From Bacteroidales bacterium (GTDB taxonomy: Bacteria; Bacteroidota; Bacteroidia; Bacteroidales; P3), in contig JAFUVR010000037.1 of NCBI GenBank assembly GCA_017477485.1, forward strand, positions 6,949 through 70,948: DNA of 64,000 nucleotides, in the 5' to 3' direction. Positions 1 to 64,000 of this stretch are shown piece by piece. The notes below the pieces were generated by a model that was not told the DNA's origin, ran no database searches, and saw only the letters and a program-made list of their open reading frames with translations. How positions within the stretch are numbered: the stretch's first letter is position 1; each line of letters opens with the position of its first letter. Made by a program: the position numbers and the translations under genes.

Positions 1-1160
1 CAGGCTTGTTGGCAGATGCGGAAGGGTACGGGAGCCCTATAGCCCTTACGGCCCGACTGGAGGGAGTCCTTCTGCTGAGCGAAGAAGTAGGGGGTGCCGT
101 CGTAGATATAGCCGTTGGGGCCATCATAGTCGGCAGTGCGAGCAAGGTAGTCTTTCACGAAACGGTCGTAACAGTCTTCATAGACCTGGATGCCCGAGGC
201 GGGATGCAGGTTGAGCGCTGTTTTGAGGTTGAGGTCGTGGAGCTGGGAGAGAAAGCCTGCAGGATCGGGGAAGAGGTCGCGGTTCCACGTGTAGCCTGTC
301 CATCCGCGACGTTGGCCGAATTGGTCGCGTCCGGTGCGTTCGGTGAGCGGCTTCCATGTCTCGTGCCAGTCCATGTCGACAATCATGACGTCGATGGGGA
401 TGCCGCGACGACGCATCTCGCGGGCCAAATCCACCATCTCGTCGTCGGTGTAGATCCAATAACGGCTCCACCAGTAGCCGAAAGTATATTTGGGCGGCAT
501 GGGTATGCGACCGCAGATGCGCGTGAAGTCTTTCAAGGCGGCGGCATAGTCGTGTCCATAGGCAAAGAGGTAGAGGTCCAGCCTGTCGCCAGCAGGACGG
601 GGGGCGACCCACTCGCCCCAGTCCGAGCTGTTACGCTGGAGGAGATGCCTGTCCGACTCGTCGACGACGGCCCATCCGTCGCGCGAGAGGATGCCGCCCT
701 CCATATAGTTGTCGCGATAGCTTATCTTCTTAAAGCCCTCGCATCCGTCAAGGGTGCGGGTGGTGCCCAACAGGTTGCCCGAAGTGTCGGCCCCCGGGTG
801 CCATATCCGCTGACGACCGTTCAGGCGGAACGCGACAGAAAGGTTGTCCCTGTTGAAACGACCCCCCGAGTAGGTCAGCGTCAGGCGGGCGGTGCGGATG
901 ACAAGGTGTCCGTTGCCACGCGCTACGGTGAAGGCGGGCACCTCCGTCCTGCGGTTCACCACGCCCAGCGTGGCACGGTCCTCGAAGCGCCCATCGGCAC
1001 TCCACTCCATGCGTATCAGACGGTCGGTAAGCACGGTGAAACGGGCATTGCCCTCCACCACCATGGCCTTGGCGTCGGCCTGTGGGTCGTGGCTGGCGGG
1101 CTGGGCTACGAGTGTCCATGGCAAAGCCAGGAGCAAACAGAGTAGGGAAAGGACTCTCAT
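1..1160 (-). CDS. Glycoside hydrolase family 31 (alpha-glucosidase/alpha-xylosidase-like), N-terminal part; 3' end lies beyond the left window edge
   Basis: Absent from the ORF track because it is open at the window edge. Hand translation of the minus strand from ATG 1160-1158 gives MRVLSLLCLLLALPWTLVAQ (signal peptide), then GNLLGTTRTLDGC, PKYTFGYWWSRYW, GIPIDVMIVDMDWH and LNLHPASG, which are typical GH31 blocks. The listed + ORF 6..1145 is its antisense shadow. Confidence 0.8.
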   Translation of the reverse strand, partial: MRVLSLLCLLLALPWTLVAQPASHDPQADAKAMVVEGNARFTVLTDRLIRMEWSADGRFEDRATLGVVNRRTEVPAFTVARGNGHLVIRTARLTLTYSGGRFNRDNLSVAFRLNGRQRIWHPGADTSGNLLGTTRTLDGCEGFKKISYRDNYMEGGILSRDGWAVVDESDRHLLQRNSSDWGEWVAPRPAGDRLDLYLFAYGHDYAAALKDFTRICGRIPMPPKYTFGYWWSRYWIYTDDEMVDLAREMRRRGIPIDVMIVDMDWHETWKPLTERTGRDQFGQRRGWTGYTWNRDLFPDPAGFLSQLHDLNLKTALNLHPASGIQVYEDCYDRFVKDYLARTADYDGPNGYIYDGTPYFFAQQKDSLQSGRKGYRAPVPFRICQQA

Positions 1161-1222
1161 ACGGTCAGACATAGGTGTAGAATACGTTTGATGAATATTT
1201 GAAAAGGAACCGCACATGTAGA

Positions 1223-2760
1223 CTATCGTCCCCACGTGTCGCGGTCTAAGGAACGGTAATTGATAGCTTCGCTAAGGTGCTCGACGGTGATGGCGGGTGA
1301 GACGTCGAGGTCGGCAATGGTGCGGGCCACCTTGAGGATACGGTCGTAGGCACGTGCGGAGAGGCCCAGTTTCTCCATGGCCAGTTTCATGCGTTCCTGA
1401 CATTCGGCATCAAGGACGCAATGCTGACGGAAGAGACGGCTGTTCATCTGTGCATTGCAATGGATGCCAGGGCACCCGCGGAACCGCTCCTCCTGTATCT
1501 TGCGTGCCGCGATGACACGTTCGCGGATGGTCTGGCTGTTTTCGCCAGCCTTCATAGTGGCCAAGTTCTTGAAGGGGACGGGCGTAACCTCGATGTGAAG
1601 GTCGATGCGGTCGAGCAGAGGTCCCGACACCTTGTTCATATATTTGCGGACAGCGCCTGGGGCACAGGTACACTCGATGGTGGGGTGGTTGTAATAGCCG
1701 CAAGGACAAGGATTCATGGCGGCCACGAGCATGAAGCTGGCGGGATAGTCGACCGACATCTTGGCGCGCGAGATGGTCACGCGGCGTTCTTCCATAGGCT
1801 GTCGCAAGACTTCGAGCACCTGACGGCGGAACTCCGGCAACTCGTCAAGGAAGAGCACGCCATTGTGAGCCAGCGAGATCTCGCCCGGCTGCGGTTGGCG
1901 CCACCGCCCACGAGGGCCACGTCGCTCACGGTGTGGTGGGGGGCACGGAAGGGACGCACGGCGATGAGCGAATCCTCCTTGCGCATCTTGCCCGCCACGC
2001 TGTGTATCTGTGTGGTCTCCAACGACTCTTCGAGGCTCAGCGGCGGCAGGATAGAGGGCAGCCGTTTGGCCAACATGCTCTTTCCGGCGCCCGGAGGTCC
2101 AATCAGGATGACATTGTGGCCGCCTGCGGCAGCCACCTCCAGAGCACGTTTGACCCCTTCCTGCCCTTTGACGTCGGCAAAGTCGAACTCGTACTGGTTG
2201 AGATGCGAGGCAAACTCGCCGCGGGTGTCGACAACCGTAGGGAGCAGATCGCCCTCGCCGTTGAGCAGGTCCACAACCTCCTTGAGGTTATGGGCGCCGT
2301 AGACCTCAAGATTATTGACGATGGCGGCCTCACGGGCATTGTCGGCAGGCACGATGAGACCTTTGTAGTGCTGACGGCGTGCCTCGATGGCAATAGGCAA
2401 AGCACCCTTTATGGGGCGCAGGCCACCATCGAGCGAGAGTTCGCCCATGATGACATACTTGTCAAGGTCGTCGGCCCGCATCTGGCCCGAAGCACCGAGG
2501 ATGCCAATGGCAATGGTGAGGTCGTAGGAGGAGCCTTCCTTGCGTATGTCGGCAGGAGCCATATTGACCACGATGCGTTTGCCTGGAATATTGAAGCCGT
2601 ACTGCGACACAGCGGTGGCAATGCGCTGCTGGCTTTCCTTGACGGCATTGTCGGGCAGGCCCACCATGGTGAAGTTGATGCCTGGGTCGACGCTGACCTC
2701 TACTGTAACCATCATGGCATTGACACCAAAGATGGCGCTCCCGTAAGTCTTTACAAGCAT
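1223..2760 (-). pseudogene. comM: Mg-chelatase-like AAA+ protein ComM/YifB, split by a 1-nt frameshift (true pseudogene or homopolymer sequencing error)
   Basis: ORF 1777..2760 ([22 protein letters not shown]..., Walker A GPPGAGKS, ..[18 protein letters not shown]) and ORF 1223..1858 ([31 protein letters not shown]...) are the N- and C-halves of one YifB-family protein in different frames. Confidence 0.85.
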
Positions 2761-2867
2761 AGTTGATTGAGTTTCATTTTAGATTACAAAAATACGCAAA
2801 AAGTCAGAAACCACAACCCCACGCCGACCAAAAAGAGCGCCGGCTCGCCGACGAAAGCAAAAAAACG

Positions 2868-2875
2868 TATCTTTG
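2868..2875 (+). promoter_or_regulatory. Bacteroidetes-type -7 promoter box TATCTTTG (consensus TAnnTTTG)
   Basis: Exact consensus match 87 nt upstream of ATG 2962. Confidence 0.45.
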
Positions 2876-2961
2876 CACAACGATTGCCGACAGCAGGAAA
2901 GCCTGACGGCGAGCCGCACAAATCAATATATCGAATTGACCCACTTAACATTGAGCAACGC

Positions 2962-3660
2962 ATGACCGACGTATTCTTGTTTCACAGCCGCCAGCAGGTG
3001 CTGCAGCGAGTGCTGGACTGGGGTTTTCTGCCTTTTTTTGAGAACGGGATAGAGGGGTTCTCCATTGCCGAGCACACGCCGGAGGAGCTGTGGTTTGAGA
3101 AAGGCGTAGAAGGGCCATGGGAATGGAAAGGTCCCATCATAGGCGAATGGAAGTGTGCCTATGGCAAATTCTTTGCTGGCAAGGCGGGGTTCGTCAGCCT
3201 CGACTGGCTGCCGGACTTCATCAACTGGCGTCGCCACTTACGTCCGCTCTCTGCACTGGGCGACGAGGCCGCCCACGTGCTCGACGTGCTGAGAGAGAAA
3301 GAATCGCTCCTGTCGCACGAACTCAAACAGGCCGCAGGCTACAGCCTAAGCCGTCGTCGCTGGAAAGGCGACGCCATGCACTCCGTCCGCATCGAGAAGA
3401 CGGGGGCCGAGTGCGACAACCTGCTCAAAGAATTGGAGATGAGCACCTATGTCTGTATCGCCGACTTTGAATACAAATACACGCGAGGTGGCGAGCGCTA
3501 CGGATGGGGCGTGGCCCGCTACTGCACGCCGGAGGCCATGTACGGCAGTGGCATCGCGCACTGCGAGCGGACACCCGAGGAGTCGCGCCAGCGCATGACA
3601 GCCCATCTGGCACAACTCTTCCCTCAGGCCACACAACGCCAGATAGAACGCCTTATCTGA
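2962..3660 (+). CDS. Conserved hypothetical protein; resembles the ~230-aa Bacteroidales family I recall being annotated as AlkZ-related (winged-helix)
   Basis: ORF 2767..3660. Start placed at ATG 2962 (MTDVFLFHSRQQVLQRVLDWGFLPFFENGIEGFSIAEHTPEELWF..GPWEWKGPI) because the upstream part spans the promoter box and is low-complexity. The family assignment is from memory only. Confidence 0.6.
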   Translation: MTDVFLFHSRQQVLQRVLDWGFLPFFENGIEGFSIAEHTPEELWFEKGVEGPWEWKGPIIGEWKCAYGKFFAGKAGFVSLDWLPDFINWRRHLRPLSALGDEAAHVLDVLREKESLLSHELKQAAGYSLSRRRWKGDAMHSVRIEKTGAECDNLLKELEMSTYVCIADFEYKYTRGGERYGWGVARYCTPEAMYGSGIAHCERTPEESRQRMTAHLAQLFPQATQRQIERLI

Positions 3661-3792
3661 CCCCCATCGCCCACACATCTTCGCCCCTGCAGACACCTCC
3701 TATAGGCAAAAAAACAACAAAGAAACAAGCACATATACAACAAAATAGACAATAACGAGAAAAAATAATTTTGTCGGAATAAAAAAAGAGCT

Positions 3793-3800
3793 TATCTTTG
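3793..3800 (+). promoter_or_regulatory. -7 promoter box TATCTTTG for tRNA-Ala
   Basis: Consensus TAnnTTTG 16 nt upstream of the tRNA 5' end. Confidence 0.5.
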
Positions 3801-3815
3801 CAAACCGAAAACGAT

Positions 3816-3889
3816 GGGGTATTAGCTCACTTGGCTAGAGCGTTTGACTGGCAGTCAAAAGGTAATCGGTTCGATTCCGATATACTCCA
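3816..3889 (+). tRNA. tRNA-Ala (anticodon GGC)
   Basis: Cloverleaf by hand: acceptor GGGGTAT/ATACTCC with the G3:U70 Ala identity pair, anticodon stem TTTGA/TCAAA, loop CTGGCAG, T-loop GGTTCGATTCC. No encoded CCA. Confidence 0.9.
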
Positions 3890-3895
3890 CAAGAG

Positions 3896-3918
3896 AAGAG
3901 GCTAAGGCCTCTTTTTTT
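3896..3918 (+). terminator. Intrinsic terminator after tRNA-Ala(GGC)
   Basis: GAGGC-taag-GCCTC hairpin followed by T7. Confidence 0.6.
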
Positions 3919-3978
3919 GAATAGAGACAAGGTGAATGAAAAGGGCCAAGCAGACGACGTGCCGGCCACACAAAAAAA

Positions 3979-4051
3979 GGGGTATTAGCTCATCTGGTAG
4001 AGCGTTTGGTTCGCAATCAAAAGGTAATCGGTTCGAGTCCGATATACTCCA
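3979..4051 (+). tRNA. tRNA-Ala (anticodon CGC)
   Basis: Same acceptor stem with G3:U70, anticodon loop TTCGCAA, T-loop GGTTCGAGTCC. Confidence 0.9.
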
Positions 4052-4055
4052 CAAG

Positions 4056-4095
4056 AGGCAACTCCCACATCGGTCGGTTGCCTTTTTTGTTTTTC
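4056..4095 (+). terminator. Intrinsic terminator after tRNA-Ala(CGC)
   Basis: GGCAAC...GTTGCC hairpin followed by TTTTTTGTTTTT. Confidence 0.6.
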
Positions 4096-4111
4096 AAAAG
4101 CAAGACTATCT

Positions 4112-4864
4112 ATGAGGCCCAACCATCATTTCACCATCGTGTGCCTGCTCCTTGCCGTATGGATGTTCGGTGCCTGCGAAAAGACATCCGATGAAGCACA
4201 GCATGGCACAGTCCTCCTACAGGACTTCCCATTGTTGCAGCAAACGACCGATTACACATGTGGCAACACCTCGGCCCTCATGGTCCTCCGCTATTATGGC
4301 ATTGACGATGTGACCGAAGAGCAACTCGCCGTAGCCATGCATACCCACTCCGCCTCCGACCTTGACACGGTCAAGCCCGGCACGGCGCGACAACTGCTGG
4401 ACTATGGCACCAGCGTGGGCGAGATGTGGAACTACTTCGCCCAACGGACGGACTTCCGCATCGTGGCCTCCAGCTATGGGCAGGCGGACAGCCTGCCCCT
4501 GCTTGCCGACACCGCCCTCGTAGGCATACAGGCTGTCGGCAACCACGACCGTCCCTTTGCCGACTATGACGAGGCGGCACAATTCCTCGTCTCGCACATC
4601 AGACAAGGACGTCCCGTCATGGTATGCTGGAATCTGTGGGGCGGCCACTGGACGGTATGCATAGGCTATGACGACAATGCCACACCGTCGTTCTATGACG
4701 ACGACATCCTCGTCATGGCCGACCCCTACGACACCACCGACGGCAAGACAGAAGGGCTCACGCGCGTGAGCCTCGTCCAGTTCTTCTACGACTGGTTCTG
4801 CATCATGACGCCTAAACCATGGCAGCTCCAGCCCTATCTCGTCGTGGAGCGCATCCGCTCATAA
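4112..4864 (+). CDS. Lipoprotein, papain-like cysteine peptidase of the C39-like family
   Basis: Lipobox LLLAVWMFGAC. Candidate Cys nucleophile context TDYTCGNTSALMVLRYYG and His context GGHWTVCIGYDD. Confidence 0.65.
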   Translation: MRPNHHFTIVCLLLAVWMFGACEKTSDEAQHGTVLLQDFPLLQQTTDYTCGNTSALMVLRYYGIDDVTEEQLAVAMHTHSASDLDTVKPGTARQLLDYGTSVGEMWNYFAQRTDFRIVASSYGQADSLPLLADTALVGIQAVGNHDRPFADYDEAAQFLVSHIRQGRPVMVCWNLWGGHWTVCIGYDDNATPSFYDDDILVMADPYDTTDGKTEGLTRVSLVQFFYDWFCIMTPKPWQLQPYLVVERIRS

Positions 4865-5143
4865 ACCCTGGCCCTTCGGAGGGTTAGAGTCATTCTACAG
4901 CCTCTTCATTCTGCAACGGGCCACCTCGACGCAACAAGACGATGCATGCGGCGTGGTCTTGCATACACTGAAAAAAAAGGCGGAGACATGGGACGAATGC
5001 TGACGTCCCGTAGCAGGCCTGCCCGACAGCAAGAGAATCCGTATTTGCCTTCAGCCCGGAATGCGGAAAGCAGCGATTGCCACGGTTTGTCGGGAAAGGG
5101 ACTCTCCGAGGCCGTCGGCAATCCAAAGTTAAATTTTTTTTTG

Positions 5144-5151
5144 TACCTTTG
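5144..5151 (+). promoter_or_regulatory. -7 promoter box TACCTTTG
   Basis: 31 nt upstream of ATG 5182. Confidence 0.45.
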
Positions 5152-5181
5152 CAGAATTAACAATAAACAAGGAGGATAGCC

Positions 5182-6696
5182 ATGACGAACCATGATCTGA
5201 TGCAGCTTTTGAAAGAAGGAAAGATAGACGAAGCACACACCCATGCACTGGCCGACTATGAGCAGCAGGCCGACGATTCTGCGAGGCTGAACCTCGCCCT
5301 TGCCAAGGCAGCGCTGTGCGGACAGCAGGCCGAAGCGGGCGACTACGAAGGTTTTGCAGAGCAGCTGAGAGGGCTGTCGGACATCAAGGCATTGCCGATA
5401 GTACGGATTTCCAACACGCTCTGCTGGTCGTTTCTCAAGATGGCCAACCGTATGAGCGGCAGTCCCGAGGAGATGGCCCTGCGGTGCGACAGCATGGGCC
5501 ACTACGCCATGCAGCTGAATCCAGAACGGCCCAGCCAGAACGCGTCAATACTCTGCAAAGCCATGCTGGTGCTGCGCAAGAAGCACGGGTGGAGCCACTT
5601 TGCCACCTTCATGGACTGGTTCGGATGGGACGCCTTCCGGCTGGAAGACTACCAGTGCGAAGAGATGAGCGAGCGGCGGCGGATGCCCGTCTCGCTGGTT
5701 GAGAGTGCCTACGCGGCCTATGCACGAGACCTGCTGCACCGAGGCAATCAAGAGGCCATAGCGACCTTCTTGCCGCGCATGGAGGCCATGAGCGAACAGC
5801 ATCCCGAGATGACGTGGGTGGCCTACTACACTGGAAAGCTCCTCATAGCCCTTGGCAATCTCAACGACGACACCCGCCGGCGTGTCAAAGCCTTCGTCAA
5901 ACGCAAAAACCGCGATTTCTGGGCCTGGGACATGCTGGCCGACGTGGCCGGCGACGACGAGCTGCGCATGGCATGCTATTGCAAGGCCCTCACCTGCCCC
6001 TCGGAAGAACTCATGAAGCGGAACGTGCACATCAAACTGGCACGCCTGCTCCACGCCAAGGGGATGGATAGCGAGGCCAAAGCCGAATACCGCGCCATCA
6101 TGGCCGCCCTGCGGGCCGGGGGCTACACCGCCCCGCAGTACCTTGTCGAGATAGCGGCTGAAGAATGGTATCAACATGCCGCAGCACCTGACAACAATCG
6201 ACAATTCTACTACACGCTTGTACCGAAAGCCGAGGCATTTCTCTACGCCGGCATTGAAGAGCAAGACCTCTTCATCACCTACATCAACACCGAGAAACGC
6301 ACGGCACGCTACGTCACCAAGAACCATCAGGAGGGATTTCTCCACACCACGCACCTCAACCGTGGAAGGGGGGTGGCCCTCTATCACGTCTATCGCTGTC
6401 GCATGGAGCATGACGGACAACGCACACAGGTGTACACCTGCACCGAGATGACCGACATGGCACCCTATGAGGGCATCTTCATCCGTCGCGAGACAGGGGT
6501 ACTGAAAACCCTTGCCACAGGCACCGCCTTCGTGAACGGAATATTCGTTACCAAGGCGCTGGCCGAACCTTATGACAACGGGACGCATGTAGCCGTAAAA
6601 GCCATACTCAACTACAACAAAATCAAGCAAGAATGGAGTTGGCGTGCTCTGAAGCTGGCACCCGTCGAAAGCAGTGCGACCGACAGACAGCAATAG
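5182..6696 (+). CDS. Hypothetical protein: long alpha-helical (TPR-like) region plus C-terminal S1/cold-shock-like OB-fold
   Basis: 504-aa ORF with native codon usage. The C-terminus ETGVLKTLATGTAFVNGIFVTKALAEPYDNGTHVAVKAILNYNKIKQEWSWRALKL has the beta-strand pattern of an S1/CSD OB-fold. Confidence 0.6.
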   Translation: MTNHDLMQLLKEGKIDEAHTHALADYEQQADDSARLNLALAKAALCGQQAEAGDYEGFAEQLRGLSDIKALPIVRISNTLCWSFLKMANRMSGSPEEMALRCDSMGHYAMQLNPERPSQNASILCKAMLVLRKKHGWSHFATFMDWFGWDAFRLEDYQCEEMSERRRMPVSLVESAYAAYARDLLHRGNQEAIATFLPRMEAMSEQHPEMTWVAYYTGKLLIALGNLNDDTRRRVKAFVKRKNRDFWAWDMLADVAGDDELRMACYCKALTCPSEELMKRNVHIKLARLLHAKGMDSEAKAEYRAIMAALRAGGYTAPQYLVEIAAEEWYQHAAAPDNNRQFYYTLVPKAEAFLYAGIEEQDLFITYINTEKRTARYVTKNHQEGFLHTTHLNRGRGVALYHVYRCRMEHDGQRTQVYTCTEMTDMAPYEGIFIRRETGVLKTLATGTAFVNGIFVTKALAEPYDNGTHVAVKAILNYNKIKQEWSWRALKLAPVESSATDRQQ

Positions 6697-6795
6697 ATCC
6701 TCATCGCGCCACGCTGCGGGAGAGCCCGCCACACATAATCCGAACAACGAGACGAAAGGCAGACGGATTTTTGCCAAAAAAAGCCAGTTTTTTTC

Positions 6796-6803
6796 TATCT
6801 TTG
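6796..6803 (+). promoter_or_regulatory. -7 promoter box TATCTTTG
   Basis: Upstream of cls (ATG 6936). Confidence 0.4.
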
Positions 6804-6935
6804 CAAGCGGAATGACAAGACGTGGCCAAACGGCTATCCACCTCGTATCTATCAAGAGCATCGCAGGCATAACACACGAAAAAGAGCCACAAAGGTTGCC
6901 CCATCCCACAAACCCGAGGAGAAAAAAACAAAAAA

Positions 6936-8174
6936 ATGAAGCTGGTGTACTGGTTCCTATTATTGTTTACGACGATAGTGATAGCATGGGTGGCATGGCT
7001 GCTGAGCAAGCCCAAAGTGCTGCCAGCCATCAGCGCGCAACGCATGGCCGAGTTGGACCAATGGATGCCGCAGGAGAGCCGCGAGGGCAACACCATCAGC
7101 ACCTACACCCAGTTTGCCCCTATGCTGGAACAGCTGACAGCCGACATAGCCGATGCGAAGCATCATGTGCACATACAATTTTTCAAATTTGAAGACGACA
7201 GCGTGGGCAACCTGCTGGGCGACGCTCTCGCCTCACGGGTTGCGGAAGGCGTAGAGGCACGTCTGCTCTACGACGACCTCTGCTGTAGCAAGTGGAAGCC
7301 GCTCTACCGGCGACTGGAAGCGCAAGGCGTGCAGACAGCAGGCTACGGACGCGTGCCCTGGCCCTTCTTCCGAAAACGCGACAACTATCGCAACCACCGC
7401 AAAATCGTGGTCATCGATGGACGCGTGGCCTACATGGGAGGCATGAACATCGCCGACCGCTACTCCCACGGGCTCGACTGGGGGACATGGCACGACATCA
7501 TGATCCGCATCGAGGGCCCCACCGTGGCACAGCTGCAACGCTCCTTCCTCATCGACTGGCAGTATGCCACCGACAACCTGCCCCTCGGCCCACAGTATTT
7601 CCCATCCGTGACAAAGGTCGGCGACATGCCGATAGACATCGTCTGTTCCGGCCCTATCGGCGAGGGGCCGGCCATCATGCAGCGTCTCATCGAATTGCTC
7701 GACAAGAGCCGCGACTATGTCTACTGCGAGTCGCCCTACTTCATTCCTCCCGAGGAGTTGATGCAGGCTTTCTGCCGTGCTGCGCGACGCGGGGTAGATA
7801 TCCGCGTATTGCAGCCACTGCGCGGCGACCGTGGCGAGACCACGCAACATGCGTCGCACGCCCTCTTTGCCGAAGCCATGGAAGCCGGGGTACGTTTCGG
7901 CGTCTATCAACCGGGCTTCCTCCACACCAAACTGACGGTGGCCGACGACTCGGTAGCCATCGTTGCGTCGAGCAACATCGACTACCGGAGCATGCTCCTC
8001 TGCCAGGAGGTAGCCGCCATGGTGGCCGACAGCGGCTATGCCCTACAGGCCAAACGGCTGTTTGCAGCTGACGAAGAGCAGTCCCGCTATATAGCCCCCG
8101 AGGAATGGGGCAACCGTCCACGAACACAGAAACTTAAAGAATGGCTGGCCAGCATCATAGCCTCGCAGCTTTGA
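6936..8174 (+). CDS. cls: Cardiolipin synthase (phospholipase D superfamily)
   Basis: N-terminal TM segment and two HKD motifs: HRKIVVIDGRVAYMGGMN and LHTKLTVADDSVAIVASSN. Confidence 0.85.
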   Translation: MKLVYWFLLLFTTIVIAWVAWLLSKPKVLPAISAQRMAELDQWMPQESREGNTISTYTQFAPMLEQLTADIADAKHHVHIQFFKFEDDSVGNLLGDALASRVAEGVEARLLYDDLCCSKWKPLYRRLEAQGVQTAGYGRVPWPFFRKRDNYRNHRKIVVIDGRVAYMGGMNIADRYSHGLDWGTWHDIMIRIEGPTVAQLQRSFLIDWQYATDNLPLGPQYFPSVTKVGDMPIDIVCSGPIGEGPAIMQRLIELLDKSRDYVYCESPYFIPPEELMQAFCRAARRGVDIRVLQPLRGDRGETTQHASHALFAEAMEAGVRFGVYQPGFLHTKLTVADDSVAIVASSNIDYRSMLLCQEVAAMVADSGYALQAKRLFAADEEQSRYIAPEEWGNRPRTQKLKEWLASIIASQL

Positions 8175-8227
8175 CACCACGCCGCCGCCACCCGCCCCCT
8201 CCATTTCCAACAGAAAAAACCACCCTC

Positions 8228-8947
8228 ATGACCGACTCCGCACCCATCAAACAAGCACAACGCATACAGACCTCTTTTATCAACGGAATAGAGCGTAAAG
8301 CCCTCGTATGGCTGGCCGAACGGCAACCACGATGGATGACCTCCGACATGCTGACGGGCATCGGTATCGTAGGCGCCTTCCTCGTAGGTCTCGGCTTCGT
8401 ACTGACGCGATACGACATCCACTGGCTGTGGCTCAGCTGTGCGGGACTGGTCATCAACTGGTATGGAGACTCGCTTGACGGCACCCTGGCGCGCGTTCGG
8501 CAGTGCCAGCGCCCTATCTATGGCTACTATCTGGACCACACCATCGACTGTGTCAACGAAGCCTTCATGTTCATCGGAGCAGGCCTCTCGCCCCTGCTCA
8601 ACTTCAACCTTGCCCTGCTGGCCTTCATCCTCTACCTCTTCATGACCATCAACGTTAGCATCAACGCACATCTGAAGAGCGAGTTCCGCCTCACCTATGC
8701 CAAACTGGGTCCCACAGAGTTCCGCCTGCTCATCATCATTGCCTGTATTGTGGTGATGTCGTTCCCGTCGCTGGCAACCTACTACAGCGTCAACATCGCG
8801 GGCATAAGGACTGTGATTACCACCCTCGACATAGTAGCCCTCTTCATCATTGTGCTGCTAACGGTCATCTACATTGCCAGCATCATCAGCGATGCACGCA
8901 AGTATGCCGCCATCGACCCACCAAAAAAATATAAACAGGAGAAATAG
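8228..8947 (+). CDS. CDP-alcohol phosphatidyltransferase family protein
   Basis: Motif DSLDGTLARVRQCQRPIYGYYLDHTID (D-G-x2-A-R...G-x3-D-x3-D) and multiple TM segments. Start moved to ATG 8228 (MTDSAPIKQ) because the ORF 5' end overlaps cls. Confidence 0.8.
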   Translation: MTDSAPIKQAQRIQTSFINGIERKALVWLAERQPRWMTSDMLTGIGIVGAFLVGLGFVLTRYDIHWLWLSCAGLVINWYGDSLDGTLARVRQCQRPIYGYYLDHTIDCVNEAFMFIGAGLSPLLNFNLALLAFILYLFMTINVSINAHLKSEFRLTYAKLGPTEFRLLIIIACIVVMSFPSLATYYSVNIAGIRTVITTLDIVALFIIVLLTVIYIASIISDARKYAAIDPPKKYKQEK

Positions 8948-9049
8948 TCTGTCACCGCCGACCCCCGCATGCAATGGCCGCACAAGGCGATAGCAGACAC
9001 GGCTGCCAGACGCAGACACCAATTATTTGGCTGCATTGAAAAAAAGATT

Positions 9050-9057
9050 TATTTTTG
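9050..9057 (+). promoter_or_regulatory. -7 promoter box TATTTTTG
   Basis: 35 nt upstream of ATG 9092. Confidence 0.45.
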
Positions 9058-9091
9058 CAAAATCAAAACATCTACAAAATAAGCAAACATC

Positions 9092-9877
9092 ATGAGTATC
9101 ATTGAGTATTTCAACGCCCATTCGCCCATTTCCAATCTTCCCGACCTACTCAATCTCCACCACAGCGACCCGCTGGGCATGGGAACCGTCGCAATGCCTG
9201 TCATTATCTTCGTGCTGACCTTTGTCATGGCATGGGTCAACAACCGCATCCGCCGCCACGGCAAGTCGAACCTCTACAACCTGCTCTACGGGCTGCTGGG
9301 GGCCACGCTGGTGTGCGTCTACTATTATTGCTTCCAAGGCAACTTGCCGCTCCATTCGTTCTACGACAACGTGCCTGCGCATCCCGTCATCGGGTGGTTC
9401 TGCCAGCACGACCTCGTGGGCTGGGGCGTAGCCATCCCCTGCCTGCTGGCCATGACCTTCGTCATCTACAACCTGCTGACGGCCTGCATGCAGACCGTGG
9501 CACAGCTCTCGGTAGAGGCCAAACTGATAGAAGGCAAGCCATGGAAGGAATGGAAGACGGCAGTCTACATCCTGCTCATCGGCGTGCTGCTCATCGAACT
9601 CTCAGTCTTCATCAGCTACACCCTCTCCACATGGATGTTCGTGGCCACACAGGCAGCGCTGGTTATCTTCGTAATCTACAAAATCGTGGCCGACAGCCGT
9701 CGCTGCGGCAGCATCAAATGGGGATTGCTCATCGGTTGCACCGCCCTGGTCTGCATCGAGGCCTGCTTCATGCTCTCCGTGGAGTGTCTGAGCGGCGCCA
9801 TCTTCTTCATCGTCATCCTTGCCGCTTTCCTCACCCAGGCCAAGGCACGCAAGAAAAAAGTCGACAAAGCCCAATAG
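9092..9877 (+). CDS. Integral membrane protein, function unknown
   Basis: 261-aa ORF with about 7 hydrophobic segments. Followed by a strong terminator. Confidence 0.6.
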   Translation: MSIIEYFNAHSPISNLPDLLNLHHSDPLGMGTVAMPVIIFVLTFVMAWVNNRIRRHGKSNLYNLLYGLLGATLVCVYYYCFQGNLPLHSFYDNVPAHPVIGWFCQHDLVGWGVAIPCLLAMTFVIYNLLTACMQTVAQLSVEAKLIEGKPWKEWKTAVYILLIGVLLIELSVFISYTLSTWMFVATQAALVIFVIYKIVADSRRCGSIKWGLLIGCTALVCIEACFMLSVECLSGAIFFIVILAAFLTQAKARKKKVDKAQ

Positions 9878-9915
9878 GCCATACCCTCCGACCACACACC
9901 ATTCTCACCCATACT

Positions 9916-9958
9916 CATCCTCCCGTCTTCATGTGCAAGACGGGAGGATGTTTTCTTT
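9916..9958 (+). terminator. Intrinsic terminator
   Basis: CATCCTCCCGTCTT-catgtgc-AAGACGGGAGGATG followed by TTTTCTTT. Confidence 0.75.
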
Positions 9959-10035
9959 GTGGCTTAACCAAAAATGATGATGACAGCCAAACCAAATAAC
10001 CAATAGTAGTGATGCGGTGCAACGGGGGCATTCCC

Positions 10036-10043
10036 TACTTTTG
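10036..10043 (+). promoter_or_regulatory. -7 promoter box TACTTTTG
   Basis: 38 nt upstream of ATG 10081. Confidence 0.45.
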
Positions 10044-10080
10044 CCATCATAGAATAGTAAAGTACAACACACTCAACACA

Positions 10081-11394
10081 ATGAAAACAAAATACTTGAC
10101 ATTCATCTTCCTATCCTTTGCACTGCTATTCTCTGCATCCGACATCGCAGCCCAGACCCCGCCACCCAGCGAATCAACGCCCAGTCTGCTGAGCATCCGA
10201 CGCCTCAGCATAGGGGGCTACGGCGAAGCCGTATATCAATACAACTTCTTCAGCGACAATCCATTCCGCTATAGCAATGCCGACCGCTACAAAGACTCCA
10301 AAGGACACGGACGCGTCGATATGCCTCATGCCGTCATCAATCTGGGCTATGACTTTGGCCACGGATGGTCATTTGGCACCGAGATAGAGTTTGAGCATGG
10401 CGGTACCGAGGCCGCCGTAGAGATGGAGGCCGAAGAGAGCGGCGAATATGAGAAAGAGATAGAACGTGGCGGCGAGGTGGCCTTGGAGCAGTTCTGGCTT
10501 CAGAAGTCGTTCGGCGCTGCCGTCAACCTGCGCGCTGGCCACATCATAGTGCCCGTAGGCGGCACCAATGCAGCCCACGAGCCCGACAAATTCTTCGGGG
10601 TCTTCCGCCCCGAGGGGGAGAACACCATTCTCCCCTGCACATGGCATGAGACGGGACTGGAACTCTTCGGACGCATGGGCGACTGGCGCTACGACGTCAT
10701 GCTACTGCCCAGCCTCAACTCCAGCTATTTCACCGAGTCGGGATGGGCCAACGGGGCGTCAGCATCACCCTACGAATTTCGCGTGGCCAACCGGCTGGCC
10801 GGAGCCGCCCGCATCGACAACTATTCCGTGCCAGGCCTGCGGCTGAGCCTCAGCGGATTTGTGGGCAACACCTTCTTCAACGACATCGTGACCAACGAGA
10901 GTTCCAAGAAATACGGCTCGGTCAAAGGCCTGGTCTACATCGGAGCCTTCGATTTCAGCTATCGCCACGGCGGACTCGTGGTCCGTGGCAATGCCGACTA
11001 TGGCCATCTCGACGAGGCCGACATCATCTCCACCTACAACAAGAACCTGAGCCACGCCACCGGGTCGCCCTTTCCGCGCAGCCTCGTCGGCGAAGCCGCC
11101 TATGCGCTGGGCATAGAGGCCGGATACGACATCTTCAGCCTCTTTGACGGCACAATGGGCGGACGGCGCCTCTTCCTCTTTGGCCGCTATGACCGATACA
11201 ACTCTTACCTGCCGGCCGGCGTGCGCTCCACTATAGGGTGGACCGAACGGCAGTGCGTCAGTGCCGGTATCAACTATAGGCCCATCCCCGCCATCATCGT
11301 CAAAGCCGAGGGCGGCGTGCGCCTCATGGACAGCCAGTACAACAAAGAGCCGTGGATGGCCCTCGGCATCACGTGGGTGGGCATGTTCAACTAA
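10081..11394 (+). CDS. Outer-membrane beta-barrel, porin-like protein (first gene of the imelysin cluster)
   Basis: Signal peptide MKTKYLTFIFLSFALLFSASDIAAQ, alternating beta-strand pattern and C-terminal aromatic residue (..WVGMFN). Start moved to ATG 10081. Confidence 0.7.
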   Translation: MKTKYLTFIFLSFALLFSASDIAAQTPPPSESTPSLLSIRRLSIGGYGEAVYQYNFFSDNPFRYSNADRYKDSKGHGRVDMPHAVINLGYDFGHGWSFGTEIEFEHGGTEAAVEMEAEESGEYEKEIERGGEVALEQFWLQKSFGAAVNLRAGHIIVPVGGTNAAHEPDKFFGVFRPEGENTILPCTWHETGLELFGRMGDWRYDVMLLPSLNSSYFTESGWANGASASPYEFRVANRLAGAARIDNYSVPGLRLSLSGFVGNTFFNDIVTNESSKKYGSVKGLVYIGAFDFSYRHGGLVVRGNADYGHLDEADIISTYNKNLSHATGSPFPRSLVGEAAYALGIEAGYDIFSLFDGTMGGRRLFLFGRYDRYNSYLPAGVRSTIGWTERQCVSAGINYRPIPAIIVKAEGGVRLMDSQYNKEPWMALGITWVGMFN

Positions 11395-11457
11395 GCCCTT
11401 CACGCCAAGAAGCCTATCATCAAGACAGACAAAAACAACTCCTAAATAACTAAAACA

Positions 11458-12645
11458 ATGAAGAAAAAACTACGTAACCTGATGCTCATTGCAGCTGCCA
11501 TGACCTGCACCGTGGCCTTCACGAGCTGCAAAGATGACGATGACGACAAGTCCGTCAACAACGATTCTGCCGAGGCCGAATACAAGATGCTGGCCGAGCA
11601 GTATGTCAACAACACAGTGGTATACACCTACAAACAATTGGCCGCCCAGACCGAGCAGCTGGCCACCCAGCTCGCCACCCTGCAGGAGAGCAAGACCCAG
11701 GCCAACCTCGAACAAGTATGCACCACCTTTCTCGAAGCCCGCGAATGGTGGGAGAAGAGCGAGGCCTTCCTCTTTGGTCCTGCCACCAGTTTCGGCATCG
11801 ACCCCCACATCGACAGCTGGCCCCTCGACGCCACCCGTTTCGACGCACTGATGAGCAACGCCAACCAGCTTGAGCAACTCGGCGGCGAGGACGGCGACCT
11901 TGTAGCCAACGGTCTCGAAGCCACCCTGCTGGGATTCCACGGGCTGGAGTATGTGCTCTTTGCCGATGGCGCTGCCAAACAGGTCAGTGCTATCACCGAC
12001 AACCAGCTCATCTATGCCGTAGCCGTGGCAGGCGACCTGCGCAACTGCTGCTACCGTCTGGCCATCAGCTGGGCCGGCGAGGACAATGTGCCGACCCACT
12101 ATGTGGAGAAAATGGAAGAGGCCGAATGGGAATACACCGTCAATGGCAACGGACGCAGCTATGCCGACGACATGATGCGTGCTGGCAAAGCCGGCAGCAC
12201 CTACGAGAGTTTCGCCCACGTCATGCAGCAGATTGCCACCGGATGTGCCGACATAGCTGACGAGGTAGGCACCTCCAAGGTGGGCAGCGCCTATAAAGGC
12301 GAGGATGAGACCTACATCGAGAGCCCCTACAGCAAGAAGTCGCTCATTGACTTCCGCGACAACATGCTCAGCATCCAGAATGCCTACATGGGTGGCGTCG
12401 AAGGACAGCGCGACGAAAGCAAATCCATCCACAACTATGTCAAGAACCACAACGCAGCCCTTGACCAAGAAATCATGACGGCCCTCGACAACGCCATCAA
12501 CGAGTTCGAGACAAAGGCAGCCCAGGGGGCTTTCGTCGACACCTATATGAACGCCGGTGCCTATGACGATGCCATGCAGTACTGCTCCGACCTCGAAGAG
12601 GCAATGATAAAACTCAGAACCTTCTTTGGCGGTGCAGAAGAATAA
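11458..12645 (+). CDS. Imelysin-family (peptidase M75-like, EfeO/IrpA-like) lipoprotein
   Basis: Lipobox AFTSC. Contains the imelysin GxHxxE motif (LLGFHGLEYVLF) and IDPHIDSWPLD. Sits next to a DUF1111 di-haem protein, as is typical for this system. Confidence 0.75.
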   Translation: MKKKLRNLMLIAAAMTCTVAFTSCKDDDDDKSVNNDSAEAEYKMLAEQYVNNTVVYTYKQLAAQTEQLATQLATLQESKTQANLEQVCTTFLEAREWWEKSEAFLFGPATSFGIDPHIDSWPLDATRFDALMSNANQLEQLGGEDGDLVANGLEATLLGFHGLEYVLFADGAAKQVSAITDNQLIYAVAVAGDLRNCCYRLAISWAGEDNVPTHYVEKMEEAEWEYTVNGNGRSYADDMMRAGKAGSTYESFAHVMQQIATGCADIADEVGTSKVGSAYKGEDETYIESPYSKKSLIDFRDNMLSIQNAYMGGVEGQRDESKSIHNYVKNHNAALDQEIMTALDNAINEFETKAAQGAFVDTYMNAGAYDDAMQYCSDLEEAMIKLRTFFGGAEE

Positions 12646-12667
12646 ATCGGACATTCAACATATCCTT

Positions 12668-12719
12668 AAAGAGCGCACGACCCTCCGCAAAAGGGCGTGT
12701 GCTCTTTGAAAGTTTTTTT
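12668..12719 (+). terminator. Hairpin plus T-run between the imelysin and DUF1111 genes
   Basis: AAAGAGCGCACG...CGTGTGCTCTTT (one G.U), then T7 five nt downstream. Confidence 0.5.
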
Positions 12720-12769
12720 CAAACAACGCTTAATCATCCAATACTCACCCATAAAAACAAGAACCCACT

Positions 12770-14407
12770 ATGCGCAAGACATCCTATTGCATCAAACTGT
12801 TCATGAACTTAGCATTGGTTGCCGCCGTCTTTGCGGCCTGCAAGGACGACAACGACAACCGGTCGGCAGCCGAGGCTACCGCCAACCTGCCAGACTACCT
12901 CGTCGAGGAGACCTACGCCGGCGGCCAGCTCGACACCACCTTCAACAGCACCGCCTCGGCCTACGAGGTCCCCGCCCCCGCCGTAGAAGAGGCCGGCATG
13001 GTCAACGAATTCAAGTATGGCGAATACTTCTTCGAACGCCCCATCACCGTCAACAGCAAGCCCTTCAACGGTCTCGGTCCTCTCTACATCCGCAACTCGT
13101 GCGAGGCCTGCCACCCAGGCTATGGCCATGGCCGCCGCATGACGCGCTATCGCGCCGACGACTGGGGCAACGGCTACCTCCTCGTCTGCTACGACAAGCG
13201 CAACAATGCCTACATCTCCTCCCTCACCGGCATGCCGCAGACCAAAGCCGTGGCACCCTTCAAGGCTCCGCTGGATGAGACCCAGATCAACATAGCATGG
13301 AACACCTACACCGACGAATGGGGCAACCGTTTCCCCGACGGTGAGCCCTACGAGCTCATCTATCCCGAGGTGACCATTCCCGAGGCCGCCTACTACATCC
13401 CCTTCGGCGAAGGGGGCGAGCCCGTGCCCTACGAGCATGTGGGCGTGCTTCTCGAAGGCACCATAGGCATCTACGGCACCGGCCTCATCGACGCCATCCC
13501 CGACGACTCGCTCAAGGCCCAGTATCTGAAAGAGTACACCGACGGCTACATGCAGCACGGCCTCAACCCCGCCATGTGGGCTGGTGCCGACTGGGCCGCC
13601 ACAGGCCTTTACGGCAACACCAACCACCCCAAGCGCTACACTTATGCCCTCACTCGCGGTCCCTTGCAGGATGCTCCTGGCAGCAACGCCATCTGGAACA
13701 TCACCAACGTGACCCGCAGCAACAAGCAGGCCCACTACATGACCGCCATCTATGCTAACACCGCCAAGAACGACCCTGACGTGCGCCGCGAGTTCTACCG
13801 CTATTTCCCCGACATGAAAATCACCGGCGACACCGCACAGGACATCTATAACTACCTGATGTATGCCACCGACGAGGTCAAGAACCGTCTCGAACCCGAG
13901 ATGAGCGACCGCGACTATGTCAACTTCATGGTGTGGCACCGCGGCCTCGCCGTGCCCGCCGCCCGCAACCTCGGCGACGCCGAGGTGCAACGCGGACGCC
14001 AACTCTTCCGCGATCTCGGATGCGCCTACTGCCACCGTCCCAGCTGGACCACCGGCGACGACAATTTCACCGACCCTACCGGCTTCTTTGCCGACGGCGA
14101 CAGCCGACTGCCCCGCTTCCCCAACCAGAAGATATGGCCCTATAGCGACTTCGTCCAGCACAAGCTGATGATGAAGAACGACATCCGCACCGGCTGGTGC
14201 CGCACCACCCCGCTCTGGGGCCGCGGCCTCTCCGCCATCTGCACCGGCGCCGCCGACCGCCTGCACGACTATCGCGCCCGCAACGTCATCGAAGCCATCA
14301 TGTGGCACGGCGCCCCCGACAGCGATGCACGCCAAACGGTAGAGCAGTTCCGCCAGCTCAGCAAGAGCGACCGCGACGCCGTCGTCAAGTTCATCAACGC
14401 CATCTGA
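12770..14407 (+). CDS. Di-haem cytochrome c family protein (DUF1111, thiol oxidoreductase/peroxidase-like)
   Basis: Lipobox AAVFAAC. Two CxxCH haem-binding motifs (CEACH and CAYCH). Confidence 0.8.
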   Translation: MRKTSYCIKLFMNLALVAAVFAACKDDNDNRSAAEATANLPDYLVEETYAGGQLDTTFNSTASAYEVPAPAVEEAGMVNEFKYGEYFFERPITVNSKPFNGLGPLYIRNSCEACHPGYGHGRRMTRYRADDWGNGYLLVCYDKRNNAYISSLTGMPQTKAVAPFKAPLDETQINIAWNTYTDEWGNRFPDGEPYELIYPEVTIPEAAYYIPFGEGGEPVPYEHVGVLLEGTIGIYGTGLIDAIPDDSLKAQYLKEYTDGYMQHGLNPAMWAGADWAATGLYGNTNHPKRYTYALTRGPLQDAPGSNAIWNITNVTRSNKQAHYMTAIYANTAKNDPDVRREFYRYFPDMKITGDTAQDIYNYLMYATDEVKNRLEPEMSDRDYVNFMVWHRGLAVPAARNLGDAEVQRGRQLFRDLGCAYCHRPSWTTGDDNFTDPTGFFADGDSRLPRFPNQKIWPYSDFVQHKLMMKNDIRTGWCRTTPLWGRGLSAICTGAADRLHDYRARNVIEAIMWHGAPDSDARQTVEQFRQLSKSDRDAVVKFINAI

Positions 14408-14422
14408 TCCACTCCATCTCTC

Positions 14423-14457
14423 AAGGGGCCGTAGTCGCTATGGCCCCTTCTTTTTCT
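14423..14457 (+). terminator. Intrinsic terminator
   Basis: AAGGGGCC-gtagtcgctat-GGCCCCTT followed by CTTTTTCTT. Confidence 0.65.
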
Positions 14458-14544
14458 TCGCTTTCCACAATGCTCCGCATTGCCATAGCCACCCGAAAGG
14501 CATTCCGAAATCAAATCCTCATCAACAAACATATCAAAAAAAAC

Positions 14545-16773
14545 ATGAAACGCTGGGTTGTAGTCTCCATGGTGCTCACCATCATAGCCATGATAGTGGG
14601 CACGCTGCTTGAAAAATCCTTCGGGTCCGCCTTCGCCCTGACCCACGTCTATCGCACGCCGTGGTTTATGGCACTGCTGATCATCGTCGTGGCGCTGGGA
14701 TGCGTGGTGCTGTGGCAGCACAAGCTCTACCGTCGCCTGCCCACCGCGGGTATCCACTTCGCCTTTGTCTTCATCGTGGCAGGCATCATCCTCACCACCT
14801 TCACCGCCCAGTCCGGCCGGCTCACCCTCGCCGAGGGGCTCTCCGCCAACACCTTTCAGGCCACCGACGACGGCCGCTCTTGCGATGGCACGCTGCCCTT
14901 CGACGTGAAGCTACAGGACTTCGAGGTCGTCAACTATCCCGGCACCCATGCCCCGCAGGACTTCGTCACCTCCATTCTCTTCGTCGACCCCGACGGCAGC
15001 ACCACCGAGGCACAGGTGTCGATGAACAAGATAGCCCAACACCGCGGCTATCGCTTCTATCAGGCCGGCTACGACAACGAGGGCCACGACTTCCTCACGG
15101 TGGCCCACGACCCATGGGGCATCGGCTTCACCTATGCCGGCTATCTCATCCTCGCCCTCTCGTTCATAGGCTTCTTCTTCGACCGCCAGAGCAACTTCCG
15201 GCAGTTGCTGCGAGGTCCTGCGGCCAAAGCATCGGTCGTGGTCCTGCTCCTGCTGGCGGGGACAGGCACCCACGCTGCCGCCCGAGAGCAGACACCCCTG
15301 CCACGCACCCTGCCTGCCGAACAGGCCGAAACGCTGGGCCGCCTCTATGTGCTCTACAACGACCGCGTGTGCCCGCTCCAGACCCTCGCCACCGAATTCA
15401 CCACCAAACTCTACGGCAAAGCCTCCTATCGGGGGCTCTCTGCCGAACAGGTACTCAGCGGATGGATTTTCTATTACAGCGACTGGAGCCAAGAGCCCAT
15501 GTTCAAGATCAAGGGCGATGCCGTGCGCCAGACACTGGGCCTCTCGGGGCGCTATGCCTCGCTCAACGACTTCGTCGACGGCGACACCTATAAGCTCAAA
15601 GCGCCCATCGACAGCCTCGATTTTTCCAACCCCCTGCGCAACAAGATGCTGGCCGCCGACGAGAAATACAACCTCATCGCCATGCTCTACGGCGGACAGC
15701 TGCTCAAGATTTTCCCACTGACGGACTCGCTGGGGGCACTCCACTGGTATTCGCAATCCGACCAACTGCCCCTCACGGTGGCCGACGACGAATATCTCTT
15801 CATCAAGAAAAGCCTCTCCTACTGCCAAGAGCTGGTGGCTTTCGGCCGCTACGACCAGCTTGACACCACGCTCGTCAAGCTGCGTGCCTATCAGCAGCAG
15901 CGTGCCGGAGCACTGCTTCCCCCCAAGGGCCGGATTGCCGCCGAACGGCTGATCAACAGCCTCAACTACAGCCGCCTGCTCGCCATGTTCTTCATCACGC
16001 TCGGTCTCATCTGCTTTGTCTACACCATCGTGCGGATGGCCCAACGCCGACAGCTGCATGCCGCCGTGCGCATACTGGTGACATCGCTACTGGCCCTCCT
16101 GGCCGTCTACCTCTGTCTGATGTTCGTGCTGCGATGGATTGTATCGGGCCATGTACCACTGTCCAACGGCTATGAGACCATGCTCTTCCTCTCGCTCTGT
16201 GTGTCGCTCTTCGCCCTCTTCATGCAACGCCGACATGACATCGTGCTACCCGCCGGACTCCTGCTCGTCGGATTCACCCTCCTCGTGGCCATGATCGGAG
16301 GGTCCAACCCGTCGGTGACGCAACTCATGCCCGTGCTCAATTCGCCGTTGCTTTGCATCCATGTGGCCATCATCATGATCTCCTACTCGCTGCTGGCCTT
16401 CGCCATGCTCAACGGCATCGCGGGACTGGTGATAGGAGCCGTTGCCCGTCAGCCCCTGGACGAAGTGCAGCAGGCCCTCATGCGCATCAGCCAGCTGCTG
16501 CTCTACCCCGCCATCTTTTGTCTGGCCATAGGTATTTTCATCGGTGCCATTTGGGCCAACGTGTCGTGGGGCACCTACTGGTCGTGGGACCCCAAAGAGG
16601 TGTGGGCGCTCATCACCCTGCTGGTCTACGCCTTCCCGTTGCACGTGCGCTCTTTCCCGTGGCTGCGGAAGCCCAAGACCTTCCACCTATACATGGTATT
16701 GGCCTTCCTCACCGTGCTCATCACCTACTTCGGCGTCAACCTCATCCTCGGCGGAATGCACAGCTACGCCTGA
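14545..16773 (+). CDS. ccsA: Cytochrome c biogenesis system II protein, fused ResB/CcsB-CcsA (CcsBA)
   Basis: Trp-rich haem-handling motif WGTYWSWDPKEVWALITLLVY and many TM segments. Start placed at ATG 14545 (MKRWVVVSMVLTIIAMIVG) because the upstream part of ORF 14197.. overlaps the preceding gene and its terminator. Confidence 0.8.
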   Translation: MKRWVVVSMVLTIIAMIVGTLLEKSFGSAFALTHVYRTPWFMALLIIVVALGCVVLWQHKLYRRLPTAGIHFAFVFIVAGIILTTFTAQSGRLTLAEGLSANTFQATDDGRSCDGTLPFDVKLQDFEVVNYPGTHAPQDFVTSILFVDPDGSTTEAQVSMNKIAQHRGYRFYQAGYDNEGHDFLTVAHDPWGIGFTYAGYLILALSFIGFFFDRQSNFRQLLRGPAAKASVVVLLLLAGTGTHAAAREQTPLPRTLPAEQAETLGRLYVLYNDRVCPLQTLATEFTTKLYGKASYRGLSAEQVLSGWIFYYSDWSQEPMFKIKGDAVRQTLGLSGRYASLNDFVDGDTYKLKAPIDSLDFSNPLRNKMLAADEKYNLIAMLYGGQLLKIFPLTDSLGALHWYSQSDQLPLTVADDEYLFIKKSLSYCQELVAFGRYDQLDTTLVKLRAYQQQRAGALLPPKGRIAAERLINSLNYSRLLAMFFITLGLICFVYTIVRMAQRRQLHAAVRILVTSLLALLAVYLCLMFVLRWIVSGHVPLSNGYETMLFLSLCVSLFALFMQRRHDIVLPAGLLLVGFTLLVAMIGGSNPSVTQLMPVLNSPLLCIHVAIIMISYSLLAFAMLNGIAGLVIGAVARQPLDEVQQALMRISQLLLYPAIFCLAIGIFIGAIWANVSWGTYWSWDPKEVWALITLLVYAFPLHVRSFPWLRKPKTFHLYMVLAFLTVLITYFGVNLILGGMHSYA

Positions 16774-16797
16774 GGCCATGCCACGGCATCGCTCTCA

Positions 16798-17511
16798 TTG
16801 CCTGTATTCATTGAGCGACAGCAAAAACGCCCTTCCTCGATTAGTGGGGATAAAAAGAAGAAAGAGGGAAACGATGCCACCGATATACCAGACATTACAA
16901 ACATGGTGCCTACGGAGGCCAACGTGATTGCGAGTATTGGTGCAGAGCTACTCCGTGATACACAAGATACTACAAAAGAAGATAGGAAAATCGAGAATCA
17001 CGGCATCGGGAGCGACGCGATAGTGCTCTGTGCAATCGCAACACAGATTGCTGTCGAGAATGTCAGCGCTGCTCCGCAGGCATTGATGCTGATAGCGCGT
17101 ATCGCCAGATGCTTAGATAAAGATGACGAGAGAAAAAGGATCTGCCGGATGGTGGCTGAAAAGATTAGGAAAATCAACAATTCCAACTACCTACAGATCT
17201 GGGCCCAGCAACTGACCATCGAAGATGACCGAGAGAACGACCCGGTACCATACGACGAACCCTTGTGTTCCATAGCCATCGGGCAAAAGAAAAAACTATG
17301 GAACAACGACTGGCTCAAAAAATCCTTGACCAAAGGCTTCGAGGACGGCAACATCATTGTTCCTGACAAAGCAACCGACAATGCTTCCGAAACCTTCCCA
17401 ATCCTCACTCTCGAAGATTTGACCGGTGATTTCATTGACATCGACTTCGCTGAATTAGAACGGGTAATAAAAGAAGGGAAGGGTAAGGTCCTCTTTCCAT
17501 GTCAGTTTTAA
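16798..17511 (+). CDS. Hypothetical protein, AT-rich orphan ORF (possible remnant of acquired DNA)
   Basis: 237-aa ORF (TTG start; first ATG near 16903). Visibly lower GC than its neighbours. No motif recognised. About 270 nt of non-coding DNA follows. Confidence 0.4.
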   Translation: MPVFIERQQKRPSSISGDKKKKEGNDATDIPDITNMVPTEANVIASIGAELLRDTQDTTKEDRKIENHGIGSDAIVLCAIATQIAVENVSAAPQALMLIARIARCLDKDDERKRICRMVAEKIRKINNSNYLQIWAQQLTIEDDRENDPVPYDEPLCSIAIGQKKKLWNNDWLKKSLTKGFEDGNIIVPDKATDNASETFPILTLEDLTGDFIDIDFAELERVIKEGKGKVLFPCQF

Positions 17512-17779
17512 CTAAAACCGACATAGCGAAAAAAAGGAACATGATTTGACGCCGTCATCGAAGGGGAAAAACAAAAGAGACCCGTAACTTGACAACATCT
17601 AATCAACTCTTGTTCTATTCGTAAATAGCGTTCTATCACGGCATAAGAAGCAAACCGCTGAAGTAGTAACGACTTGGCGGTAGACTGTTATTCTTCACCC
17701 ATACCCCAAGCGGACGTACACCATTCGACTGAAAAGAGATTGCAGCCTAATGATGTGAGGACTGCTATAATCATGACCC

Positions 17780-18433
17780 TCAGTGGCTTTGATACTGGCG
17801 GGAGAGACGGGTGATGTCGGAGGGGGTGATGACTGTGCGGGGGTAGCCGTCGCGGACGAGTGCGAGCTGCGACTGGGCTATCTCCTTCATGCTGTTGGCT
17901 TGGCCGAGGAGACGGAAGAGCGGATAGAAAGGGATGAAGAGGTACTGCATGGCCTGCATGTGGCGCTGGCCGCGGGCCCACCGCATGATGGCTGGACGGA
18001 AGGCAAAGGCGCGACGGAAACCCATAGTCTGGATGGCGGTCTCGGTGTGGCCTTTCACCTGCTGCCAGAGCTGCGGTCCGGCGGGGTCGGTACCGGCGCC
18101 GCTGAGGTAGATGAAGGTCATACGCTCTTTGCAAGGCATGATGGCGGCAAAATGGAGTGGAATCTCTTGCGAGATAAGCACGTATTGGTCGCGCGGGGTG
18201 CCCACGGAGGTGACACCGGCGATGAAGAAGACGGCATCGTAGCCCTCGAAACGGGGGTCGCCCTCGCGCAGCTGCATGAAGTCGGCCACGAGGTATTCTT
18301 CCAGTTTGGGATGGCTGTGGCCCGAGGGGCGACGGCTGACGGAGAGCACCTTCTCGACAGCGTCGAGCCGGAGCAATTCGAGGAGGGTGCCTTCGCCCAC
18401 GTAGCCGGTGGCACCTGTCAGTATGATTTTCAT
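17780..18433 (-). CDS. NAD(P)H-binding, atypical SDR/epimerase-like protein
   Basis: N-terminal Rossmann motif MKIILTGATGYVGEG. Confidence 0.7.
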   Translation of the reverse strand: MKIILTGATGYVGEGTLLELLRLDAVEKVLSVSRRPSGHSHPKLEEYLVADFMQLREGDPRFEGYDAVFFIAGVTSVGTPRDQYVLISQEIPLHFAAIMPCKERMTFIYLSGAGTDPAGPQLWQQVKGHTETAIQTMGFRRAFAFRPAIMRWARGQRHMQAMQYLFIPFYPLFRLLGQANSMKEIAQSQLALVRDGYPRTVITPSDITRLSRQYQSH

Positions 18434-18495
18434 GGGTTGGGATTTATGGAACAGACTACAAAATTAATATTTTTAGCCGTGTGAGCAAAAAAATG

Positions 18496-18503
18496 TAATT
18501 TTG
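18496..18503 (+). promoter_or_regulatory. -7 promoter box TAATTTTG
   Basis: 48 nt upstream of start 18551. Confidence 0.4.
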
Positions 18504-18550
18504 TATGTTTTTAGAACATCGAGACGCTGTCTCCAAACACCGCCAAAGGA

Positions 18551-19231
18551 GTGCTAAAAAAACATTTGATAATCATAGTGGCCTGCTTTCTGAGTTGCAT
18601 GGCAGTAGCGCAGGAGCGGTCGCTGCACCGCATATATTTCGATAGCGACGAGGTCGCCGACGTGTCCTATAGCGACAGCCTGTGGCTCGACCCACCGCAG
18701 CGCCTGCATGGCCGCATCGGCCTGGGCGGAGGCGTGGTGAGCGGCTTCGGCCACACGGCAGGCTACACCTTCGTGATGCCAGAGCTGAGCTATAGGATTT
18801 CCGACCGGCTGACACTCGGCGGCGGGATAGGCATGATGCAAGGCACCGCCGACATAGCGCCGCGTCTGCAAGGCGTGGGCGAGCGCAGTCTGGCACCACG
18901 GCGCCGCAAGATGCTGAACAGCATGCACCTCGACGCCACCTTTCAGCCCAACGAGCGGCTGACGGTGGCCGCCTCGGTATTTATGATGCAGGGCAACCTG
19001 CTGCCGCTGCTCCGTCCCGACACGCCCGACGGCTACGCCCTCGGAGCATCGGCGGCACTGCATTACAGATTTGACGACAACCGTTACCTGTCGCTCTACA
19101 TAGAATACATACGCGGCGAGAACATGCCCCTGTGGCCCTACGGCGCGCCATGGGGCATGGAATGCTGGCCCTACTACGGCATGGCGGGACCCACAGGCTG
19201 CCGCCACATAGGGTTTGGCTTCGGCGAATAG
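18551..19231 (+). CDS. Secreted hypothetical protein (possible small beta-barrel)
   Basis: GTG start and signal peptide LKKHLIIIVACFLSCMAVAQE. No recognised motif. Confidence 0.5.
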   Translation: MLKKHLIIIVACFLSCMAVAQERSLHRIYFDSDEVADVSYSDSLWLDPPQRLHGRIGLGGGVVSGFGHTAGYTFVMPELSYRISDRLTLGGGIGMMQGTADIAPRLQGVGERSLAPRRRKMLNSMHLDATFQPNERLTVAASVFMMQGNLLPLLRPDTPDGYALGASAALHYRFDDNRYLSLYIEYIRGENMPLWPYGAPWGMECWPYYGMAGPTGCRHIGFGFGE

Positions 19232-19259
19232 CGACAGGCTAATATCTCCCACACACGCA

Positions 19260-19862
19260 ATGGAATACAACACACAAAGAGAGAAGATAGGCATCATGGA
19301 CTATGGGCGCAACGTGCAGAAGCTCATAGAGTATGCCAAGACCATCGAAGACCGTGAGAAACGCAACCAGACCGCCGACGCCATCATAGGCATCATGGCA
19401 CAGGTGAACCCCCACGTGCGCGACCACAGCGACTACCGCCGCAAATTATGGGACCACCTGATGATGCTGGCTGGCGGCGAGCTGGACGTTGACGTCCCCT
19501 TCGAGGTGAGCCATGAGACAGCAGTGCATTTCGAGCCCCACCGCATGAGCCACAGCAACGGCGAGGTGCACTACCGCCACTACGGCAAGCTGCTGGAAGC
19601 GATGGTGCGGCGCGTGGGCGACTACGAGCAGGGCGAAGAGCGCAGCCTGCTGGAGACCCAGCTGGCGCAGGACATGAAACGGGCCTACCTGACATGGAAC
19701 CGAGACACGGTGGAAGACAGCGTGATTGTTGACCAGATGCGACAGATGAGCGACGGGAAGATCCTCCTGCCAGAGGACAGCGAGATCGTGCTGCCCCACG
19801 GAGGCCAGCAACCCGACGACTTCGCAGAGCGCAAGAAAAGCAAGAAGAAAAAGAAAAAATAA
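19260..19862 (+). CDS. DUF4290 domain protein
   Basis: MEYNTQREKIGIMDYGRNVQKLIEY.. with a Lys-rich tail. Conserved position immediately upstream of murA in Bacteroidota (family assignment from memory). Confidence 0.7.
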   Translation: MEYNTQREKIGIMDYGRNVQKLIEYAKTIEDREKRNQTADAIIGIMAQVNPHVRDHSDYRRKLWDHLMMLAGGELDVDVPFEVSHETAVHFEPHRMSHSNGEVHYRHYGKLLEAMVRRVGDYEQGEERSLLETQLAQDMKRAYLTWNRDTVEDSVIVDQMRQMSDGKILLPEDSEIVLPHGGQQPDDFAERKKSKKKKKK

Positions 19863-19866
19863 CGTT

Positions 19867-21219
19867 ATGGCTTCTTTCGAGATTACGGGCGGATACAGCC
19901 TGAAAGGCGAGATAGTGCCGCAGGGGGCTAAGAACGAGGCCCTGCAAGTCATCAGCGCCGTGCTGCTGACCAGCGAGCGGGTAGTGATAGAAAACGTGCC
20001 CGACATACGCGATGTCAACAAGCTCATAGACCTGCTGATGCTGCTGGGCGTGAGGGTGCGCGAGGTGCAGCCCAGCACCCCGCTCCTCGACCCGTGGAGC
20101 CGCACCTACGAGTTTCAGACCGACCAGATCAACCTCGACCAGCTCTCCACGGCCTCTTTTGCCAAGCTGGCCACCGAGTTGCGCGGCAGCATCCTGCTGG
20201 TAGGGCCGCTGTTGTCACGCTTCGGACGGGCACTGATACCCCACCCGGGTGGCGACAAGATAGGCCGACGGCGCCTCGACACCCACTTCTTCGGCATGGA
20301 GAAGCTGGGGGCCACCGTAGAATACAAAGCCTACGGACGCAGCGGGAGCCGGATGAGCGGCTACGAGGTCAGCGCCGAACGACTGCGCGGCTGCTACATG
20401 CTGCTCGACGAAGCCAGCGTGACAGGCACGGCAAACATCGTGATGGCCTCGGTGCTGGCCGAAGGCACCACCACCATCATGAATGCCGCCTGCGAGCCCT
20501 ACGTCTACCAGCTGTGCAATATGCTCAACGCCATGGGGGCCAAGATTAGCGGCGTGGGCTCCAACCGGCTGACCATCGAGGGCGTGACGTCGCTGCACGG
20601 ATGCACCCACCGCCTGCTGCCCGACATGATAGAGGTGGGCAGCTTCATAGGCATGGCCGCCATGACGCAGGGCAACATCACCATCAAGAACGCACAGGTG
20701 GAACACCTCGGGCTGATACCGCAAGTGTTTCGGCGGCTGGGCGTCGACGTGTGGCAGAAAGGAGACGACCTCTATGTGCCACCTCAAGACCACTACGAGA
20801 TAGAACGCTTCATGGACGGCTCCATCATGACGGTGTCCGATGCACCGTGGCCCGGCTTCACCGCCGACCTCATCAGCATAGCCCTCGTGGTGGCCACCCA
20901 GGCCAAAGGCAGCGTGCTGATACACCAGAAGATGTTCGAGAGCCGCCTCTTCTTCGTGGACAAACTGATCGATATGGGAGCCCAGATTATCCTCTGCGAC
21001 CCTCACCGCGCCACCGTCATAGGGCTGGACCACCAGCACAAGCTGAGGGGGCTCAACATGGTGTCGCCCGACATACGTGCCGGCGTGGCCCTCCTCATAG
21101 CAGCCCTCAGCGCCGACGGCAAGAGCCGCATCGACAACATAGAGCAGATAGACCGCGGCTACCAGCACATCGACGAACGCCTCCGCCGCCTCGGTGCCAA
21201 CATCGTCCGGCTGGGATAG
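19867..21219 (+). CDS. murA: UDP-N-acetylglucosamine 1-carboxyvinyltransferase
   Basis: MASFEITGGYSLKGEIVPQGAKNEALQVISAVLLT.., 450 aa with full-length MurA architecture. Confidence 0.9.
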   Translation: MASFEITGGYSLKGEIVPQGAKNEALQVISAVLLTSERVVIENVPDIRDVNKLIDLLMLLGVRVREVQPSTPLLDPWSRTYEFQTDQINLDQLSTASFAKLATELRGSILLVGPLLSRFGRALIPHPGGDKIGRRRLDTHFFGMEKLGATVEYKAYGRSGSRMSGYEVSAERLRGCYMLLDEASVTGTANIVMASVLAEGTTTIMNAACEPYVYQLCNMLNAMGAKISGVGSNRLTIEGVTSLHGCTHRLLPDMIEVGSFIGMAAMTQGNITIKNAQVEHLGLIPQVFRRLGVDVWQKGDDLYVPPQDHYEIERFMDGSIMTVSDAPWPGFTADLISIALVVATQAKGSVLIHQKMFESRLFFVDKLIDMGAQIILCDPHRATVIGLDHQHKLRGLNMVSPDIRAGVALLIAALSADGKSRIDNIEQIDRGYQHIDERLRRLGANIVRLG

Positions 21220-21283
21220 AGCATCCTTGCCGACGGACTCTTCCACTACGCACCCCTCACCAACCACTAACAAGCAAAGCACG

Positions 21284-22048
21284 ATGTTTGAATTTCTGAG
21301 AAAGAAGAACAAGATAGAACCGATTTTCGAGGTGCTGGGCATCGACATGCACAACCACATGATACCCTGCGTCGACGACGGATCGGAGAGCCTTGAGATG
21401 AGTGCCGAATGCATCACCACCATGTGGCAGGCCGGATTCCGCCAGATGTATGTAACGCCGCACTTTAACTATCCCAAATACCCCAACGACGAGGACGATA
21501 TCACACGGCGCTACGGCGAACTGAAGCACTATCTCGCCGACCAAGGCGTAGAGATGGAGCTGCTGGGCATCGGCGGCGAATATCGCATTGACGACGGTTT
21601 CGCCGACCGGATGAAGGAGCCCCGCTTCCTCACCATAGGAAGCGACAACTACCTGCTGCTCGAAATCTCGCTCCACCACCACCGCATGGGCTTCGAGAAC
21701 ATCATCTACGACATACAGATGCTCGACCAGCAGGTCATCCTCGCCCACCCTGAACGATACCTGTATCTCGACGTAGACTCGTCGAAATTTGAAAAACTGA
21801 AAGACCAAGGGGTCATATTCCAGTGCAATATACTCTCCCTCAGCGGTTTTTATGGCAGCGAAGCACAGCGGCGCGCCTTGAAACTGATAGAGAAAGGATG
21901 GGTGGAACTGTTGGGCACCGACATGCACAACACCGCCTACGCCCGTGGCCTGCAGGAGGCCACACAGAACAAGACGGTACGCAAAGTGCTGGAACACTAT
22001 GAGTTTATGAACCGCGAATTGATAGAAAAAACACGCAAAAAACTATGA
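21284..22048 (+). CDS. PHP-family tyrosine-protein phosphatase (CpsB/CapC-like)
   Basis: Start at ATG 21284. Metal-binding motif GIDMHNHMIPCVDDG. Confidence 0.7.
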   Translation: MFEFLRKKNKIEPIFEVLGIDMHNHMIPCVDDGSESLEMSAECITTMWQAGFRQMYVTPHFNYPKYPNDEDDITRRYGELKHYLADQGVEMELLGIGGEYRIDDGFADRMKEPRFLTIGSDNYLLLEISLHHHRMGFENIIYDIQMLDQQVILAHPERYLYLDVDSSKFEKLKDQGVIFQCNILSLSGFYGSEAQRRALKLIEKGWVELLGTDMHNTAYARGLQEATQNKTVRKVLEHYEFMNRELIEKTRKKL

Positions 22049-23388
22049 ATACACTCCATGCAATCTCGCCCATCGACGGGCGTTATCGTGGCAAGGTAGA
22101 AAGCCTGGCCGCCTATTTCTCCGAAGGTGCACTGATACGTTATCGTGTGCGCGTGGAGATAGAATATTTCATCGCCCTGGCCCATCAACTCGGCTTCAGC
22201 AAAGAGATGGAAGATGCGTCGATGCAGGAACGTCTGCGCGACATCTATCGCCACTTCACCGATGCCGACGCCCAAGAGATCAAAGAAATCGAGAAGACCA
22301 CCAACCACGACGTGAAAGCCGTAGAATACTTCCTCAAACGGCATTTCGACGCCATGGGGTTGTCGCAATACAAAGAGTTCATCCATTTCGGTCTCACATC
22401 GCAGGACATCAATAACACCTCGGTGCCCCTCTCGATGCGCGAGTGCCACGAGCAGGTGCTGCTGCCCTACTACGAGAAGATTGCCGGCCTCGTGGAGGAA
22501 CGTGCCCAGGAATGGAAAGACATAGCCATGCTGGCCCACACCCACGGACAGCCCGCCTCGCCCACCACGCTGGGCAAGGAATTCGAGGTGATGGCCTACC
22601 GCCTGCGCCGCCAGATAGCGATGCTGAAGGCGATACCCTTCTCGGCCAAATTCGGCGGTGCCACAGGCAACATGAACGCCCACCTCGTGGCCTATCCCGA
22701 CGTGGACTGGCGCCAGTTTGCCAACCGTTTCGTCGGCGAGCAACTCGGGCTGGAGCGCCTGCAATACACCACACAGATCGAGAACTACGACAACATGGCG
22801 GCCTATTTCGATGCCTGCAAACGCATCAACGTGATACTGATAGACCTCTGCCGCGACATCTGGACCTACATCTCGATGAACTATTTCAAGCAGCGCATCA
22901 AGGCCGGCGAGGTGGGCAGTTCTGCCATGCCTCACAAGGTGAACCCCATAGACTTTGAGAATGCCGAAGGCAACCTCGGGCTGGCCAACGCCATCTTCGA
23001 ACACCTGAGCCACAAGCTGCCCATCTCGCGCATGCAGCGCGACCTGACCGACTCCACGGTGAGCCGCAACATCGGCGTCCCCATCGCCCACACCATCATC
23101 TCGCTGGCTTCCATAGAGAAGGGCATGGGCAAACTGCTGCTCAACGAGCAGGCCCTCTACGACGACCTCGAGAACAACTGGGCCGTGGTGGCCGAAGCCA
23201 TACAGACCATCCTGCGCAGCGTGGGCTTCCCCAACCCCTACGAGGCACTGAAGGCCCTGACACGCACCAATAGCAAGGTTACCGCCGAGACCATTGCCGA
23301 CTTTGTGGAACATCTCGACGTGGCCGACGAAGTGAAGGCACGCATCAAGCAAATCACACCTCACAACTACGTGGGCTACAAGCTGTAG
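22045..23388 (+). CDS. purB: Adenylosuccinate lyase
   Basis: Fumarate-lyase signature SSAMPHKVNPIDFEN. ATGA overlap with the preceding gene. Confidence 0.9.
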   Translation: MNTLHAISPIDGRYRGKVESLAAYFSEGALIRYRVRVEIEYFIALAHQLGFSKEMEDASMQERLRDIYRHFTDADAQEIKEIEKTTNHDVKAVEYFLKRHFDAMGLSQYKEFIHFGLTSQDINNTSVPLSMRECHEQVLLPYYEKIAGLVEERAQEWKDIAMLAHTHGQPASPTTLGKEFEVMAYRLRRQIAMLKAIPFSAKFGGATGNMNAHLVAYPDVDWRQFANRFVGEQLGLERLQYTTQIENYDNMAAYFDACKRINVILIDLCRDIWTYISMNYFKQRIKAGEVGSSAMPHKVNPIDFENAEGNLGLANAIFEHLSHKLPISRMQRDLTDSTVSRNIGVPIAHTIISLASIEKGMGKLLLNEQALYDDLENNWAVVAEAIQTILRSVGFPNPYEALKALTRTNSKVTAETIADFVEHLDVADEVKARIKQITPHNYVGYKL

Positions 23389-23639
23389 CATCGAGTACTG
23401 AAAGAAAAACGGGGCATCGCGCTGTCGTCCACCCTGCCCGGGAGGGCGACAGCACCATCCGCCGCCTCAGTCAGGCACATACCCTTCGAGCATCCGCTCA
23501 TCGAAGCCGCCGACACACCTCATGCTTTCGGCCCGACAACGAGCAATGGCATTATCACCAACAAAACATTATCGGTCAGCCGTCAAGCATAGGCAATACA
23601 CATCATTAAGAAACTGAAACGAGTCTGCCGACACGCCTC

Positions 23640-25472
23640 ATGCTCACCCCCCGCTACATACGCCGCCATGCCGGACGCACCGTCTTCTTTGTGGTGATGG
23701 TAGTGCTCATGGTGGTCACCGTCATGAGCACCGCACTATCGGTGGCAGACTTCCTGCGGCTGCTCTTCGGTGCCGAAGTGTCGGCCCTGCCCACGGCAGA
23801 GGGAAACCTGCTCATGCAGGGGCTCAACGAACTCTACGCATGGCTCATAGCCTTCGGACAACGAAAAGCCATACTGCTGTTCGCAATACTCATCTTCGTG
23901 GTCTATACGGTGAAAAACCTCTTCTCCTACACAGCCAACGTCCAGATAGCCATCATCCGGGCCAAAGTGGTGCGCGACCTGCGCAACGACCTCTTTGCCA
24001 AAGCGCTCCGACTGCCCCTCTCCTACTACGGCACCCATCGAAAAGGCGACCTCCTGGCGCGTTTCAGCAACGACATGGTGGAATACGAAGAAAACATCAT
24101 AGGGTCGCTCCAACTCCTCGCCACCGCCGTCATCAGCCTGCTGCTCTATCTCTCCATGCTCCTCTACATCAGCCCCACGCTGACGCTCTTCGTACTCTGC
24201 ACCCTGCCGCTGGTACTGCTCATCGTTTCGGGCATCAGCCACCGTCTGAAACGGCAGTCCAAAGCCGTGCAGGAGAAAAACGCCTACCTCATGGCACTCA
24301 TCGAAGAGACCATCATGGGACTGAAAGTCATCAAAGCCTATACCGCCATCGACTTCTCCAACCGCCGCTTCCGCCACAGCAGCCGCGAGCTGACGCTGAT
24401 GCGCAACCGTGTATACCGTCGTATCTATCTGGCCTCGCCGCTGAGCGAGTTTCTGAGCAGCGTGGTGGTGATAGGCATCCTGCTCTTCGGCTGCTGGCTG
24501 ATTTTCAGCGGTCGCGGAGCACTTACTCCCGAGCTCTTCATCTCCTACATCATGATGTTCGTCCTGATGATAGAGCCCATCAAAAACCTCTCCACCGCCG
24601 TATCGCAGATCAAGAAGGGACGGTCCTGCGCGGCACGTCTGCAACAGCTGCTTGACGAGGACGAGGGTAGCGTGCAGCAGCATCCGGGCCATCTGCCTTT
24701 CGACGGACTGCGGCACAGCATAGAATTCCGCCATGTAGACTTTGCCTACCAAGCCGATAACAACGTGCTGCACGACATCTGCCTCACCCTGCACAAAGGG
24801 CAGCGCGTGGCACTTGTAGGCAGCAGCGGCAGCGGCAAATCGACCATGGCCGACCTCATGGCTCGCTACTACGACGTTACGAGCGGCACGCTGCTCATCG
24901 ACGGCACAGACATCCGCGACTATCGTATAGACTCGTTGCGACGCCACATTGGCATCGTGGCGCAAGAGACCGTGCTCTTCAATGGCACCGTACGCGACAA
25001 CATAGCCTTCGGCATGGCTGATGCCAGCGACAGCGCCATCGAACAGGCCGCACGCATTGCCAACGCCCACGACTTCATCCTACAGCTGTCCGACGGCTAC
25101 GACACCCTCCTTGGCGACGACGGCGACACCCTCTCGGGTGGACAGCGCCAGCGCCTGAGCATTGCCCGTGCGGTGCTGCGCAACCCCGAAATCCTTATCA
25201 TGGACGAGGCCACCAGTGCTCTCGACACCGAGACCGAACGTCAGGTCCAGCAGGCCCTCGACAACGTCATGCAGGGACGCACTGCCCTCATCATCGCCCA
25301 CCGCCTCTCCACCATTGTGGGGGCCGACGAAATCATAGTGCTCGAACAGGGCCGCATCGTCGAACGCGGCACCCACGCTCAACTCTCAGCCCAACAAGGA
25401 CGCTACGCCCATCTTGTGGAGCTGCAAAACATCAAAACAGCCACAACAAAGCCCACCACTGAGCACAACTGA
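23640..25472 (+). CDS. ABC transporter, fused permease/ATPase (MsbA-like exporter)
   Basis: Six N-terminal TM helices, Walker A GSSGSGKST, signature LSGGQRQR and Walker B ILIMDEATSALD. Confidence 0.85.
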   Translation: MLTPRYIRRHAGRTVFFVVMVVLMVVTVMSTALSVADFLRLLFGAEVSALPTAEGNLLMQGLNELYAWLIAFGQRKAILLFAILIFVVYTVKNLFSYTANVQIAIIRAKVVRDLRNDLFAKALRLPLSYYGTHRKGDLLARFSNDMVEYEENIIGSLQLLATAVISLLLYLSMLLYISPTLTLFVLCTLPLVLLIVSGISHRLKRQSKAVQEKNAYLMALIEETIMGLKVIKAYTAIDFSNRRFRHSSRELTLMRNRVYRRIYLASPLSEFLSSVVVIGILLFGCWLIFSGRGALTPELFISYIMMFVLMIEPIKNLSTAVSQIKKGRSCAARLQQLLDEDEGSVQQHPGHLPFDGLRHSIEFRHVDFAYQADNNVLHDICLTLHKGQRVALVGSSGSGKSTMADLMARYYDVTSGTLLIDGTDIRDYRIDSLRRHIGIVAQETVLFNGTVRDNIAFGMADASDSAIEQAARIANAHDFILQLSDGYDTLLGDDGDTLSGGQRQRLSIARAVLRNPEILIMDEATSALDTETERQVQQALDNVMQGRTALIIAHRLSTIVGADEIIVLEQGRIVERGTHAQLSAQQGRYAHLVELQNIKTATTKPTTEHN

Positions 25473-25714
25473 AGCCTGCCTCTCAGAGCGGCATCCATGC
25501 ATGGCTCCTCGCATCGTTTCCAGCCTTTTCCGCCCTACATGAGTCGAGTGTAAACCAACGCATGCCGTTGGCATCATCATCGACCCATAAGCCTTTTGTG
25601 CAAGATGAGTTCTTCATGGTATTCCTCGAAGTCAGCAAAAAAGATTTGGACAGACTCGAAAGATTTCGGGGCATCATGAAAAAATCGAAAACCAGACAAC
25701 GCTTACAACGTAGC

Positions 25715-25748
25715 AAAAAAAAATGCTGCCCACTGGTGTGGACAGCAT
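25715..25748 (-). terminator. Intrinsic terminator of rplY
   Basis: ATGCTGCCCAC-tggt-GTGGACAGCAT hairpin. An A9 run on the + strand gives a U-run after the hairpin on the minus transcript. Confidence 0.65.
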
Positions 25749-25773
25749 AGTTGAAGCAATAAAAACCAAAGTA

Positions 25774-26349
25774 TTATTCTTCTGTCTCGGCAGCGGCGGT
25801 AGCAGCAGCACGGGTGCTGTTGACAACGACAACCTCGCTGCTCTTGGGGTTGAGAATCTGGAAGTTGTTGGCCTCGATATCCTGAACCTTGATACGCTGT
25901 GCCACATCAAGCTTGGTGATGTCGAGAAGAATCTCGCTGGGCATATTGGCGGGCAGAGCCTTGACATTGAGGCGTTTCTGTTTGTAAGCCAGTTTGCCGC
26001 CCTTCATTACGCCAACGGAGGTACCAGTGGTGTGGACAGGGATAGACATGACAACTGCCTTATCATCGCTCAGTTCATAGAAATCGGCATGATAGACAAT
26101 GTCGGTTACGGGATGGAACTGGATGTCCTTCAGCATGGCGCGACGTTTCTCACCGCCCAGCTCGATGTCGACGAAGCAAGGTGCGGGGTTGAAGAGGATG
26201 CGCTGGAAGTCGACCTGGTTGAGGGCGAACTGGACCTGCTCGGTCTTGCCATACATGACACAGGGGACTTTGTCCTCGCGACGCAAAGCCTTAGCATCTT
26301 TTTTCCCTACGTTCTCTCGGAGAGAACCGCTCATAGATACTATTCTCAT
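25774..26349 (-). CDS. rplY: 50S ribosomal protein L25/general stress protein Ctc
   Basis: MRIVSMSGSLRENVGKKDAKALRREDKVPCVMYG.., 191 aa. Confidence 0.85.
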   Translation of the reverse strand: MRIVSMSGSLRENVGKKDAKALRREDKVPCVMYGKTEQVQFALNQVDFQRILFNPAPCFVDIELGGEKRRAMLKDIQFHPVTDIVYHADFYELSDDKAVVMSIPVHTTGTSVGVMKGGKLAYKQKRLNVKALPANMPSEILLDITKLDVAQRIKVQDIEANNFQILNPKSSEVVVVNSTRAAATAAAETEE

Positions 26350-26400
26350 GGTTTTAAGAATTAAATTGTGAAAATAAAAAAATATGAATTAAAAAAAGGA

Positions 26401-27381
26401 TTACAACTTGTAAGGGACACCCTTGCGATGGATGGTGGTCTCATAGAGGTTGTCGATAGACTCGTGCTTGACGATGCGGTTGAGAGCCTCGGCAAAGAGC
26501 CAGTCGCAGGAGAGGACATGGATCTTGTCGGACTTGCGCCGCAGCGGGATGCTGTCGGTAACGACGAGTTCTTCGAGGGCAGAGGCCTCCACCTTCTCGA
26601 TGGCCTGGCCCGAGAGCACAGGATGGGTAATCATGGCACGCACACTCTTGGCACCATTGTCCATGATGATGCCGGCGGCCTTGCAGATGGTAGAGCCCGT
26701 GTCGATAATGTCGTCAAGGAGGATGACATGCTTGCCCTTGACATCGCCAATGAGGCGCATCTCGCCGATTTCGTTGGGCTTGTTGCGATGCTTATAGCAC
26801 ATCACAAAGCTGTTGCCGAGGGTCTTGGCATACTGGCCGGCACGGCGGCTGCCGCCGAGGTCGGGCGAGGCAAAGAGCACATCATCATAGTCGAACGTCT
26901 CACGGATATAAGGCATGAACAGCGAGCTGCCGAAGAGGTGATCGACGGGCAGGTCGAAATAGCCCTGGATCTGGTCGGCATGCAGGTCCATGGTCACCAC
27001 ACGGTTGACGCCGGCAGCACTCAGCATGTTGGCAATCATCTTGGAGGCAATGGGCACATGGGGCTTATCTTTGCGGTCCTGACGGGCAAAGCCGTAGTAG
27101 GGGATGACCGCCACCACCTTGTCGGCAGAGGCACGACGGGCAGCATCCACCATCATGAGGAGCTCGAAGAGGTTGTCCGTTGGCGGGATGGTGGACTGGA
27201 TGATAAAGACAATGCCGCCGCGAATGCTCTCCTCGAAAGAGGGCTGAAACTCGCCATCGGCATACTGAAAGACTTCCGATTTGCCCAGGGAGATGCCGTA
27301 TTTCTCGGCAATGCGGCTGGCGAGGTCGCGCGTGGCACGGCCTGCGAAAATGAATACTTTATCGTTGTAGTGATCGCTCAT
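26401..27381 (-). CDS. prs: Ribose-phosphate pyrophosphokinase
   Basis: DLHADQIQGYF and the PRPP-binding motif VILLDDIIDTGSTI. ATG 27381 is preferred over TTG 27405 because the -7 box lies at 27403-27410. Confidence 0.9.
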   Translation of the reverse strand: MSDHYNDKVFIFAGRATRDLASRIAEKYGISLGKSEVFQYADGEFQPSFEESIRGGIVFIIQSTIPPTDNLFELLMMVDAARRASADKVVAVIPYYGFARQDRKDKPHVPIASKMIANMLSAAGVNRVVTMDLHADQIQGYFDLPVDHLFGSSLFMPYIRETFDYDDVLFASPDLGGSRRAGQYAKTLGNSFVMCYKHRNKPNEIGEMRLIGDVKGKHVILLDDIIDTGSTICKAAGIIMDNGAKSVRAMITHPVLSGQAIEKVEASALEELVVTDSIPLRRKSDKIHVLSCDWLFAEALNRIVKHESIDNLYETTIHRKGVPYKL

Positions 27382-27402
27382 GGCGTTAGATTTTTGAGTG
27401 TG

Positions 27403-27410
27403 CAAAGGTA
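27403..27410 (-). promoter_or_regulatory. -7 promoter box TACCTTTG (minus strand) for prs
   Basis: + strand CAAAGGTA, 22 nt upstream of ATG 27381. Confidence 0.45.
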
Positions 27411-27462
27411 GTACTATTTTTGCGACCTACAAAAAATATTTTGTCGGTTGTGAAAAAGTGCG

Positions 27463-27470
27463 TATTTTTG
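27463..27470 (+). promoter_or_regulatory. -7 promoter box TATTTTTG for the tRNA-Leu/tRNA-Val pair
   Basis: 27 nt upstream of the tRNA-Leu 5' end. Confidence 0.45.
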
Positions 27471-27496
27471 CACCCGATTTCAAGCGGAGAAGTCAT

Positions 27497-27580
27497 GCCC
27501 AGGTGGCGGAATAGGTAGACGCGTCGGTCTCAAAAACCGATGGGGTAACACCCGTGCCGGTTCGACCCCGGCCCCGGGTA
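27497..27580 (+). tRNA. tRNA-Leu (anticodon CAA), class II with long variable arm
   Basis: Anticodon stem TCGGT/ACCGA, loop CTCAAAA, variable arm TGGGGTAACACCCGT, T-arm GCCGG-TTCGACC-CCGGC. The acceptor GCCCAGG/CCCGGGT carries G1.U72 and an A5.C68 mismatch. Confidence 0.8.
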
Positions 27581-27593
27581 CACAAGACGGATA

Positions 27594-27668
27594 GGGAGTT
27601 TAGCTCAGCTGGTTCAGAGCGCTTGCCTTACAAGCAAGAGGTCATTGGTTCGAGCCCAATAACTCCCA
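27594..27668 (+). tRNA. tRNA-Val (anticodon TAC)
   Basis: Acceptor GGGAGTT/AACTCCC, anticodon stem CTTGC/GCAAG, loop CTTACAA, T-loop GGTTCGAGCCC. Confidence 0.9.
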
Positions 27669-27678
27669 CAAAACGAAG

Positions 27679-27715
27679 CAACAGCCATAAGGAAACGAAG
27701 GGCTGTTGTTTTTTT
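27679..27715 (+). terminator. Intrinsic terminator after tRNA-Val
   Basis: CAACAGCC...GGCTGTTG followed by T7. Confidence 0.7.
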
Positions 27716-27809
27716 AGGTACCCGCGGAATATGCCGCTACCCACGCACCTGCAGGTATTGGTCGTTGCCGCAGCAAACGTCCCCGCCTGTTCAATCAACA
27801 ACGAACGCC

Positions 27810-28199
27810 ATGAAGACTATCCAGAAGAGCCTGACCATCATACTTCTCGCCATCGCCGTGGCCATGGCAGGCTGTAACCGCGACAGCGTGCCGGCGGGGA
27901 TAATGACCGAGGAGGAGATGATAGACTTCCTTTCCGAAGCCTACCTCATCGAGGGCTTCTACGCCATCGAGACGGGCTACAACTATGACAAACTGACCGA
28001 CGATATCGTCAATTCCTATCGAGAACTGCTCGACCGCAAAGGGCTGTCGCAGCAGAAGTTCGAGAAAAGCATCGAATACTATATGCGACACAGCGACCGC
28101 TACGAGCGTGTGCACCAAGCCGTTGTGGACCGTCTCGACGCCATGCAGCCCGACAAAGCCCGAGGCAGCGCATCGCCACAAAACCGGCTGCCGCGATAG
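27810..28199 (+). CDS. DUF4296-like lipoprotein
   Basis: Start at ATG 27810, MKTIQKSLTIILLAIAVAMAGC lipobox, then MTEEEMIDFLSEAYLIEG. Family name is from memory. Confidence 0.6.
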   Translation: MKTIQKSLTIILLAIAVAMAGCNRDSVPAGIMTEEEMIDFLSEAYLIEGFYAIETGYNYDKLTDDIVNSYRELLDRKGLSQQKFEKSIEYYMRHSDRYERVHQAVVDRLDAMQPDKARGSASPQNRLPR

Positions 28200-28460
28200 C
28201 ACCCGCCCACCACAACCCTCAGACAACGAGGGACTCACCTCCGTGATACCTCCGTCAGACCGTCTCGATAGCGCAAACGTCATCGCAACAGCGTGCTACC
28301 ATCCAATCCATCACCACCCGCCCCGACATAACATCACTGAGGGCTTCCGCCCTGACCGACAGAGATAGTATCGTCCGTTTTTTACATTTTTTTAGCATCA
28401 CCACAGATACTTATTTTCCACAAAAATAGTTTTTACATCAGAAAGGAGACAACCCACACC

Positions 28461-29615
28461 ATGAAAAAACTATTTTGCACATTATGCAACGTGGCCTTTG
28501 CCGCCATGTCGCTGACCATTCTGACCAGCTGCAATCAGGCCGACGGCATCCGACCGGATGTAGCCACACAGGTACCACACACCACGCCTGTCACCCACAC
28601 CGCACAGCTGAAATATGTCGATTTCTCGCAAGTGGCCGAGCAAACCATCGACGCCGTGGTGCACATCAAGACCGAGATGACCAAGCTGACCCCCCTCTAT
28701 GAGACCTTCTTCGGCATGATCATAGACCGCGGTGTGCAACGCAAGACTTATAACGCCTTTGGCTCAGGTGTCATCATCTCGCCCGACGGCTACATCGTCA
28801 CCAACAACCACGTGGTGCAAGACGCCGAACGCATCAGTGTTACGCTTAACGACAAGCGCACCCTGCCCGCCCAACTGATAGGCCACGACCCCGCCACCGA
28901 CCTGGCCCTCATCAAGATAGAGACCGACGGACTGCAATGGATTCCGTTCGGCAACAGCGACAGCGTGCGCATCGGCGAACCCGTGCTGGCCATAGGCAAC
29001 CCCTTCAACCTTACCTCCACCGTTACCGCCGGCATCATCAGCGCCAAAGCCCGCAACGTGGGCATCATCGAAAACACACGAGGCCTCGAAAGTCCCATCG
29101 AATCGTTTTTGCAGACCGATGCCGCCGTCAACTCCGGCAATTCCGGCGGCGCCCTCGTCAATGGCGATGCCCAGCTGATAGGCATCATCACCGCCATAGC
29201 GTCAGGCAACGGTTATTACACCGGCTATTCCTTCGCCATCCCCTCCGACCTGGCTCAGAAAGTGGTGGGCGACCTTAAGCAATACGGCTACACCCAACGC
29301 GCCTATCTCGGAGTCAACGTGACCGAAATGACCGAAGAACTGGCCGCCCAGCTCGGCACCCGCGAGCTCAAGGGAATGGTCATCACCCGCATCATCGCCG
29401 ACTGCGCCGCCGACCGTGCAGGCCTGCACGTGGGCGACATCCTCATGGAGGTGGCCGGCGTGGACATCCATTCCTATGCCGAGATGATGGAGGTGTTGGG
29501 CAAGTGCTCGCCAGGCGACAAGGTGGAAGTCGTATACCAACGCAACGGCCAGCCCAAAACCACCACGGTAACCCTGCTCAACGCCATGGGCAACACGCAG
29601 ATCCTACGCCGTTAA
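28461..29615 (+). CDS. HtrA/DegP-like serine protease with one PDZ domain
   Basis: Catalytic triad contexts TNNHVV, DLALIKI and GNSGGALVN, with a C-terminal PDZ-like region. Confidence 0.85.
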   Translation: MKKLFCTLCNVAFAAMSLTILTSCNQADGIRPDVATQVPHTTPVTHTAQLKYVDFSQVAEQTIDAVVHIKTEMTKLTPLYETFFGMIIDRGVQRKTYNAFGSGVIISPDGYIVTNNHVVQDAERISVTLNDKRTLPAQLIGHDPATDLALIKIETDGLQWIPFGNSDSVRIGEPVLAIGNPFNLTSTVTAGIISAKARNVGIIENTRGLESPIESFLQTDAAVNSGNSGGALVNGDAQLIGIITAIASGNGYYTGYSFAIPSDLAQKVVGDLKQYGYTQRAYLGVNVTEMTEELAAQLGTRELKGMVITRIIADCAADRAGLHVGDILMEVAGVDIHSYAEMMEVLGKCSPGDKVEVVYQRNGQPKTTTVTLLNAMGNTQILRR

Positions 29616-29661
29616 GGACATTGCCACATCCATCCAGGCCACAAAACAGCAGACATCCTCC

Positions 29662-30210
29662 GTGAAAAGCAATAACGCAATGAAACTCTACAAAAAGATC
29701 TACATCAAACTCCTCGTCTACCTCGGCAAAGCCGTGGACATCAGTTCCAGCGGCCACTACCCTGCCGACGTGCTGTCGAACATCAAGGGCAACAAATTCA
29801 CCATCGACGGCATTGAATGCGGCAGCATGGAAGGTTTTCTGCAAGCACTGAAACAAGACGATGCCGAGACCCAGCGCCACCTCTGTGCTCTCAAAGGACG
29901 CGAGGCACGCCGACGCGCCACCCGCGACTGGCAGCGCGACCAACGCCTCTGGTGGCAGGGACAGCCAATAGGCCGCGAGAGCGACGAATACCGTGCCCTC
30001 CTGTGCCGTGCCTACGACACACTCTTCGAGCAGAACGTAGCCTTCCGCATGGCACTCCTCTCCACCAAAGGCAAGCGGCTCTTCTACAGCCACGGACGCC
30101 ACAACCCCAAGAAAACCATCCTCACCGAACAAGAGTTTTGCCAGATACTGACCGACCTGCGTGCCAAGAACGCTGACCGCAAAACCTTCGGCACAGGCTC
30201 GCGCCACTGA
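29662..30210 (+). CDS. Hypothetical protein, possibly a divergent NADAR (YbiA/DUF1768-like) domain
   Basis: By-eye pattern match to the NADAR layout: LSNI..KFTIDGIECGSMEGFLQALKQDD...KGREARRR ... LFEQNVAFRMALLSTKGKRLFYSH ... EQEFCQILTDLR. The alternative start is ATG 29680. Its last 84 nt are duplicated at 31491-31577. Confidence 0.6.
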   Translation: MKSNNAMKLYKKIYIKLLVYLGKAVDISSSGHYPADVLSNIKGNKFTIDGIECGSMEGFLQALKQDDAETQRHLCALKGREARRRATRDWQRDQRLWWQGQPIGRESDEYRALLCRAYDTLFEQNVAFRMALLSTKGKRLFYSHGRHNPKKTILTEQEFCQILTDLRAKNADRKTFGTGSRH

Positions 30211-30213
30211 GGC
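30127..30213 (+). repeat. Direct repeat copy A (functional 3' end of the NADAR-like gene)
   Basis: 29-nt perfect core GAACAAGAGTTTTGCCAGATACTGACCGA and the shared end GCGCGCCACTGAGGC (copy A reads TCGCGCCACTGAGGC). 69/87 identical to 31491-31577 by hand alignment. Confidence 0.85.
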
Positions 30214-30368
30214 CTTTTTACCCAAGATACCCCTAACACGAAGTTGTGCCCCCTCCCCTCGTCCACATGATGAGAGGGAGGGGCTTGGCATTTGGGGCTA
30301 AAAACTGCATTCTATCTTACACAGCACCACCTTAATTCCCCTACCCTACCACCATAAAAGATTTTTTG

Positions 30369-30376
30369 TATCTTTG
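30369..30376 (+). promoter_or_regulatory. -7 promoter box TATCTTTG inside the insertion
   Basis: 121 nt upstream of ATG 30497. Confidence 0.4.
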
Positions 30377-30496
30377 CAACGATAAACAAACAAAACGCCG
30401 CCCCTATAACAGCAGAGAATTGCATCACACAAAAAAACTAATTCCACATCATAAAACAAGTCAATCAGCCCATAGCGCGAGCGATTATAGTCGGAA

Positions 30497-30715
30497 ATGG
30501 ATAAGAAAACATTGGAATTTGTAACCTACTGCATCGTTAAACTATCAGCGATGCTGAATTTGCCACAACGAGAAGTCTATAAGCGGCTTAAAGACTCGGG
30601 GATATTGTATGGCTATATCATTCCATCGTATGATGTGTTACATACGTTCAGTTCGAGGTACCTAATGGAAGACCTCACCGATTATATGAGAGAGAAAGGA
30701 GTGCTCTCGTCATGA
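30497..30715 (+). CDS. DUF3791 domain protein (copy 1)
   Basis: 72 aa, LEFVTYCIVKLSAMLNLPQREVYKRLKDSGILYGYIIPSYDVLHTFSSRYLMEDL, the typical DUF3791 pattern (from memory). 4-nt overlap with the next gene. Confidence 0.7.
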   Translation: MDKKTLEFVTYCIVKLSAMLNLPQREVYKRLKDSGILYGYIIPSYDVLHTFSSRYLMEDLTDYMREKGVLSS

Positions 30716-31182
30716 GGCTATATCATTCATCAAATATTATCGTTGAATGCCCTGACACGAAGCATTCGCGCCACTACCTTGATTTTGGTCGTGGTTTCTA
30801 CCTTACCTCGTTGCATGAACAGGCGGAGCGGTATGGGCAACGATTCAAGCGCAGAGGGCAACAGGCTTGGCTGAATACGTATGAGTTTGCTTGTGATGAC
30901 ACTCTTTGGAACATTAAACGTTTTGACAGTTATGACAAGCAATGGCTCGACTTTGTGGCACAATGTCGTGACGGAAAGGATGTAGGCGATTATGATCTGG
31001 TAATTGGCGGTATTGCCAACGACAGAGTAATTATCACGTTGGACCGGTATTTCACAAGAGAAATCACGCAGGAAGATGCCCTTGGAATGCTGCGATTTGA
31101 GAAACCGAACATTCAATACTGTATTCGGTCAGAAAGTATGTTGCGGGAATGTCTCACTTATATCGACAGTGAACAATTATGA
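30712..31182 (+). CDS. DUF3990 domain protein (ADP-ribosyltransferase-fold superfamily, candidate toxin)
   Basis: MRLYHSSNIIVECPD...LDFGRGFYLTSLHEQAERYG... matches the DUF3990 N-terminal signature (LYHGS...FG.GFYlT). Its membership of the Pfam ADP-ribosyl clan is from memory. Confidence 0.7.
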   Translation: MRLYHSSNIIVECPDTKHSRHYLDFGRGFYLTSLHEQAERYGQRFKRRGQQAWLNTYEFACDDTLWNIKRFDSYDKQWLDFVAQCRDGKDVGDYDLVIGGIANDRVIITLDRYFTREITQEDALGMLRFEKPNIQYCIRSESMLRECLTYIDSEQL

Positions 31183-31418
31183 GCGAAGAAGGCAGACAGG
31201 CTATGAGAAGCGCACAATGTGCACGAATCATTATGTGTATCAGCGAGATGTTTGGCGTCTCGCTCAATGACGCAACAGACATCTATTACAATTCCGACAC
31301 GGCCAATATGATAGAAGACGGCGTTGCCGACCTCCATTGTCGTAGTGACAAATATCTGGCAGAGGAAGTATGGAGAGAATATAAAGAATCCATCCCCACA
31401 GGTAAGGCATGTCATTAG
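31179..31418 (+). CDS. DUF3791 domain protein (copy 2)
   Basis: 79 aa, ARIIMCISEMFGVSLNDATDIYYNSDTANMIEDGVADLHCRSDKYLAEEV. 4-nt overlap with the DUF3990 gene. Confidence 0.65.
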   Translation: MSEEGRQAMRSAQCARIIMCISEMFGVSLNDATDIYYNSDTANMIEDGVADLHCRSDKYLAEEVWREYKESIPTGKACH

Positions 31419-31490
31419 TCGGCATAGGACCACCAACGTGTGAGCCATTTTTTTGGAGCAAACTCTAAAACCAAAGAGACAGAAGCGAGC

Positions 31491-31577
31491 GAACAAGAGT
31501 TTTGCCAGATACTGACCGAGTAGCGTGAGAGATATGCCGACCGCAAAATCATGGTCAATGGGGCGCGCCACTGAGGC
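31491..31577 (+). repeat. Direct repeat copy B (decayed, displaced 3' end; in-frame TAG)
   Basis: Reads ..EQEFCQILTE*RERYADRKIMVNGARH* in the frame homologous to copy A, and is followed by the hairpin 31596-31635. Confidence 0.85.
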
Positions 31578-31595
31578 AAGCATCCGTACTATTAC

Positions 31596-31635
31596 ACAAC
31601 GAGGGAGACCCAATCAGTTAGGTCTCCTTCGTTGT
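31596..31635. terminator. 15-bp hairpin between convergent units (island/old gene end vs tatC)
   Basis: ACAACGAGGGAGACC-caatcagtta-GGTCTCCTTCGTTGT (one G.U). There is no clean U-run on either strand. Confidence 0.45.
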
Positions 31636-31681
31636 TTGGTCAAAGATCCTTCACATTGACTCAGCATGGAGGGTAGTGCCG

Positions 31682-32452
31682 CTAATCGGTCTTGGCCGTC
31701 CACCGGACGACGCGGATGCTGACTTCATAAAGAAGATAGAGTGGCATCGAGACGAGTATGAGTGTCATCAGGTCGGGAGGGGTGATGACAGCTGCCACAA
31801 ACATGATGACGATAAAGGCGTGGCGACGGTAGCGTGATAGTAGCGCGGACGTAATCAATCCCATCTTTGCCAGAAAGAAAGCAATGATGGGCAGCTGGAA
31901 CACGAGGCCCATCACCAGCGTCAGCGATGTGAACGTGCGAATGTACGAATCAATTGTAATCGTACTATGTATTTGGTCGGAAACACTGTAGTTGCCCAAA
32001 AAGCGAAACGAGATGGGAAACAAAACAAAATAGGTCATCAGCACGCCCACGATGAAGAGTGCGTAGATAACAACGGCCACCGCCACGGAGTGGCGCCGCT
32101 CGTTATCGTACAAGGCTGGAGACACGAAGCGAAACAATTCAAAAAGGATGTAGGGCGATGCACCGAGCAGCCCAAGATGAAAAGCCGTGGTGATGTGACG
32201 CATAAACTGGCTCGACAGGTCGGTAGCGATGAGCTGTATGTGGTACTCGGCGAAATGGAAATCCACGCCCAGACCTTGCAGCAAGTGCTCTATCCAACGG
32301 TAGGTAACGAAATCCCACTGTGAGGGTGCCAACAGTAGACGCCACGTGGCATCCTTGAAGCAAAACACCACGACGGTTATAGCAAGCGTGACTGCGAGAA
32401 TGCGCAACAGCATTTGGCGAAGCACCTCCAAGTGTTCGCCAAATGTCATCAT
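31682..32452 (-). CDS. tatC: Twin-arginine translocase subunit TatC
   Basis: MMTFGEHLEVLRQMLLRILAVTLAI.. with six TM segments. Start set at ATG 32452, 16 nt after the tatA stop; the longer ORF overlaps tatA. Confidence 0.85.
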   Translation of the reverse strand: MMTFGEHLEVLRQMLLRILAVTLAITVVVFCFKDATWRLLLAPSQWDFVTYRWIEHLLQGLGVDFHFAEYHIQLIATDLSSQFMRHITTAFHLGLLGASPYILFELFRFVSPALYDNERRHSVAVAVVIYALFIVGVLMTYFVLFPISFRFLGNYSVSDQIHSTITIDSYIRTFTSLTLVMGLVFQLPIIAFFLAKMGLITSALLSRYRRHAFIVIMFVAAVITPPDLMTLILVSMPLYLLYEVSIRVVRWTAKTD

Positions 32453-32468
32453 CTGCTCCGTGGGCTGG

Positions 32469-32702
32469 CTATTGCCGCTCCCCGTCCTCGCCCGATGGCG
32501 GCTGTTGCGCAGGTGGTACTTCCTTTTCATCTTGCTGGTCGCCTGAATCTTCGGCCATGGGGTCGCTCATGCCTTTCTTGAAACTCTGCACGCCCTGTCC
32601 CAAACCTTTCATCATCTCGGGCAGTTTCTTGCCACCGAACAGTAGCAGGGCTATGCCGCTGATGAGCAGCAACTCGGTAGTACCGATAAATAGTAGTTTC
32701 AT
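32469..32702 (-). CDS. tatA: Twin-arginine translocase subunit TatA/E
   Basis: [45 protein letters not shown]: TM helix, hinge FGG and amphipathic helix. Confidence 0.85.
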
Positions 32703-32713
32703 AGCGGTTTATG

Positions 32714-33037
32714 TTATTCAGAAAGGAATATCTCGCAAGTCTCGAAGTTTATCTCCCAGTGGCCGTTCTCGGTACCTTGCCATTGATACTGGGCAGCCAT
32801 GCGGTCCCACCAGTTTTGAAATTTAGTGCCTGTCTCGCCCATATCCTTCACCAGTTTCTGATAGAGGACGTCGTTATCGGGAGTGAGAATTTTGGCCAAC
32901 TCGCTGAGGCCGTTGCGGCGTTCGAAGAGACTCTGTATCTCGTCGCGTTCCTCGGCAGTTACATATCCGATTTTTGTCTTCATGGTTCGTGTTTTTTCAA
33001 TGATATTTTGTTTGACATCTGTTATGAAATCAACCAT
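32714..33037 (-). CDS. Small accessory protein of the CXXX-repeat peptide modification system
   Basis: 107-aa ORF (internal start MKTKIGYVTAEERDEIQ at 32983 is equally possible). Predicted helical. It sits 11 nt upstream of tatA and 51 nt downstream of the SPASM gene. The family name is from memory of NCBI/TIGRFAM naming. Confidence 0.6.
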   Translation of the reverse strand: MVDFITDVKQNIIEKTRTMKTKIGYVTAEERDEIQSLFERRNGLSELAKILTPDNDVLYQKLVKDMGETGTKFQNWWDRMAAQYQWQGTENGHWEINFETCEIFLSE

Positions 33038-33088
33038 GCTTGATTGACAACCTAACCCTGGTCAATTGTTTTCTTGGTCAGGCGAAAG

Positions 33089-34036
33089 TTACCATTCTTT
33101 ACGCACGTCGAAGGGGTCGCTGTAGTCTATTTCCTTTATCTCCACTTCGGACATGAAGGTTGCCTTCTCCCTTACGTTCGCCAGCAACCGTCGCGTGGTT
33201 TCGCGCTCGGTGTGTGCCATGACACATTGCTCATGGCTTGGTGTATTCACCTCGTAAGTCATCTTGCGGTTCAGCCACACGCAGCGACGGCAATGCCACA
33301 CATCGCAGTGGCGGCACAGCGGGGCATGGTCCAGCCGCAACAACTGAGGGTTGCGGATGTCAAGTCCCTCCGCCACGGATCCCACGTTATCATCGGCATC
33401 AGTGTAGTAGAACGCCGGACAGAGGTAGAACCGCCCATTAGGTGCCAATGTGATGTTCTCTACGCCAGCGTTGCAGTGGTTAGGTTTATCCAGCATCATG
33501 CGGTCGGTTAGCAGGTTCAACTGCGGTGCGCACCCTGTAAGATACTCCGCCTTCACGACCTCCGCCAGCGTGTCCAGCACCTCTCTGTACTTCGGCAGCT
33601 CGGCATCCGTAATAGTCTCCACGTCGGTAATCACCACGTTGAGCCGTGCCACCTGCTGCGTCAACTGAGCCACAGCATCGACCGACTTGAAGAGCCCCGC
33701 CTTCGTTATCCGCAGCACGTACGGCACATTTCGGAGAACGGGCGACTCGCCCGAGAGTCCGTCCATGACCACCACATCGGGTTCCTGCACAGGTCTGTCG
33801 CCCGTGCCCCACGGCACAATGTCGTGGTGGTCAATGGTGTCTATTACGTCCAGATACTCCTGCGGCAGTGCGTAGTTGGGATAGACCATCTGCACCATCA
33901 AGTTCTCCATCATGGCATAGCGAATGCTCATGCGCAAGTCGTCGAGACCTATCAGTCGGCGTTCCTTGTGGGGATTGTCGCAATGGCAGTAGCTCACCGA
34001 TGTGTCGTCCAACAGTATTACAAGATATTGCATCAT
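33089..34036 (-). CDS. SPASM-domain protein lacking the canonical radical SAM CxxxCxxC motif (CXXX-repeat peptide maturase-like)
   Basis: Start chosen at MMQYLVILLDDTSVSYCHC (34036, 4 nt after the upstream stop); alternative ATG at 34081. The N-terminus has only CHC. The C-terminal Cys cluster is HCNAG..LCPAF..LCRHCDVWHCRRCVW..EQC. Confidence 0.7.
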   Translation of the reverse strand: MMQYLVILLDDTSVSYCHCDNPHKERRLIGLDDLRMSIRYAMMENLMVQMVYPNYALPQEYLDVIDTIDHHDIVPWGTGDRPVQEPDVVVMDGLSGESPVLRNVPYVLRITKAGLFKSVDAVAQLTQQVARLNVVITDVETITDAELPKYREVLDTLAEVVKAEYLTGCAPQLNLLTDRMMLDKPNHCNAGVENITLAPNGRFYLCPAFYYTDADDNVGSVAEGLDIRNPQLLRLDHAPLCRHCDVWHCRRCVWLNRKMTYEVNTPSHEQCVMAHTERETTRRLLANVREKATFMSEVEIKEIDYSDPFDVRKEW

Positions 34037-34040
34037 GACT

Positions 34041-35288
34041 TTAGCAGATTTCGGGGTTAGACTTACGGTGATTTTTCTCATACTCCTCACGGTGCTCCTC
34101 CAGTTCCAACTTACGGTAGAGCTTGTTCCAGTAGTAGTTGTTGGCCCGCACACGGGCTTTGTGCATCAGGCAAATGGCTGTCGAACGTTCATAGATAGTG
34201 TTGGTCCGTGCGGCATCGTAGTTCTCGCCCTGACACCATGCACAGCCACTCGCCACCTCGCAATCGAGGCACTTTTGTGGGCTCTGCGTCACACGATCCA
34301 GCGTCAGGAACGGCCGCAACAGGTTCTGGTTGATACCATCCTTGATGTTGCCGATAACGAGTGCTCTCTTCTCTCGCAGCGAATACTGCGCAAAGCGTGT
34401 GCAGGGGTACAATTTGCCCGCGGCGTCCACGCTCAGCATCCGTCCCGCGCCGCACCAGTTCTGGTTATCGCGCTCTGGATCCAGCGGTTTGCCTATCTGC
34501 TCGCTGAAGAACGAGCAGGCATAGTCCTCATAATAGCCACCGTCAATGATGGCATCGGCCAGTGTCATCAGCTGTTCCTCGAAGCGACTATCATCGCCCT
34601 CCTGCCACACATCCTCGAACACCACGTTGATGTTCACCTGATGGATGCCCAGCGAATAGAGGTGTAGCACACTTTCCGTGATATACGGAATGTCGGTACT
34701 GCTGATGGTTACCTTCGTCCCCGCATCAGGAAACTGCTTTAGCCACAGCGGGATGTTACGCACCACGTCGTTGTACGACCCTTTGTCCGACGACAGCGTG
34801 ATGCCGTTGGGGTCAGTGGATGGCTGCTTGTACACACGGTTCATATCGTGCTTCCGCTCCGTGCCGTCGATGGTGATACCTATCGACAGGTGGTCGCGGT
34901 TCTTCTCGATAAAACGCTGCACCTCGGGCGTGTGATAGTTGATGCCGTTGGTCGAGAACGAGAAACGGTACGAGTTGAACCAGTGATGGTTCAGTTCGAA
35001 CATACGCAACTTCAGGTAGTCGCATATGCGGTCAATCAGTGCAATCTCCAGAAATGGCTCACCGCCGATGAAGTCCCAAATCACACTTTCTTCCGGAAAT
35101 TCGCTCTCATGCGATAAAACATAGTCAATAAACTCCTTGGCCGTTTCCCACGACATCCGCTCTTTCATGTTCTTCCCCACCAAGTAGCAATACTTACAGG
35201 CCAGCTGACAGTCCTTCGTGACGATAAATGTAATATTCTTCGCCATGCCAGACTGCCATAGCAATGTTTCTTTTTTTATAGTATTCAT
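34041..35288 (-). CDS. Radical SAM/SPASM peptide maturase (anaerobic sulfatase-maturase-like), CXXX-repeat target type
   Basis: Radical SAM cluster motif ITFIVTKDCQLACKYCY. SPASM cysteines are WCGAG..YPCTRF..CLDCEVASGCAWCQG..AIC. Confidence 0.85.
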   Translation of the reverse strand: MNTIKKETLLWQSGMAKNITFIVTKDCQLACKYCYLVGKNMKERMSWETAKEFIDYVLSHESEFPEESVIWDFIGGEPFLEIALIDRICDYLKLRMFELNHHWFNSYRFSFSTNGINYHTPEVQRFIEKNRDHLSIGITIDGTERKHDMNRVYKQPSTDPNGITLSSDKGSYNDVVRNIPLWLKQFPDAGTKVTISSTDIPYITESVLHLYSLGIHQVNINVVFEDVWQEGDDSRFEEQLMTLADAIIDGGYYEDYACSFFSEQIGKPLDPERDNQNWCGAGRMLSVDAAGKLYPCTRFAQYSLREKRALVIGNIKDGINQNLLRPFLTLDRVTQSPQKCLDCEVASGCAWCQGENYDAARTNTIYERSTAICLMHKARVRANNYYWNKLYRKLELEEHREEYEKNHRKSNPEIC

Positions 35289-35351
35289 TTCTTTATAGGC
35301 AAAACACCACCAAAATATAAAATGTGTCGATTTTTACCATATATCCTTTGA

Positions 35352-36074
35352 CTAATTAATTTTTATTACCTGACTTGCTGGTGGGAAAACAAAAGACATC
35401 CCATAACAACTCCCTGTACAAAAACCAGCACAATTCCCGATACAGGAACTTGTACACAACGTTTTGCAACTATATTCACATGATTCCTTACAACTATGTT
35501 TACATGATTCCTTACAGGAATAATAGCATGACTCCTTACAGGTCTCAGAACAGGAACCACTACATCCTGATTTACAATCATGAGAACATGACTGCGCGCA
35601 ATTTGTAGTACATGTCCCACTGCACGTACTTTTACACCCACCAGAACAAGACGATTTACATCCAGCCTTACAGCTATCTTTGCACCCACCAGAGCAATCG
35701 CGACAACTTGAAGAAGTACTATGACTATTAGAGCTAGAACTATTGGAAGACGACCCCGCACAACTATAGCCACATGAGCCACTACATTGGTAATAGCACG
35801 AGCCTTGACATGTCCCTGTGCATCCTTGACACAGATTTGAACAGGAACCGCTACAACTACTTTTACATCCACCATAACATAACTGATAACATGTTTCAGT
35901 ACATGCAGTAGCACATGAATACGGGCATCCTGTAGGATGCAATTTCCCATCTGCTGCCGATGACATATCTACAACTGCTACCATTCCCAAAAGAGGAAGT
36001 AACCCATTGGCTGCCACTTTAAAGAAGGTCCTTCTGCTTTGTAATTTGTCTTCTTTTTTCATATCGTTTTTCAT
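35352..36074 (-). CDS. Tat-signal CXXX-repeat polycysteine protein (putative radical SAM substrate)
   Basis: Start at ATG 36074 (MKNDMKKEDKLQ) or 36062. Twin-arginine motif SRRTFFK plus an h-region and SSA-A. It has 41 Cys in two blocks (15 + 26), with 37 CX3C and 2 CX2C spacings, separated by the Ser/Asn linker AGSSSNSSSSNSHSTSSS. Confidence 0.8.
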   Translation of the reverse strand: MKNDMKKEDKLQSRRTFFKVAANGLLPLLGMVAVVDMSSAADGKLHPTGCPYSCATACTETCYQLCYGGCKSSCSGSCSNLCQGCTGTCQGSCYYQCSGSCGYSCAGSSSNSSSSNSHSTSSSCRDCSGGCKDSCKAGCKSSCSGGCKSTCSGTCTTNCAQSCSHDCKSGCSGSCSETCKESCYYSCKESCKHSCKESCEYSCKTLCTSSCIGNCAGFCTGSCYGMSFVFPPASQVIKIN

Positions 36075-36087
36075 AACTACAGGGTAT

Positions 36088-36334
36088 AAAAAAACCGCGG
36101 GCTTCTGTTGAGGCTCGTGGTTCTGGACTACCATCTATCAAACAAGAAAGCTCGCGATTGCTCACGAGCGTTCCGCTTCTTGTTGATAGATAAACAAATT
36201 TGTCCAGAATTTGAGCCTATCAAGAAAGCAAAAACGCTTTTTATCTATTTCCCTTCGATTCTAAATCTTCTCTATATTATTCGTATTCAGTTATTTTTTA
36301 TATACTACATTCACGGATTTGCACCACAAATATA
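36088..36334 (-). promoter_or_regulatory. Promoter (-7 box TATATTTG 36327-36334, -33 TTTG 36354-36357) plus ~245-nt structured leader, copy 1
   Basis: Nested helices at 36121-28/36202-09, 36135-48/36177-89 and 36150-69. Hairpin plus U7 at 36088-36120. The core is repeated at 63600-63730 (see findings). Confidence 0.6.
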
Positions 36335-36755
36335 CAAAAATTTTGTTTTGATACAAAGACCGTTAAATTAACACTTGTTTTTTTCAAGAAACATCCCTCG
36401 TCCGCCGTTATCGGGGCCTCCCCTGCGGCTTAGACCTTCTTTACGCATTTTCTTAATGTTTATCATCAGTCTTTATGGAAAAATGCAATGCCGCAGCGAT
36501 TTCAGCGTTGGATACTTCCGAATTGTTCGTAACCAGTCCCACATTTTTCACCCCACTTTTGGGGTAAATCATCTATTCTGCAAACATTATACGGAACGTT
36601 GAATCTGAGTAAATTGCCTCTACAGTCAAAACGTACCCTACCATACGGATGCAATGTGCGAAGCATTCCTAAATCCATCAGTTAAGGATAATAGCACAAC
36701 AGAAGGACAAAGGCGGAAAACGCAGATTAGAATTGCCGTTTTGGTGTGGAAATCG

Positions 36756-36763
36756 TATCTTTG
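36756..36763 (+). promoter_or_regulatory. -7 promoter box TATCTTTG
   Basis: 17 nt upstream of ATG 36780. Confidence 0.45.
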
Positions 36764-36779
36764 CGGCCTGTTTTCTGCG

Positions 36780-38279
36780 ATGCTGACAGTGACACACATA
36801 GTAGGTATCTTGCTGACCGTTGGGCTACTGCTGGTTATCGGCGTAATGTCGGGCCGGAAGGTGAAAGACGCGCGGGGTTTTGCCATAGGAGGCAAGGCTG
36901 GCAGCTGGATGGTGTGCGGCATCATTATGGGCACACTGGTAGGCGGACAATCGACCATAGGGACGTCGCAGATGGCCTACTGTTATGGCCTTTCGGCATG
37001 GCTCTTCTCGGCGGGAGTGGCTCTGGGCAGTCTGATACTGGGGTTGGTCTATACCGTGCCACTGCGGCGAAGCGGCTGTATGACCCTGGCAGAAATCATA
37101 GCCAAAGAATACGGCCACAAGGCCGAGACCATCGGGTCGTTGCTCTGCATGACCGGCATGTTTATCAGCATTGTGTCGCAAGTGATAGCCTCAACGGCAA
37201 TGATGACCTCGATGTTTGAGATGGAGCACACGGTGGCCGCGGTGTTGTCGGCGGCACTGATAGCTGCTTTCGTTTTCTTCGGCGGCATACGCAGTGCGGG
37301 GCTGGGAGGCATACTGAAGCTGGTGCTGCTCTACGTGGCATCGCTGACAGCGGCGGTGGTGGTGTGGCGGCTTTCGGGCAGCATAGGCAACGTTTACGAC
37401 AGCCTACACGAGGTCATGGAGACCCCCACCATTGCTGACCTCAATGGATTGTCCACATCGGAGTCCATAGACCATCGCTACGCCAACCCCGTAGGACGAG
37501 GTGTGGCGAAGGATATAGGGTCGGCCATCTCGCTGATTCTTGGCGTGCTGGCCACACAGACCTACGCCCAAGGCATTTGGGCCGCCCGCAGCGATCGCCA
37601 TGCGCGACGTGGCGCCGTGTGGTCGGCGCTGTTGGTGCCCGTCATAGGGGCGGCCTGCACACTGATTGGACTCTACATGCGTGGCCACTATATCACCCAC
37701 GAGGAACAGGCGGCACTGCTGGCCGCCGGCGAGCAAGTGCCCGAAGGAGTGAGGGTGATAGCCCACACTGCCGAGGTGTTTCCCCGATTCATCTTGGACA
37801 ACTGTCCAGCATGGATAGGGGGCATCGTGCTGGGCACCCTCTTCGTCACCATCCTCGGAGGCGGCAGCGGACTGACGCTGGGCACGGCGACAATACTGGT
37901 GCGCGACGTGTTCAGCAATATTCCTCGCCGCGACGGGGGACACTACGGTGAGTCGAAGAGCCTCTACCGTTTCAGCATCGTCTTCTTAGTCGGTATGGCG
38001 TTACTGGTGTCGCTGCTGAACAACCGAACACTCATCAACGAACTTGGCTTTCTCTCGCTGGGGCTACGTGCCACGGCGCTGCTGGTACCGTTGAGTGCGG
38101 CGCTCTTCATGCCCGGACGATTCAAACGCTACGAGGTCATCATGTCCATGGTCGTGGGCTGTGTCACCATGATTGCAGCCTCATCGCTCAGCCTACCGGG
38201 CGACGCCATCTTCTGGGGCATGGGCTCCGAACTGCTCATCATGGCAGCAGCCAGTGTCTACAGGAAGCACTCACACTGA
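36780..38279 (+). CDS. Sodium:solute symporter (SSS) family transporter
   Basis: Start at ATG 36780 (MLTVTHIVGILLTVGLLLVIG). About 13 TM segments, with GGKAGSWMVCGIIMGTLVGGQSTIGTSQ. Confidence 0.75.
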   Translation: MLTVTHIVGILLTVGLLLVIGVMSGRKVKDARGFAIGGKAGSWMVCGIIMGTLVGGQSTIGTSQMAYCYGLSAWLFSAGVALGSLILGLVYTVPLRRSGCMTLAEIIAKEYGHKAETIGSLLCMTGMFISIVSQVIASTAMMTSMFEMEHTVAAVLSAALIAAFVFFGGIRSAGLGGILKLVLLYVASLTAAVVVWRLSGSIGNVYDSLHEVMETPTIADLNGLSTSESIDHRYANPVGRGVAKDIGSAISLILGVLATQTYAQGIWAARSDRHARRGAVWSALLVPVIGAACTLIGLYMRGHYITHEEQAALLAAGEQVPEGVRVIAHTAEVFPRFILDNCPAWIGGIVLGTLFVTILGGGSGLTLGTATILVRDVFSNIPRRDGGHYGESKSLYRFSIVFLVGMALLVSLLNNRTLINELGFLSLGLRATALLVPLSAALFMPGRFKRYEVIMSMVVGCVTMIAASSLSLPGDAIFWGMGSELLIMAAASVYRKHSH

Positions 38280-38445
38280 CCGATACCCAAACTGAGCACC
38301 CTGTATTTCTAAGATTACAACTATTGCCACGGCAACGGGGTCCGATATCGACCTCGCATCCAAAGAATCGGACAAAAGAAAAGCCGACAGGGTGTCGCAT
38401 ATCGTAAAGCAACACCCTGTCGGAATAAGGAGGCAATGGAGCAGA

Positions 38446-39549
38446 TTATTTCAGGTTGAGACGGAAGAAATCCTCCAACTTATCGAATGGGATGACGCCT
38501 GCTTTGTCGTCGTAGAGGTCCACGTGTGAGGCACCGGGGATAATCAACAGTTCCTTGTTGCCTTTGGTCATACTTCTGCCTTCGGGGGCGATGCCCGTCA
38601 TGCGCTCGAACGCATATTCGCTGAAATAGCGGCTGTGGGCTTTCTCGCCATGGATGAGGAGTACGGGGTTCTCAATCTCGTGGGCCCAGCAGAGCAGTGG
38701 CTGATTGTAGAACGACTGGCATCCGATGACATTCCATCCGTCGGTAGAGTTGCCGCTGCGCTCATGATAGCCGCGGGCGGTGGCGTAGTAATCGGTATAA
38801 TCCTTCACGAACTGCGGGGTCTCGTCCGTCAGCATTTCTGGTTTCAGCACTCCTCCACCGCGTTTGTAAGTGCCCGTGCGATAGTCCTCGATGCGTTGGG
38901 CTGCCATCATGCGACGTTTCTCCATGCGCTGTGCCGGGGTGTCCTCGCTCTTGAAATAGCCCTCCACGCTCACCTTGCTCATGTCGTACATGGTGGAAGC
39001 CACAGTAGCCTTGATGCGGGGGTCGAGGGCTGCAGCATTGACGGCCATGCCGCCGAAGCCACAGATACCGATAATGCCAATGCGTTCGGGGTCCACATTG
39101 TCCTGCACCGAGAGGAAGTCGACGGCGGCAAGGAAGTCCTCGGTGTTGATGTCGGGCGAAGCCATGCGACGGGGAGTGCCGCCACTCTCGCCAGTAAAAC
39201 TGGGATCAAAGGCAAGCGCAAGAAAGCCGCGCTCGGCCATGTGTTGTGCATAGAGGCCACTGGACTGCTCTTTTACAGCGCCAAAAGGGCCACTCACAGC
39301 AATGGCTGCCAGTTTGCCCGTAGCCCCCTTAGGGGTATAGAGGTCGGCGGCCAGCTCGATGCCATAACGGTTGTGGAAGGTCACCTTGCGGTGCTCCACC
39401 TTGTCGCTCTTGGGGAAAGTCTTGTCCCACTCCTGGGTAAGGTTGAGAGATGTCATATCGGTTTCGTTTGTAGGGTTATTGGACTCATTGCTTGTGCATG
39501 CTGCCAACATGAGGATGGACAACATTGCGGAAAGGAAGATTGATTTCAT
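38446..39549 (-). CDS. Alpha/beta hydrolase lipoprotein
   Basis: Lipobox LMLAAC. The nucleophile elbow candidate is GICGFGG, so the nucleophile position holds Cys/Gly rather than the classic GxSxG. This was not examined further. Overall length and layout match the alpha/beta-hydrolase family. Confidence 0.6.
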   Translation of the reverse strand: MKSIFLSAMLSILMLAACTSNESNNPTNETDMTSLNLTQEWDKTFPKSDKVEHRKVTFHNRYGIELAADLYTPKGATGKLAAIAVSGPFGAVKEQSSGLYAQHMAERGFLALAFDPSFTGESGGTPRRMASPDINTEDFLAAVDFLSVQDNVDPERIGIIGICGFGGMAVNAAALDPRIKATVASTMYDMSKVSVEGYFKSEDTPAQRMEKRRMMAAQRIEDYRTGTYKRGGGVLKPEMLTDETPQFVKDYTDYYATARGYHERSGNSTDGWNVIGCQSFYNQPLLCWAHEIENPVLLIHGEKAHSRYFSEYAFERMTGIAPEGRSMTKGNKELLIIPGASHVDLYDDKAGVIPFDKLEDFFRLNLK

Positions 39550-39701
39550 AAAATTATCTATAAGTTAATGATTTTCGATACAATATGAAGAGGGAAAAAC
39601 AATCTGTTTCACAATGCAAAAATAAAAAGAAGCGGGCACACCGGCACTAAATGATTTGCGGATATAATAACCCTTTTTTCGGTTTTCTCGACATATTGTC
39701 G

Positions 39702-39907
39702 TATCTTTGTTGCCCTTTCCTGCGGGTCATTTCATTAGGCCGTTTTGTTGGCATGACCGTATTTGATTCAAAGATGCTCATGACCTTCGGTTCTCGCCTC
39801 ACCATATGAGCAAGCTCGTATGGTGAGGCGAGAAAACGGCCTAATGAAATTGAACGTTTTTTTAATCGGCACCTTATCCGACAACAAACTTCCTCTAAAA
39901 CCATACA
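39702..39907 (+). promoter_or_regulatory. -7 box TATCTTTG (39702-39709) followed by a leader with nested inverted repeats and a T7 run
   Basis: Outer arms 39729-39746/39833-39850 (18 nt, perfect). The inner near-perfect palindrome 39791-39834 has 21-nt arms with one mismatch. T7 lies at 39857-39863 and the ATG at 39908. Confidence 0.5.
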
Positions 39908-40228
39908 ATGATTCACCTATCCGTAATTGAAGACATAGAACAGGCGATAGTCAGCCACCGGCTGTGTCTCTTCTATATCCAATCGTCCGACTGCACGGTA
40001 TGCCGCATCATGCACGACCGCATCGCCCAAGTGGCCGAATGCCATAGCACACTCTATTCATTTTATACCGACATCGCCGAAGAGCCCCTGATAGCCAGCC
40101 GGTTCATGGTTTTCTCAGGTCCGACGGTGCTACTCCTGCTGGACGGCCACGAGACATATAGAGCCTCACAGTTCATCGACCTCGACGAGTTGAAACACCG
40201 TATAGGTCAGTGCATAGCATCGTTATAG
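39908..40228 (+). CDS. Thioredoxin-fold protein with atypical CxxC (SDCTVC)
   Basis: 106 aa with a thioredoxin-like layout: LFYIQSSDCTVCRIM ... GPTVLLLLDG. Confidence 0.6.
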   Translation: MIHLSVIEDIEQAIVSHRLCLFYIQSSDCTVCRIMHDRIAQVAECHSTLYSFYTDIAEEPLIASRFMVFSGPTVLLLLDGHETYRASQFIDLDELKHRIGQCIASL

Positions 40229-40329
40229 AACCTACCGCCGTCCAGCCATGGAACGTGAGCAACCGCCTCTGTCTGACATGTAACTGTGGCAATCGCCTAA
40301 AAGCACTCGCAAGTTACAGCTTTTTTTCG

Positions 40330-40337
40330 TAACTTTG
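40330..40337 (+). promoter_or_regulatory. -7 promoter box TAACTTTG
   Basis: 83 nt upstream of ATG 40420. Confidence 0.4.
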
Positions 40338-40419
40338 CAACGTTAAAAGTACATGCCATACGATTGGGTTGGTCCTTTGTACCAATCCATCCAGCATATT
40401 ACAACACATATAACACAAT

Positions 40420-41073
40420 ATGAACAAAGCATTTATCGTCGTTATCAGCCTATTAATTGGCTTCGTTGTAGGCTACAAAGTGGCTGAAATAAAAAAAGCA
40501 AAAGACATCCAAGTCGAGAAGGCTCCTTTCTGGGTTATTTCATCGAATGATGACCAAGTCGAGGAGGCTACTATTGGGGTTATTTCATCGAATGATGACC
40601 AGGATGACTCCTATACTATAACAGCCGAAACGGCGTCCGAAACACATCGCAAAGCCTCATCAGCGAACACCCAAACAAAACATAAAACTACCACTACACA
40701 GAGACCCGCGGAGCAGTCCACAGCCGTCGAAGCCAACAAACCACAACAAACTGCAAGCAACAGGCCGGCTCTGACCGTGATAAACTTTGAGCAAGGCTGT
40801 CTCGACCATCAAGCCACCGTAACCATTCGCAACAACACCGACAAGACCATCACGCATTTTTCTGGCACCATCATCTACAAGAACATGGCTGGCGAGGTCA
40901 TCGACTATGAAGAGATTGACCAGCGGCTTGAGATAGCGCCACACATGGCCAAACCGTTCAAGATAAAAGGCTATGGTCATGACCTCAACTACGCCTACTA
41001 CAAATCTGAGACATACGACCAACAGCATCGATTCAAATACGAGTTCCAACTGAAAGGCTACGCCACCAAGTAG
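40420..41073 (+). CDS. Membrane-anchored hypothetical protein with an internal 15-aa duplication
   Basis: N-terminal TM MNKAFIVVISLLIGFVVGY. A 25-bp perfect direct repeat at 40532-40556/40577-40601 encodes VISSNDDQ twice. Confidence 0.55.
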   Translation: MNKAFIVVISLLIGFVVGYKVAEIKKAKDIQVEKAPFWVISSNDDQVEEATIGVISSNDDQDDSYTITAETASETHRKASSANTQTKHKTTTTQRPAEQSTAVEANKPQQTASNRPALTVINFEQGCLDHQATVTIRNNTDKTITHFSGTIIYKNMAGEVIDYEEIDQRLEIAPHMAKPFKIKGYGHDLNYAYYKSETYDQQHRFKYEFQLKGYATK

Positions 41074-41229
41074 GACAAAAACATTGGCACAACCGCTAAA
41101 AGTGTTATCGCCAAAACCGAGAGCATACGAACAGGAACGACAGCCAAGGCGAGCCGACACAGAACGAGACAGGACGACGACAGATGTCCTCAAAACAATA
41201 GCAAAACAAAAACACAAAAAAATACGCCT

Positions 41230-42975
41230 ATGAAAATCAACCGTATTCTTGCAGGCCTATTCCTCGGCGCCGCCCTTATGGCAGGCAGCGTTGCCGACGC
41301 CTGCACCAACTTTCTCTTCACCAAAGGGTCTACCAAAGACGGCTCGACGATGATCACCTATGCCGCCGACTCCCACACCCTCTATGGCGAACTCTACTAC
41401 CGTCGTGCTGCCGACTATCCCGCCGGCACCATGTTCATGGTATACGACTGGGACAGCGGCCGTCCGCTCATCGAGATCCCGCAGGTGGCACACACCTACA
41501 ACGTGGTGGGCAACATGAACGAGCACCAGCTGGCCATTGGCGAGACCACCTATGGCGGTCGCAAGGAGCTGCAGGGCACCACAGGCATCGACTACGGTAG
41601 CCTGATTTACATCACCCTCCAGCGTGCCAAGAATGCCCGCGAGGCCATCAAGACCATTGCCGAACTGATGGACACCTACGGCTACGCCTCCTCGGGCGAG
41701 TCGTTCTCCATCTGCGACCCCAACGAGGTGTGGGTCATGGAACTCATCGGCAAAGGCAAAGCCCAGTATGACACCATCAAAGGCAAGCCCGTGCTGAAGA
41801 AAGAGTATAAAAACTTCAAAGAGGGCGCCGTATGGGTGGCCCGCCGCGTGCCCGACGGATACGTGTGCGGCCATGCCAATCAGGCCCGCATCACCACCTT
41901 CCCCCTGCAGAAGAAAGGATCGCACAAGAGCATCAGCAGCAAAGACATGAAACACATCTTCGATGCCGAAGTAGAATGTGTCTATGCGGCCGACGTCATC
42001 TCCTTTGCCCGCACTAAGGGCTATTTCAACGGCAAAGACGAGGAGTTCAGTTTTGCTGACGCCTACTGCCCACTCGACTTCAGCGGCATGCGTGGCTGCG
42101 ACGCCCGCGTGTATGCCATGTTTGCCCGCGTCAAGAAAGGCATCCGCGACCAGTATGCCGACTATGCCCTCGGACGCAACCGCCAGAACCGGCTGCCCCT
42201 CTGGATCCAACCCGACCACAAAGTCGATGTGCACGAGGTGATGAACCTCATGCGCGACCATTACGAGGGCACGCCGCTCGATATGACGCAGGATGTGGGC
42301 GCAGGTCCCTTCAGACTGCCCTACCGCTGGCGTCCCATGGGCTTCAAGGTTGGCGACCACAGCTATGTGCATGAGCGTGCCACGAGCACCCAGCAGACGG
42401 GCTTCAGTTTCGTGGCCCAGTGCCGCGGATGGTTGCCCAACAAGGTTGGCGGCATCCTCTGGTTTGGCGTCGACGACACCTACACCACCGTCTACTGCCC
42501 CATGTATTGCAGCCTCACCGAGATACCCGAATGCTTCCGCGAAGGCAACGGCAGTATGACCGAATACAGCGAGACCAGCGCCTTCTGGCTCTTCAACCGC
42601 GTCAGCAATTTCGCCTATCTGCGCTACTGCGACATGATAGTCGATATCCAGAAGACACAGGACGAGCTGGAACGCGGCTTCATTGCCGACGTGGAGAAGA
42701 ACGACAAGCGCGTGCAAAACGCCAACGAGGCCGAAATCGTCACGCTCAACAACGATTTCTCCAACCGTATGGCCAGCAAGATGATGAAACAATGGCGCAC
42801 TCTCGACCAATTCCTCCTGATGAAATTCATCGACGGCAATGTCAAGCACGCCACCAATGGCAAGCTCAACAAGGACAAATACGGTCATTGCGAATGGCCC
42901 GACCAGCCCGAATATCCTGCATGGTTCTACAAGCAGATTGTCGACGACCACGGCGATGTGGTCATCGAGAAATAA
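41230..42975 (+). CDS. Peptidase family C69 dipeptidase
   Basis: Signal peptide then the Ntn-type nucleophile context ADACTNFLFTKGSTKDGSTMITY. 581 aa. Confidence 0.8.
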   Translation: MKINRILAGLFLGAALMAGSVADACTNFLFTKGSTKDGSTMITYAADSHTLYGELYYRRAADYPAGTMFMVYDWDSGRPLIEIPQVAHTYNVVGNMNEHQLAIGETTYGGRKELQGTTGIDYGSLIYITLQRAKNAREAIKTIAELMDTYGYASSGESFSICDPNEVWVMELIGKGKAQYDTIKGKPVLKKEYKNFKEGAVWVARRVPDGYVCGHANQARITTFPLQKKGSHKSISSKDMKHIFDAEVECVYAADVISFARTKGYFNGKDEEFSFADAYCPLDFSGMRGCDARVYAMFARVKKGIRDQYADYALGRNRQNRLPLWIQPDHKVDVHEVMNLMRDHYEGTPLDMTQDVGAGPFRLPYRWRPMGFKVGDHSYVHERATSTQQTGFSFVAQCRGWLPNKVGGILWFGVDDTYTTVYCPMYCSLTEIPECFREGNGSMTEYSETSAFWLFNRVSNFAYLRYCDMIVDIQKTQDELERGFIADVEKNDKRVQNANEAEIVTLNNDFSNRMASKMMKQWRTLDQFLLMKFIDGNVKHATNGKLNKDKYGHCEWPDQPEYPAWFYKQIVDDHGDVVIEK

Positions 42976-43007
42976 TCCAGAACCATTGCCAACAAATAAA
43001 ACAACAT

Positions 43008-43044
43008 GGAAGGCACACCGAAAGGGTGCCTTCCTTTGTTTTTG
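43008..43044 (+). terminator. Intrinsic terminator of the dipeptidase gene
   Basis: GGAAGGCACACC-gaaa-GGGTGCCTTCC followed by TTTGTTTTTG. Confidence 0.7.
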
Positions 43045-43562
43045 TCCAATGAGGGCGTGCTGAGCAGTCCATTGCCTACGGCCATTCCAGAGTATAAGAA
43101 CAAGACCGCCTTGTACCCGAGAGGCAACATTGCGCACCAATCATTCGGAGTATCGCTTGCATGCGTGTTCCCATCAAATGGAGGTCTGCCCCTTTACTAT
43201 CACACACGCTTACGAGAAAGAATATAGGGGATAGAGAATACGCCTCGTAGGGTCAGTGCCTCTCGAATGACGTCCATAAGGACTTTTCGGGTCATGTATA
43301 GGGACAGAAAGAACACCTCGTAGGGCCGGCACCAGTTGATAGTACAAGTTTTCACGACCGCACCGCAATGTCACTCTGTTCCTATCCGCCCTTCACGATA
43401 GGACCAGCATCCGGAGAAACATCTGCATACTGCTTTGCTGACATCCAACCGACTGTGGACTCCTACGTAAAAGATAGCGTGGAACACAATTGTATCAACG
43501 ATTATTACAGCACGCAGAAAAGCGTAGGACAAAAAGGGAGGGACATGCAAAAGGCGTGCAAC

Positions 43563-43596
43563 GAAAAGGGTGGGACACGAATGACGCGTTCCACCC
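43563..43596 (-). terminator. Intrinsic terminator of the 43626..44615 gene
   Basis: Minus strand reads GGGTGGAACGCG-tcatt-CGTGTCCCACCC followed by TTTT. Confidence 0.55.
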
Positions 43597-43625
43597 TTTG
43601 TGTTGTAAGATAGAATAATCAGTCC

Positions 43626-44615
43626 TTATTTAGTATCCTGGACAAGGCGGCAGGAGGCACCGAGGTAGCGCTGGATTTCGCCATCATTGGCTCCCGGGCC
43701 GGGGGTATGAATACCACCAACGCCATTGAGGTCGGTGTAGCCCGTATTAAATACCAATCCATAGATGTAGTCAGCTCTCTGGGCATTGGGGTTGGCATTG
43801 ACAGACCAGTAAAGGCCGTTCATCTTCATCACACCGGGGCTTTTCAATGTTCTGTAGCCTGCCGCGGGCAAAAACACAGCGCCATTGCTCTGCATCTTGG
43901 TCCATGTTTCACCCTCAAATTTGTTTTCCGTGAAGATGCCATTGGGCTTGATGGTTCTCATTTCGCGGCTGTTCCAGTTGTCGGGAAGGATCACGACGCC
44001 ACACTCGTTGCATACCGTAGCAATGCAACGCAGATTGGCAGCATTCGTGCGTCCCGCGAAGATATAGGTCCATTCTTCGGCAGTCAGCGTGCGCCACATG
44101 CCAGCCTGATTGCCACCATTGGAGATAGCATTATACACACCCCAGTCGGCATTGGCATACTCACCTACGAGGTCATTGTTACTTGCGCCTCCAATCAAGA
44201 AATCCTCGGTTTCGGTGCTGAAGGAGTAAGGCATATAACCGGCTGCGCCACTTCCTTGCCAGCCGCTCGTACCCCATGCAAAAAGATCAATCCAACCCGT
44301 GTAGTTGGCGCCGATATTCTCGTTGTCTGCGCCAATATAAGTATACTGCTCTGTAGCAAAACGCCAAGTAGATGTGGAAGCCTGATACTGGAGGTTGCCC
44401 TTGGAGAAGTATACCTGCTTGCCCTCGGCCACAGAGAAAAGACCTGGCAGTTTGCCATCAGTATATACATCGGTAGAACTCATTGAAGTAGGATCGACTT
44501 CTTCCTGAGGATTCTGTTCCGGTGTGTTGTTTTGTTTTTCATCGTCCTTCTCGCATCCAGCCATGATCACAGCCAGGGAAAGACACAAAATAGAAAAGAA
44601 AGTGCGTTTTTTCAT
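43626..44615 (-). CDS. Lipoprotein with a FISUMP (Fibrobacter succinogenes major paralogous)-like C-terminal region
   Basis: Lipobox VIMAGC. Contains GNLQYQASTSTWRFA and the FLPAAGYR...GLYWS pattern typical of that family (from memory). Confidence 0.55.
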   Translation of the reverse strand: MKKRTFFSILCLSLAVIMAGCEKDDEKQNNTPEQNPQEEVDPTSMSSTDVYTDGKLPGLFSVAEGKQVYFSKGNLQYQASTSTWRFATEQYTYIGADNENIGANYTGWIDLFAWGTSGWQGSGAAGYMPYSFSTETEDFLIGGASNNDLVGEYANADWGVYNAISNGGNQAGMWRTLTAEEWTYIFAGRTNAANLRCIATVCNECGVVILPDNWNSREMRTIKPNGIFTENKFEGETWTKMQSNGAVFLPAAGYRTLKSPGVMKMNGLYWSVNANPNAQRADYIYGLVFNTGYTDLNGVGGIHTPGPGANDGEIQRYLGASCRLVQDTK

Positions 44616-44636
44616 AGTTATCTAAGTTTTTCGATG

Positions 44637-44644
44637 CAAAGATA
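44637..44644 (-). promoter_or_regulatory. -7 promoter box TATCTTTG (minus strand)
   Basis: + strand CAAAGATA, 22 nt upstream of ATG 44615. Confidence 0.45.
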
Positions 44645-44897
44645 CATTTTTTTACGCAAAATACAATAGTCTGACACCCTTATCAACCCTTTTCGACCAC
44701 ATCAGCAGTACCAGTCCATAACGATAGTGGCTACAATCCTCCAACAGCCCAGACGAACGGATATTCTCTAACGGTAACAATGCGGATAGCGGAGGGCAAA
44801 GGCTAACAGCCTGTGCGGCATACCTGTACAGAACAAACAGAGTGGCGTATCTATATAGAAACACCACTCTGTTGTTGTTTTCGGTATAACATCCACA

Positions 44898-46526
44898 TTA
44901 GGCCATCATAGCCAGAGCGTGTGCACTCTCGGCCAGGGCGCTATGGACGATGAAATCGGCAGAGTCGAGGAAGCGTTCGCTGCGCGTGCTGTCCATCAGA
45001 AGCAGATAGCCCATGATGATGTAGGCGAGGGTCTCGGTGAGGGCACGGGCGGTGTGCTCGAAGAGCGCATCGGTAGTGCCGTTGGCGGTGGCACGCTCAT
45101 AGAGTTTGTTGTAGCCCTCGGTAGCCTGACGGAGGAGGGCAAGCAGCTGTTGCTGACGCTCGTTGAGAGCGAGAGCCGAGGCTTGCTGGTCGTACTCCTC
45201 GATGCGTTTCAAATAGGCGCCGTTGGCAATGCCCTTGATGGCTGCCACCACCTGCAACTGGCTGGTGCCCTCGTAGATGGAAAGCACGCGGGCATCACGG
45301 TAGAGGCGTTCGCATGCATACTCTTTCATGAAGCCACTGCCGCCATGCACCTGTATGCAGTCGTAGGCATTGCGGTTGGAGAACTCGCTGGCCATGAGTT
45401 TGACCAGTGGGGTGAGGATGTCGGCCAGACGGGCGGCAGGCTTGGAAGACGCCGAGCGGTCGACGAGGCGAGCCGTCTCATACATCAGCGAGCGGGCACC
45501 ATCGGTGCGTGCACGCATGGCACGAAGCAGGTCTTGCACGGCAACAAACTGGTTGATGGGTTGTCCGAACTGCTGACGCGAGGCAGCATAGGCCTCCGCC
45601 TCTCGGCAGGCGGCCTCACAAAGGCCTATGGACTGGGAGCCCACGCCCAGACGGGCGGCGTTCATGAGCGACATGACATATTTGATAAGACCCATGCGAC
45701 GGTCGCCGACCAGATAGGCCGGAGCATTGGTGAAGACCAGCTCGGCGGTTGGCGAACCTTTGATGCCCATCTTGTTCTCGATGCGACGTACGGTGAGACC
45801 ACCGTCGGCACGGTCGAAGATGAAGTAGGAGAGGCCGCGTCCGTCGGTGCTGCCCTCCTCGCTGCGAGCAAGGACAAGGTGGAGGTCGGCATCACCATTG
45901 GTGATGAAGCGTTTCACGCCGTTGAGGCGCCAGCATCCGTTGGCCTCGTCGAGGGTGGCACGGAGACGCACCGACTGGAGGTCGCTGCCGGCATCGGGCT
46001 CGGTGAGGTCCATCGAGCATGTGGCACCGGCATAGATGCGGGGCAGGTATTTATCTTTCAGTTCCTGCGAGGCGAACTGCTGTATGGTATCGGCACAATC
46101 CTGCAGGCCCCAGATGGTGGCAAAGCCAACATCGGCACGGGCAATGGTCTCGCCAGCCATGACGGCCAGCACACGGGGGAAATTGAGCCCGTTGTAGCGG
46201 CGTTCGAGTGTCATGCCGTAGAGGCCGGCACGTATCATGGTGTCAAGGTTCTGACGGGTGCCCTTGGCATAGACCACACGGCCATTCTCGACGCGGGGAC
46301 CTTCGTGGTCGACGGCTTCGGCATTGGGAGCCACAACATCGGCAGTGATTTCGCCGATAAGACGCATCACACTGTCGTACTGTTCGATGGCCTCTTCGGC
46401 ATTGGCGGGAGCCTCGGGATGTTGGCCAGCCTCGGCAAAGTCATGTTCGCGCAGGGTGGCAATCTCGGCCATCTCAGGATGGTGGAGATAGAACGATAGA
46501 CTGTCGTTGTCGGTATAGAAATTCAT
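44898..46526 (-). CDS. Acyl-CoA dehydrogenase (long, ~540-aa form)
   Basis: ACAD fold motifs: RYNGLNFP, FITNGDADLHLVLAR and SIYEGTSQLQ. Starts 9 nt downstream of etfA. Confidence 0.8.
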   Translation of the reverse strand: MNFYTDNDSLSFYLHHPEMAEIATLREHDFAEAGQHPEAPANAEEAIEQYDSVMRLIGEITADVVAPNAEAVDHEGPRVENGRVVYAKGTRQNLDTMIRAGLYGMTLERRYNGLNFPRVLAVMAGETIARADVGFATIWGLQDCADTIQQFASQELKDKYLPRIYAGATCSMDLTEPDAGSDLQSVRLRATLDEANGCWRLNGVKRFITNGDADLHLVLARSEEGSTDGRGLSYFIFDRADGGLTVRRIENKMGIKGSPTAELVFTNAPAYLVGDRRMGLIKYVMSLMNAARLGVGSQSIGLCEAACREAEAYAASRQQFGQPINQFVAVQDLLRAMRARTDGARSLMYETARLVDRSASSKPAARLADILTPLVKLMASEFSNRNAYDCIQVHGGSGFMKEYACERLYRDARVLSIYEGTSQLQVVAAIKGIANGAYLKRIEEYDQQASALALNERQQQLLALLRQATEGYNKLYERATANGTTDALFEHTARALTETLAYIIMGYLLLMDSTRSERFLDSADFIVHSALAESAHALAMMA

Positions 46527-46535
46527 GGCACGTGG

Positions 46536-47558
46536 TTATTTCAGGTTGTTGTTATAGCAGGCTATCAACTTAGGCACTATGGTGCAGGCATCGCCAATGA
46601 TGGTGATGTCGGCGATAGCATTGATAGGTGCGTTGGGGTCGGTGTTGATAGAAATGATTTTGCCCGACTCGTCCATGCCGGCGGTGTGCTGGATAGCGCC
46701 GCTGATGCCGCAGGCGATGTAGAGCTTGGGACGGACGGTGACACCCGTCTGGCCTATCTGGCGTTCGGGCTCGCAGAAGCCAGCGTCGATGGCAGCACGC
46801 GTGGCGCCCACTTCGCCGCCTATGGTGTCGGCCAGTTGATGCAGCAGCTGGAAGTTCTCCTTGCTGCCCATGCCGTAGCCACCAGCCACTATGATGGAGG
46901 CGGGCTTGATATTGATGCTCTGCTCCTTGATCTCACGGCTGATGATGCGGACGGCCTTGTCGGCTTGGTCGATCTGACCGCCTACGGCGATGGTCTGTAC
47001 GATGCCCTTGTGGTTGGCATCGAACACCTCTTTGCGCATCACGCCTTCGCGCACCGTGGCCATCTGCGGACGCGTCTCGGGGCTCACGATGGTGGCCACG
47101 ATATTGCCGCCAAAGGCGGGGCGCATCTGGAGGAGTATGTTGTCGTAGGTGGTCTTGGTCTTGGCGTCGGTGTGGCTGCCAATCTCGAGCGAGGTGCAGT
47201 CGGCTGTCAGACCGCAGCGCAGATAGGACGAAATGCGAGGCGACATGTCGCGTCCGATGGTGGTGGCACCGAAGAGCACGATGTCGGGTTGCTGCTGCTT
47301 GATGACTGCCGAGAGGAGTTCGAAATGGGGAAGGGTACGATAGGGCGAGAGACGGACATCGTCGGCCTTGAAGACCTCGTCGACACCATAGGGATAGAGC
47401 TGCTGCTCAATGCCCTCCAGCCGATGGCCCAACACCACGGCCTGCAGGCGGCCATTGAGCTGGGAGGCCAGTTGGCGACCCTTGGTGCAGAGTTCCAGAC
47501 TGATGTCGGCAATATGGTTTTGCTCGGTGAGCTCGCAATATACTAATACGTTGTTCAT
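46536..47558 (-). CDS. etfA: Electron transfer flavoprotein subunit alpha
   Basis: FAD-binding signature LYIACGISGAIQHTAGM..INTDPNAPI. Confidence 0.85.
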   Translation of the reverse strand: MNNVLVYCELTEQNHIADISLELCTKGRQLASQLNGRLQAVVLGHRLEGIEQQLYPYGVDEVFKADDVRLSPYRTLPHFELLSAVIKQQQPDIVLFGATTIGRDMSPRISSYLRCGLTADCTSLEIGSHTDAKTKTTYDNILLQMRPAFGGNIVATIVSPETRPQMATVREGVMRKEVFDANHKGIVQTIAVGGQIDQADKAVRIISREIKEQSINIKPASIIVAGGYGMGSKENFQLLHQLADTIGGEVGATRAAIDAGFCEPERQIGQTGVTVRPKLYIACGISGAIQHTAGMDESGKIISINTDPNAPINAIADITIIGDACTIVPKLIACYNNNLK

Positions 47559-47570
47559 AGTCCTTAGGAT

Positions 47571-48365
47571 TTAGATTATATGCTCACTGATGAGCGAGTG
47601 CATCAATTCGTTGAGGTTGTCGTCGGTGGGGTCGAGTTGCACACTTTCTTTGTGAGCCAGCACCACGTTGTCCACCTTCTTGACCTTGGTGGGCGAGCCG
47701 TTGAGGCCGAGGCGCGCAAAGTCGGGGTTCACGTCATCGGCGGTCTTCACCTCGACCGGAGTCTTAGCGAAACGGAGCAGCCGGTGGGCATGCGGATAGC
47801 GGCAGTCGGGAGCCGCAGATGTCACGGTGACGAGGGCGGGCAGCGAGGCAGCCACCGTCTCGACGCCATGTTCCAGGCGGCGACGAATGACGATTTCCTG
47901 TTCGGAGATGCTTTCCAGCGACTCGGCATAGGTAATCTGGGGCAACGCCAGTTTCTCAGCCACCTGAGGTCCTACCTGTGCGGTGTCGCCATCGATAGCC
48001 TGACGGCCACAGAAGACGAGGTCGAAATGGCCAGCCGACTCAATGGCCTTGGAAAGGGCATAGGAGGTGGCGAGGGTATCCGATCCAGCAAAACGGGCAT
48101 CGCTGAGCACAAAACCATCGTCGGCACCACGCGAGCGAGCATCGCGCACAATCTCTTCGGCACGAGGAGGTCCCATGGTGATGACGGTGATGGTGCTGCC
48201 GGGCATTTGGTCCTTGACTTGCAGAGCCATCTCAAGGGCCTTGAGGTCTTCGGGGTTGAAGACGGTGGGCAGGGCCGCACGATTGATAGTGCCATCGGCC
48301 TTCATGGCGTTAGCACCCACATTGCGAGTGTCGGGCACCTGCTTGGCTAAAACTATTATTCTCAT
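47571..48365 (-). CDS. etfB: Electron transfer flavoprotein subunit beta
   Basis: Start at ATG 48365 (MRIIVLAKQVPDTRN). The longer listed ORF (to 48743) overlaps fabG in another frame. Confidence 0.85.
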   Translation of the reverse strand: MRIIVLAKQVPDTRNVGANAMKADGTINRAALPTVFNPEDLKALEMALQVKDQMPGSTITVITMGPPRAEEIVRDARSRGADDGFVLSDARFAGSDTLATSYALSKAIESAGHFDLVFCGRQAIDGDTAQVGPQVAEKLALPQITYAESLESISEQEIVIRRRLEHGVETVAASLPALVTVTSAAPDCRYPHAHRLLRFAKTPVEVKTADDVNPDFARLGLNGSPTKVKKVDNVVLAHKESVQLDPTDDNLNELMHSLISEHII

Positions 48366-48454
48366 GGTTATAGGATTCTTTTTTTTAGGTGAGGGAGGGG
48401 ACGTTACGTGAGCGTACCCGTGGTCATGGTGTAGAACGATGTCGAAAGGGAGGC

Positions 48455-49201
48455 TCAGATGGAGAGACCGCCGTCGCAGCGTATCACCTGTCCGGTAACA
48501 TAGCTGGCCAGTTCGGAAGCCAGGAAGAGCGACACATGGGCCACATCGGCGTCGGAGCCACCACGGTGCAACGGAATCTGGTTGAGCCAGCTCTGACGAT
48601 ACTCTTCGCCCAGCTGCTGCGTCATGGGAGTCTCGATAAAACCGGGGGCTATGGCATTGCAACGGATGTTGCGAGAGCCCAGCTCCTTGGCCAGCGAGCG
48701 GGTGAAACCAATGATGCCAGCCTTGGAGGCCGAATAGTTGCACTGGCCGGCATTGCCGTTGATACCCACAATAGAGCTGATATTGATGATGCTGCCCGAA
48801 CGTTGTTTGAGCATCATGGGCGAGAAAGCCTTGGAATAGTTGAACACCGAGCGCAGGTTGATATTGATGACGAGGTCCCAGTCTTCTGGGGTCATGCGGA
48901 GGAGGAGTTTGTCGCGCGTGATGCCCGCATTGTTGACAAGGATATCCAGACGGCCGTACTCTTTGGCCACCTGGGCGGCGACCGCCTCGGCCTGCTCGTA
49001 TTTAGAGGCATCGGAAGCGATGAAGGTGGCACGCACGCCTTTGGCCTTCAGCTCTTCTACCAACGACTGGCTGTTTTCGTTCTCAACGAGGTCGGTGAAG
49101 ATGATGTCGGCACCTTCGTCGGCAAACTGTTTGGCGATGCTACGGCCTATGCCACGCGATGCACCCGTGATGAGGGCTATTTTGTTTTCAAGAAGTTTCA
49201 T
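48455..49201 (-). CDS. fabG: 3-oxoacyl-ACP reductase
   Basis: TGASRGIGRSIA Rossmann motif and catalytic YSASKAG. Confidence 0.85.
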   Translation of the reverse strand: MKLLENKIALITGASRGIGRSIAKQFADEGADIIFTDLVENENSQSLVEELKAKGVRATFIASDASKYEQAEAVAAQVAKEYGRLDILVNNAGITRDKLLLRMTPEDWDLVININLRSVFNYSKAFSPMMLKQRSGSIINISSIVGINGNAGQCNYSASKAGIIGFTRSLAKELGSRNIRCNAIAPGFIETPMTQQLGEEYRQSWLNQIPLHRGGSDADVAHVSLFLASELASYVTGQVIRCDGGLSI

Positions 49202-49279
49202 AATCTGGTGTTTTATAATTTATCAAAAAAAGACGTCAGCCATCGGAGCAACAAGCCGATGGCAGACGTCAGGAATGGA

Positions 49280-49696
49280 TTATTTGTTATCAATCAACGA
49301 GAACATCAGTTTTCCCTTGCAGGCCAGCTGTCCGTCGACCGTTGCTTTGGCATCAACAAAGAATATCAAGCCGCGGCGGTCGGTGATGCGCCCCTCGATG
49401 GTGATGGTGTCGCCCGGGCGCACAGGACGCTTGAAGCGCACCTCGTTGAGGCCGGCATAGAAAGGGGTGCGGCCAGGAAGGTCATCCTTGATGAGGGTGC
49501 AACAGGACTGCCCCATAATCTCGCACAGGATGACGCCCGGCACCACGGGGTTGCCTGGGAAATGGCCTTGCAGAAAGTACTCGTCGCCACGCACATGATA
49601 ATGGGCTATGGCTACACCGTCGCTCACTTCCGAGTCGTCGACAAGCAACATGGGCTCACGGTGGGGAAGGAATGTTTTTATTTCGTCTCTATTCAT
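49280..49696 (-). CDS. fabZ: 3-hydroxyacyl-ACP dehydratase (stand-alone FabZ)
   Basis: LPHREPMLLVD ... GHFPGNPVVPGVILCE hot-dog signature. 138 aa. Confidence 0.8.
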   Translation of the reverse strand: MNRDEIKTFLPHREPMLLVDDSEVSDGVAIAHYHVRGDEYFLQGHFPGNPVVPGVILCEIMGQSCCTLIKDDLPGRTPFYAGLNEVRFKRPVRPGDTITIEGRITDRRGLIFFVDAKATVDGQLACKGKLMFSLIDNK

Positions 49697-49768
49697 ATTG
49701 TCTGGTAACTAAAAGGTTTTTAATTTATTGAACTGGCAATATAGGGCAGAGGAACCGCCCTCGACTGC

Positions 49769-51004
49769 TCAGATTTTTCGCAGAGCCACGCAGGCGTTGT
49801 GTCCACCAAAACCGAAGGTGTTGGAGATAGCCACGGAGGCAGCATATTGGCGAGCCGTGTTGGGCGTGTAGTCGAGGTCGCACTCTGGATCGGCCTGCTG
49901 CAGATTGATAGTAGGCGCCACTATGCCCTCCTGCAATGTCAAAGCACTGATGATGAGTTCCACGGCACCTGTGGCACCCAGCATGTGTCCCATCATCGAC
50001 TTGGTGGAGCTGATGACAGCCTTGCGGGCTTCGGCCTCGCCAAGGGCAATCTTGATGGCAGCAGTCTCCGACTTGTCGTTGAGCGGCGTGCCGGTACCAT
50101 GGGCATTGATGTAGAGGGCCTCGCCTTTGTAGCCACCCTCTTCGAGAGCCAGCTTCATGGCGTTGGCAGCGCACTTGCCGTCGGGACGTGGCGCGGTGTA
50201 GTGGTGGGCATCGCAGGTGTTGCCATAGCCTATCACCTCGGCATAGATATGTGCACCACGGCGGCGCGCCATCTCGTATTCTTCGAGAATCATCACGCCG
50301 GCACCCTCACCCATGACGAAACCTTTGCGACGGGCATCGAAGGGGAGAGAGGCTGCATTGGGGTCGGTGCTGGTAGAGAGGGCACGGCTGTTGGCAAAAC
50401 CACCGATGGCGATCTCGCAGATAGCAGCCTCGCTGCCGCCAGTAATCATGGCATCGGCCCGCCCTTCCTTGATCATACGGAAGGCCTCTCCCACAGAGTG
50501 TGTGCCCGTGGCACAGGCCGTAACGACAGGCAGACAGGGGCCTTCGGCATGGTGGGCAATGGCCACGTTGCCAGAAGCGATGTTAGCTATCATCATAGGG
50601 ATAAAAAGAGGCGACACGCGACGCGCGCCATTCTGAAGGAGGTTGGTGTGCTCGCTGTTGAAAGTATGGATGCCGCCGATGCCAGAGCCGATGGCAGTGC
50701 CCAGGCGTTCGGGGGCCACATCGACGCCCACATTGAGCCCGCTGTCCTTCATGGCCTGATTAGCAGCCGCCATGGCAAAGAGGGCGTAACGGTCGTTGTG
50801 ACGAACAGTGGGCTTGTCGAGGCCTTGCTCTTCGGGATTGAAATCGAGCACCTCGGCAGCCAGCTGCACGGGTATGGTGTCGAGCGGAATGGTGCTTATC
50901 TGACGGATGGCGTTCTCACCTTTCTTGAGACGCGTCCACATGGTGTCAATACTATTGCCTAAGGGCGAAATGCAGCCCAGGCCGGTGATTACAACTCTTT
51001 TCAT
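49769..51004 (-). CDS. fabF: Beta-ketoacyl-ACP synthase II
   Basis: MKRVVITGLGCISPLG with the active-site Cys context VVTACATGTHSVGEA. 411 aa. Confidence 0.85.
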   Translation of the reverse strand: MKRVVITGLGCISPLGNSIDTMWTRLKKGENAIRQISTIPLDTIPVQLAAEVLDFNPEEQGLDKPTVRHNDRYALFAMAAANQAMKDSGLNVGVDVAPERLGTAIGSGIGGIHTFNSEHTNLLQNGARRVSPLFIPMMIANIASGNVAIAHHAEGPCLPVVTACATGTHSVGEAFRMIKEGRADAMITGGSEAAICEIAIGGFANSRALSTSTDPNAASLPFDARRKGFVMGEGAGVMILEEYEMARRRGAHIYAEVIGYGNTCDAHHYTAPRPDGKCAANAMKLALEEGGYKGEALYINAHGTGTPLNDKSETAAIKIALGEAEARKAVISSTKSMMGHMLGATGAVELIISALTLQEGIVAPTINLQQADPECDLDYTPNTARQYAASVAISNTFGFGGHNACVALRKI

Positions 51005-51059
51005 ATCTTATTTATTAAGGGTTGGCAAAAAAAAACGTTTTTTGGGGACGACGGCAGAA

Positions 51060-52022
51060 TTATTCATGTCCCCACGTGATGATGGCGGCGGCGGTAACGA
51101 ATCCGGCACCAAAGGCACTCATCATCAATTTGTCGCCCTTGGCGAGCTTTCCGGAGCGTGCCACCTCGTCGAGGAGGAGAAGGATCGAGGCCGACGAACA
51201 GTTGCCCGTGTGGTCGATGATGGAGGGGAACCGTTCCTCGGGCAGTCCCAGATATTCCTGAATGGCATCGATGATGCGCTTGTTGGCCTGATGGAGCATG
51301 AAGAATTTGATGTCCTCCGCCTTCATATTGGCCTTCTGCAGGAGGTCTTTGATGTCGCGTTGCGAACAGAGCACCGCCATGCGGAACACGTCGCGTCCCT
51401 TCATAATCATGGGTTGGTCAACGGCCTGTCCCTCTTGCTCGAAAGGCGTTTTCTCCAGCTTCCGGCGGTAGGTGATGACCTCCTTGTAACGGGAGTCGCC
51501 CGTGAGGATGGTATAGCAAGGGCTGTCATCCTTGGCCACCACCATAGCGGCAGCACCATCGCCAAAGAGCACGCTGGTCTCACGCTGTGTCCAGTCGCAG
51601 AATTTCGTAACCTCCTCGGCAGCCACAATAAGGATGCGCTCCGCACGTCCGGTAGAGATATAGGCGTCAGCAATGTCAAGGGCATACAATGCTCCGGCAC
51701 AAGCCCCGTTGAGGTCTACAAAGGGGCACTTGCAGCCCAGGGCTTCTTGGATGAAGGCGCTGAGCGCCGGCGTGACATAGTTATTAGCAACATTCGAGCA
51801 GATGATGAAATCAATCTCTTCGGCCTTCAATCCCGAGTCGGTCAAGGCTTTCTGAGCTGCATCAATGGCAAGGGCTTGGAGCGTTTCGTCGGTGATAACC
51901 TGGCGAGACTTGATGCCCGTACGCGGCACAATCCACTCATCGCTGGTATCGAGAAATTCCGACAGTTGCGCGTTGGTTACCGTCCGTTTGGGCATGGCAC
52001 TACCAGTTCCGATAATTTTCAT
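51060..52022 (-). CDS. fabH: Beta-ketoacyl-ACP synthase III
   Basis: LDTSDEWIVPRTGIKSR with the active-site Cys context LNGACAGALYAL. 320 aa. Confidence 0.85.
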   Translation of the reverse strand: MKIIGTGSAMPKRTVTNAQLSEFLDTSDEWIVPRTGIKSRQVITDETLQALAIDAAQKALTDSGLKAEEIDFIICSNVANNYVTPALSAFIQEALGCKCPFVDLNGACAGALYALDIADAYISTGRAERILIVAAEEVTKFCDWTQRETSVLFGDGAAAMVVAKDDSPCYTILTGDSRYKEVITYRRKLEKTPFEQEGQAVDQPMIMKGRDVFRMAVLCSQRDIKDLLQKANMKAEDIKFFMLHQANKRIIDAIQEYLGLPEERFPSIIDHTGNCSSASILLLLDEVARSGKLAKGDKLMMSAFGAGFVTAAAIITWGHE

Positions 52023-52158
52023 AATGCAGTTGAGTTTAGTGTTGTCGCAAAATTCTCTTTTGCTTCTCTTACTTTTTTATTGTGTGCTTTGGCCCTATCA
52101 TCTCAGCACAGAGACTATGGCAACAATACACATCTATTATTATGCTTTGTCAAATTTG

Positions 52159-52166
52159 CAAAAATA
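52159..52166 (-). promoter_or_regulatory. -7 promoter box TATTTTTG (minus strand) upstream of fabH
   Basis: + strand CAAAAATA in an AT-rich stretch 137 nt upstream of ATG 52022. Confidence 0.4.
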
Positions 52167-52502
52167 TTAAAAAAACTTTTCCTAAATGTTAAAACGCACG
52201 CATTTTATATTAATTTGACTTAAAAAATAAAGGCAAGTATGCATGGTTCAACAAATAACGTCAATAGCCACACATGTTAAATAAAACCAGTTCCGCACCC
52301 CCTTCGTCAAACTTTCCGATGCAGATGGGCTCGAGAAAATGTTAAAAAGAACACCCCCGATGACAAAAACCATCACTTATCTGATACACGCTCCGTTCAC
52401 GTGCGATGCGGCGGACACACTCCGCAGAAAACCGAAGGGGGCAGCCATCACTTATCCGTTCCTCGAACAGGGAGAAAAGCCAAGGACTGGCAGTGCAGAC
52501 TC

Positions 52503-52660
52503 CTGACAGCCGATATAAAAGTCTTTATCGTGCACATCTACAGGCCTCCTCATGCATCATAGTCTTGACAGCCGGTATATTAGTCTTTATCGCAAGCATA
52601 TCTACAAGCCTCCTCATGCTTCATAGTCTTGACAGCCGGTATATTAGTCTTTATCGCAAT
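52503..52660. repeat. Tandem repeat, about 2.5 copies of a 62-64-bp unit
   Basis: Units at 52503-52564, 52565-52628 and 52629-52660 (partial). Unit consensus: TTGACAGCCGGTATATTAGTCTTTATCGCAAGCATATCTACAAGCCTCCTCATGCTTCATAGTC. Confidence 0.85.
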
Positions 52661-52699
52661 AGCATAATAAAGGTGGTTCTGGAACGGCACCTGCCGGAC

Positions 52700-53464
52700 C
52701 TACAGATGCCATATCTGATAACTCAGTTCGGCCTGGCGGTAGAGCATGGCGGCGCCACCGAATACCGCAGCACCCTGATGCGCGGCCTCCGACAGAAAGA
52801 GTGTCGGAGCCGGATTGTAGACAAGGTCGTAACAAAGATGGCGCGGGCTGAGCAATTCGGGTTCCGGCCATGGGGAGGCATCGTCATAAGGCATCATCCC
52901 GACGGGGGTAGCATTGATTAGCAAGCACCGATAGTCCACCTGCTCTATAGCCTGCCCGTAGGTGAGGGTCTGCCCGGGATGCGCAGACCGCGAGGGATTA
53001 CGGCTGACGAAACAGTAGTCGATGCCCAGCCGTCGCAACGCGTAGGCCACGGCTTCCGCCGCTCCACCCGTACCCATGACGAGGGCCGAACGATGATGCG
53101 GACGCAGCAGCGGGCATAGCGTCTGCTCGAAGGCAGGAGCATCGGTGTTGTGGCCCTTCAGTACTACACCGCCTGCCTGACGGCTCACCTCCACACAGTT
53201 AACAGCACCAATAGCCGATGCTTCCGTCGAGAGGCTGTCGAGCGAAGACAGGATGTTTTTTTTGTAGGGAATGGTTACGTTGAACCCCCTTATGTCGTTA
53301 TCCGCCACCCACGAGTGCAATGCCTCGTAGCCTGTCTGCTCTGCGACAAGAGGGTAGAGAGAATAGCGGCAGTCGTCGATGCCATGGCTGCCGCAATAGC
53401 GGGCAAAAATACTGGGTGAATGGCTGTGCGCAAGGGGCTGACCGATAAGTCCGTAATGTCTCAT
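52700..53464 (-). CDS. aroE: Shikimate dehydrogenase
   Basis: MRHYGLIGQPLAHSHSPSIF N-terminal signature and the GTGGAAEAV NADP motif. Confidence 0.85.
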   Translation of the reverse strand: MRHYGLIGQPLAHSHSPSIFARYCGSHGIDDCRYSLYPLVAEQTGYEALHSWVADNDIRGFNVTIPYKKNILSSLDSLSTEASAIGAVNCVEVSRQAGGVVLKGHNTDAPAFEQTLCPLLRPHHRSALVMGTGGAAEAVAYALRRLGIDYCFVSRNPSRSAHPGQTLTYGQAIEQVDYRCLLINATPVGMMPYDDASPWPEPELLSPRHLCYDLVYNPAPTLFLSEAAHQGAAVFGGAAMLYRQAELSYQIWHL

Positions 53465-53573
53465 GCAGTTGCTGGAAGGACAAGAGAGTTAATAACATAA
53501 AGACAAGGACTTATGGAATCGGAAAGAGTCCATAAGTCCTTGTTAGAGAAAACAACGGGAAACATGCCGAATA

Positions 53574-54143
53574 CTAACGGGCCGTCTGTTTGTGTCCTTC
53601 ACGGATGGCCGTTATGTTGGTAGCCACCACCTCGTCGCCCTTACGTCCGAAGATGTTGTGGATAGCCTTCTCAAGCTCCTCGAAGGCAATTTCGAGATAG
53701 GGGGCAGCAGCACCCAGCAGCACCATGTTGCCACGTGCCTTGATTTGCTTGGCAATAGCATTGGCGTCGAAAGCCACGCAGTTCTTCAACTTGGCCAGCT
53801 CGGCCTGCACCTTCTCAACCTCGGGGTAGTGCTTGATGTTGATGAAGGGGTCGCTGTTGGTGATGACCTGTCCGTCGGGGGCCAGGAAGGGGAGGTAGCG
53901 CAGGGCCTCCATGGGCTCGCTGCTGAGGATGATGTCGGCCTTGCCCTCGGGGATGACGTCGGAATGGATGGGATTGCTGCTGATGCGGAGGTGGGAGAAC
54001 ACGGAGCCGCCGCGCTGCGACATGCCGTGGATTTCGCTCTGCTTGACGTAGAGGCCGAGGTTAAGGGCGGCATCGCTGATGATTTTGGCCACGGAGACGA
54101 TACCATCGCCACCGACGCCACAAAGTATGATATCTTTTTTCAT
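53574..54143 (-). CDS. iorB: Indolepyruvate:ferredoxin oxidoreductase subunit beta
   Basis: MKKDIILCGVGGDGIVSVAKIIS.., 189 aa, starting 2 nt after iorA. Confidence 0.8.
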   Translation of the reverse strand: MKKDIILCGVGGDGIVSVAKIISDAALNLGLYVKQSEIHGMSQRGGSVFSHLRISSNPIHSDVIPEGKADIILSSEPMEALRYLPFLAPDGQVITNSDPFINIKHYPEVEKVQAELAKLKNCVAFDANAIAKQIKARGNMVLLGAAAPYLEIAFEELEKAIHNIFGRKGDEVVATNITAIREGHKQTAR

Positions 54144-54145
54144 GA

Positions 54146-55732
54146 TTATTTGCTGTTTTTCTGGGCCAGATGTTTCTTGAGTTCGACGAGGCAGGTGCGC
54201 TGCGGTATGATGACGCTGACACCGTTGTAGTTGATCTCCTCGTTGAGGATGCTGACAAACTCGTCGTGATTCTTAGGCAGCGGTACGATAGAGCGGATAT
54301 GGTCGGGCTCCACGCCAAGGCCGATGCAGATGTTGCGGATCTTCTGGTTGGCGCTGGAGGGCTGGCCGCCTGTCATGGCGGTGATGTCGTTGTCGAGGAT
54401 GATGACCACCACGTTGGCCTTCTCGTTGACGCAGTCCAGCAGGCCCGTCATGCCGCTATGGCCGAAAGTGCCGTCGCCAATGACTGCCAGCGAGGGGAAG
54501 ATGCCCATTTCAGAAGCACCCTTGGCCATGGTGATGGAGGCACCCATACAGACGGTGGTGTTGATGGCACCCATGTTATAGCCGAGCGTGTAGCATCCGA
54601 TGTCGCCAAAGACACGTCCTTCGGGATACTGCTTCATTACCTCTATCACCGCGTTATAGCTGTCGTGGTGGGGGCAGCCCTGGCAGAGTGCCGGCGGACG
54701 GTTGACCACCACATCGGGCACTGCGGGACCGCTGGCCACAGGCAGTCCGAGGGCCTTGGCCACCTTCTCGGCGTTGAGTTCGCCATCGCGGCGTATGGTC
54801 TCGTCCAGACGTCCGTGGATGGGCTTGCCCTTGGCAAGACCTTTCAGCTGTTCCTCGACAAAAGGCTGTCCATCTTCGAGCACGAGGATTTCGTCGCATT
54901 CGTCATAGAGACGGCCGAGCATTTTTTCCGGCAGCGGGTACTGGGTGATTTTGACCACGGGATAGGGGCACTGGCCGTCGGCAAAGTTTTCGAGCAGATA
55001 GTTGTAGGCGATGCCGGTAGTGACGATGCCGCGCTTGTGGTCCTTGCCGTCGATATACTTGTTGTTGCCGCTCGTTTCGGCTGATTCTTCAAAACGGGAC
55101 TGTTTGTCAATCAGTTCGCGATAGAGGCGCTTGGCATTGACGGGCAGGAGCACGAAACTCTTGGGGTCGGAGGGCATCGAGAGGGGGTTCTGCGGCAGCG
55201 GCTCGCGGCGTTCCACACCGGCGCGGCTGTGGGCCAGGCGTGTGGGGATGCGCATCAGCACGGGTGTGCCCAGACGCTCGCTGAGTTCGTAGCCGAAGAA
55301 CACCATGTCGTAAGCCTCTTGCTGGTTGGAGGGCTCAAGCATGGGAACCATGGCCCAATGGCCGTAGAAGCGGCTGTCCTGCTCGTCCTGCGAGGAGAAC
55401 ATGCTGGGGTCGTCGGCCACAACGAGGAGCACGCCCTTGGTGCCGATGATGGCGGCATTCATGAAGGGGTCGCCACACACGTTCATGCCCACATGCTTCA
55501 TGCAGGTCATGGCACGGCGTCCGCTATAGGCCACGCCGATAGAAGCCTCGAGGGCCGTTTTCTCGTTGGCGCACCAGTTGGCTCTGATGCCTTTGGCGGC
55601 AGCCTCTTTCGACTTCATCACGTATTCGGTGATCTGCGTCGAGGGCGTACCAGGATAACTATTGATGGCGCTTCCGCCGGCATCGATAAATGCCTGGGCT
55701 ATGGCTTCGTCGCCGAGGAGGAGTAATTTCAT
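54146..55732 (-). CDS. iorA: Indolepyruvate:ferredoxin oxidoreductase subunit alpha
   Basis: MKLLLLGDEAIAQAFIDAGG.. with the TPP motif VIGDGTFGHSG and the Cys motif CQGCPHH. Confidence 0.8.
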   Translation of the reverse strand: MKLLLLGDEAIAQAFIDAGGSAINSYPGTPSTQITEYVMKSKEAAAKGIRANWCANEKTALEASIGVAYSGRRAMTCMKHVGMNVCGDPFMNAAIIGTKGVLLVVADDPSMFSSQDEQDSRFYGHWAMVPMLEPSNQQEAYDMVFFGYELSERLGTPVLMRIPTRLAHSRAGVERREPLPQNPLSMPSDPKSFVLLPVNAKRLYRELIDKQSRFEESAETSGNNKYIDGKDHKRGIVTTGIAYNYLLENFADGQCPYPVVKITQYPLPEKMLGRLYDECDEILVLEDGQPFVEEQLKGLAKGKPIHGRLDETIRRDGELNAEKVAKALGLPVASGPAVPDVVVNRPPALCQGCPHHDSYNAVIEVMKQYPEGRVFGDIGCYTLGYNMGAINTTVCMGASITMAKGASEMGIFPSLAVIGDGTFGHSGMTGLLDCVNEKANVVVIILDNDITAMTGGQPSSANQKIRNICIGLGVEPDHIRSIVPLPKNHDEFVSILNEEINYNGVSVIIPQRTCLVELKKHLAQKNSK

Positions 55733-55790
55733 GCGATTGTTGTTTTAAGTATTATGATTTGTGATAACTTTCAATAATGATGGTTGCAGG

Positions 55791-56378
55791 CTAACGCCAG
55801 CGCAAGGTCTCGAGCAGGTGGTCAAGGTCCTGCTGGATATAGGTGATGAGAGGCCGCAGCGAGTCGTTGTTGGGCGTGCGGTCGAGATAGAACGAACCAT
55901 GGAGGAAGTGGCGGGAGCTGTCGGTGGCCCAGAACTGATAGGTGGAGGCCACGCTACGCCCGCCCAGCCGAAACGTGGAAGCGTAGACACGTCCCTCTTC
56001 GTTGACAAACTGCTGTTCGTCGACTCCGGAGGCGATGCTGTAGTGGCTCCGCACCATCTCGTAGGAGTCGCTGACATACTGGTCGAGGTCCTTGCGCTTG
56101 CCGATAGGCTTGTAGCTGAGAAACACCACGCCACGATAGCACGGATATTCGAGGTCGAGCCACTTCTCGCCCGTCGTGTTCCGCTTCACCTCGACGGTGG
56201 CACTGTCAGCAACCTCGAAGGTGAAAGGCAGCGACAACGTGTCGAACGTTCTGTAGGAGTGCTCGGGATAGGTGAGCCGCAGATAGGCCGTAGGCTTGGG
56301 CACATAGTCGTCCCCGCCACACGACGCCAGCAGAGCAGATAGCAGCAAGCCGAAACAGAGATTAATCAGTATTCTCAT
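55791..56378 (-). CDS. gldD: Gliding-motility/T9SS-associated lipoprotein GldD
   Basis: Lipobox LLASC followed by YVPKPTAYLRLTYPEHSY, the characteristic GldD N-terminus (from memory). 195 aa. Confidence 0.7.
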   Translation of the reverse strand: MRILINLCFGLLLSALLASCGGDDYVPKPTAYLRLTYPEHSYRTFDTLSLPFTFEVADSATVEVKRNTTGEKWLDLEYPCYRGVVFLSYKPIGKRKDLDQYVSDSYEMVRSHYSIASGVDEQQFVNEEGRVYASTFRLGGRSVASTYQFWATDSSRHFLHGSFYLDRTPNNDSLRPLITYIQQDLDHLLETLRWR

Positions 56379-56669
56379 CGGTTTGCAAATTTACATTAAT
56401 TCCACCAAACAAGCCACAAACGCACGAAAAAAAAATCACTGTGCACATCCAAGAGGTGAAAGAAAGGACACCTACGAGGGCAACCTATCGTTATTCTTGA
56501 AGGCTGTCAATAGAAACATCCTCACTCATCATTATGGGTGTTGGCTTCTTGTCAAACCCAAAAGAGAACCATTAGAAACGACTATTTGCCGAACCAATGG
56601 GCATGACTTGTTTTGCAAAAGCGAGGCAATGCTAACCATGCCTGAGACAACGCCGTGTAGCATTCGCTA

Positions 56670-57194
56670 TTATGGTCTGTCCCACATAAAGACGACATCA
56701 AAGTCGTCTTTATACACCAACGACTCATCGTCAACAAAGGTCACAGTGTAATCACGAGGGACTATGCCCCCCAACTGCATCGTGAAGATCTGGCGCAGAT
56801 GGTTCTTATCCAACGTCCAGCTGAACCTCTGTGCCTCATCGCGACTCACGTCGTCACTGGTGTCCCACTGAAGTCCAGTACTATCGGCAAAATACAATTC
56901 GTGCAAGGTCCCTTTCGTCCATTCACCCCACAGGGCTTTGGGGCTATAGAAGGTCTGGCTTTTGCGAGCAAAGATTCCCGCGTCAAGATTCTCCTCATCA
57001 TTATTCTGTCGATCGACTGGCGCAGTCTTGGCAGAATCTCCTTCCCTCGCCATCTCGCCAGCAGATGCCACACCAACCGTAGCATTCATCGCCGTATCAT
57101 CCACCTCTGCATTCGATGGCTGCTGACCTCCCCCACCGCAGCCTGCCACCAAAGCCATCATAGCACAAGCCAATGCCTGTTTCATCTTCATCAT
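56670..57194 (-). CDS. Hypothetical lipoprotein
   Basis: Lipobox ALVAGC, a low-complexity linker, then a ~110-aa beta-rich domain. Confidence 0.55.
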   Translation of the reverse strand: MMKMKQALACAMMALVAGCGGGGQQPSNAEVDDTAMNATVGVASAGEMAREGDSAKTAPVDRQNNDEENLDAGIFARKSQTFYSPKALWGEWTKGTLHELYFADSTGLQWDTSDDVSRDEAQRFSWTLDKNHLRQIFTMQLGGIVPRDYTVTFVDDESLVYKDDFDVVFMWDRP

Positions 57195-57216
57195 AATTCC
57201 ATCATATTGAAAGGTC

Positions 57217-58695
57217 CTACAACATCACAATACGAGCCTTGATGTCTTTATACTGAGACATTGACTCGCCTATTCCCGCCCCGATATAGGTAGGGTCGCA
57301 CACCGTAAAACGCCGTCCGTCCACCATGTAGTAACTGCCTGGCACCTCGCTGTCGAAACAAACAGCCGTGGCCATATGGTGGGGCAACACCAGCAACACC
57401 ACGTCCAGCCCTACCAACTCGCGCACCAGTATGCTGAACAGTATCGAGCGGTCCTCGCAGTCATTATAGGGGTGGAAGAAACTCTCGTCGCCGAAAAACG
57501 ATCGTTCGCGGCCAAACTGCTCTTGGTCGGTCTTATAGTCGAACGAGGTCTGCACAAAATCCAGCAGCATTTGCACCTGCTTTTTCTTGCTCTTTCCCTC
57601 CAGTCGCTGGCGGAGCGCAGGATAGAGTTGCTGTTTCACATTGTCGCTCAACGAAGCATTGACATAGTAGTTGTACGAGTTAGACTGCGGATAGTTGTCG
57701 AAAAAACTCATCAAGTTATTGTTGACGCTGACATCCGCCTTCATTGTAGCAAAATGCTTGGCAGCAAAGGGTCGCTGAGCATTATTATTCACCGGCAGGA
57801 GGGGCAACTGCTGTAGGCGTAAGGTAGCCGTATGTGTCTTGGGGAATGCCATATCGCACACCTGCACTTTGCCATCGTTTTTGTTGTCGAGGATATAGAA
57901 TCGCCGGTTGCTTTTCCGAATAAAAGAGTAACGGTATATATCTTCTTCGAACACCATCAGCAGCACGAAATGGCCGTTGGCCTTGGCCAACCGCAGCTCT
58001 ATGCCCGACTGCGAAAGCAGCCATGCCTGTAGCAGCGTAGCCTCGTCGCCCGCCTTGCCCATAGCCACGATGGCGGCCTGCCGCGTCAACTCCATATATC
58101 CCCAGTCTCCCAGTTGCATGGAGGAGCATAGCGATAGGCAGTCGCGCAGCAGTGCGTCATAGCGTCCGTCCGATAGTTCTTTCCATGCCTGCGCAGCAGC
58201 CTTTTCATTCACAGCTTTCAAAACCACCCGCCGCGTTGCGTCAATGTGCAAGTCGCATTTCTTGCCATAGAACGTCATCCCAACCGTAGGGTCTTGTGGT
58301 TCAGGCATAGGCAATTCGTCTATCATCTCGTCGGGGGCTATCGCAGGCGGTGGAACCCTTTCGGGCAGTGGAACCACCTCTGGCGTTGGCAGAGGCACAG
58401 GCTCCGACGGCGGCATACGGTCGGGCACCGCCACGGGCTGACGAATAGGCTTGGGCTTCCGCGGGGGCTCCTCACCTTTGAACACGCGCATCTCCTCCCA
58501 CGTCCGCTCCATAAAGCGAGCATAGTCCTCATTGGCCTTCTTGCGAAAGTCGTTATAGTCCTGCTGCGCCTTGTTGCGGAATGCAGAATACTCGCTTTGC
58601 ATCCGCCTTCTGAAAGCATCAAAATCATCATCCTGCGCCGAAAGAGTTCCAGCCAAAACCAGTGCTAAAAAAAATACTGCTGTTTTTTTCATCAT
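57217..58695 (-). CDS. Secreted hypothetical protein with a C-terminal transglutaminase-like Cys-His-Asp region
   Basis: Signal peptide, coiled-coil, a Pro-rich linker, and then FFHPYNDCEDRSILFSILVRELVGLDVVLLVLPHHMATAV.. Confidence 0.55.
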   Translation of the reverse strand: MMKKTAVFFLALVLAGTLSAQDDDFDAFRRRMQSEYSAFRNKAQQDYNDFRKKANEDYARFMERTWEEMRVFKGEEPPRKPKPIRQPVAVPDRMPPSEPVPLPTPEVVPLPERVPPPAIAPDEMIDELPMPEPQDPTVGMTFYGKKCDLHIDATRRVVLKAVNEKAAAQAWKELSDGRYDALLRDCLSLCSSMQLGDWGYMELTRQAAIVAMGKAGDEATLLQAWLLSQSGIELRLAKANGHFVLLMVFEEDIYRYSFIRKSNRRFYILDNKNDGKVQVCDMAFPKTHTATLRLQQLPLLPVNNNAQRPFAAKHFATMKADVSVNNNLMSFFDNYPQSNSYNYYVNASLSDNVKQQLYPALRQRLEGKSKKKQVQMLLDFVQTSFDYKTDQEQFGRERSFFGDESFFHPYNDCEDRSILFSILVRELVGLDVVLLVLPHHMATAVCFDSEVPGSYYMVDGRRFTVCDPTYIGAGIGESMSQYKDIKARIVML

Positions 58696-58840
58696 AATGG
58701 GCGAATAGAATGATTCTTTTTACTGTTTATAAATTCATTACGATTATTATAATAATTACTAATTAACGTTTTCGTTAAGCCGAATCCAGATATATCTTCT
58801 TAACAATTTACCTGTACATTGTGAGGTTTCTATATTGATT

Positions 58841-58881
58841 AAAAAGCCAAGCAATGGATGTTGGACGGGCACCCATTGCTT
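58841..58881 (-). terminator. Intrinsic terminator of the surface-protein operon
   Basis: Minus strand reads AAGCAATGG-(13-nt loop)-CCATTGCTT followed by GGCTTTTT. Confidence 0.6.
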
Positions 58882-58896
58882 GACAATGGGGATATA

Positions 58897-61425
58897 TTAG
58901 TTTTCTACGCGTATTGGACGAACGCATCCAAGATAACCACTAGTATATTCGCTACCACCACTATATCCGTTATCATATTCCCATCTACAATAATTACGAC
59001 TTCCTGATACCCATATGATAAAAAGATAACTACTACTATCTGAAGCAATACTTGAAGAATGATAAACGATTTTGTTGCCGGTTCTAAAACCACCTATTAT
59101 TTCCTTATACTGCCACATAGTTATCAGTTCATCAATGGTAGGCAACCTCCAATCATCATAGCTATAAGCTGCAAGCTGCTCACAATATAGCTGTGCACCT
59201 CGCCAAGACACATAAAAACCGGGATCGGGTGCTACTCGATAAGTATGGCCTTCAAAAACAAATGTCGGCAACATCAAATAATCCACGTCAACTTTGATTT
59301 GTTCGCCATAAGACGTGCCATTTGCATTGGTGGCGTATGCACGGACATAAAAGGTTCTTCCAACATTGATATCGACTACCGAAGTGAAATAGCCAGAGCC
59401 TGTGCCATCATTTGTATGGGCATAGGTCGCAGTGAGGTCTGGATTGGGATATACGCCATAAACGATGCCTCGCGCCGTTATGGGGAATCCGCCATTGTCG
59501 GTTATATGTCCCCCTGATACCACGTTGTCTCCACTTAAAGATGCAGCGGTAGTTGTGACCGTTGGCAATCCATCATGTGTTGTAAATGATATCTGTTCGC
59601 CATAGGTAGTTTCTATACTGGTAGTGGCATAGGCTCTGACATAATAGGTGGTGCCCATCTCAAGATTTGTCAATGAAGAAGTAAATGTTCCATTGCCGCC
59701 ACCTTCGATGCTATGGCTACCCATGATGGTCGGAAATTGCGTTGTGCTCCAACAAAGGCCTTTAGCCGTAACCACAATTCCACCGTTGCTTGTAACACTT
59801 CCCGTATATGTAGCCGTTGTAGCCGTGATATTGTTCACATTTCCAATGGAAATAGTAGGTCTGCCATTATTTGTTGTAAATGTAACCTCATTACCATAGG
59901 ATGTGAGGTGATTATTCGTGGCATACGCCCTCACATGATATGTTGTATTTACTGAAAGGTTATTCATATTGCAAACAAACGTGCCAGTGCCTGCTCCACT
60001 GGCAACATGAGCATCGTGTATGTCAGGATTGCCCGTAGTATTCCAGCAAATGCCTCGTTCGGTGACATCAAGTCCAGCATTGTCTGTTATATTGCCACCG
60101 CATTTTGCTGATGTCGCAGTTATATTTGAGGCAGCTGTAGTAGTCATCGAAACGATGCCCGACCTCGTGGTAAATGTTAGTTCGTTGCCATAGGCAGTAC
60201 CAACACTATTTGTGGCATATGCCCGCACATGATAAGTAGTGCCCGGCGTTAAATTAGTCATATTGCTACCGAACGTGCCATCACCTGATCCATCAGTGGA
60301 ATGAGCATTTTGTATATCTGGATTGCCTGTAGTATTCCAACAGACGCCACGTTCCGTAACACGAAAACCTCCATTATCAGTGATAGTACCTCCTCCTTTA
60401 GCAGAATTGCCAGTAATATCGCTGATTTCTTTCGTAGATAACGATGGCAGACCATTGGTGGTGACGAAACTCTTCTGCGGTCCATAGGAAGTGCCGCACG
60501 AGTTGGTTGCGTATGGACGATAATAGTATGTTATGCCTGGTTCAAGGTTCTGCAGGGTATGTCTGAATGCTCCCGTATCGGCACCATCGGTAGTGACATT
60601 GTCGCTGATGGTGGGTTCCTGCGTCTTAGCATAAACAAAACCGCGTTCTGTGATGGCATCGCCGCCATCATCGGACACCGTGCCGCCAATGGAGGCGGAA
60701 GTGGCCGTAATATTGGTGGCATCATAGGTGCTCAGTGTGGCCTCACCACTTTGTGTCGTGAACATTTTTTGCGCACCAAACGTAGTGGCAATATTGTTGG
60801 TAGCATAGGCACGCACATAGTAGGTTGTGGACTTGGTCAAGTTTGTCAGATTAATGGAATACTCGCCGAGACCCGTTCCAGCAGTGATAACCGAATCATC
60901 GAGTGTGGGAGTCTGATGCGTGGCATAGCAGATACCACGGACTAAGATTTCGTGTCCGCCATCGGCTGTAACATCGCCCGATACCCTTGCCGACAAAGCC
61001 CGTATAGCATTTACATCATTTGTCGTCACCCATGGCAGCAAATCGGCGTTGGTCTTGTCGTAGAGGATAATGTTTTTGTAGTCATAGACTTTGGAGCCAA
61101 GACCCATAAGAGGCTCTTGTCTGGACGGCAGGTCAAGAGCGGTACCATCAAGCCAGAGGTAGCAGTCGTCGCCAAGTTCGTCAAAGTTGACATCGGTAAG
61201 TTTGAACCTTCCGTTGCGGTCAGTAACACTCACGGCATAGACATGCGAGCCATCGGTAACCTGCACCGACACACCCTCCACGGGCTGCATGCTGCTTTTC
61301 TCCACCACAGTGCCTATATACTGTGTGGTGGTGCTTATACCTTCTTTTTCCAAATCTTTGACGCAGGCCCACACCATGCATAACACGGCGGCAGCAATGA
61401 TATACAATAAACTTCTTTTTTTCAT
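58897..61425 (-). CDS. Large surface lipoprotein: CarboxypepD_reg-like domain, six tandem ~98-aa Ig/FN3-like repeats, C-terminal DUF1566 (Lcl C-terminal)-like domain
   Basis: Lipobox VWAC. Contains GVSVQVTDGSHVYAVSVTDRNGRFKL. The repeats end in TTY(Y/H)VRAYATN..G..YG....FTT. The C-terminus WRLPTIDELITMW resembles DUF1566. Confidence 0.75.
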   Translation of the reverse strand: MKKRSLLYIIAAAVLCMVWACVKDLEKEGISTTTQYIGTVVEKSSMQPVEGVSVQVTDGSHVYAVSVTDRNGRFKLTDVNFDELGDDCYLWLDGTALDLPSRQEPLMGLGSKVYDYKNIILYDKTNADLLPWVTTNDVNAIRALSARVSGDVTADGGHEILVRGICYATHQTPTLDDSVITAGTGLGEYSINLTNLTKSTTYYVRAYATNNIATTFGAQKMFTTQSGEATLSTYDATNITATSASIGGTVSDDGGDAITERGFVYAKTQEPTISDNVTTDGADTGAFRHTLQNLEPGITYYYRPYATNSCGTSYGPQKSFVTTNGLPSLSTKEISDITGNSAKGGGTITDNGGFRVTERGVCWNTTGNPDIQNAHSTDGSGDGTFGSNMTNLTPGTTYHVRAYATNSVGTAYGNELTFTTRSGIVSMTTTAASNITATSAKCGGNITDNAGLDVTERGICWNTTGNPDIHDAHVASGAGTGTFVCNMNNLSVNTTYHVRAYATNNHLTSYGNEVTFTTNNGRPTISIGNVNNITATTATYTGSVTSNGGIVVTAKGLCWSTTQFPTIMGSHSIEGGGNGTFTSSLTNLEMGTTYYVRAYATTSIETTYGEQISFTTHDGLPTVTTTAASLSGDNVVSGGHITDNGGFPITARGIVYGVYPNPDLTATYAHTNDGTGSGYFTSVVDINVGRTFYVRAYATNANGTSYGEQIKVDVDYLMLPTFVFEGHTYRVAPDPGFYVSWRGAQLYCEQLAAYSYDDWRLPTIDELITMWQYKEIIGGFRTGNKIVYHSSSIASDSSSYLFIIWVSGSRNYCRWEYDNGYSGGSEYTSGYLGCVRPIRVEN
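59284..61029 (-). repeat. Six tandem coding repeats (~294 nt / 92-98 aa each) inside the 842-aa lipoprotein
   Basis: Hand-delimited units starting VTTNDVNA, QSGEATLS, TNGLPSLS, RSGIVSMT, NNGRPTIS and HDGLPTVT. The conserved core is ITERG.CW.T..NP....H...G.G.G.F...L.NL...TTY.VRAYATN. Confidence 0.8.
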
Positions 61426-61430
61426 GATTG

Positions 61431-62264
61431 TCAGAAATTAAGGGTTAGACCAAAACCTGCGGCAGCCTCGTCGCCAACGGGAGTGATGGCAGGATAGAAC
61501 GATAACGCTCCGTCGTCCTTCCTATACTTGGGCGACATGGAGTAGGCCCTGTAGAGGTTGAACACATAGAGTGCAGCCGCCGCAGAGAAAGAGGCGATGT
61601 TGACCGTACGCAAGGTGTTGTACGACTTCTTAGCTGCACTGAAGTCACCGATGCTTGTGGCGTTGTCCTTCATAATATTCAACTTGCTCTTTGCCATACT
61701 ATAGGAGGCCACACCCGTACCGATTAAGGCAACCTCGCCGATCAACGTGAACACGCCATTAGCCACACGGTTCTTACCCATCTGTCCAAGGCCTGGCATG
61801 ATGGCCGATTTGAAGAGTGCCGAAGAGTTGCTATAAGTGTTGATGTCGTTGCAGGCAGTGAATTCCGAAAAAACGGGATAGACACTGCCCGAGGTGGCAA
61901 CCATACACAGTACTGTGGCAACAAAGCCGTTATTGGTCTTGCGCATATATTCGCATACCTTGTTGACAGGGATGTTGAACTGCATAGCAACAGCACCCCA
62001 TTCGGCACCGCCCTGCAAACTCTTGTTGACCTCGTCCCACGAGACCGTGGTGCCGATACGCATCATAGTGCTTTGGAATACACGTGCCATAGCACGGTTA
62101 AGAGCCTCACTTGGCGTAGAACCCGACCCTGTCTCACGCACAAAGACGTAGGTGCTGTTCTCGGCCTTGGGTAGCGTGGTGACCCAGCCGGGCTTATCAA
62201 CCTCCTGCCCAATGGCAGAAAGAACCATAAAGAGAAAAAGAATAGGTAAAAGAATTTGTTTCAT
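61431..62264 (-). CDS. LPP20-like domain protein with a C-terminal membrane domain
   Basis: Start at MKQILLPILFLFMVLSAIGQ (62264). The N-domain is paralogous to 62291..62731 (PGWVTTLP / PRWVTQLP; NKVCEY in both). The C-terminal half has PGLGQMGKNR and hydrophobic segments. Confidence 0.6.
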   Translation of the reverse strand: MKQILLPILFLFMVLSAIGQEVDKPGWVTTLPKAENSTYVFVRETGSGSTPSEALNRAMARVFQSTMMRIGTTVSWDEVNKSLQGGAEWGAVAMQFNIPVNKVCEYMRKTNNGFVATVLCMVATSGSVYPVFSEFTACNDINTYSNSSALFKSAIMPGLGQMGKNRVANGVFTLIGEVALIGTGVASYSMAKSKLNIMKDNATSIGDFSAAKKSYNTLRTVNIASFSAAAALYVFNLYRAYSMSPKYRKDDGALSFYPAITPVGDEAAAGFGLTLNF

Positions 62265-62290
62265 GGTAGTATTGTTATACAAATCAAAAT

Positions 62291-62731
62291 CTATCTGCAA
62301 TCTCGGAAATCGTCAAACAATGGAGACATATTGCCGTAGCGTGCCACCTGCCAAAGAATGTAAATCTTGACGTTTCTCGACGTTGTCGGTTTCTCGACAT
62401 ATTCGCACACCTTGTTGAGTGGCAGCACCATCTGGGTCTCAGCGACATTGATATTTTCGGTTATACCCTTTTCGAGCACGTGTATGTCGTTCTTGGTGTC
62501 AACCGTAACGCCCAGTTTCCACGAACTCTCAAGAATAGCGGTAGCAAAAGCCTTGGCGTAAGCCTTCTCGTAGGTGTTGGCTTCGGCATGGGTAACACGA
62601 TAATAATAGGTCTCGTTGCTCGGCTCGGGCAACTGCGTAACCCATCGTGGCAGAGCAGAATATGTCTGCGAGACAACGCTCGCAGACATTCCTACAAACA
62701 TCAGAATAAAGAAAATGTATCGCATAATCAA
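62291..62731 (-). CDS. LPP20-like secreted protein
   Basis: Signal peptide, then LPRWVTQLPEPSNETYYYRVTHAEANTYEKAYAKAFATAI. 4-nt overlap with the upstream gene. Confidence 0.6.
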   Translation of the reverse strand: MIMRYIFFILMFVGMSASVVSQTYSALPRWVTQLPEPSNETYYYRVTHAEANTYEKAYAKAFATAILESSWKLGVTVDTKNDIHVLEKGITENINVAETQMVLPLNKVCEYVEKPTTSRNVKIYILWQVARYGNMSPLFDDFRDCR

Positions 62732-63426
62732 TAGCCAGCCTCTTTCTTTGAATCCTTCATGGCCTGCAGACGCTCGTCCATGAATTTCTGGAATTGGGCG
62801 GCGTTGAAGTCAATTCTATCGCTCTCTGCAGCAGCGACAGCCAGTTTTTGCTGCAACTCCACAACAGGAATTTCGACCACATAGTAGGCATCCCATGTGC
62901 CACGATTATTCTGAAAACATTTGTCACAGGTTTTTCGGGCACGGTTCAGCATACCTTCGACCACACTCATCATGCCTCCTTCCATTTTACTCTGCATATC
63001 ATTTCCAGCACTATTGCCCATAACGTTTCGCACATAGTCGGTGGAAAGACCTTGAACAAACTCGGCCATTTTATCTTTACAAACTTGTTTGGCTGCTAAT
63101 TCTGCAGCACGACGAGCTTGCATCTCATTGGCATTGGAGCCGATGCCCAATTCACGGATGTATGCGTCATCATCGTAAGATAAATCAACACAAGGCAACT
63201 CAACATACGTGCCGCGAGCATTCCGCTGTGTTCTTATTGCGTTAAGGGAGTCCATGATTAATTGCCGTTTCATAGCCTCTACTTCCGCCTGAAATTTCTG
63301 TTCCGCATCCCAAGCGGCTTTCTTGGCGGCTCTCTTTTCTTTGCGCGTCTGCGCCATCATGGGGTTGCTTACGGCCACCGACATGGCGATAATGAACAAC
63401 GAGAGAATAAACTTGATGTGTTTCAT
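62728..63426 (-). CDS. Secreted coiled-coil plus LPP20-like domain protein
   Basis: Signal peptide MKHIKFILSLFIIAMSVAVSNPMMAQ, a Lys-rich helix, and then IRELGIGSNANEMQARRAAELAAKQVCKDKMAEFV. Confidence 0.6.
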   Translation of the reverse strand: MKHIKFILSLFIIAMSVAVSNPMMAQTRKEKRAAKKAAWDAEQKFQAEVEAMKRQLIMDSLNAIRTQRNARGTYVELPCVDLSYDDDAYIRELGIGSNANEMQARRAAELAAKQVCKDKMAEFVQGLSTDYVRNVMGNSAGNDMQSKMEGGMMSVVEGMLNRARKTCDKCFQNNRGTWDAYYVVEIPVVELQQKLAVAAAESDRIDFNAAQFQKFMDERLQAMKDSKKEAGY

Positions 63427-63505
63427 GTTTTTTTGTTTTTTGTTGGTTAAAAAAGGGTTAATGAAAATGTATTTGTCTCTTCGTACGCTTGAGGGGGAGT
63501 GATAT

Positions 63506-63547
63506 AAAAAAAATCCCTGACCTTGCGTTTTCGCTTGATCAGGGATT
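63506..63547 (-). terminator. Strong intrinsic terminator inside the leader of the 63426 operon
   Basis: AATCCCTGA (63512-20) / TCAGGGATT (63539-47), 18-nt loop. An A8 run on the + strand gives U8 after the hairpin on the minus transcript. It lies 80 nt upstream of ATG 63426. Confidence 0.7.
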
Positions 63548-63819
63548 CCGTTAAGACAACAAAAAAATCCGCAGACTTATATTTCTTTATGTGTGCTGGG
63601 GTTCTGGACTACCTACTATCACATACAAGAAAGCCCACGGATGTCCGTGAGCGTTTCCCAGCCTTCTCTGTGATAGTGATGAAATTGTCCAGATTTCAGC
63701 ACACAAAAAAGCGAAAAACGCATTTTTTATGATAATAAATCCTCTAAACTCTTTTTATTAAGTTCCTTATAACTAAAGTATTAATTATTAATCGGGGTTA
63801 TAACACGTCCACAAAAATA
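63548..63819 (-). promoter_or_regulatory. Promoter (-7 box TATTTTTG 63812-63819) plus structured leader, copy 2
   Basis: The core 63600-63730 is collinear with 36119-36244. Helices at 63602-09/63687-93, 63616-23/63669-76 and 63636-40/63645-49. Confidence 0.6.
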
Positions 63820-64000
63820 TAAATTATTTCTCTGAAAGTGGGGGTAGTATGACTGAATCTTTTTTAGATAATAAGAGTCATATAAATAAAGTAAATAAAT
63901 GCAATTTTAAATGCTATTTTGTTTTTTGCTTTTTTATTTTAATTCTCATAGCTTCAATTAGCATGATAATTACATATATTATTTTTTTATGTGATAAAAA

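Follow-up and report, generated by a model that had tools for sequence, protein, structure and literature searches.

Six Bacteroidales genes for the probable intracellular cross-linking of a CXXX-repeat polycysteine protein and its probable export by a co-encoded Tat translocase

Organisation of the six-gene unit

Six genes lie head to tail on the minus strand at 31682-36074 of the window, meaning the whole 64,000-nt stretch of DNA that was analysed from a gut Bacteroidales bacterium. They encode, in order, a polycysteine precursor, a radical SAM/SPASM enzyme, a SPASM-only paralogue, a small protein, TatA and TatC. All six open reading frames described in an earlier sequence-only reading of this DNA were present, and the gaps of 63, 4, 51, 11, and 16 nt that it gave are correct with its start codons; the database start codons widen the third gap to 105 nt and make tatC overlap tatA. 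That reading had placed no terminator between the genes, and a terminator scan likewise found no terminator-like sites in the intergenic gaps, the only matches inside the unit being within the tatC coding sequence. The short gaps and the absence of such sites suggest that the six genes are probably co-transcribed from a single promoter near 36330.

Promoters in the Bacteroidetes follow the consensus TTTG / TAnnTTTG. A candidate promoter of this type was read from the sequence at 36327..36357 (minus strand), with TTTG at 36354-36357, 19 nt of spacing, and a -7 box, TAtaTTTG, at 36327-36334; a sigma-70 scan gave no convincing promoter at 36327..36357. The upper edge (36334) of the interval marked out in the sequence-only reading coincides with this -7 box.

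The approximately 250-nt 5' leader contains a long imperfect hairpin (36121..36212, minus strand), identified by fold computation, with an inner GC-rich stem at 36150-36169 followed by TTTCTTGTTT. Folding of 36060-36322 gave -69 kcal/mol (z = -4.8), and none of 200 shuffled sequences folded equally well. The terminator scan flagged 36169-36150 as terminator-like, and no Rfam family matched the hairpin at 36121..36212. Its possible roles include attenuation, RNA stabilisation, and service as an operator palindrome. At the other end of the unit, fold computation confirmed a 3' hairpin at 31596..31635 (minus strand), previously described as 15 bp, but with 17 pairs and one internal mismatch. It has no U-run, its dG is -26.2 kcal/mol (z = -4.6; 0/200 shuffles fold equally well), and it probably terminates the transcription unit.

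Precursor, maturase and partner proteins

The first gene (35352..36074, minus strand) encodes a 240-aa Tat-signal polycysteine protein that begins MKNDMKKEDKLQSRRTFFKVAANGLLPLLGMVAVVDMSSAADG and scores 52.5 bits against TIGR04117 (cut-off 50). All family assignments reported here were above the curated cut-offs, with the sole exception of the short TIGR04114 repeat model. The precursor contains 41 cysteines, which follow one another at a spacing of exactly 4 in 37 of 40 cases. The CXXX units fall into two blocks (residues 50-105 and 124-223) with a Ser/Asn-rich linker between them. Cysteine density in this and related precursors is 17-21%, with regular spacing, and the related proteins reach 346 aa and 74 cysteines. 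The commonest residue at any X position of the unit in related precursors accounts for no more than 36%, so the enzyme is unlikely to depend on one kind of acceptor side chain, as PapB does on Asp. The precursor gene is directly upstream of the maturase gene, a placement shared by over 80 related loci. Public annotation of this contig lacks a call for the precursor gene.

The region encoding the Tat signal peptide (35952..36074, minus strand; approximately residues 1-41) was assigned by reading the sequence. The twin-arginine motif SRRTFFK noted earlier is indeed present, followed by VAANGLLPLLGMVAVV as the h-region and by a c-region that ends in SSAA|DG. Generic Tat-signal HMMs reported nothing on this signal. 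An RR signal was found in 95 of 103 related CXXX precursor open reading frames, and 85 related signals share the consensus ELQSRREFFKKAAKxxLPIxGA, in which RR is invariant. There is no lipobox in the signal of the 240-aa precursor; a lipobox-like first cysteine occurs in 24 of the 95 related precursors.

Of the two proteins that had been called radical-SAM/SPASM-type enzymes, the first fully deserves the name. This maturase (34041..35288, minus strand; 415 aa; TIGR04115, 618.7 bits, cut-off 350) carries the motifs DCQLACKYCY and CLDCEVASGCAWC, a CX3CX2C motif formed by C27/C31/C34, and, in its SPASM part, seven conserved cysteines; an N-terminal RRE domain is absent. Its nearest solved structure is CteB (5wgg; E = 6.6e-18), with the alignment beginning at CteB residue 94. 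The best HMM matches outside its own family were PapB (178 bits, below the PapB equivalog cut-off of 340), CcpM (122), SCIFF (93), and QhpD (89.9), all of which are thioether-forming or Cys-peptide maturases. Similarity to the anaerobic sulfatase maturase was weak (52.9 bits). The second protein (33089..34036, minus strand; 315 aa; TIGR04119, 240 bits, cut-off 150) lacks CX3CX2C, as the text of the sequence-only reading itself said, and retains the 7-Cys SPASM motif; it is 22% identical to residues 117-351 of the maturase. In many other lineages this pseudo-radical-SAM partner forms the C-terminal part of a fusion with the maturase, in proteins of 670-740 aa.

The small system protein (32714..32983, minus strand; TIGR04116, 98 bits, cut-off 50) is 89 aa in the form starting at 32983, which is that of the homologues and NCBI; an alternative ATG at 33037 would give 107 aa. 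AlphaFold2 with an alignment predicted a beta strand, a long helical hairpin, and a beta hairpin (pLDDT 91.7), and neither structure nor sequence searches found significant PDB relatives. The scores against TIGR04115, TIGR04119, and TIGR04116 bear out the earlier statement that database families for CXXX-repeat maturases exist. Moreover, NCBI already names the CXXX-system proteins of this metagenome-assembled genome, on identical proteins, and thus a system of this kind is known. The last two genes are tatA (32469..32702, minus strand; 77 aa; TIGR01411, 59.8 bits, cut-off 53.9; PF02416) and tatC (31682..32452, minus strand; 256 aa from MMTFGEH; TIGR00945, 157.6 bits, cut-off 132.7; PF00902, 195 bits). 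The NCBI TatC entry is identical, in a 282-aa form starting at 32530. Judged by their sequences, TatA and TatC are canonical.

Linkage to tat across related loci

Adjacency to tat is clearly not unique to this genome, as the interpretation in the sequence-only reading requires; every part of that interpretation that sequence analysis could probe was borne out. Among 69 species-level representative loci having at least 1.5 kb of downstream DNA, tatC directly followed the small gene in 45, with varied flanking genes, and tatA was present in 47, with 6-217 nt between the small gene and tatA. When homologues were picked by TatC similarity alone, all four were in a CXXX module; in these four loci the module genes overlap and the flanking genes all differ. 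The adjacency spans Prevotellaceae, Muribaculaceae, Paludibacteraceae, Bacteroidaceae, and others. The 24 loci without an adjacent tatC mostly retain RR precursors, and two loci (L039 and L086) keep tatA without tatC. The translocase need not, therefore, be reserved for the CXXX substrate; Tat may be supplied from elsewhere, and TatAC may be the general translocase of the cell.

Firmicutes and delta-proteobacterial loci (L084, L085, L087, L094, L101, and L103) have an ABC exporter and no tat. The small protein, which thus occurs in non-Tat loci too, was visibly kept in five of these six, the maturase was fused in those whose open reading frames were examined (L084 and L087), and the precursors, where detected (L084, L087, and L101), were 52-66 aa and without RR. 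This exchange of Tat for an ABC exporter between lineages suggests that the product, once matured, leaves by whatever exporter its lineage has.

It might be supposed that the linkage is incidental, tatA-tatC being the single housekeeping translocase of the genome that in one Bacteroidales lineage came by chance to be placed after the CXXX genes, with the precursor merely one of many Tat substrates. The canonical TatA and TatC, the 24 loci in which RR precursors persist without tatC, and the loss of tatC from L039 and L086 agree with this. However, the adjacency extends across several families with unrelated flanking genes and overlapping reading frames, and lineages without Tat signals have an ABC exporter in the equivalent place. 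Furthermore, a strict Tat-motif screen of 1.41 Mb around the loci returned 90 Cys-rich precursors and only one other open reading frame, which was spurious. Chance placement is thus quite improbable.

Proposed mechanism and comparison with known systems

The unit is best explained as a CXXX repeat peptide modification system in its Bacteroidales version, with an export module of its own added. In the favoured model, to which we assign a probability of roughly 0.65, thioether-type cross-linking in the cytoplasm would be followed by export via Tat, the product by then carrying too many cross-links to pass through Sec. The single transcript would yield all six proteins, and the precursor would be retained in the cytoplasm while the radical SAM/SPASM enzyme works on its two CXXX arrays, assisted by the pseudo-radical-SAM partner and the helical-hairpin protein. 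The modification would most likely be many short-range thioether-type cross-links, like those of the nearest characterised relatives PapB, CteB, and QhpD. The twin-arginine signal would stand in for a RiPP leader, and export would proceed through the co-encoded minimal TatA-TatC because Sec is poorly suited to a chain with multiple cross-links; RiPPs that are macrocyclised or bulky are stated to be poor SecY substrates (PMC11626156). Signal peptidase I would then free the mature polycysteine protein into the periplasm, and the lipobox in about a quarter of related precursors would make a lipoprotein instead.

Tat is the usual route for cofactor-containing proteins. The precursor could accordingly be a metal- or Fe-S-binding array loaded in the cytoplasm, like classical Tat substrates, with the SPASM proteins inserting a cluster or metal, or making a metal-binding modification, and no cross-linked ladder. 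The density and regular spacing of the cysteines, the usual cargo of Tat, and the second protein's retention of only the Fe-S-binding SPASM part are consistent with this, and bufferins offer a precedent as Cys-modified, signal-peptide-bearing periplasmic RiPP metallophores (PMC11626156). We consider it unlikely, since the radical-SAM motif of the catalytic protein is intact, its nearest characterised relatives form thioethers, and the Firmicutes core system handles short peptides leaving by an ABC exporter, a route that would exclude an assembled metal cluster. The two readings are compatible, as a modified product could bind metal after export. It is very unlikely that the maturase carries out some other radical chemistry on the cysteines or adjacent residues (formylglycine, dehydroalanine, epimerisation, or C- or S-methylation), with Tat needed for another reason, such as avoiding premature oxidation or fast folding of the product. 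SPASM enzymes catalyse diverse reaction types (PMC10114670), and the lack of a conserved acceptor residue and the weak similarity to the sulfatase maturase would fit, but thioether-forming maturases score far higher (178, 122, and 93 versus 53 bits), and a non-cross-linking change alone would not account for the avoidance of Sec.

The CXXX system is said to have been defined by comparative genomics by Haft and Basu in 2011. All four of its components (TIGR04114, TIGR04115, TIGR04116, and TIGR04119) occur here in canonical order. The families name no export route, whereas this unit and most of those in Bacteroidales add a Tat signal and tatA-tatC; in addition, the target here is protein-sized and the two maturase domains lie in separate proteins instead of one fusion. 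No experimental paper on the system came up in literature searches, as had been stated earlier, and its coupling to Tat, common across Bacteroidales, appears to be undescribed.

PapB/PapA (freyrasin) and CteB/SCIFF, of the ranthipeptides, likewise pair radical-SAM/SPASM enzymes with repeated Cys motifs, PapB being the best-scoring characterised family and CteB the closest solved structure. PapB is active without a leader in vitro, as would suit a substrate that begins with a signal peptide, and its RRE domain is at residues 1-86 (PMC12715619). Unlike PapB, the maturase here has no such domain and scores under the equivalog cut-off, and unlike the Cys/Asp links of PapB, the CXXX target has no fixed acceptor residue. 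Compared with both systems, the substrate has five times the usual length of a RiPP precursor, and there are two extra partner proteins and Tat export.

QhpD is a radical-SAM/SPASM enzyme that cross-links the cysteines of QhpC, the gamma subunit of quinohemoprotein amine dehydrogenase, in the cytoplasm; the cross-linked product then reaches the periplasm by a dedicated ABC-type exporter. The proposed order of events is the same, although here there is no partner enzyme and Tat replaces the ABC-type exporter. Another system defined by comparative genomics in which radical-SAM enzymes mature a short-repeat protein is HXS, where paired enzymes act in the cytoplasm on a His-Xaa-Ser repeat protein that has a periplasmic, anti-phage action (PMC13128918). 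It differs in its repeat, its enzymes, and its demonstrated anti-phage role; PADLOC defence models gave nothing beyond a generic radical-SAM match to the proteins here.

The Bacillus subtilis phoD-tatAd-tatCd operon also combines a substrate gene with a two-component TatA-TatC lacking TatB. Its substrate is a folded phosphodiesterase, whereas the substrate here is a predicted radical-SAM-modified repeat protein, for which exclusive use of the translocase is a possibility. In bufferins (Sec) and Chryseobacterium RiPP-lipoproteins, a secretion signal replaces the classical leader, cysteines are modified in the cytoplasm, and maturation is by signal peptidase I or II (PMC11626156, PMC13056109); neither paper mentions Tat. 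A general secretion signal serving as leader is shared with the CXXX unit, as is, in the proposed model, the cytoplasmic modification of cysteines, and the lipobox-like first cysteine of some CXXX precursors recalls the lipoproteins. The enzymes of those systems are MNIOs and their products leave by Sec or the lipoprotein pathway, whereas the unit described here pairs a radical-SAM enzyme with a twin-arginine signal and encodes a translocase alongside them.

Gene organization and family membership of the locus

All six of the head-to-tail open reading frames that had been described on the minus strand from the sequence alone were present. They encode, in order, a precursor of 240 aa (35352-36074), a radical-SAM/SPASM enzyme of 415 aa that is the predicted maturase (34041-35288), a SPASM-only paralogue of 315 aa (33089-34036), a small protein (32714-33037, for which homologues favoured a start at 32983, giving 89 aa), TatA of 77 aa (32469-32702), and TatC (31682-32452, with a 282-aa form from 32530 in the NCBI calls). 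With the start codons used in the sequence-only reading, its gaps of 63, 4, 51, 11, and 16 nt were correct, and its statement that no terminator lies between the genes was borne out by a terminator scan, which detected zero hairpins with a T-run in any gap. The hairpin it had placed at 31596-31635 folds at -26.2 kcal/mol (z = -4.6) and is without a U-run.

A TAtaTTTG box at 36327-36334, the upper edge of the interval considered in that reading, has a TTTG upstream with 19 nt between the boxes, and this pair near 36330 fits the Bacteroidetes promoter consensus. The leader of about 250 nt from this candidate promoter to the precursor start (leader fold z = -4.8) contained a long imperfect hairpin on the minus strand (36121-36212), the inner stem of which is followed by TTTCTTGTTT, giving it a terminator- or attenuator-like look. 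An Rfam E-value search of 31000-37000 returned chance-level matches only, with no family for the leader hairpin, and a riboswitch or other known RNA in the leader or the gene gaps was rejected on that basis. GC content was approximately 0.48 in 30001-32000 and 34001-36000, compared with 0.54-0.61 for the greater part of the window's first 30 kb; over the precursor, the drop is due to its Cys and Ser codon content. Just past tatC on the plus strand, in 30497-31182 and 29662-30210, are a DUF3791/DUF3990 gene pair and an adjoining ORF of the Phage_30_3 family. Such a pair was also found in the related locus L001 (4419-5110), where it is upstream of the precursors.

The sequence-only reading had stated that database families for CXXX-repeat maturases exist, and four genes of the unit fell in one curated NCBIfam system. 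The maturase scored 618.7 bits against TIGR04115 (radical SAM peptide maturase, CXXX-repeat target family; cut-off 350) over the full profile (1-359), the SPASM-only partner 240 bits against TIGR04119 (CXXX repeat peptide maturase; cut-off 150), the small protein 98 bits against TIGR04116 (CXXX repeat peptide modification system protein; cut-off 50), and the precursor 52.5 bits against TIGR04117 (Cys-Xaa-Xaa-Xaa repeat radical SAM target protein; cut-off 50). The precursor scored 16.6 bits against the short repeat model TIGR04114, under the cut-off of 20, and had no match in Pfam, though its relatives have precomputed matches to PF27846 (tSAM_targ_Cxxx_rpt). TatA and TatC were both canonical, matching TIGR01411 and TIGR00945 above cut-off. 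NCBI entries identical to the window's maturase, small protein, and TatC exist under family names ('MAG: Bacteroidales bacterium'), the small protein as 'CXXX repeat peptide modification system protein'. All of the testable defining features were found, and judging from these matches the unit almost certainly belongs to the CXXX repeat peptide modification system, the families of which were reportedly defined by Haft and Basu in 2011.

The maturase family is very abundant, with more than 8000 clusters at 90% identity scored. A survey of one genome per species confirmed 448 loci of the CXXX system among species-representative genomes, concentrated in the dominant gut and rumen Bacteroidales, and the best 80 of the 448 were kept; nearly all were from Bacteroidales. 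Within its Bacteroidales clade the window locus is unexceptional, and it is of a kind already named in databases. Membership of a known anti-phage defence system was rejected, as nothing specific was found among the PADLOC models: the maturase resembled pVip models (32 bits) only through generic radical-SAM features, and the other five proteins had no match.

Maturase, SPASM-only partner, and small protein

The cysteines of the maturase CX3CX2C motif (C27, C31, and C34) and of its SPASM domain (C279, C296, C340, C343, C349, C352, and C373) were invariant in 43 diverse homologues. The closest solved structure was CteB (5wgg), in an alignment that starts at CteB residue 94, and the nearest characterised families by score were PapB (178 bits), CcpM (122), the SCIFF maturase (93), and QhpD (90). 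No N-terminal RiPP recognition domain (RRE) was found in the maturase, in which the radical-SAM motif is already at residue 27; that of PapB occupies residues 1-86 (PMC12715619). The score against the PapB equivalog NF047865 was 178.4 bits, under the cut-off of 340. A fixed acceptor residue like the Asp of PapA was not found across 95 precursors, in which the commonest residues at X1, X2, and X3 of the CXXX unit were S (24%), G (36%), and S (27%), so that no residue exceeded 36%. The score, the missing RRE, and the missing acceptor residue together ruled out the maturase as a PapB equivalog.

The SPASM-only partner aligns at 22% identity with residues 117-351 of the maturase, of which it is a distant paralogue; it has lost the radical-SAM motif and kept the SPASM motif. 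The maturase and partner domains are fused in many other lineages, in proteins of 670-740 aa.

An AlphaFold2 model of the small protein with 56 homologues (pLDDT 91.7) consisted of a strand, a long helical hairpin, and a beta hairpin; a model made without an alignment (pLDDT 56) was discarded. Nothing below E = 0.9 was found for this fold by Foldseek against the PDB, and a profile search of PDB sequences gave no match. A PqqD-like RRE was rejected because the strand order is wrong (an RRE has three strands and then three helices) and there was no PDB match. A Tat chaperone of the TorD/DmsD/NapD type was also rejected, as there was no match in fold or sequence and the protein is found in non-Tat loci: homologues at 28-46% identity were encoded in L084, L087, L094, L101, and L103, loci from other genomes and metagenomes that contain an ABC exporter.

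Polycysteine precursors and their linkage to tatA-tatC

The precursor contains 41 Cys in two blocks with a Ser/Asn-rich linker between them, and 37 of the 40 Cys spacings are exactly 4 residues, which cannot be chance. The twin-arginine motif claimed for it from the sequence was upheld: SRRTFFK is followed by a hydrophobic region, VAANGLLPLLGMVAVV, and a signal peptidase site, SSAA/DG, with cleavage between SSAA and DG, and the RR pair was invariant in 85 aligned signals. An RR signal begins 95 of the 103 CXXX-rich ORFs of the genome loci. Conservation of the consensus of these signals, ELQSRREFFKKAAKxxLPIxGA, extends far outside the generic Tat motif. Co-evolution with the TatC encoded next to it might explain this, as might a second function in which the maturation proteins recognize the signal. 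No generic model was matched at E <= 10 in a Tat-signal HMM search, probably because these models are short, and the consensus-type signal matched TIGR02811 ('formate dehydrogenase region TAT target') weakly (20.9 bits, cut-off 48). A strict Tat-motif screen of 1.41 Mb, comprising the loci and the window, yielded 90 Cys-rich precursors and one other ORF, which was spurious-looking.

In 24 of 95 related precursors, the first Cys that follows the Tat signal is lipobox-like (e.g. LTSC, LSSC), including precursors of L010, L011, L027, L030, L031, L036, L037, L041, L043, L044, L053, L059, L069, and L070, among others. Acidic residues are frequent after this Cys (SKDDE, DKDDD, EIDEP), a stretch that resembles the Bacteroidetes surface-lipoprotein export signal. 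The motif suggests that the lipobox-type precursors are Tat-exported lipoproteins, and these may be surface-exposed.

Many loci contained two to five precursor paralogues (L009, L011, L038, and L106 are examples), of 80-346 aa and with 8-74 Cys, and some of these precursors were encoded after the SPASM gene and before the small gene. In the window there is a single precursor, a long one. Inside its second Cys block is a 24-nt tandem repeat (35467-35516; 2.1 copies, 92% match) coding for SCKESC(Y/K/E)(Y/H) units, which suggests a recent repeat expansion. The public gene calls of the window's contig (L092, ~6500-7220) omit the precursor and have opposite-strand ORFs of 45, 39, and 77 aa instead, and the precursor sequence, with three possible starts tried, was absent from a collection of 15 billion proteins. 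This exposes an annotation gap, and polycysteine precursors in general are probably under-annotated.

The tat adjacency noted in the sequence-only reading was not unique to the window's genome. In 69 loci the available sequence continued for 1.5 kb or more past the core genes; of these, 47 had tatA directly after the small gene, at a distance of 6-217 nt, and 45 had an adjacent tatC. The full six-gene module is present in two cultivable strains, Xylanibacter rarus 109 (L012) and Prevotella merdae Marseille-P4119 (L032). In the reverse direction, four of four TatC homologues picked by TatC similarity alone (73-75% identity) followed a maturase, SPASM partner, small protein, and tatA; the reading frames overlapped at these loci, and the neighbouring genes differed in each. 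The tatA and tatC genes stand in one gene string with a substrate gene, with no tatB, an arrangement like that of the B. subtilis phoD-tatAdCd genes. There was no adjacent tatC in 24 of the 69 loci, most of which still had RR signals, and screening of loci with TatA and TatC of the window revealed no additional copy of either gene at other positions. Two loci, L039 and L086, kept tatA after the small gene and had unrelated genes in the place of tatC, which suggests decay or rearrangement of the export module. Four loci labelled Clostridia, Clostridium sp. CAG:217, Pseudobutyrivibrio, or Eubacteriales (L015, L058, L063, and L081) encoded maturases 62-75% identical to that of the window and precursors of the Tat type seen in Bacteroidales; L015 in addition had tatA-tatC. 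These are probably mis-binned Bacteroidales contigs.

Six non-Bacteroidales loci each encoded an ABC exporter (ABC_membrane + ABC_tran): L084 (Halanaerobiales), L087 (Clostridium argentinense CDC 2741), L085 (a delta-proteobacterium), and the metagenomic loci L094, L101, and L103. LytTR regulators were also present in L084. There were no tat genes in any of these six loci, and no Bacteroidales locus contained this exporter. The maturase was one fused protein in L084 and L087, the loci for which this was examined at the level of ORFs, the small protein was visible in five of the six, and the precursors found at L084, L087, and L101 were 52-66 aa in length with no RR motif. A metagenome scan seeded with fused-type enzymes recovered mostly Bacteroidales-type loci again, and other phyla were thinly sampled. 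The presence of ABC loci without tat and Bacteroidales loci with tat indicates a swap of the export module around an unchanging maturation core. Nothing else in these data argues as strongly that the product would be exported after maturation and that tatAC is probably a functional part of the unit.

Tat-type precursors were not confined to Bacteroidales, since L082, from an alphaproteobacterial Rhodospirillales MAG, encoded three short CXXX precursors with RR-type signals, e.g. MDRRSVIKAGAKVIPALAMMGLALTA. The gene order differs there, and no tat gene was visible within the short flank.

Proposed pathway and comparison with known systems

The data presented above favour a pathway in which the precursor would be modified on its CXXX arrays in the cytoplasm, the multiply cross-linked chain would then be exported by TatAC, and signal peptidase I would release the product. 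We assign a probability of roughly 0.7 to modification of the precursor followed by Tat export, and the comparative data support the hedged earlier proposal that the polycysteine protein may be cross-linked, folded, or loaded in the cytoplasm before export by Tat. SecY is considered to handle macrocyclised or bulky RiPPs poorly (PMC11626156).

The chemistry is less certain, with even odds that it is of the thioether type, a model suggested by the nearest characterised enzymes, all of which either form thioether cross-links at Cys or act in the maturation of Cys-rich peptides. PapB forms Cys-Asp thioethers (PMC9413430). A side-chain-specific acceptor such as the Asp of PapA would be unlikely here since no X position is conserved, and sactionine-like links to the backbone, or links to small residues nearby, may fit better. 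PapB can act without a leader (PMC12715619), which fits a substrate with a signal-peptide N-terminus and an enzyme without an RRE. That the maturase carries out a different radical chemistry is considered unlikely.

Other explanations were also considered. The polycysteine protein might be a metal- or Fe-S-loaded array exported by Tat, which would suit its composition and has a precedent in the bufferins (PMC11626156), but this fits poorly with the short, ABC-exported versions of the peptide, and we consider it unlikely. That tatAC is a housekeeping translocase, incidentally adjacent to the maturation genes, is quite unlikely, as the linkage is broadly conserved while the flanks change; given the one third of loci without adjacent tat, tatAC may nevertheless not be exclusive to this substrate. 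Maturation followed by Tat export is preferred.

A broader proposal is put forward tentatively: gut and rumen Bacteroidales (Prevotella, Muribaculaceae, Paludibacteraceae, and others) might widely make a class of protein-sized polycysteine proteins, cross-linked by radical-SAM enzymes, in which the RR signal stands in for a RiPP leader and which are exported after cross-linking by a dedicated, co-evolved TatAC. Such a pathway would be the first RiPP-like one to depend on Tat, with an ABC counterpart in Firmicutes, and some of the products might be surface or outer-membrane-vesicle lipoproteins, so that the cell envelope would gain a thioether-laddered or thiol-rich component acting as a metal or redox buffer, a structural layer, or a barrier. 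If maturation followed by Tat export is confirmed, the need of a cross-linking system for a folded-protein translocase would be explained, and there would be a major Tat client in anaerobes with seemingly few other Tat substrates.

An incomplete literature search found no description of the CXXX system or of its Tat coupling, and a paper on RiPP mining in Bacteroidales (PMC10352776) did not mention the CXXX system or Tat. Three features appear to be new and make the system worth experimental follow-up: a coupling to Tat that runs through the clade, substrates that are of protein size and in some cases putatively lipidated, and the exchange of Tat for ABC export. The comparative result turns anonymous database family names into a concrete, testable pathway of putative cytoplasmic maturation and export by Tat in Bacteroidales or by an ABC exporter in Firmicutes.

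Several known systems share parts of this pathway. It would be like PapB and CteB in thioether RiPP maturation, and like QhpD/QhpC in that a cross-linked polypeptide must be exported. Recently described parallels in the use of a signal peptide to guide a RiPP are the bufferins, which use Sec (PMC11626156), and the Chryseobacterium RiPP-lipoproteins, which are processed via signal peptidase II (PMC13056109); neither paper mentions Tat. If the proposed pathway is correct, the use of general secretion signals by RiPPs, as in these Sec and lipoprotein examples, would extend to the Tat pathway.

Follow-up and report, generated by a model that had tools for sequence, protein, structure and literature searches.

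Cysteine thioether links are made in several characterized systems. Freyrasin is a ranthipeptide with six Cys-to-Asp C-beta thioethers, CteB/ScfB form a thioether to a Thr C-gamma, and QhpC, the gamma subunit of quinohemoprotein amine dehydrogenase, receives its Cys thioether links in the cytoplasm before non-Sec export to the periplasm; these are three links to Asp/Glu in an enzyme subunit, which leaves by a dedicated ABC-type transporter and not by Tat. Nearest to the locus described here is the CXXX repeat peptide modification system (TIGR04114/TIGR04117, TIGR04115, TIGR04119, and TIGR04116), which is already catalogued in TIGRFAMs/NCBIfam and Pfam. The system is common, yet in the searchable literature it is only bioinformatically defined: our searches there returned no paper on its chemistry or function, the term TIGR04115 led only to an unrelated microbiome paper, and the reviews and the Bacteroidales RiPP-mining paper that we consulted do not mention it.

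We analyzed a member of this system in a stretch of 64,000 nucleotides of Bacteroidales DNA (the window), in which all of its defining parts are present. An earlier note on this DNA had implied that the architecture of the protein is novel, whereas we find that it defines the catalogued family (TIGR04114/TIGR04117/TIGR04115/TIGR04119/TIGR04116, PF27846), of which the window protein is a further member. What is new here is a Ser/Ala/Asn/Thr cap four residues after the last cysteine of a block, the CX2C start of linker-following blocks, the linkage to TatA and TatC, phage versions of the protein that have no Tat leader, and the low third-position GC of a gene that a public gene call overlooks. 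As the best overall explanation, we modestly favor a repeat protein that is cross-linked in the cytoplasm and then exported by Tat.

The precursor gene and its operon

We are nearly certain that the ORF is a real gene and that it encodes a Tat-targeted CXXX-repeat protein, the substrate-type component that stands first in a six-gene minus-strand operon (precursor, TIGR04115, TIGR04119, TIGR04116, TatA, TatC). Its parts and the genes that follow it are:

35352..36074, minus strand: precursor gene, CXXX-repeat radical SAM target protein with Tat signal (ORF and translation, TIGR04117)
35952..36074, minus strand: signal/leader, residues 1-41 (from sequence)
36018-36038, minus strand: twin-arginine motif SRRTFFK, residues 13-19 (from sequence)
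35760..35927, minus strand: repeat block 1, C50 to C105, with 15 Cys, 13 CX3C, and one register shift, CQGC
35706..35759, minus strand: Ser/Asn-rich linker AGSSSNSSSSNSHSTSSS between the blocks
35406..35705, minus strand: repeat block 2, C124 to C223, with 26 Cys, opening with the conserved CRDCSGGCKDSCKAGC
35467-35516: 24-nt tandem duplication inside block 2 (Tandem Repeats Finder)
35355..35405, minus strand: C-terminal tail YGMSFVFPPASQVIKIN
34041..35288, minus strand: radical SAM/SPASM maturase, 415 aa (TIGR04115, 618.7 bits, cutoff 350)
33089..34036, minus strand: CXXX repeat peptide maturase, 315 aa (TIGR04119, 240 bits, cutoff 150)
32714..32983, minus strand: CXXX repeat peptide modification system protein, 89 aa (TIGR04116, 98 bits, cutoff 50)
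32469..32702, minus strand: TatA/E family translocase subunit, 77 aa (TIGR01411, 59.8 bits, cutoff 53.9)
31682..32530, minus strand: TatC translocase subunit, longest ORF (TIGR00945, 157.6 bits, cutoff 132.7)

The precursor runs from an ATG at 36074 to a stop codon at 35352-35354 (240 aa plus stop), a start that agrees with the homologues, in which the leader begins about 10-16 residues ahead of the RR. TIGR04117 matches it over the leader and the first repeats (52.5 bits, cutoff 50), and TIGR04114, an 18-residue repeat model, scores 16.6 bits, under its cutoff of 20. With the TIGR04115 and TIGR04119 matches of the next two genes, this bears out the suggestion that the protein serves the radical SAM enzymes encoded next to it as a precursor-type substrate. 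The proposed Tat-type signal also holds: SRRTFFK is followed by a hydrophobic stretch, VAANGLLPLLGMVAVV, and then by SSAA, and TatA and TatC lie in the same operon. Signal peptidase I likely cleaves around SSA/AD.

Counting confirmed 41 cysteines at a four-residue period in blocks of 15 and 26, with 37 CX3C spacings, one linker step, and, as had been claimed, only two CX2C (CQGC at C82-C85 and CRDC at C124-C127). Cysteine makes up 24% of the 174-residue core (S44, C41, G20, T14, K11, Y9), and in 100,000 shuffles of this core the number of CX3C never exceeded 14. The linker comprises 18 residues, a 19-residue Cys-to-Cys step, and its fourth residue, S109, lies at +4 from the end of block 1; Ser227 in the C-terminal tail lies likewise at +4 from the last Cys of the protein. 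The internal duplications needed correction at one point. Specifically, there are two copies of SCKESC, at residues 186 and 194, and not three, and only CKESC is found thrice, whereas the DNA repeat CATGATTCCTTACA, placed by the earlier note near 35478 and 35503 on the plus strand, is present there at 35479 and 35503. Tandem Repeats Finder describes it as a period of 24 nt with 2.1 copies and 92% match, that is, an eight-residue duplication. In searches with the precursor, PDB sequences gave no match at E<=1, and a local copy of Pfam that lacks PF27846 gave no family at E<=0.01 for the precursor and no hit for its relatives.

The TIGR04115 enzyme starts 63 nt downstream of the precursor on the same strand, carries CX3CX2C at C27/C31/C34, has no N-terminal RRE-type domain, and is identical to NCBI MBR1517097.1, which is already named for the CXXX-repeat system. 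The TIGR04119 maturase, whose start we took from the public gene call, has a SPASM-type seven-Cys C-terminal domain and no CX3CX2C radical SAM motif; its invariant cysteines are C18, 189, 207, 242, 245, 250, 253, and 272, and it matched no PDB sequence. The TIGR04116 protein shares 100% identity with an NCBI protein bearing the same system name, matches 4,704 clusters (90% identity) at E<=1e-5, and has a mean column identity of 72%. In its AlphaFold2 model (pLDDT 85.6) a long helical hairpin is preceded by one strand and followed by two, and a fold search with this model found no significant solved structure, only helical hairpins of a generic kind (best E 0.77). The protein is therefore not recognizable as a RiPP recognition element, nor does it have the fold of a known Tat chaperone. 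For TatC, the true start is probably at the MMTFGEHL methionines near 32452. An Rfam scan of 31000-37000 for a riboswitch gave chance-level matches only.

Relatives and the rules of the repeat

The system is widespread among Bacteroidales of the gut and rumen, with the TIGR04115 enzyme present in at least 550 species genomes; cultivable carriers of the cassette include Xylanibacter rarus and Hoylesella loescheii. We found 65 homologues of the precursor, most of them with PF27846 (tSAM_targ_Cxxx_rpt), and, in 74 of 80 related Bacteroidales loci, 137 same-strand CX3C ORFs. These precursors are all encoded on the strand of the enzyme and almost always immediately precede its gene, the gene order of the cassette is conserved, and TatA and TatC follow directly downstream in 53 of the 60 loci with enough downstream sequence. 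The cysteine periodicity is kept in all 137 ORFs and the Tat motif in 128 of them. Sizes range from 80 to 416 aa and from 10 to 56 Cys, and many loci carry two to six tandem, fast-diverging paralogues. With family medians of 113 aa and 16 Cys, the window precursor is indeed large for a RiPP precursor; among the 128 Tat-bearing relatives, 19 reach at least 200 aa and nine at least 41 Cys. The family leader consensus is ELQSRREFFKxAAKKALPILGAIAL...PMGC, and its conservation reaches well past the Tat consensus. Some relatives have a lipobox followed by K-D-D-type motifs, and others have globular domains flanked by CXXX blocks; for the domains inserted in the longer relatives, hints of OB-fold and Lcl_C were all that emerged, and these stayed below threshold. 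In two phage loci, a repeat protein that lacks the Tat leader is encoded with a TIGR04115 enzyme and with neither TIGR04119 nor TIGR04116, and these phage CXXX proteins adjoin a collagen-like tail fibre gene in the virion module.

The earlier note suggested aligning homologues to see whether variable repeat number goes with a conserved linker and a single conserved CX2C per block. Repeat number does vary widely, and the block-2 opening is conserved: CX2C opens 51 of 58 linker-following blocks, and two-block proteins share the opening CxDCSGGCKDSCxAGC. The linker is conserved in composition only, as those of related two-block proteins are rich in S/G/N/P/Y and span 21-32 residues between flanking cysteines with no sequence conservation. 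One CX2C per block is not a family rule, since counts run from 0 to 8 and the block-1 CQGC is absent from block 1 of the three related two-block proteins examined (L008, L022, and L054). The tail of L008, CYGMSFIFPPPAQVIMNPNNLFG, is similar to that of the window precursor.

In addition, the period continues for one step beyond the cysteines. At +4 after the last Cys of a block we found S (54%), A (15%), N (11%), T (8%), and Gly (3%), so that S/A/N/T occupy this position in 88% of blocks, and Gly accounts for 45% of residues at +2. The residue at -4 before a block showed no pattern like this +4 cap. S/A/N/T take the i+4 position in 64% of the cases that follow a CX2C and in 43% of all others (Fisher p = 4e-7, although p-values here overstate the evidence because the sequences are mutually related), and CX4C units showed no i+4 enrichment (n = 26). 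In the window precursor, the i+4 position holds Cys 37 times, is taken by Ser where each of the two blocks ends, and never holds Asp. The +4 cap could equally be a packing or helix-capping rule.

Proposed cross-linking and export, and the alternatives

After its own family, the next-best model for the TIGR04115 enzyme is PapB (NF047865, 178.4 bits, cutoff 340), followed by the SCIFF maturase (TIGR03974, 92.8 bits), QhpD (TIGR03906, 89.9 bits), and the anaerobic sulfatase maturase (TIGR03942, 52.9 bits). The characterized families that match it best are thus formers of Cys thioethers, and among solved structures it comes closest to the thioether synthase CteB (5wgg, E 6.6e-18). The alignment begins at CteB residue 94, and the window enzyme therefore lacks the N-terminal domain of CteB. 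In the C-terminal (SPASM) half it has eight invariant cysteines against seven in CteB; because of these eight, an open iron site for a substrate Cys is not to be assumed. The argument that a seven-Cys SPASM domain means an open iron site and hence a thioether synthase was dropped, the eighth cysteine, C258, being invariant.

The earlier note had suggested that the strict cysteine register would line up all thiols along one face of a helix or a regular solenoid. For the unmodified precursor, AlphaFold2 (26-sequence alignment) gave helices of low confidence and no confident fold (pLDDT 43, pTM 0.23), which argues for a need for modification; the repeat region would then have no stable fold of its own. 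Most likely, the radical SAM enzyme cross-links the precursor before folded export. Judging from homology scores far below the cutoffs of the characterized families, our best reading of the modification is multiple Cys-donor thioether cross-links, probably from i to i+4. In the reducing cytoplasm, the TIGR04115 enzyme would use Cys thiols as donors and form many in-register thioether (sulfur-to-carbon) links per block, and the partner of each Cys would be the residue at i+4, usually the next Cys and, at block ends, the Ser, Ala, Asn, or Thr cap. The CXXX repeats have no fixed acceptor residue like the Asp of PapA. The C-X3-D link of PapB/freyrasin has the same polarity and ring size as the links proposed here (PMC8326336).

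A bolder and rather unlikely form of this proposal is that the enzyme bonds the Cys sulfur to the beta-carbon at i+4, with each internal Cys serving as both donor and acceptor. If this were true, the blocks would be unbroken series of fused thioether (dithioacetal-type) rings, a covalent 'zip' on the scale of a protein, for which we know of no counterpart. The result would be a rigid rod, resistant to proteases and redox conditions, that could leave the cytoplasm only via Tat, and such rods would be building modules of Bacteroidales envelope proteins and phage fibres.

The long conserved leader would double as Tat signal and as a handle for the modification machinery. Because the TIGR04115 enzyme itself lacks a recognition domain, we propose that TIGR04116 and/or TIGR04119 bind the leader, and they would probably retain the substrate until modification is finished; for TIGR04116, co-occurrence is what suggests this role. 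We also counted the Tat-less phage repeat proteins, with their missing TIGR04119 and TIGR04116, in favor of leader handling by the accessory proteins. Once cross-linked, the protein could presumably no longer be threaded through Sec and would therefore be exported folded by the co-encoded TatAC, after which signal peptidase I would remove the leader. The predicted product is a cross-linked periplasmic or envelope protein of about 200 residues with a structural or protective role, and not a small diffusible antibiotic. The relatives with a lipobox and K-D-D motifs or globular domains, and the tail-fibre neighborhood in phages, were counted for a structural role. Taken as a whole, we regard this mechanism (cross-linking, hold-back by the leader, Tat export, and a structural envelope product) as evenly balanced between right and wrong. 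It would be a clear RiPP-like pathway with a Tat signal as leader and a co-encoded Tat translocase as exporter, and it could bring to light a structural element new to the Bacteroidales envelope and to some Bacteroidales phages. The chemistry of the CXXX system, once worked out, could reveal a new multi-site protein cross-link, and the regularities of the period turn the question of modification into concrete, testable hypotheses.

An alternative that we consider improbable is a metallothionein- or polyferredoxin-type Tat protein that is loaded with metal or Fe-S in the cytoplasm, with the radical SAM proteins acting in cofactor assembly. Tat export is typical of cofactor-loaded proteins, and the high cysteine content of the core, the CX2C openings of linker-following blocks, and two accessory proteins that are themselves Fe-S proteins would all fit such a role. 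The sequence itself does not: as the earlier note had held, no model we ran identifies a metallothionein, a ferredoxin, or SCIFF, there is no other Pfam or PDB sequence match, and CX3C with Gly/Ser/Thr fillers corresponds to no cluster-binding motif that we know of. Moreover, the relatives of the enzyme are peptide-modifying maturases and not cluster assembly factors, the pair of enzyme and repeat protein also occurs in phage virion modules, and the S/A/N/T residues that prolong the period at block ends are hard to square with metal ligation.

We attach a similarly low probability to conversion of the cysteines in the style of anSME, in which abstraction of the C-beta hydrogen would lead to formylglycine, dehydroalanine, or another product and thereby to a reactive or hydrated polymer. 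The eight invariant cysteines of the SPASM half recall fully ligated anSME-type enzymes. A protein with 41 aldehydes would be without precedent to our knowledge. The similarity to TIGR03942 is weak, much weaker than that to thioether synthases, and the precursor has no sulfatase-type recognition motif. Ser stands in for Cys at block ends, and anSME takes both Cys and Ser as substrate (PMC8326336).

A secreted, bacteriocin-like antimicrobial or signaling RiPP, with diversity driven by competition, is likewise improbable to us. Radical SAM/SPASM clusters often yield bacteriocins, and the quickly diverging tandem paralogues at many loci and the recent internal duplication in the window precursor speak for it. 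Against this, the cassette lacks a leader protease, an ABC exporter, and an immunity gene, Tat reaches only the periplasm in a Gram-negative cell, the relatives are lipoproteins or have globular domains, precursors reach the upper end of the size range given above (416 aa), and the phage versions lie beside a tail-fibre gene in a virion module.

The precursor gene is AT-richer than its neighbors, as had been noted (GC 0.41 against 0.46-0.56 in the five downstream operon genes), mostly at third codon positions (GC3 0.29 against 0.57-0.73 in the operon genes), and its Cys codons are TGT:TGC = 32:9 against 10:23 in the neighbors. In a public annotation of identical DNA the gene is passed over and wrong-strand ORFs are called in its place, probably because its third-position GC runs counter to that of the genome, and no start variant of the precursor was found in a collection of 15 billion proteins. 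Precursor genes are thus easily missed, and surveys of predicted proteins therefore under-count CXXX-repeat precursors. The 194-aa ORF at 35366..35950, described earlier as antisense, is actually in another frame of the same minus strand, and the true antisense (plus) strand over the precursor holds only a 77-aa and a 45-aa ORF. A non-expressed artefact, or an unmodified disulfide-rich or low-complexity structural repeat next to enzymes that have another substrate, could claim the missed gene call, the absence from protein collections, and the atypical codon usage in its favor, but is barely credible, since frame, Tat leader, and Cys period are kept in 137 ORFs on the enzyme's strand, the TIGR04117 cutoff is passed, none of the 100,000 shuffles reproduced the periodicity, and targeting to Tat and not Sec points to folding or modification ahead of export; the non-coding reading was dropped because same-strand CX3C ORFs next to the enzyme are kept across related loci.

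Comparison with known systems

Within the catalogued CXXX family, the window precursor lies at the long end and belongs to the two-block subtype with a Ser/Asn linker; nothing essential differs. The closest characterized enzyme family is that of PapB, which makes freyrasin from PapA, and the NF047865 alignment is nearly end-to-end. In both systems the substrate is repetitive, the donor Cys lies, or in the window protein would lie, four residues before its partner, and several links are made, or would be made, per enzyme (PMC8326336 for freyrasin/PapB). The window enzyme differs in scoring under the 340-bit cutoff, and its substrate has Cys or an S/A/N/T cap at i+4 where PapA has Asp. Its protein has 41 Cys against six cross-links, its leader is a Tat signal, its locus encodes two extra system proteins, and its host is Gram-negative.

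SCIFF with CteB/ScfB shares the combination of a radical SAM/SPASM enzyme and a Cys-rich substrate, although the window enzyme remains far under the cutoff of the SCIFF model (425 bits for TIGR03974). Unlike CteB, it has no N-terminal leader-recognition domain and has one more invariant cysteine in the SPASM half, and SCIFF precursors are about 45 aa long with six Cys and no Tat signal, compared with 240 aa and 41 Cys here. QhpC/QhpD follow the same logic as the window system, in that a protein rather than a short peptide is cross-linked, while the sequences are unrelated. CefA/CefB (NF038107) form another catalogued radical SAM/SPASM system, in which the cysteines of the targets recur at a strict period of five instead of four, and the window enzyme scores 45.9 bits with that model against a cutoff of 600. 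Finally, metallothioneins and the keratin-associated and antifreeze Cys-repeat proteins share the high Cys content and low-complexity repeats, whereas the window protein is distinguished from all of them by its strict CX3C period, its Tat leader, and its obligatory linkage to radical SAM genes.

Precursor gene and operon

We found that the precursor is the first of six closely packed genes running in one direction:

36074-35352, minus strand: precursor (TIGR04117, 52.5 bits, cutoff 50)
35288-34041, minus strand: radical SAM/SPASM enzyme (TIGR04115, 618.7 bits, cutoff 350)
34036-33089, minus strand: SPASM-only protein without the CX3CX2C motif (TIGR04119, 240 bits, cutoff 150)
32983-32714, minus strand: 89-aa system protein (TIGR04116, 98 bits, cutoff 50)
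32702-32469, minus strand: TatA (TIGR01411)
32530-31682, minus strand: TatC (TIGR00945)

We show that the precursor gene is real, conserved and Tat-tagged, and that it is tied to a radical SAM/SPASM enzyme, two accessory proteins and the Tat translocase. The precursor is another member of a known, orphan family, the CXXX-repeat system of TIGRFAMs/NCBIfam (in Pfam now PF27846), and its architecture is not new. The NCBI protein identical to the enzyme (MBR1517097.1) is named 'radical SAM peptide maturase, CXXX-repeat target family [Bacteroidales bacterium]', and the entry identical to the 89-aa protein is named 'CXXX repeat peptide modification system protein'. The window holds no second precursor besides the one at 36074-35352, and no Rfam elements were found within or around the operon. 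In its longest form the TatC ORF shares 62 nt with tatA, and the conserved TatC N-terminus MMTFGEHLEVLR suggests a true start near 32452.

Immediately 3' of tatC, on the plus strand (29662-31182), lie three small genes with matches to Phage_30_3 (PF08010), DUF3791 and DUF3990 in the public annotation of an identical contig; at none of the other loci that we inspected do they have a connection with the cassette. On the other side, the 580-bp divergent intergenic region common to the precursor and a sodium/solute symporter gene contains a GC-rich hairpin and, after it, a T-rich run (36150-36169, minus strand; GCTCGTGAGCAATCGCGAGC TTTCTTGTTT), some 75 nt before the start of the precursor. It may be fortuitous, as a scan returned 7 such sites against 4.6 expected by chance.

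The precursor ORF (minus strand, ATG at 36074, stop at 35352-35354) encodes 240 residues that begin with MKNDMKKEDKLQSRRTFFKVAANGLLPLLGMVAVVDMSSAADGKLHPTG, after which the repeats start. The cysteine count made from the sequence alone was confirmed: there are 41 cysteines, of which residues 50-105 hold 15 and residues 124-223 hold 26, with 37 CX3C spacings, two CX2C (CQGC, 82-85; CRDC, 124-127) and a single long step across AGSSSNSSSSNSHSTSSS. Composition does not account for this period, since 100,000 shuffles of the core reached at most 14 CX3C spacings. The DNA repeat (35479 and 35503) is genuine; Tandem Repeats Finder describes it as 2.1 copies of a 24-nt unit with 92% match, an 8-residue duplication. 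Two details of the first reading were corrected: SCKESC occurs twice, not three times, and the 194-aa ORF at 35366..35950, taken for antisense, lies in a shifted frame on the precursor's own strand. The reported AT-richness holds and is chiefly a third-position effect, with a GC3 of 0.29 against 0.57-0.73 across the five downstream operon genes and a TGT:TGC usage of 32:9 against 10:23 in the neighbours. Mean GC3 over the 137 precursor ORFs of the 80 fetched loci is 0.35, and 80% fall below the GC of their own locus. Possible reasons include avoidance of GC-rich repeat structure or recombination, translation pacing, or repeat turnover.

Window 26714-38983 has a 100% identical counterpart in a public metagenome contig, where the precursor (2910-3632 there) lacks a gene call and three short opposite-strand ORFs were annotated instead. 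A collection of 15 billion proteins contains the same contig's enzyme and small protein but not the precursor in any of its start variants. CXXX-repeat precursors are thus probably under-counted in protein databases.

Family variation and rules of the repeat

Close relatives of the enzyme are encoded by at least 550 genomes (one genome per species). The best 80 of these, whose loci we fetched, are almost all labelled Bacteroidales or Bacteroidia and are mainly rumen and gut MAGs; Xylanibacter rarus and Hoylesella loescheii are named carriers. The cassette order precursor(s)-enzyme-TIGR04119-TIGR04116 is conserved, and TatA and TatC follow directly in 53 of the 60 loci with sufficient downstream sequence. 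GCA_029975165.1 has the same four components in a different order, with TatAC not adjacent. Counting ORFs with at least eight CX3C spacings, we found 137 precursors in 74 of the 80 loci, every one on the enzyme's strand, with up to six tandem paralogues per locus. The proposal that the precursor rides on a Tat signal was right; TatA and TatC are in the operon, and 128 of the 137 related ORFs have a Tat motif. The family leader, ELQSRREFFKxAAKKALPILGAIAL...PMGC, is conserved far beyond the needs of a Tat signal. Related precursors are 80-416 aa long (median 113) and have 10-56 cysteines (median 16); 19 of 128 reach at least 200 aa and 9 of 128 at least 41 cysteines, so the window protein is long, not exceptional.

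In some relatives the signal peptidase I site is replaced by a lipobox with K-D-D-type residues after it. The precursors concerned (P0024, P0027, P0030, P0034, P0053, P0054 and those of loci L007, L014 and L029) are longer, with the lipobox straight after the Tat signal and K-D-D or K-D-E thereafter, which resembles the Bacteroidota surface-lipoprotein export signal. Some longer relatives have globular domains between or flanked by CXXX blocks, which gave only sub-threshold OB-fold and Lcl_C hints.

The family repeat consensus is C-[S/K/T]-G-[S/G/T]. The earlier idea, put forward for testing, that repeat number varies while one CX2C per block and the linker are conserved held in part: repeat number does vary, but the number of CX2C units in a protein ranges from 0 to 8. 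A two-block subtype unites the window protein with the precursors of loci L008, L022 and L054 and proteins P0001 and P0004. In the three loci, block 1 has 9-14 cysteines and no internal CX2C, and the linkers (21-32 residues between flanking cysteines, rich in S/G/N/P/Y) show no sequence conservation. The opening of block 2 is nearly invariant (C-x-D-C-S-G-G-C-K-D-S-C-x-A-G-C), and 51 of 58 blocks after a linker start with CX2C, against 20 of 128 first blocks.

Four residues after a block's last cysteine (+4) stands S in 54%, A in 15%, N in 11%, T in 8% and Gly in 3%, whereas Gly makes up 45% at +2 of that same unit; the window protein follows this rule at both block ends (S109, S227). Nothing comparable was found at -4 before a block. 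Simple decay of a terminal repeat does not explain the rule because Ala, Asn and Thr lie two mutations from Cys.

Inferred chemistry, leader handling and role

Among families of known chemistry other than its own, the enzyme best matches PapB (178 bits), the SCIFF maturase (92.8) and QhpD (89.9), thioether synthases with Cys as sulfur donor; anaerobic sulfatase maturase scores 52.9 bits. All matches to characterised families fall well below those families' cutoffs. The closest solved structure is CteB, a thioether synthase. AlphaFold2 predicts no fold for the unmodified precursor (pLDDT 43), which fits a substrate that gains structure via modification.

The directional +4 rule agrees in polarity and ring size with the C-X3-D units of freyrasin (PMC8326336). 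Taken with the scarcity of glycine, the sole residue that has no beta-carbon, it points to links that run from Cys i to the i+4 side chain. A weaker sign in the same direction is the i+4 residue after CX2C, which is S/A/N/T in 64% versus 43% otherwise (p = 4e-7, with sequences that are not independent); CX4C units gave no i+4 signal (n = 26). That the links join cysteine side chains as thioethers in a continuous ladder seems improbable to us. The SPASM half of the enzyme has eight invariant cysteines, not seven, and an open cluster site for a substrate thiol therefore cannot be assumed. Further invariant cysteines beyond the CX3CX2C motif and the SPASM set are C89 and C258, and the final residue, C415, is Cys in 96% of 80 homologues.

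Two phage loci, L084 7001-9798 (metagenome phage contig) and L088 4496-7278 (human faecal phage, GenBank MT835573.1), combine a CX3C-repeat protein with a TIGR04115-type enzyme. The enzymes share only 39% identity; that of L084 scores 386 bits (cutoff 350), and that of L088 was matched by tblastn alone. The phage repeat protein has an N-terminal domain of about 110 aa and no Tat leader, and the L084 pair is flanked by a gene for a collagen-like tail fibre on one side and by the lysis genes on the other. TIGR04119 and TIGR04116 are absent within about 6 kb of both.

These absences, an enzyme that lacks CteB's N-terminal domain, and the extraordinarily high conservation of TIGR04116, whose confident model is an uninformative helical hairpin, lead us to propose TIGR04116 and TIGR04119 as leader handlers. 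They might present the leader to the enzyme or keep it from TatC until modification is done, like the chaperones of cofactor-containing Tat substrates. Tat, not Sec, would be expected to export a covalently cross-linked polypeptide. Lipoprotein variants, domain-flanking variants and the phage context suggest a structural or protective envelope role.

Relation to known systems

The CXXX-repeat system is recognisable at once to a specialist, yet it is very widespread and chemically unsolved; we found no paper on its chemistry, product or phenotype in a search that covered only a minority of the subscription journals. What our analysis adds is a set of concrete, testable rules. The tests run denied the precursor membership among SCIFF peptides, metallothioneins and ferredoxins, from which the earlier note had set it apart. 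Overall, the mode of working inferred for the window system is most like that of PapB/freyrasin, and its overall logic is similar to that of QhpD/QhpC; it stands outside both families because their cutoffs are not reached and the Asp acceptor is absent.

Follow-up and report, generated by a model that had tools for sequence, protein, structure and literature searches.

A leader RNA family of probable attenuator type, with two conserved folds, upstream of CXXX-repeat peptide operons in Bacteroidales

Described leader systems and their relation to the present leader

In the trp-type attenuators of E. coli, pairing of leader segment 1 with segment 2 and of segment 3 with segment 4, the latter forming a terminator followed by a U tract, excludes pairing of segment 2 with segment 3, which forms the antiterminator; segments 1 and 3 are alike, as are segments 2 and 4, and the decision between the two arrangements falls during transcription. 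The leader described here, from the minus strand of a 64,000-nt stretch of Bacteroidales contig JAFUVR010000037.1 (hereafter, the window), has the same predicted logic but differs in the absence of a conserved leader peptide or regulatory codons and in the addition of a helix designated X:X', of complementary loops on the tips of its two domains and of a hairpin, P1, that competes with segment 1. A survey of homologues for upstream ORFs revealed no ATG-initiated ORF at a conserved position, and none at all in locus L008; because no such ORF is conserved, ribosome-mediated attenuation was rejected. To our knowledge, translation-coupled attenuation of the trp type has not been established in Bacteroidales.

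Riboswitch expression platforms, those of purine riboswitches above all, resemble the leader in their 5' position, in a closing helix that has its 3' strand in common with one arm of a terminator and in the presence of two hairpins with complementary loops. They differ from it in that the present leader shows no evident ligand-binding core conserved across subfamilies, contains a long extra hairpin between the kissing hairpins, matches no Rfam aptamer and precedes a gene set that is not a metabolic pathway. A third group of systems depends on antitermination factors, among them the NusG paralogues UpxY of Bacteroides capsule operons and LoaP of antibiotic gene clusters in Firmicutes, as well as ANTAR proteins and BglG with its RAT target. 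As far as is generally known, the feature common to these and the present leader is a long 5' leader with a terminator before an operon for surface structures or secondary metabolites. By analogy, macromolecular control would fit the lack of invariant nucleotides noted below if each subfamily of the leader has its own partner. No gene for a NusG-like, ANTAR or PRD protein was found among the operon genes or in the divergent neighbour, which does not exclude a factor encoded elsewhere. An arrangement of dual hexaloops of the ANTAR type was rejected on the grounds that the apical loop of the present leader, unlike ANTAR hexaloops, varies among homologues in both length and sequence.

Refolding through kissing loops, as in ColE1 RNA I/RNA II and in the fold-back of hok, provides a further comparison. 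Here too, a pair of complementary loops of 6-7 bases could nucleate a long duplex, and long-range pairing of 5' and 3' ends is predicted in the full-length leader; the present case differs in that both loops are located in one molecule and in that the outcome would be a choice between terminator and antiterminator. Trans pairing between copies of the leader is no more than a possibility.

The DUF805b motif (Rfam RF02914), a cis-regulatory hairpin of Bacteroidetes, occurs in leaders related to the present one, between the U tract and the start of the CXXX precursor, but this 35-nt hairpin is distinct from the element, lies downstream of it and shares no homology with it. The motif was absent from the leader of the window by Rfam scan. 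Copies located approximately 20 nt upstream of precursor starts were noted in L083 (1127-1162 and 759-794, minus strand), L143 (1076-1111), L008 (598-633), L085 (2495-2530), L007 (3543-3578), L001 (2387-2422), L009 (3270-3305) and L005 (3576-3611); only L083 1127-1162 and the L143 copy scored above the gathering threshold, the rest falling below it.

The CXXX locus and its leader RNA

The original prediction, made from the letters of the window alone, had placed a promoter on the minus strand ahead of the leader, and a Bacteroidetes-type promoter is indeed present at 36327-36357 (-33 TTTG at 36354-57, -7 TATATTTG at 36327-34) as an exact match to TTTG-N17-23-TAnnTTTG. Nine matches to this pattern were found in the window compared with 0.66 expected. 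The pattern was also noted at 3770-3800, 6770-6803, 9026-9057, 18459-18489, 27393-27470 and 56386-56420, several matches adjoining tRNA genes (3816-3889, 3979-4051, 27497-27580 and 27594-27668). Transcription of the leader is inferred to start near 36320. The RNA-like region that follows the promoter and ends in a U7 tract (36088-36094) is approximately 233 nt long and consists of an A-rich 5' part (36241-36320), poorly conserved in alignments and devoid of a conserved small ORF, followed by the structured part (36088-36240). The U7 tract ends 13 nt ahead of the first ATG (36074) of the gene at 35352-36074, which encodes a Cys-rich CXXX-repeat precursor with a twin-arginine signal (TIGR04117 match). 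Judged from the N-termini of homologues, a start at the second ATG (36062) would fit better.

The remainder of the operon (32714-35288, minus strand) was identified by TIGR family matches and encodes an rSAM maturase (TIGR04115, 34041-35288), a CXXX maturase (TIGR04119, 33089-34153) and an associated protein (TIGR04116, 32714-33037). Together with the precursor, these genes are the known CXXX-repeat peptide system; the divergent neighbour of the operon encodes a sodium/solute symporter. As listed, the ORF of the second maturase has a GTG start and overlaps the rSAM gene by 113 nt. Homologues of this maturase begin MMQYLVILLDD, and the true start is for this reason probably the predicted ATG pair near 34020, just past the rSAM stop codon, with little or no overlap.

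Folding of a 266-nt region containing the leader gave -69 kcal/mol for the minus strand (z = -3.5 against shuffles). The plus strand also exceeded its shuffles (z = -4.2) and energy alone therefore cannot identify the transcribed strand. The original prediction had argued for an RNA of the same sense as the operon from one strand-specific pair in the apical helix, and this inference was borne out by homologues, in which such pairs are frequent: the many conserved G.U pairs indicate that the RNA strand is the sense strand of the operon. The same pairs bear on the idea, which we consider very unlikely, that the repeats represent either a constitutive 5' UTR structure (a stabiliser, processing site or translation modulator) or a DNA element (operator palindromes for an HTH protein or a mobile repeat), without any switching. 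The inverted repeats are also DNA palindromes, an HTH gene follows many copies, some copies lie near toxin-antitoxin and defence genes, and the plus strand folds as well as the minus. However, helix arms change freely while pairing is kept, and the many G.U pairs would read as A.C on the opposite strand or break the symmetry of a DNA palindrome as mismatches; loci without an HTH gene, including the window, keep the element; terminal repeats and target duplications are absent, and orientation relative to promoter and gene is fixed. Covariation in support of a second, incompatible fold, described below, would moreover be unexpected of a static structure. An operator or mobile repeat acting as DNA was rejected in view of the G.U pairs together with the free covariation of the arms.

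From its 5' end, the structured part begins with S1, or P1 (AAAGCGUUUUUGCUUU, 36225-36240), a small hairpin in one of the two folds described below (Fold R), the 5' part of which pairs in the other (Fold T) with a sequence designated S2. Segment 1 (GCUUUCUUGAUAG, 36217-36229) comprises the 3' arm of P1 and a linker, is similar to segment 3, and has segment 2 as its partner in Fold T. The strand X (GGCUC, 36213-36217), defined by covariation, is the 5' strand of the helix that closes the rod. It is followed by a hairpin, H_a (36195-36213), also supported by covariation, with arms CAAAUU and AAUUUG and the loop CUGGACA, the latter (outer-L, 36202-36208) being able to pair with GUCCAGA as either an outer helix or a kissing loop. 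Segment 2 (36163-36190) contains the middle-left arm (36176-90), the bulge S2 (CGGAAC, 36170-75) and the apical 5' arm (GCUCGUG, 36163-69). The apical loop (AGCAAU, 36157-36162) separates it from segment 3 (36134-36156), which contains the apical 3' arm (CGCGAGC, 36150-56) and the middle-right arm (36134-49) and has two alternative partners, namely segment 2 to form the antiterminator or segment 4 to form the terminator. A small hairpin, H_b (36119-36132; GGUA and ACC around the loop GUCCAGA), presents outer-R (36122-28), the complement of the H_a loop. Next is X' (CCACGAGCC, 36112-36120), also the 5' arm of a local terminator, in which GAGCC has two alternative partners, X in the rod and T3' in the local terminator. 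Segment 4 (36095-36111) comprises a tail (UCAACAGAAG, 36102-11) that mimics the middle-left arm and the T3' arm (GCCCGCGG, 36095-36102) that mimics the apical 5' arm; the U7 tract lies directly 3' of T3'.

Each of the three nested helices described in the original prediction was recovered, the outer helix at 36121-28/36202-09, the middle helix at 36135-48/36177-89 and the apical helix at 36150-56/36163-69, the last with a U.G pair on the minus-strand RNA. The third segment that it had singled out (36217-29) resembles the middle-right arm and is complementary to the middle-left arm (36177-89); this sequence is segment 1 of a four-segment attenuator, and its pairing to the left arm covaries. The terminator-like element (CCACGAGCC...GCCCGCGG plus U7, 36088-36120) is likewise present 13 nt before the ATG, with one correction: in the window, its hairpin contains two A.C clashes when read as the RNA strand, and its pairing is better when read as the plus strand. 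The clash arose through a U-to-C change in the lineage of the window (GCUCGCGG to GCCCGCGG, common to L082, L083 and L084), and homologues carry A-U at the clashing pair. T3' and U7 (36088-36102) satisfy the description of a terminator in sequence, with a stem that is weakened in the window by the A.C clashes; the U tract is present in all aligned homologues.

Two local features were noted in passing. The apical hairpin (36150-36169) followed by UUUCUUGUUU was scored as terminator-like by a simple scan and could be a site of pausing or early termination; in the L042-type subfamily, the stretch after this hairpin lacks U-richness. A perfect 12-nt match of complementary sequence, between the apical loop of the leader (36152-36163) and the precursor coding region (35692-35703), was reached by 3 of 100 shuffles, was absent from eight homologous loci and, being found only in the window, is probably due to chance.

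Homologues and covariation of the two folds

As the original prediction implied, the leader is conserved outside this genome. A plain blastn search with the leader matched 3 of 80 loci that encode relatives of the rSAM maturase, sampled from GTDB genomes, and profiles were needed for the others. An exact-pattern scan of metagenomes with conserved blocks yielded ten more real copies and two chance matches. R1, a covariance model built on the long hairpin, recovered all copies found by blastn and pattern scan and added diverged copies in L009, L001, L002, L012, L022 and L064, a second copy in L090, one copy in L143 and a second copy in the window (63558-63740; 86 bits, E = 5e-15). In a pattern scan of viral contigs, 50 matches were obtained, among which only L122 carried two weak candidates. 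A further subfamily was noted upstream of homologues of a small HTH gene (L011, L016, L025 and L029), and a third large subfamily (L042 type) was found with nhmmer profiles in approximately 32 more of the 80 loci. At least 43 of the 80 Bacteroidales CXXX/radical-SAM loci carry the element ahead of the operon, the copies falling into at least four sequence subfamilies, and its carriers are rumen and gut Bacteroidales (F082, Prevotellaceae, Muribaculaceae and Candidatus Limimorpha), including the cultured Xylanibacter rarus and Hoylesella loescheii. Conservation is high within a subfamily; across subfamilies, almost no nucleotide is invariant.

The statement that the leader belongs to no named RNA family also held. 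Rfam 15 covariance models gave nothing meaningful at E values up to 10 for window positions 35500-37000, no family matching the element on 20 related loci representing all subfamilies, and only tRNAs at gathering threshold over the whole window. No paper was found in a literature search based on conserved sequence strings and on regulation of the CXXX system, and the element was not found in the part of the supplement to a microbiome RNA survey that was searched. The leader is best described as a real, conserved and previously undescribed RNA family of the terminator/antiterminator type with two conserved folds, the mechanism being inferred rather than demonstrated.

Single-sequence folding of every member gave the same layout, a small 5' P1 followed by one long hairpin. 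This rod, or Fold R, is closed by X:X' and continues through the outer helix (in the window CUGGAC/GUCCAG), a long middle helix whose sequence is free, an asymmetric bulge and the apical helix; it leaves the U-tract-proximal arm T3' unpaired. In 19 sequences aligned to R1, 91% of cells were paired and 29 of 43 pairs had changed on both sides; none of 500 shuffles reached these values, and the signal was destroyed when partners were slid. The covariation expected of the predicted helices is in this sense above background, with the reservation that the sequences are related, so that shuffle controls overstate significance. Because the 19-sequence alignment had been fitted to the rod model, the test was repeated on A7, in which 26 L042-type leaders had simply been aligned with MAFFT, without reference to a structure. 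For X:X', all four pairs were compensatory among the 19 sequences (96% paired), compared with 7 of 8 pairs in A7 (90-95% paired), where one pair occurred as all four Watson-Crick types. The outer helix was 100% paired in both alignments, with compensatory changes in 5 of 7 pairs among the 19 sequences and two pairs split approximately evenly between C-G and U-A in A7.

Evidence for the alternative arrangement, Fold T, in which segment 1 pairs with segment 2 and segment 3 with segment 4 to form a long hairpin directly before U7, was obtained from half-molecules and from unfitted alignments. In every homologue of every subfamily, folding of the halves gave two domains, mostly well below shuffled energies: domain 1, in which S1 and the linker are paired to the middle-left arm and bulge with H_a at the tip, and domain 2, in which the apical 3' and middle-right arms are paired to the tail and T3' with H_b at the tip, ending exactly at the U tract. 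For the window, domain 2 was barely better than shuffles (-18.6 kcal/mol compared with -15.2 +/- 3.0). Complementarity of T3' to the apical 3' arm holds throughout the subfamilies despite differing sequences, as is evident from the pairs CGCGAGC/GCUCGCG, GGCGAGC/GCUCGCC, GGGCGUG/CACGCCC, UAGCGUGC/GCACGCUA, GGCGUGGA/UCCACGCC and GACGUGGG/CCCACGUC. This helix was the RNAalifold consensus of an unfitted alignment of 3' halves from all subfamilies (9 bp, 7 compensatory) and was 89% paired, a value reached by none of 500 shuffles; pairing of the middle-right arm to the tail was 98%. S1 is complementary to the bulge and the start of the apical 5' arm, and S1:S2 was the RNAalifold consensus when 5' halves were simply aligned with MAFFT (8 bp, of which 5 had compensatory changes), with 95.6% pairing in subfamily 3; in the pairing of the linker to the middle-left arm, 3 of 4 pairs had changed on both sides. 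Fold T was also the outright RNAalifold consensus of A7, with 96.8% pairing and changes on both sides in 12 pairs, which none of 500 shuffles reached. Since Fold R and Fold T both covary in A7, both folds are visible in one unfitted alignment, and the mutually exclusive helices foreseen in the original prediction are supported by compensatory changes in each of the two sets of pairings.

The tip hairpins were paired to a similar extent, H_a at 91% (4 of 6 pairs compensatory; 95% in an A7-based count) and H_b, the tip of domain 2 in all homologues, at 89% (97% in the A7-based count). Their loops are complementary, so that in Fold T the outer helix can take the form of a kissing contact. Covariation of H_a and H_b is not specific to Fold T because both could form in a four-way-junction version of the rod, which RNAalifold predicted from 12 sequences (X:X', H_a, the central hairpin and H_b).

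Precisely this junction figures in a rival explanation, that of a metabolite- or ion-sensing riboswitch, in which X:X' closes the junction, H_a and H_b kiss as in purine riboswitches, and a ligand stabilises X:X' and so blocks the terminator. The overlap of X' with the local terminator arm, and a complex conserved fold ahead of genes for enzymes that depend on SAM and Fe-S clusters, are in keeping with it. Known aptamers keep a fixed core, whereas almost no nucleotide of the present element is invariant across subfamilies and the junction residues vary; moreover, Rfam holds no matching aptamer, and the genes that follow copies of the leader encode regulators (XRE HTH, LytTR), lipoproteins and HicAB as opposed to one metabolic pathway. 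We regard a riboswitch as improbable. The original prediction had left the choice between riboswitch, attenuator and factor-controlled leader unresolved; attenuator-type logic is supported by the present results, and a metabolite riboswitch is the least favoured of its options.

The results refine the predicted architecture in three respects. The 3' terminator arm finds its universal partner in the apical 3' arm together with the middle-right arm, not only in the local CCACGAGCC; an additional closing helix, X:X' (36213-17/36112-16), overlaps the 5' arm of the local terminator; and the element, although it is the usual leader of CXXX operons, also precedes other genes. In L012, L009 and L001, the local terminator can coexist with the rod, and mutual exclusion is through pairing of the apical 3' arm with T3' only.

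Proposed mechanism, downstream genes and significance

In the absence of transcript data, we consider it probable that the leader is a bistable four-segment transcription attenuator of the CXXX operon mRNA, one that most likely decides whether the operon is transcribed. The pairings expected of such an attenuator, 1:2 with 3:4 as against 2:3, are mutually exclusive and each is conserved. The segments would be transcribed in the order 1 (S1 and linker), 2 (middle-left arm, bulge, apical 5' arm), 3 (apical 3' arm, middle-right arm), 4 (tail, T3') and U7. In Fold R, segments 2 and 3 would form the middle and apical helices, extended by CUGGAC:GUCCAG and closed by X:X', which would leave T3' single-stranded before U7 and allow RNA polymerase to read through into the operon. 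In Fold T, the hairpin of segments 3 and 4 would abut U7 as an intrinsic terminator and transcription would stop 13 nt before the start codon, while the complementary loops of the tips H_a and H_b could kiss. That termination and readthrough occur is inferred; conservation was shown for both sets of helices, through compensatory changes, and also for the promoter, U tract and co-oriented downstream genes.

With segments 1 and 2 made first, domain 1 would form first and the choice would be made during transcription. In prefix folding, domain 1 was the minimum-free-energy structure until segment 3 was complete, after which the rod was favoured. Barriers between the folds along direct paths were 20-52 kcal/mol, a crude, heuristic upper estimate, and it is because barriers between the completed folds are large that the choice must fall during transcription. 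Minimum-free-energy folding of single sequences always favoured the rod, by 5-20 kcal/mol without a kissing term. A kissing contact of 6-7 bp, which the nearest-neighbour model ignores, would, if assumed to contribute about -9 kcal/mol, narrow or reverse this advantage in several members.

As to the input of the proposed attenuator, our best guess, which is an inference, is either a trans-acting macromolecule (a protein, or an RNA such as the terminated leader made from a sister copy) or a cue of kinetic or physical nature. A small-molecule ligand with its aptamer was ranked below these because pairings are kept while hardly any nucleotide is invariant. A more speculative proposal, doubtful but not to be dismissed, is that the X:X'-closed junction with kissing H_a and H_b constitutes a new class of sensory RNA, which binds the signal that gates the exported CXXX peptides, this signal being either a small molecule or a sister copy's terminated leader RNA, which would dock through the shared CUGGACA and GUCCAGA loops. 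If this were true, the paralogous leaders of one genome would form a cross-talking regulon.

The position of the leader relative to other genes is informative with regard to a role in cis. A -7 box was present within 150 nt upstream of 48 of 57 copies compared with 3 of 55 control windows, and the U-tract-proximal arm is kept in every subfamily, in agreement with the original prediction of a leader that has its own promoter and terminator. The next gene is on the same strand in all copies and in most (approximately 60 copies) starts 0-83 nt past the U tract. Among L042-type loci, the first ORF is 16-83 nt downstream in 32 of 33 and is the CXXX precursor in 27 of 33, starting 48-83 nt past the U tract. 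In 12 loci the next gene is a small one of XRE-type HTH family that begins 0-55 nt past the U tract, the distance being approximately 2-6 nt in L005 and L092 and nil in the second L090 copy. With an ATG directly after the U tract, such HTH genes can be transcribed only through the terminator, and no promoter motif was found in those leader-to-gene spacers that were inspected. Other genes downstream of copies encode a LytTR-domain protein, a Gly-rich small peptide with a lipoprotein, HicAB and, after the second window copy, a lipoprotein operon.

These observations weigh on the possibility that the element is a free-standing, trans-acting sRNA of approximately 230 nt that ends at the terminator, with readthrough into downstream genes being incidental. 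Such an RNA would account for the separate promoter and terminator-like 3' end, for identical 7-nt and 14-nt loop sequences in copies from one genome (window copies 1 and 2; the two L090 copies) and for full-length minimum-free-energy folds, which pair the A-rich 5' end with the U tail in a stable rod. A free sRNA gene would not, however, keep the layout seen in approximately 60 copies, where the next gene is on the same strand 0-83 nt past the U tract and sometimes immediately after it; the position expected of a free sRNA was not met, all copies being co-oriented with the next gene. Nor would a free sRNA need conserved, mutually exclusive folds that make and unmake its own terminator. We consider this explanation distinctly unlikely and retain the attenuator as the preferred reading.

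The second copy in the window (63558-63740, minus strand), identified by R1, lies upstream of the lipoprotein operon and has all of the helices as well as a separate -7 box (63812-19). The H_a and H_b loops do not differ between the two copies, whereas all other arms do. Another hairpin and a U8 tract (63506-63544) follow this copy, then the four-gene lipoprotein operon (58897-63426), which includes an 842-aa Fn3/Lcl_C protein.

The HTH genes noted above encode proteins of 68-87 aa ending in ...DFF..YS (L005 3259-3462, L009 2957-3157, L001 2089-2292, L012 1576-1803, L022 7794-8012, L064 7791-8009, L090 5774-5977, and also L011, L016, L025 and L029), and their subfamilies track those of the leader; no homologue was found in the window. 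Leader copies outside plain CXXX operons (L005, L082, L092, L025, L009, L012, L087 and L122) occur among apparent toxin-antitoxin and defence genes, judged by eye without a domain scan, such as a ParE/RelE-like gene on the upstream side, genes of Fic, Abi-like and DUF3990-like type and, on a viral contig, a downstream hicA-hicB. Downstream of the leader in L084, L086 and L090 is a gene for a Gly/Ser/Tyr-rich peptide of 67-71 aa (…GFSYGN.Y…EGF.NGNSYGG.KFN) without a Pfam match, followed by one for a large lipoprotein; this peptide may be another modified-peptide precursor under the leader. In L143, genes for TatA, TatC and a C39 peptidase (4509-5598 and 5694-5915) follow the CXXX operon, which fits with export of precursors that carry a twin-arginine signal.

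Few cis-regulatory RNAs are known to us in Bacteroidota, and we know of no function or regulation of the CXXX-repeat radical-SAM peptide system. The leader described here, a new RNA family for annotation resources, is a clean natural example of a switch for which both alternative folds are visible by covariation. If the inferred mechanism is correct, the presence of a conserved two-state leader ahead of most CXXX operons in rumen and gut Bacteroidales would provide a direct experimental handle on the timing of CXXX peptide production.
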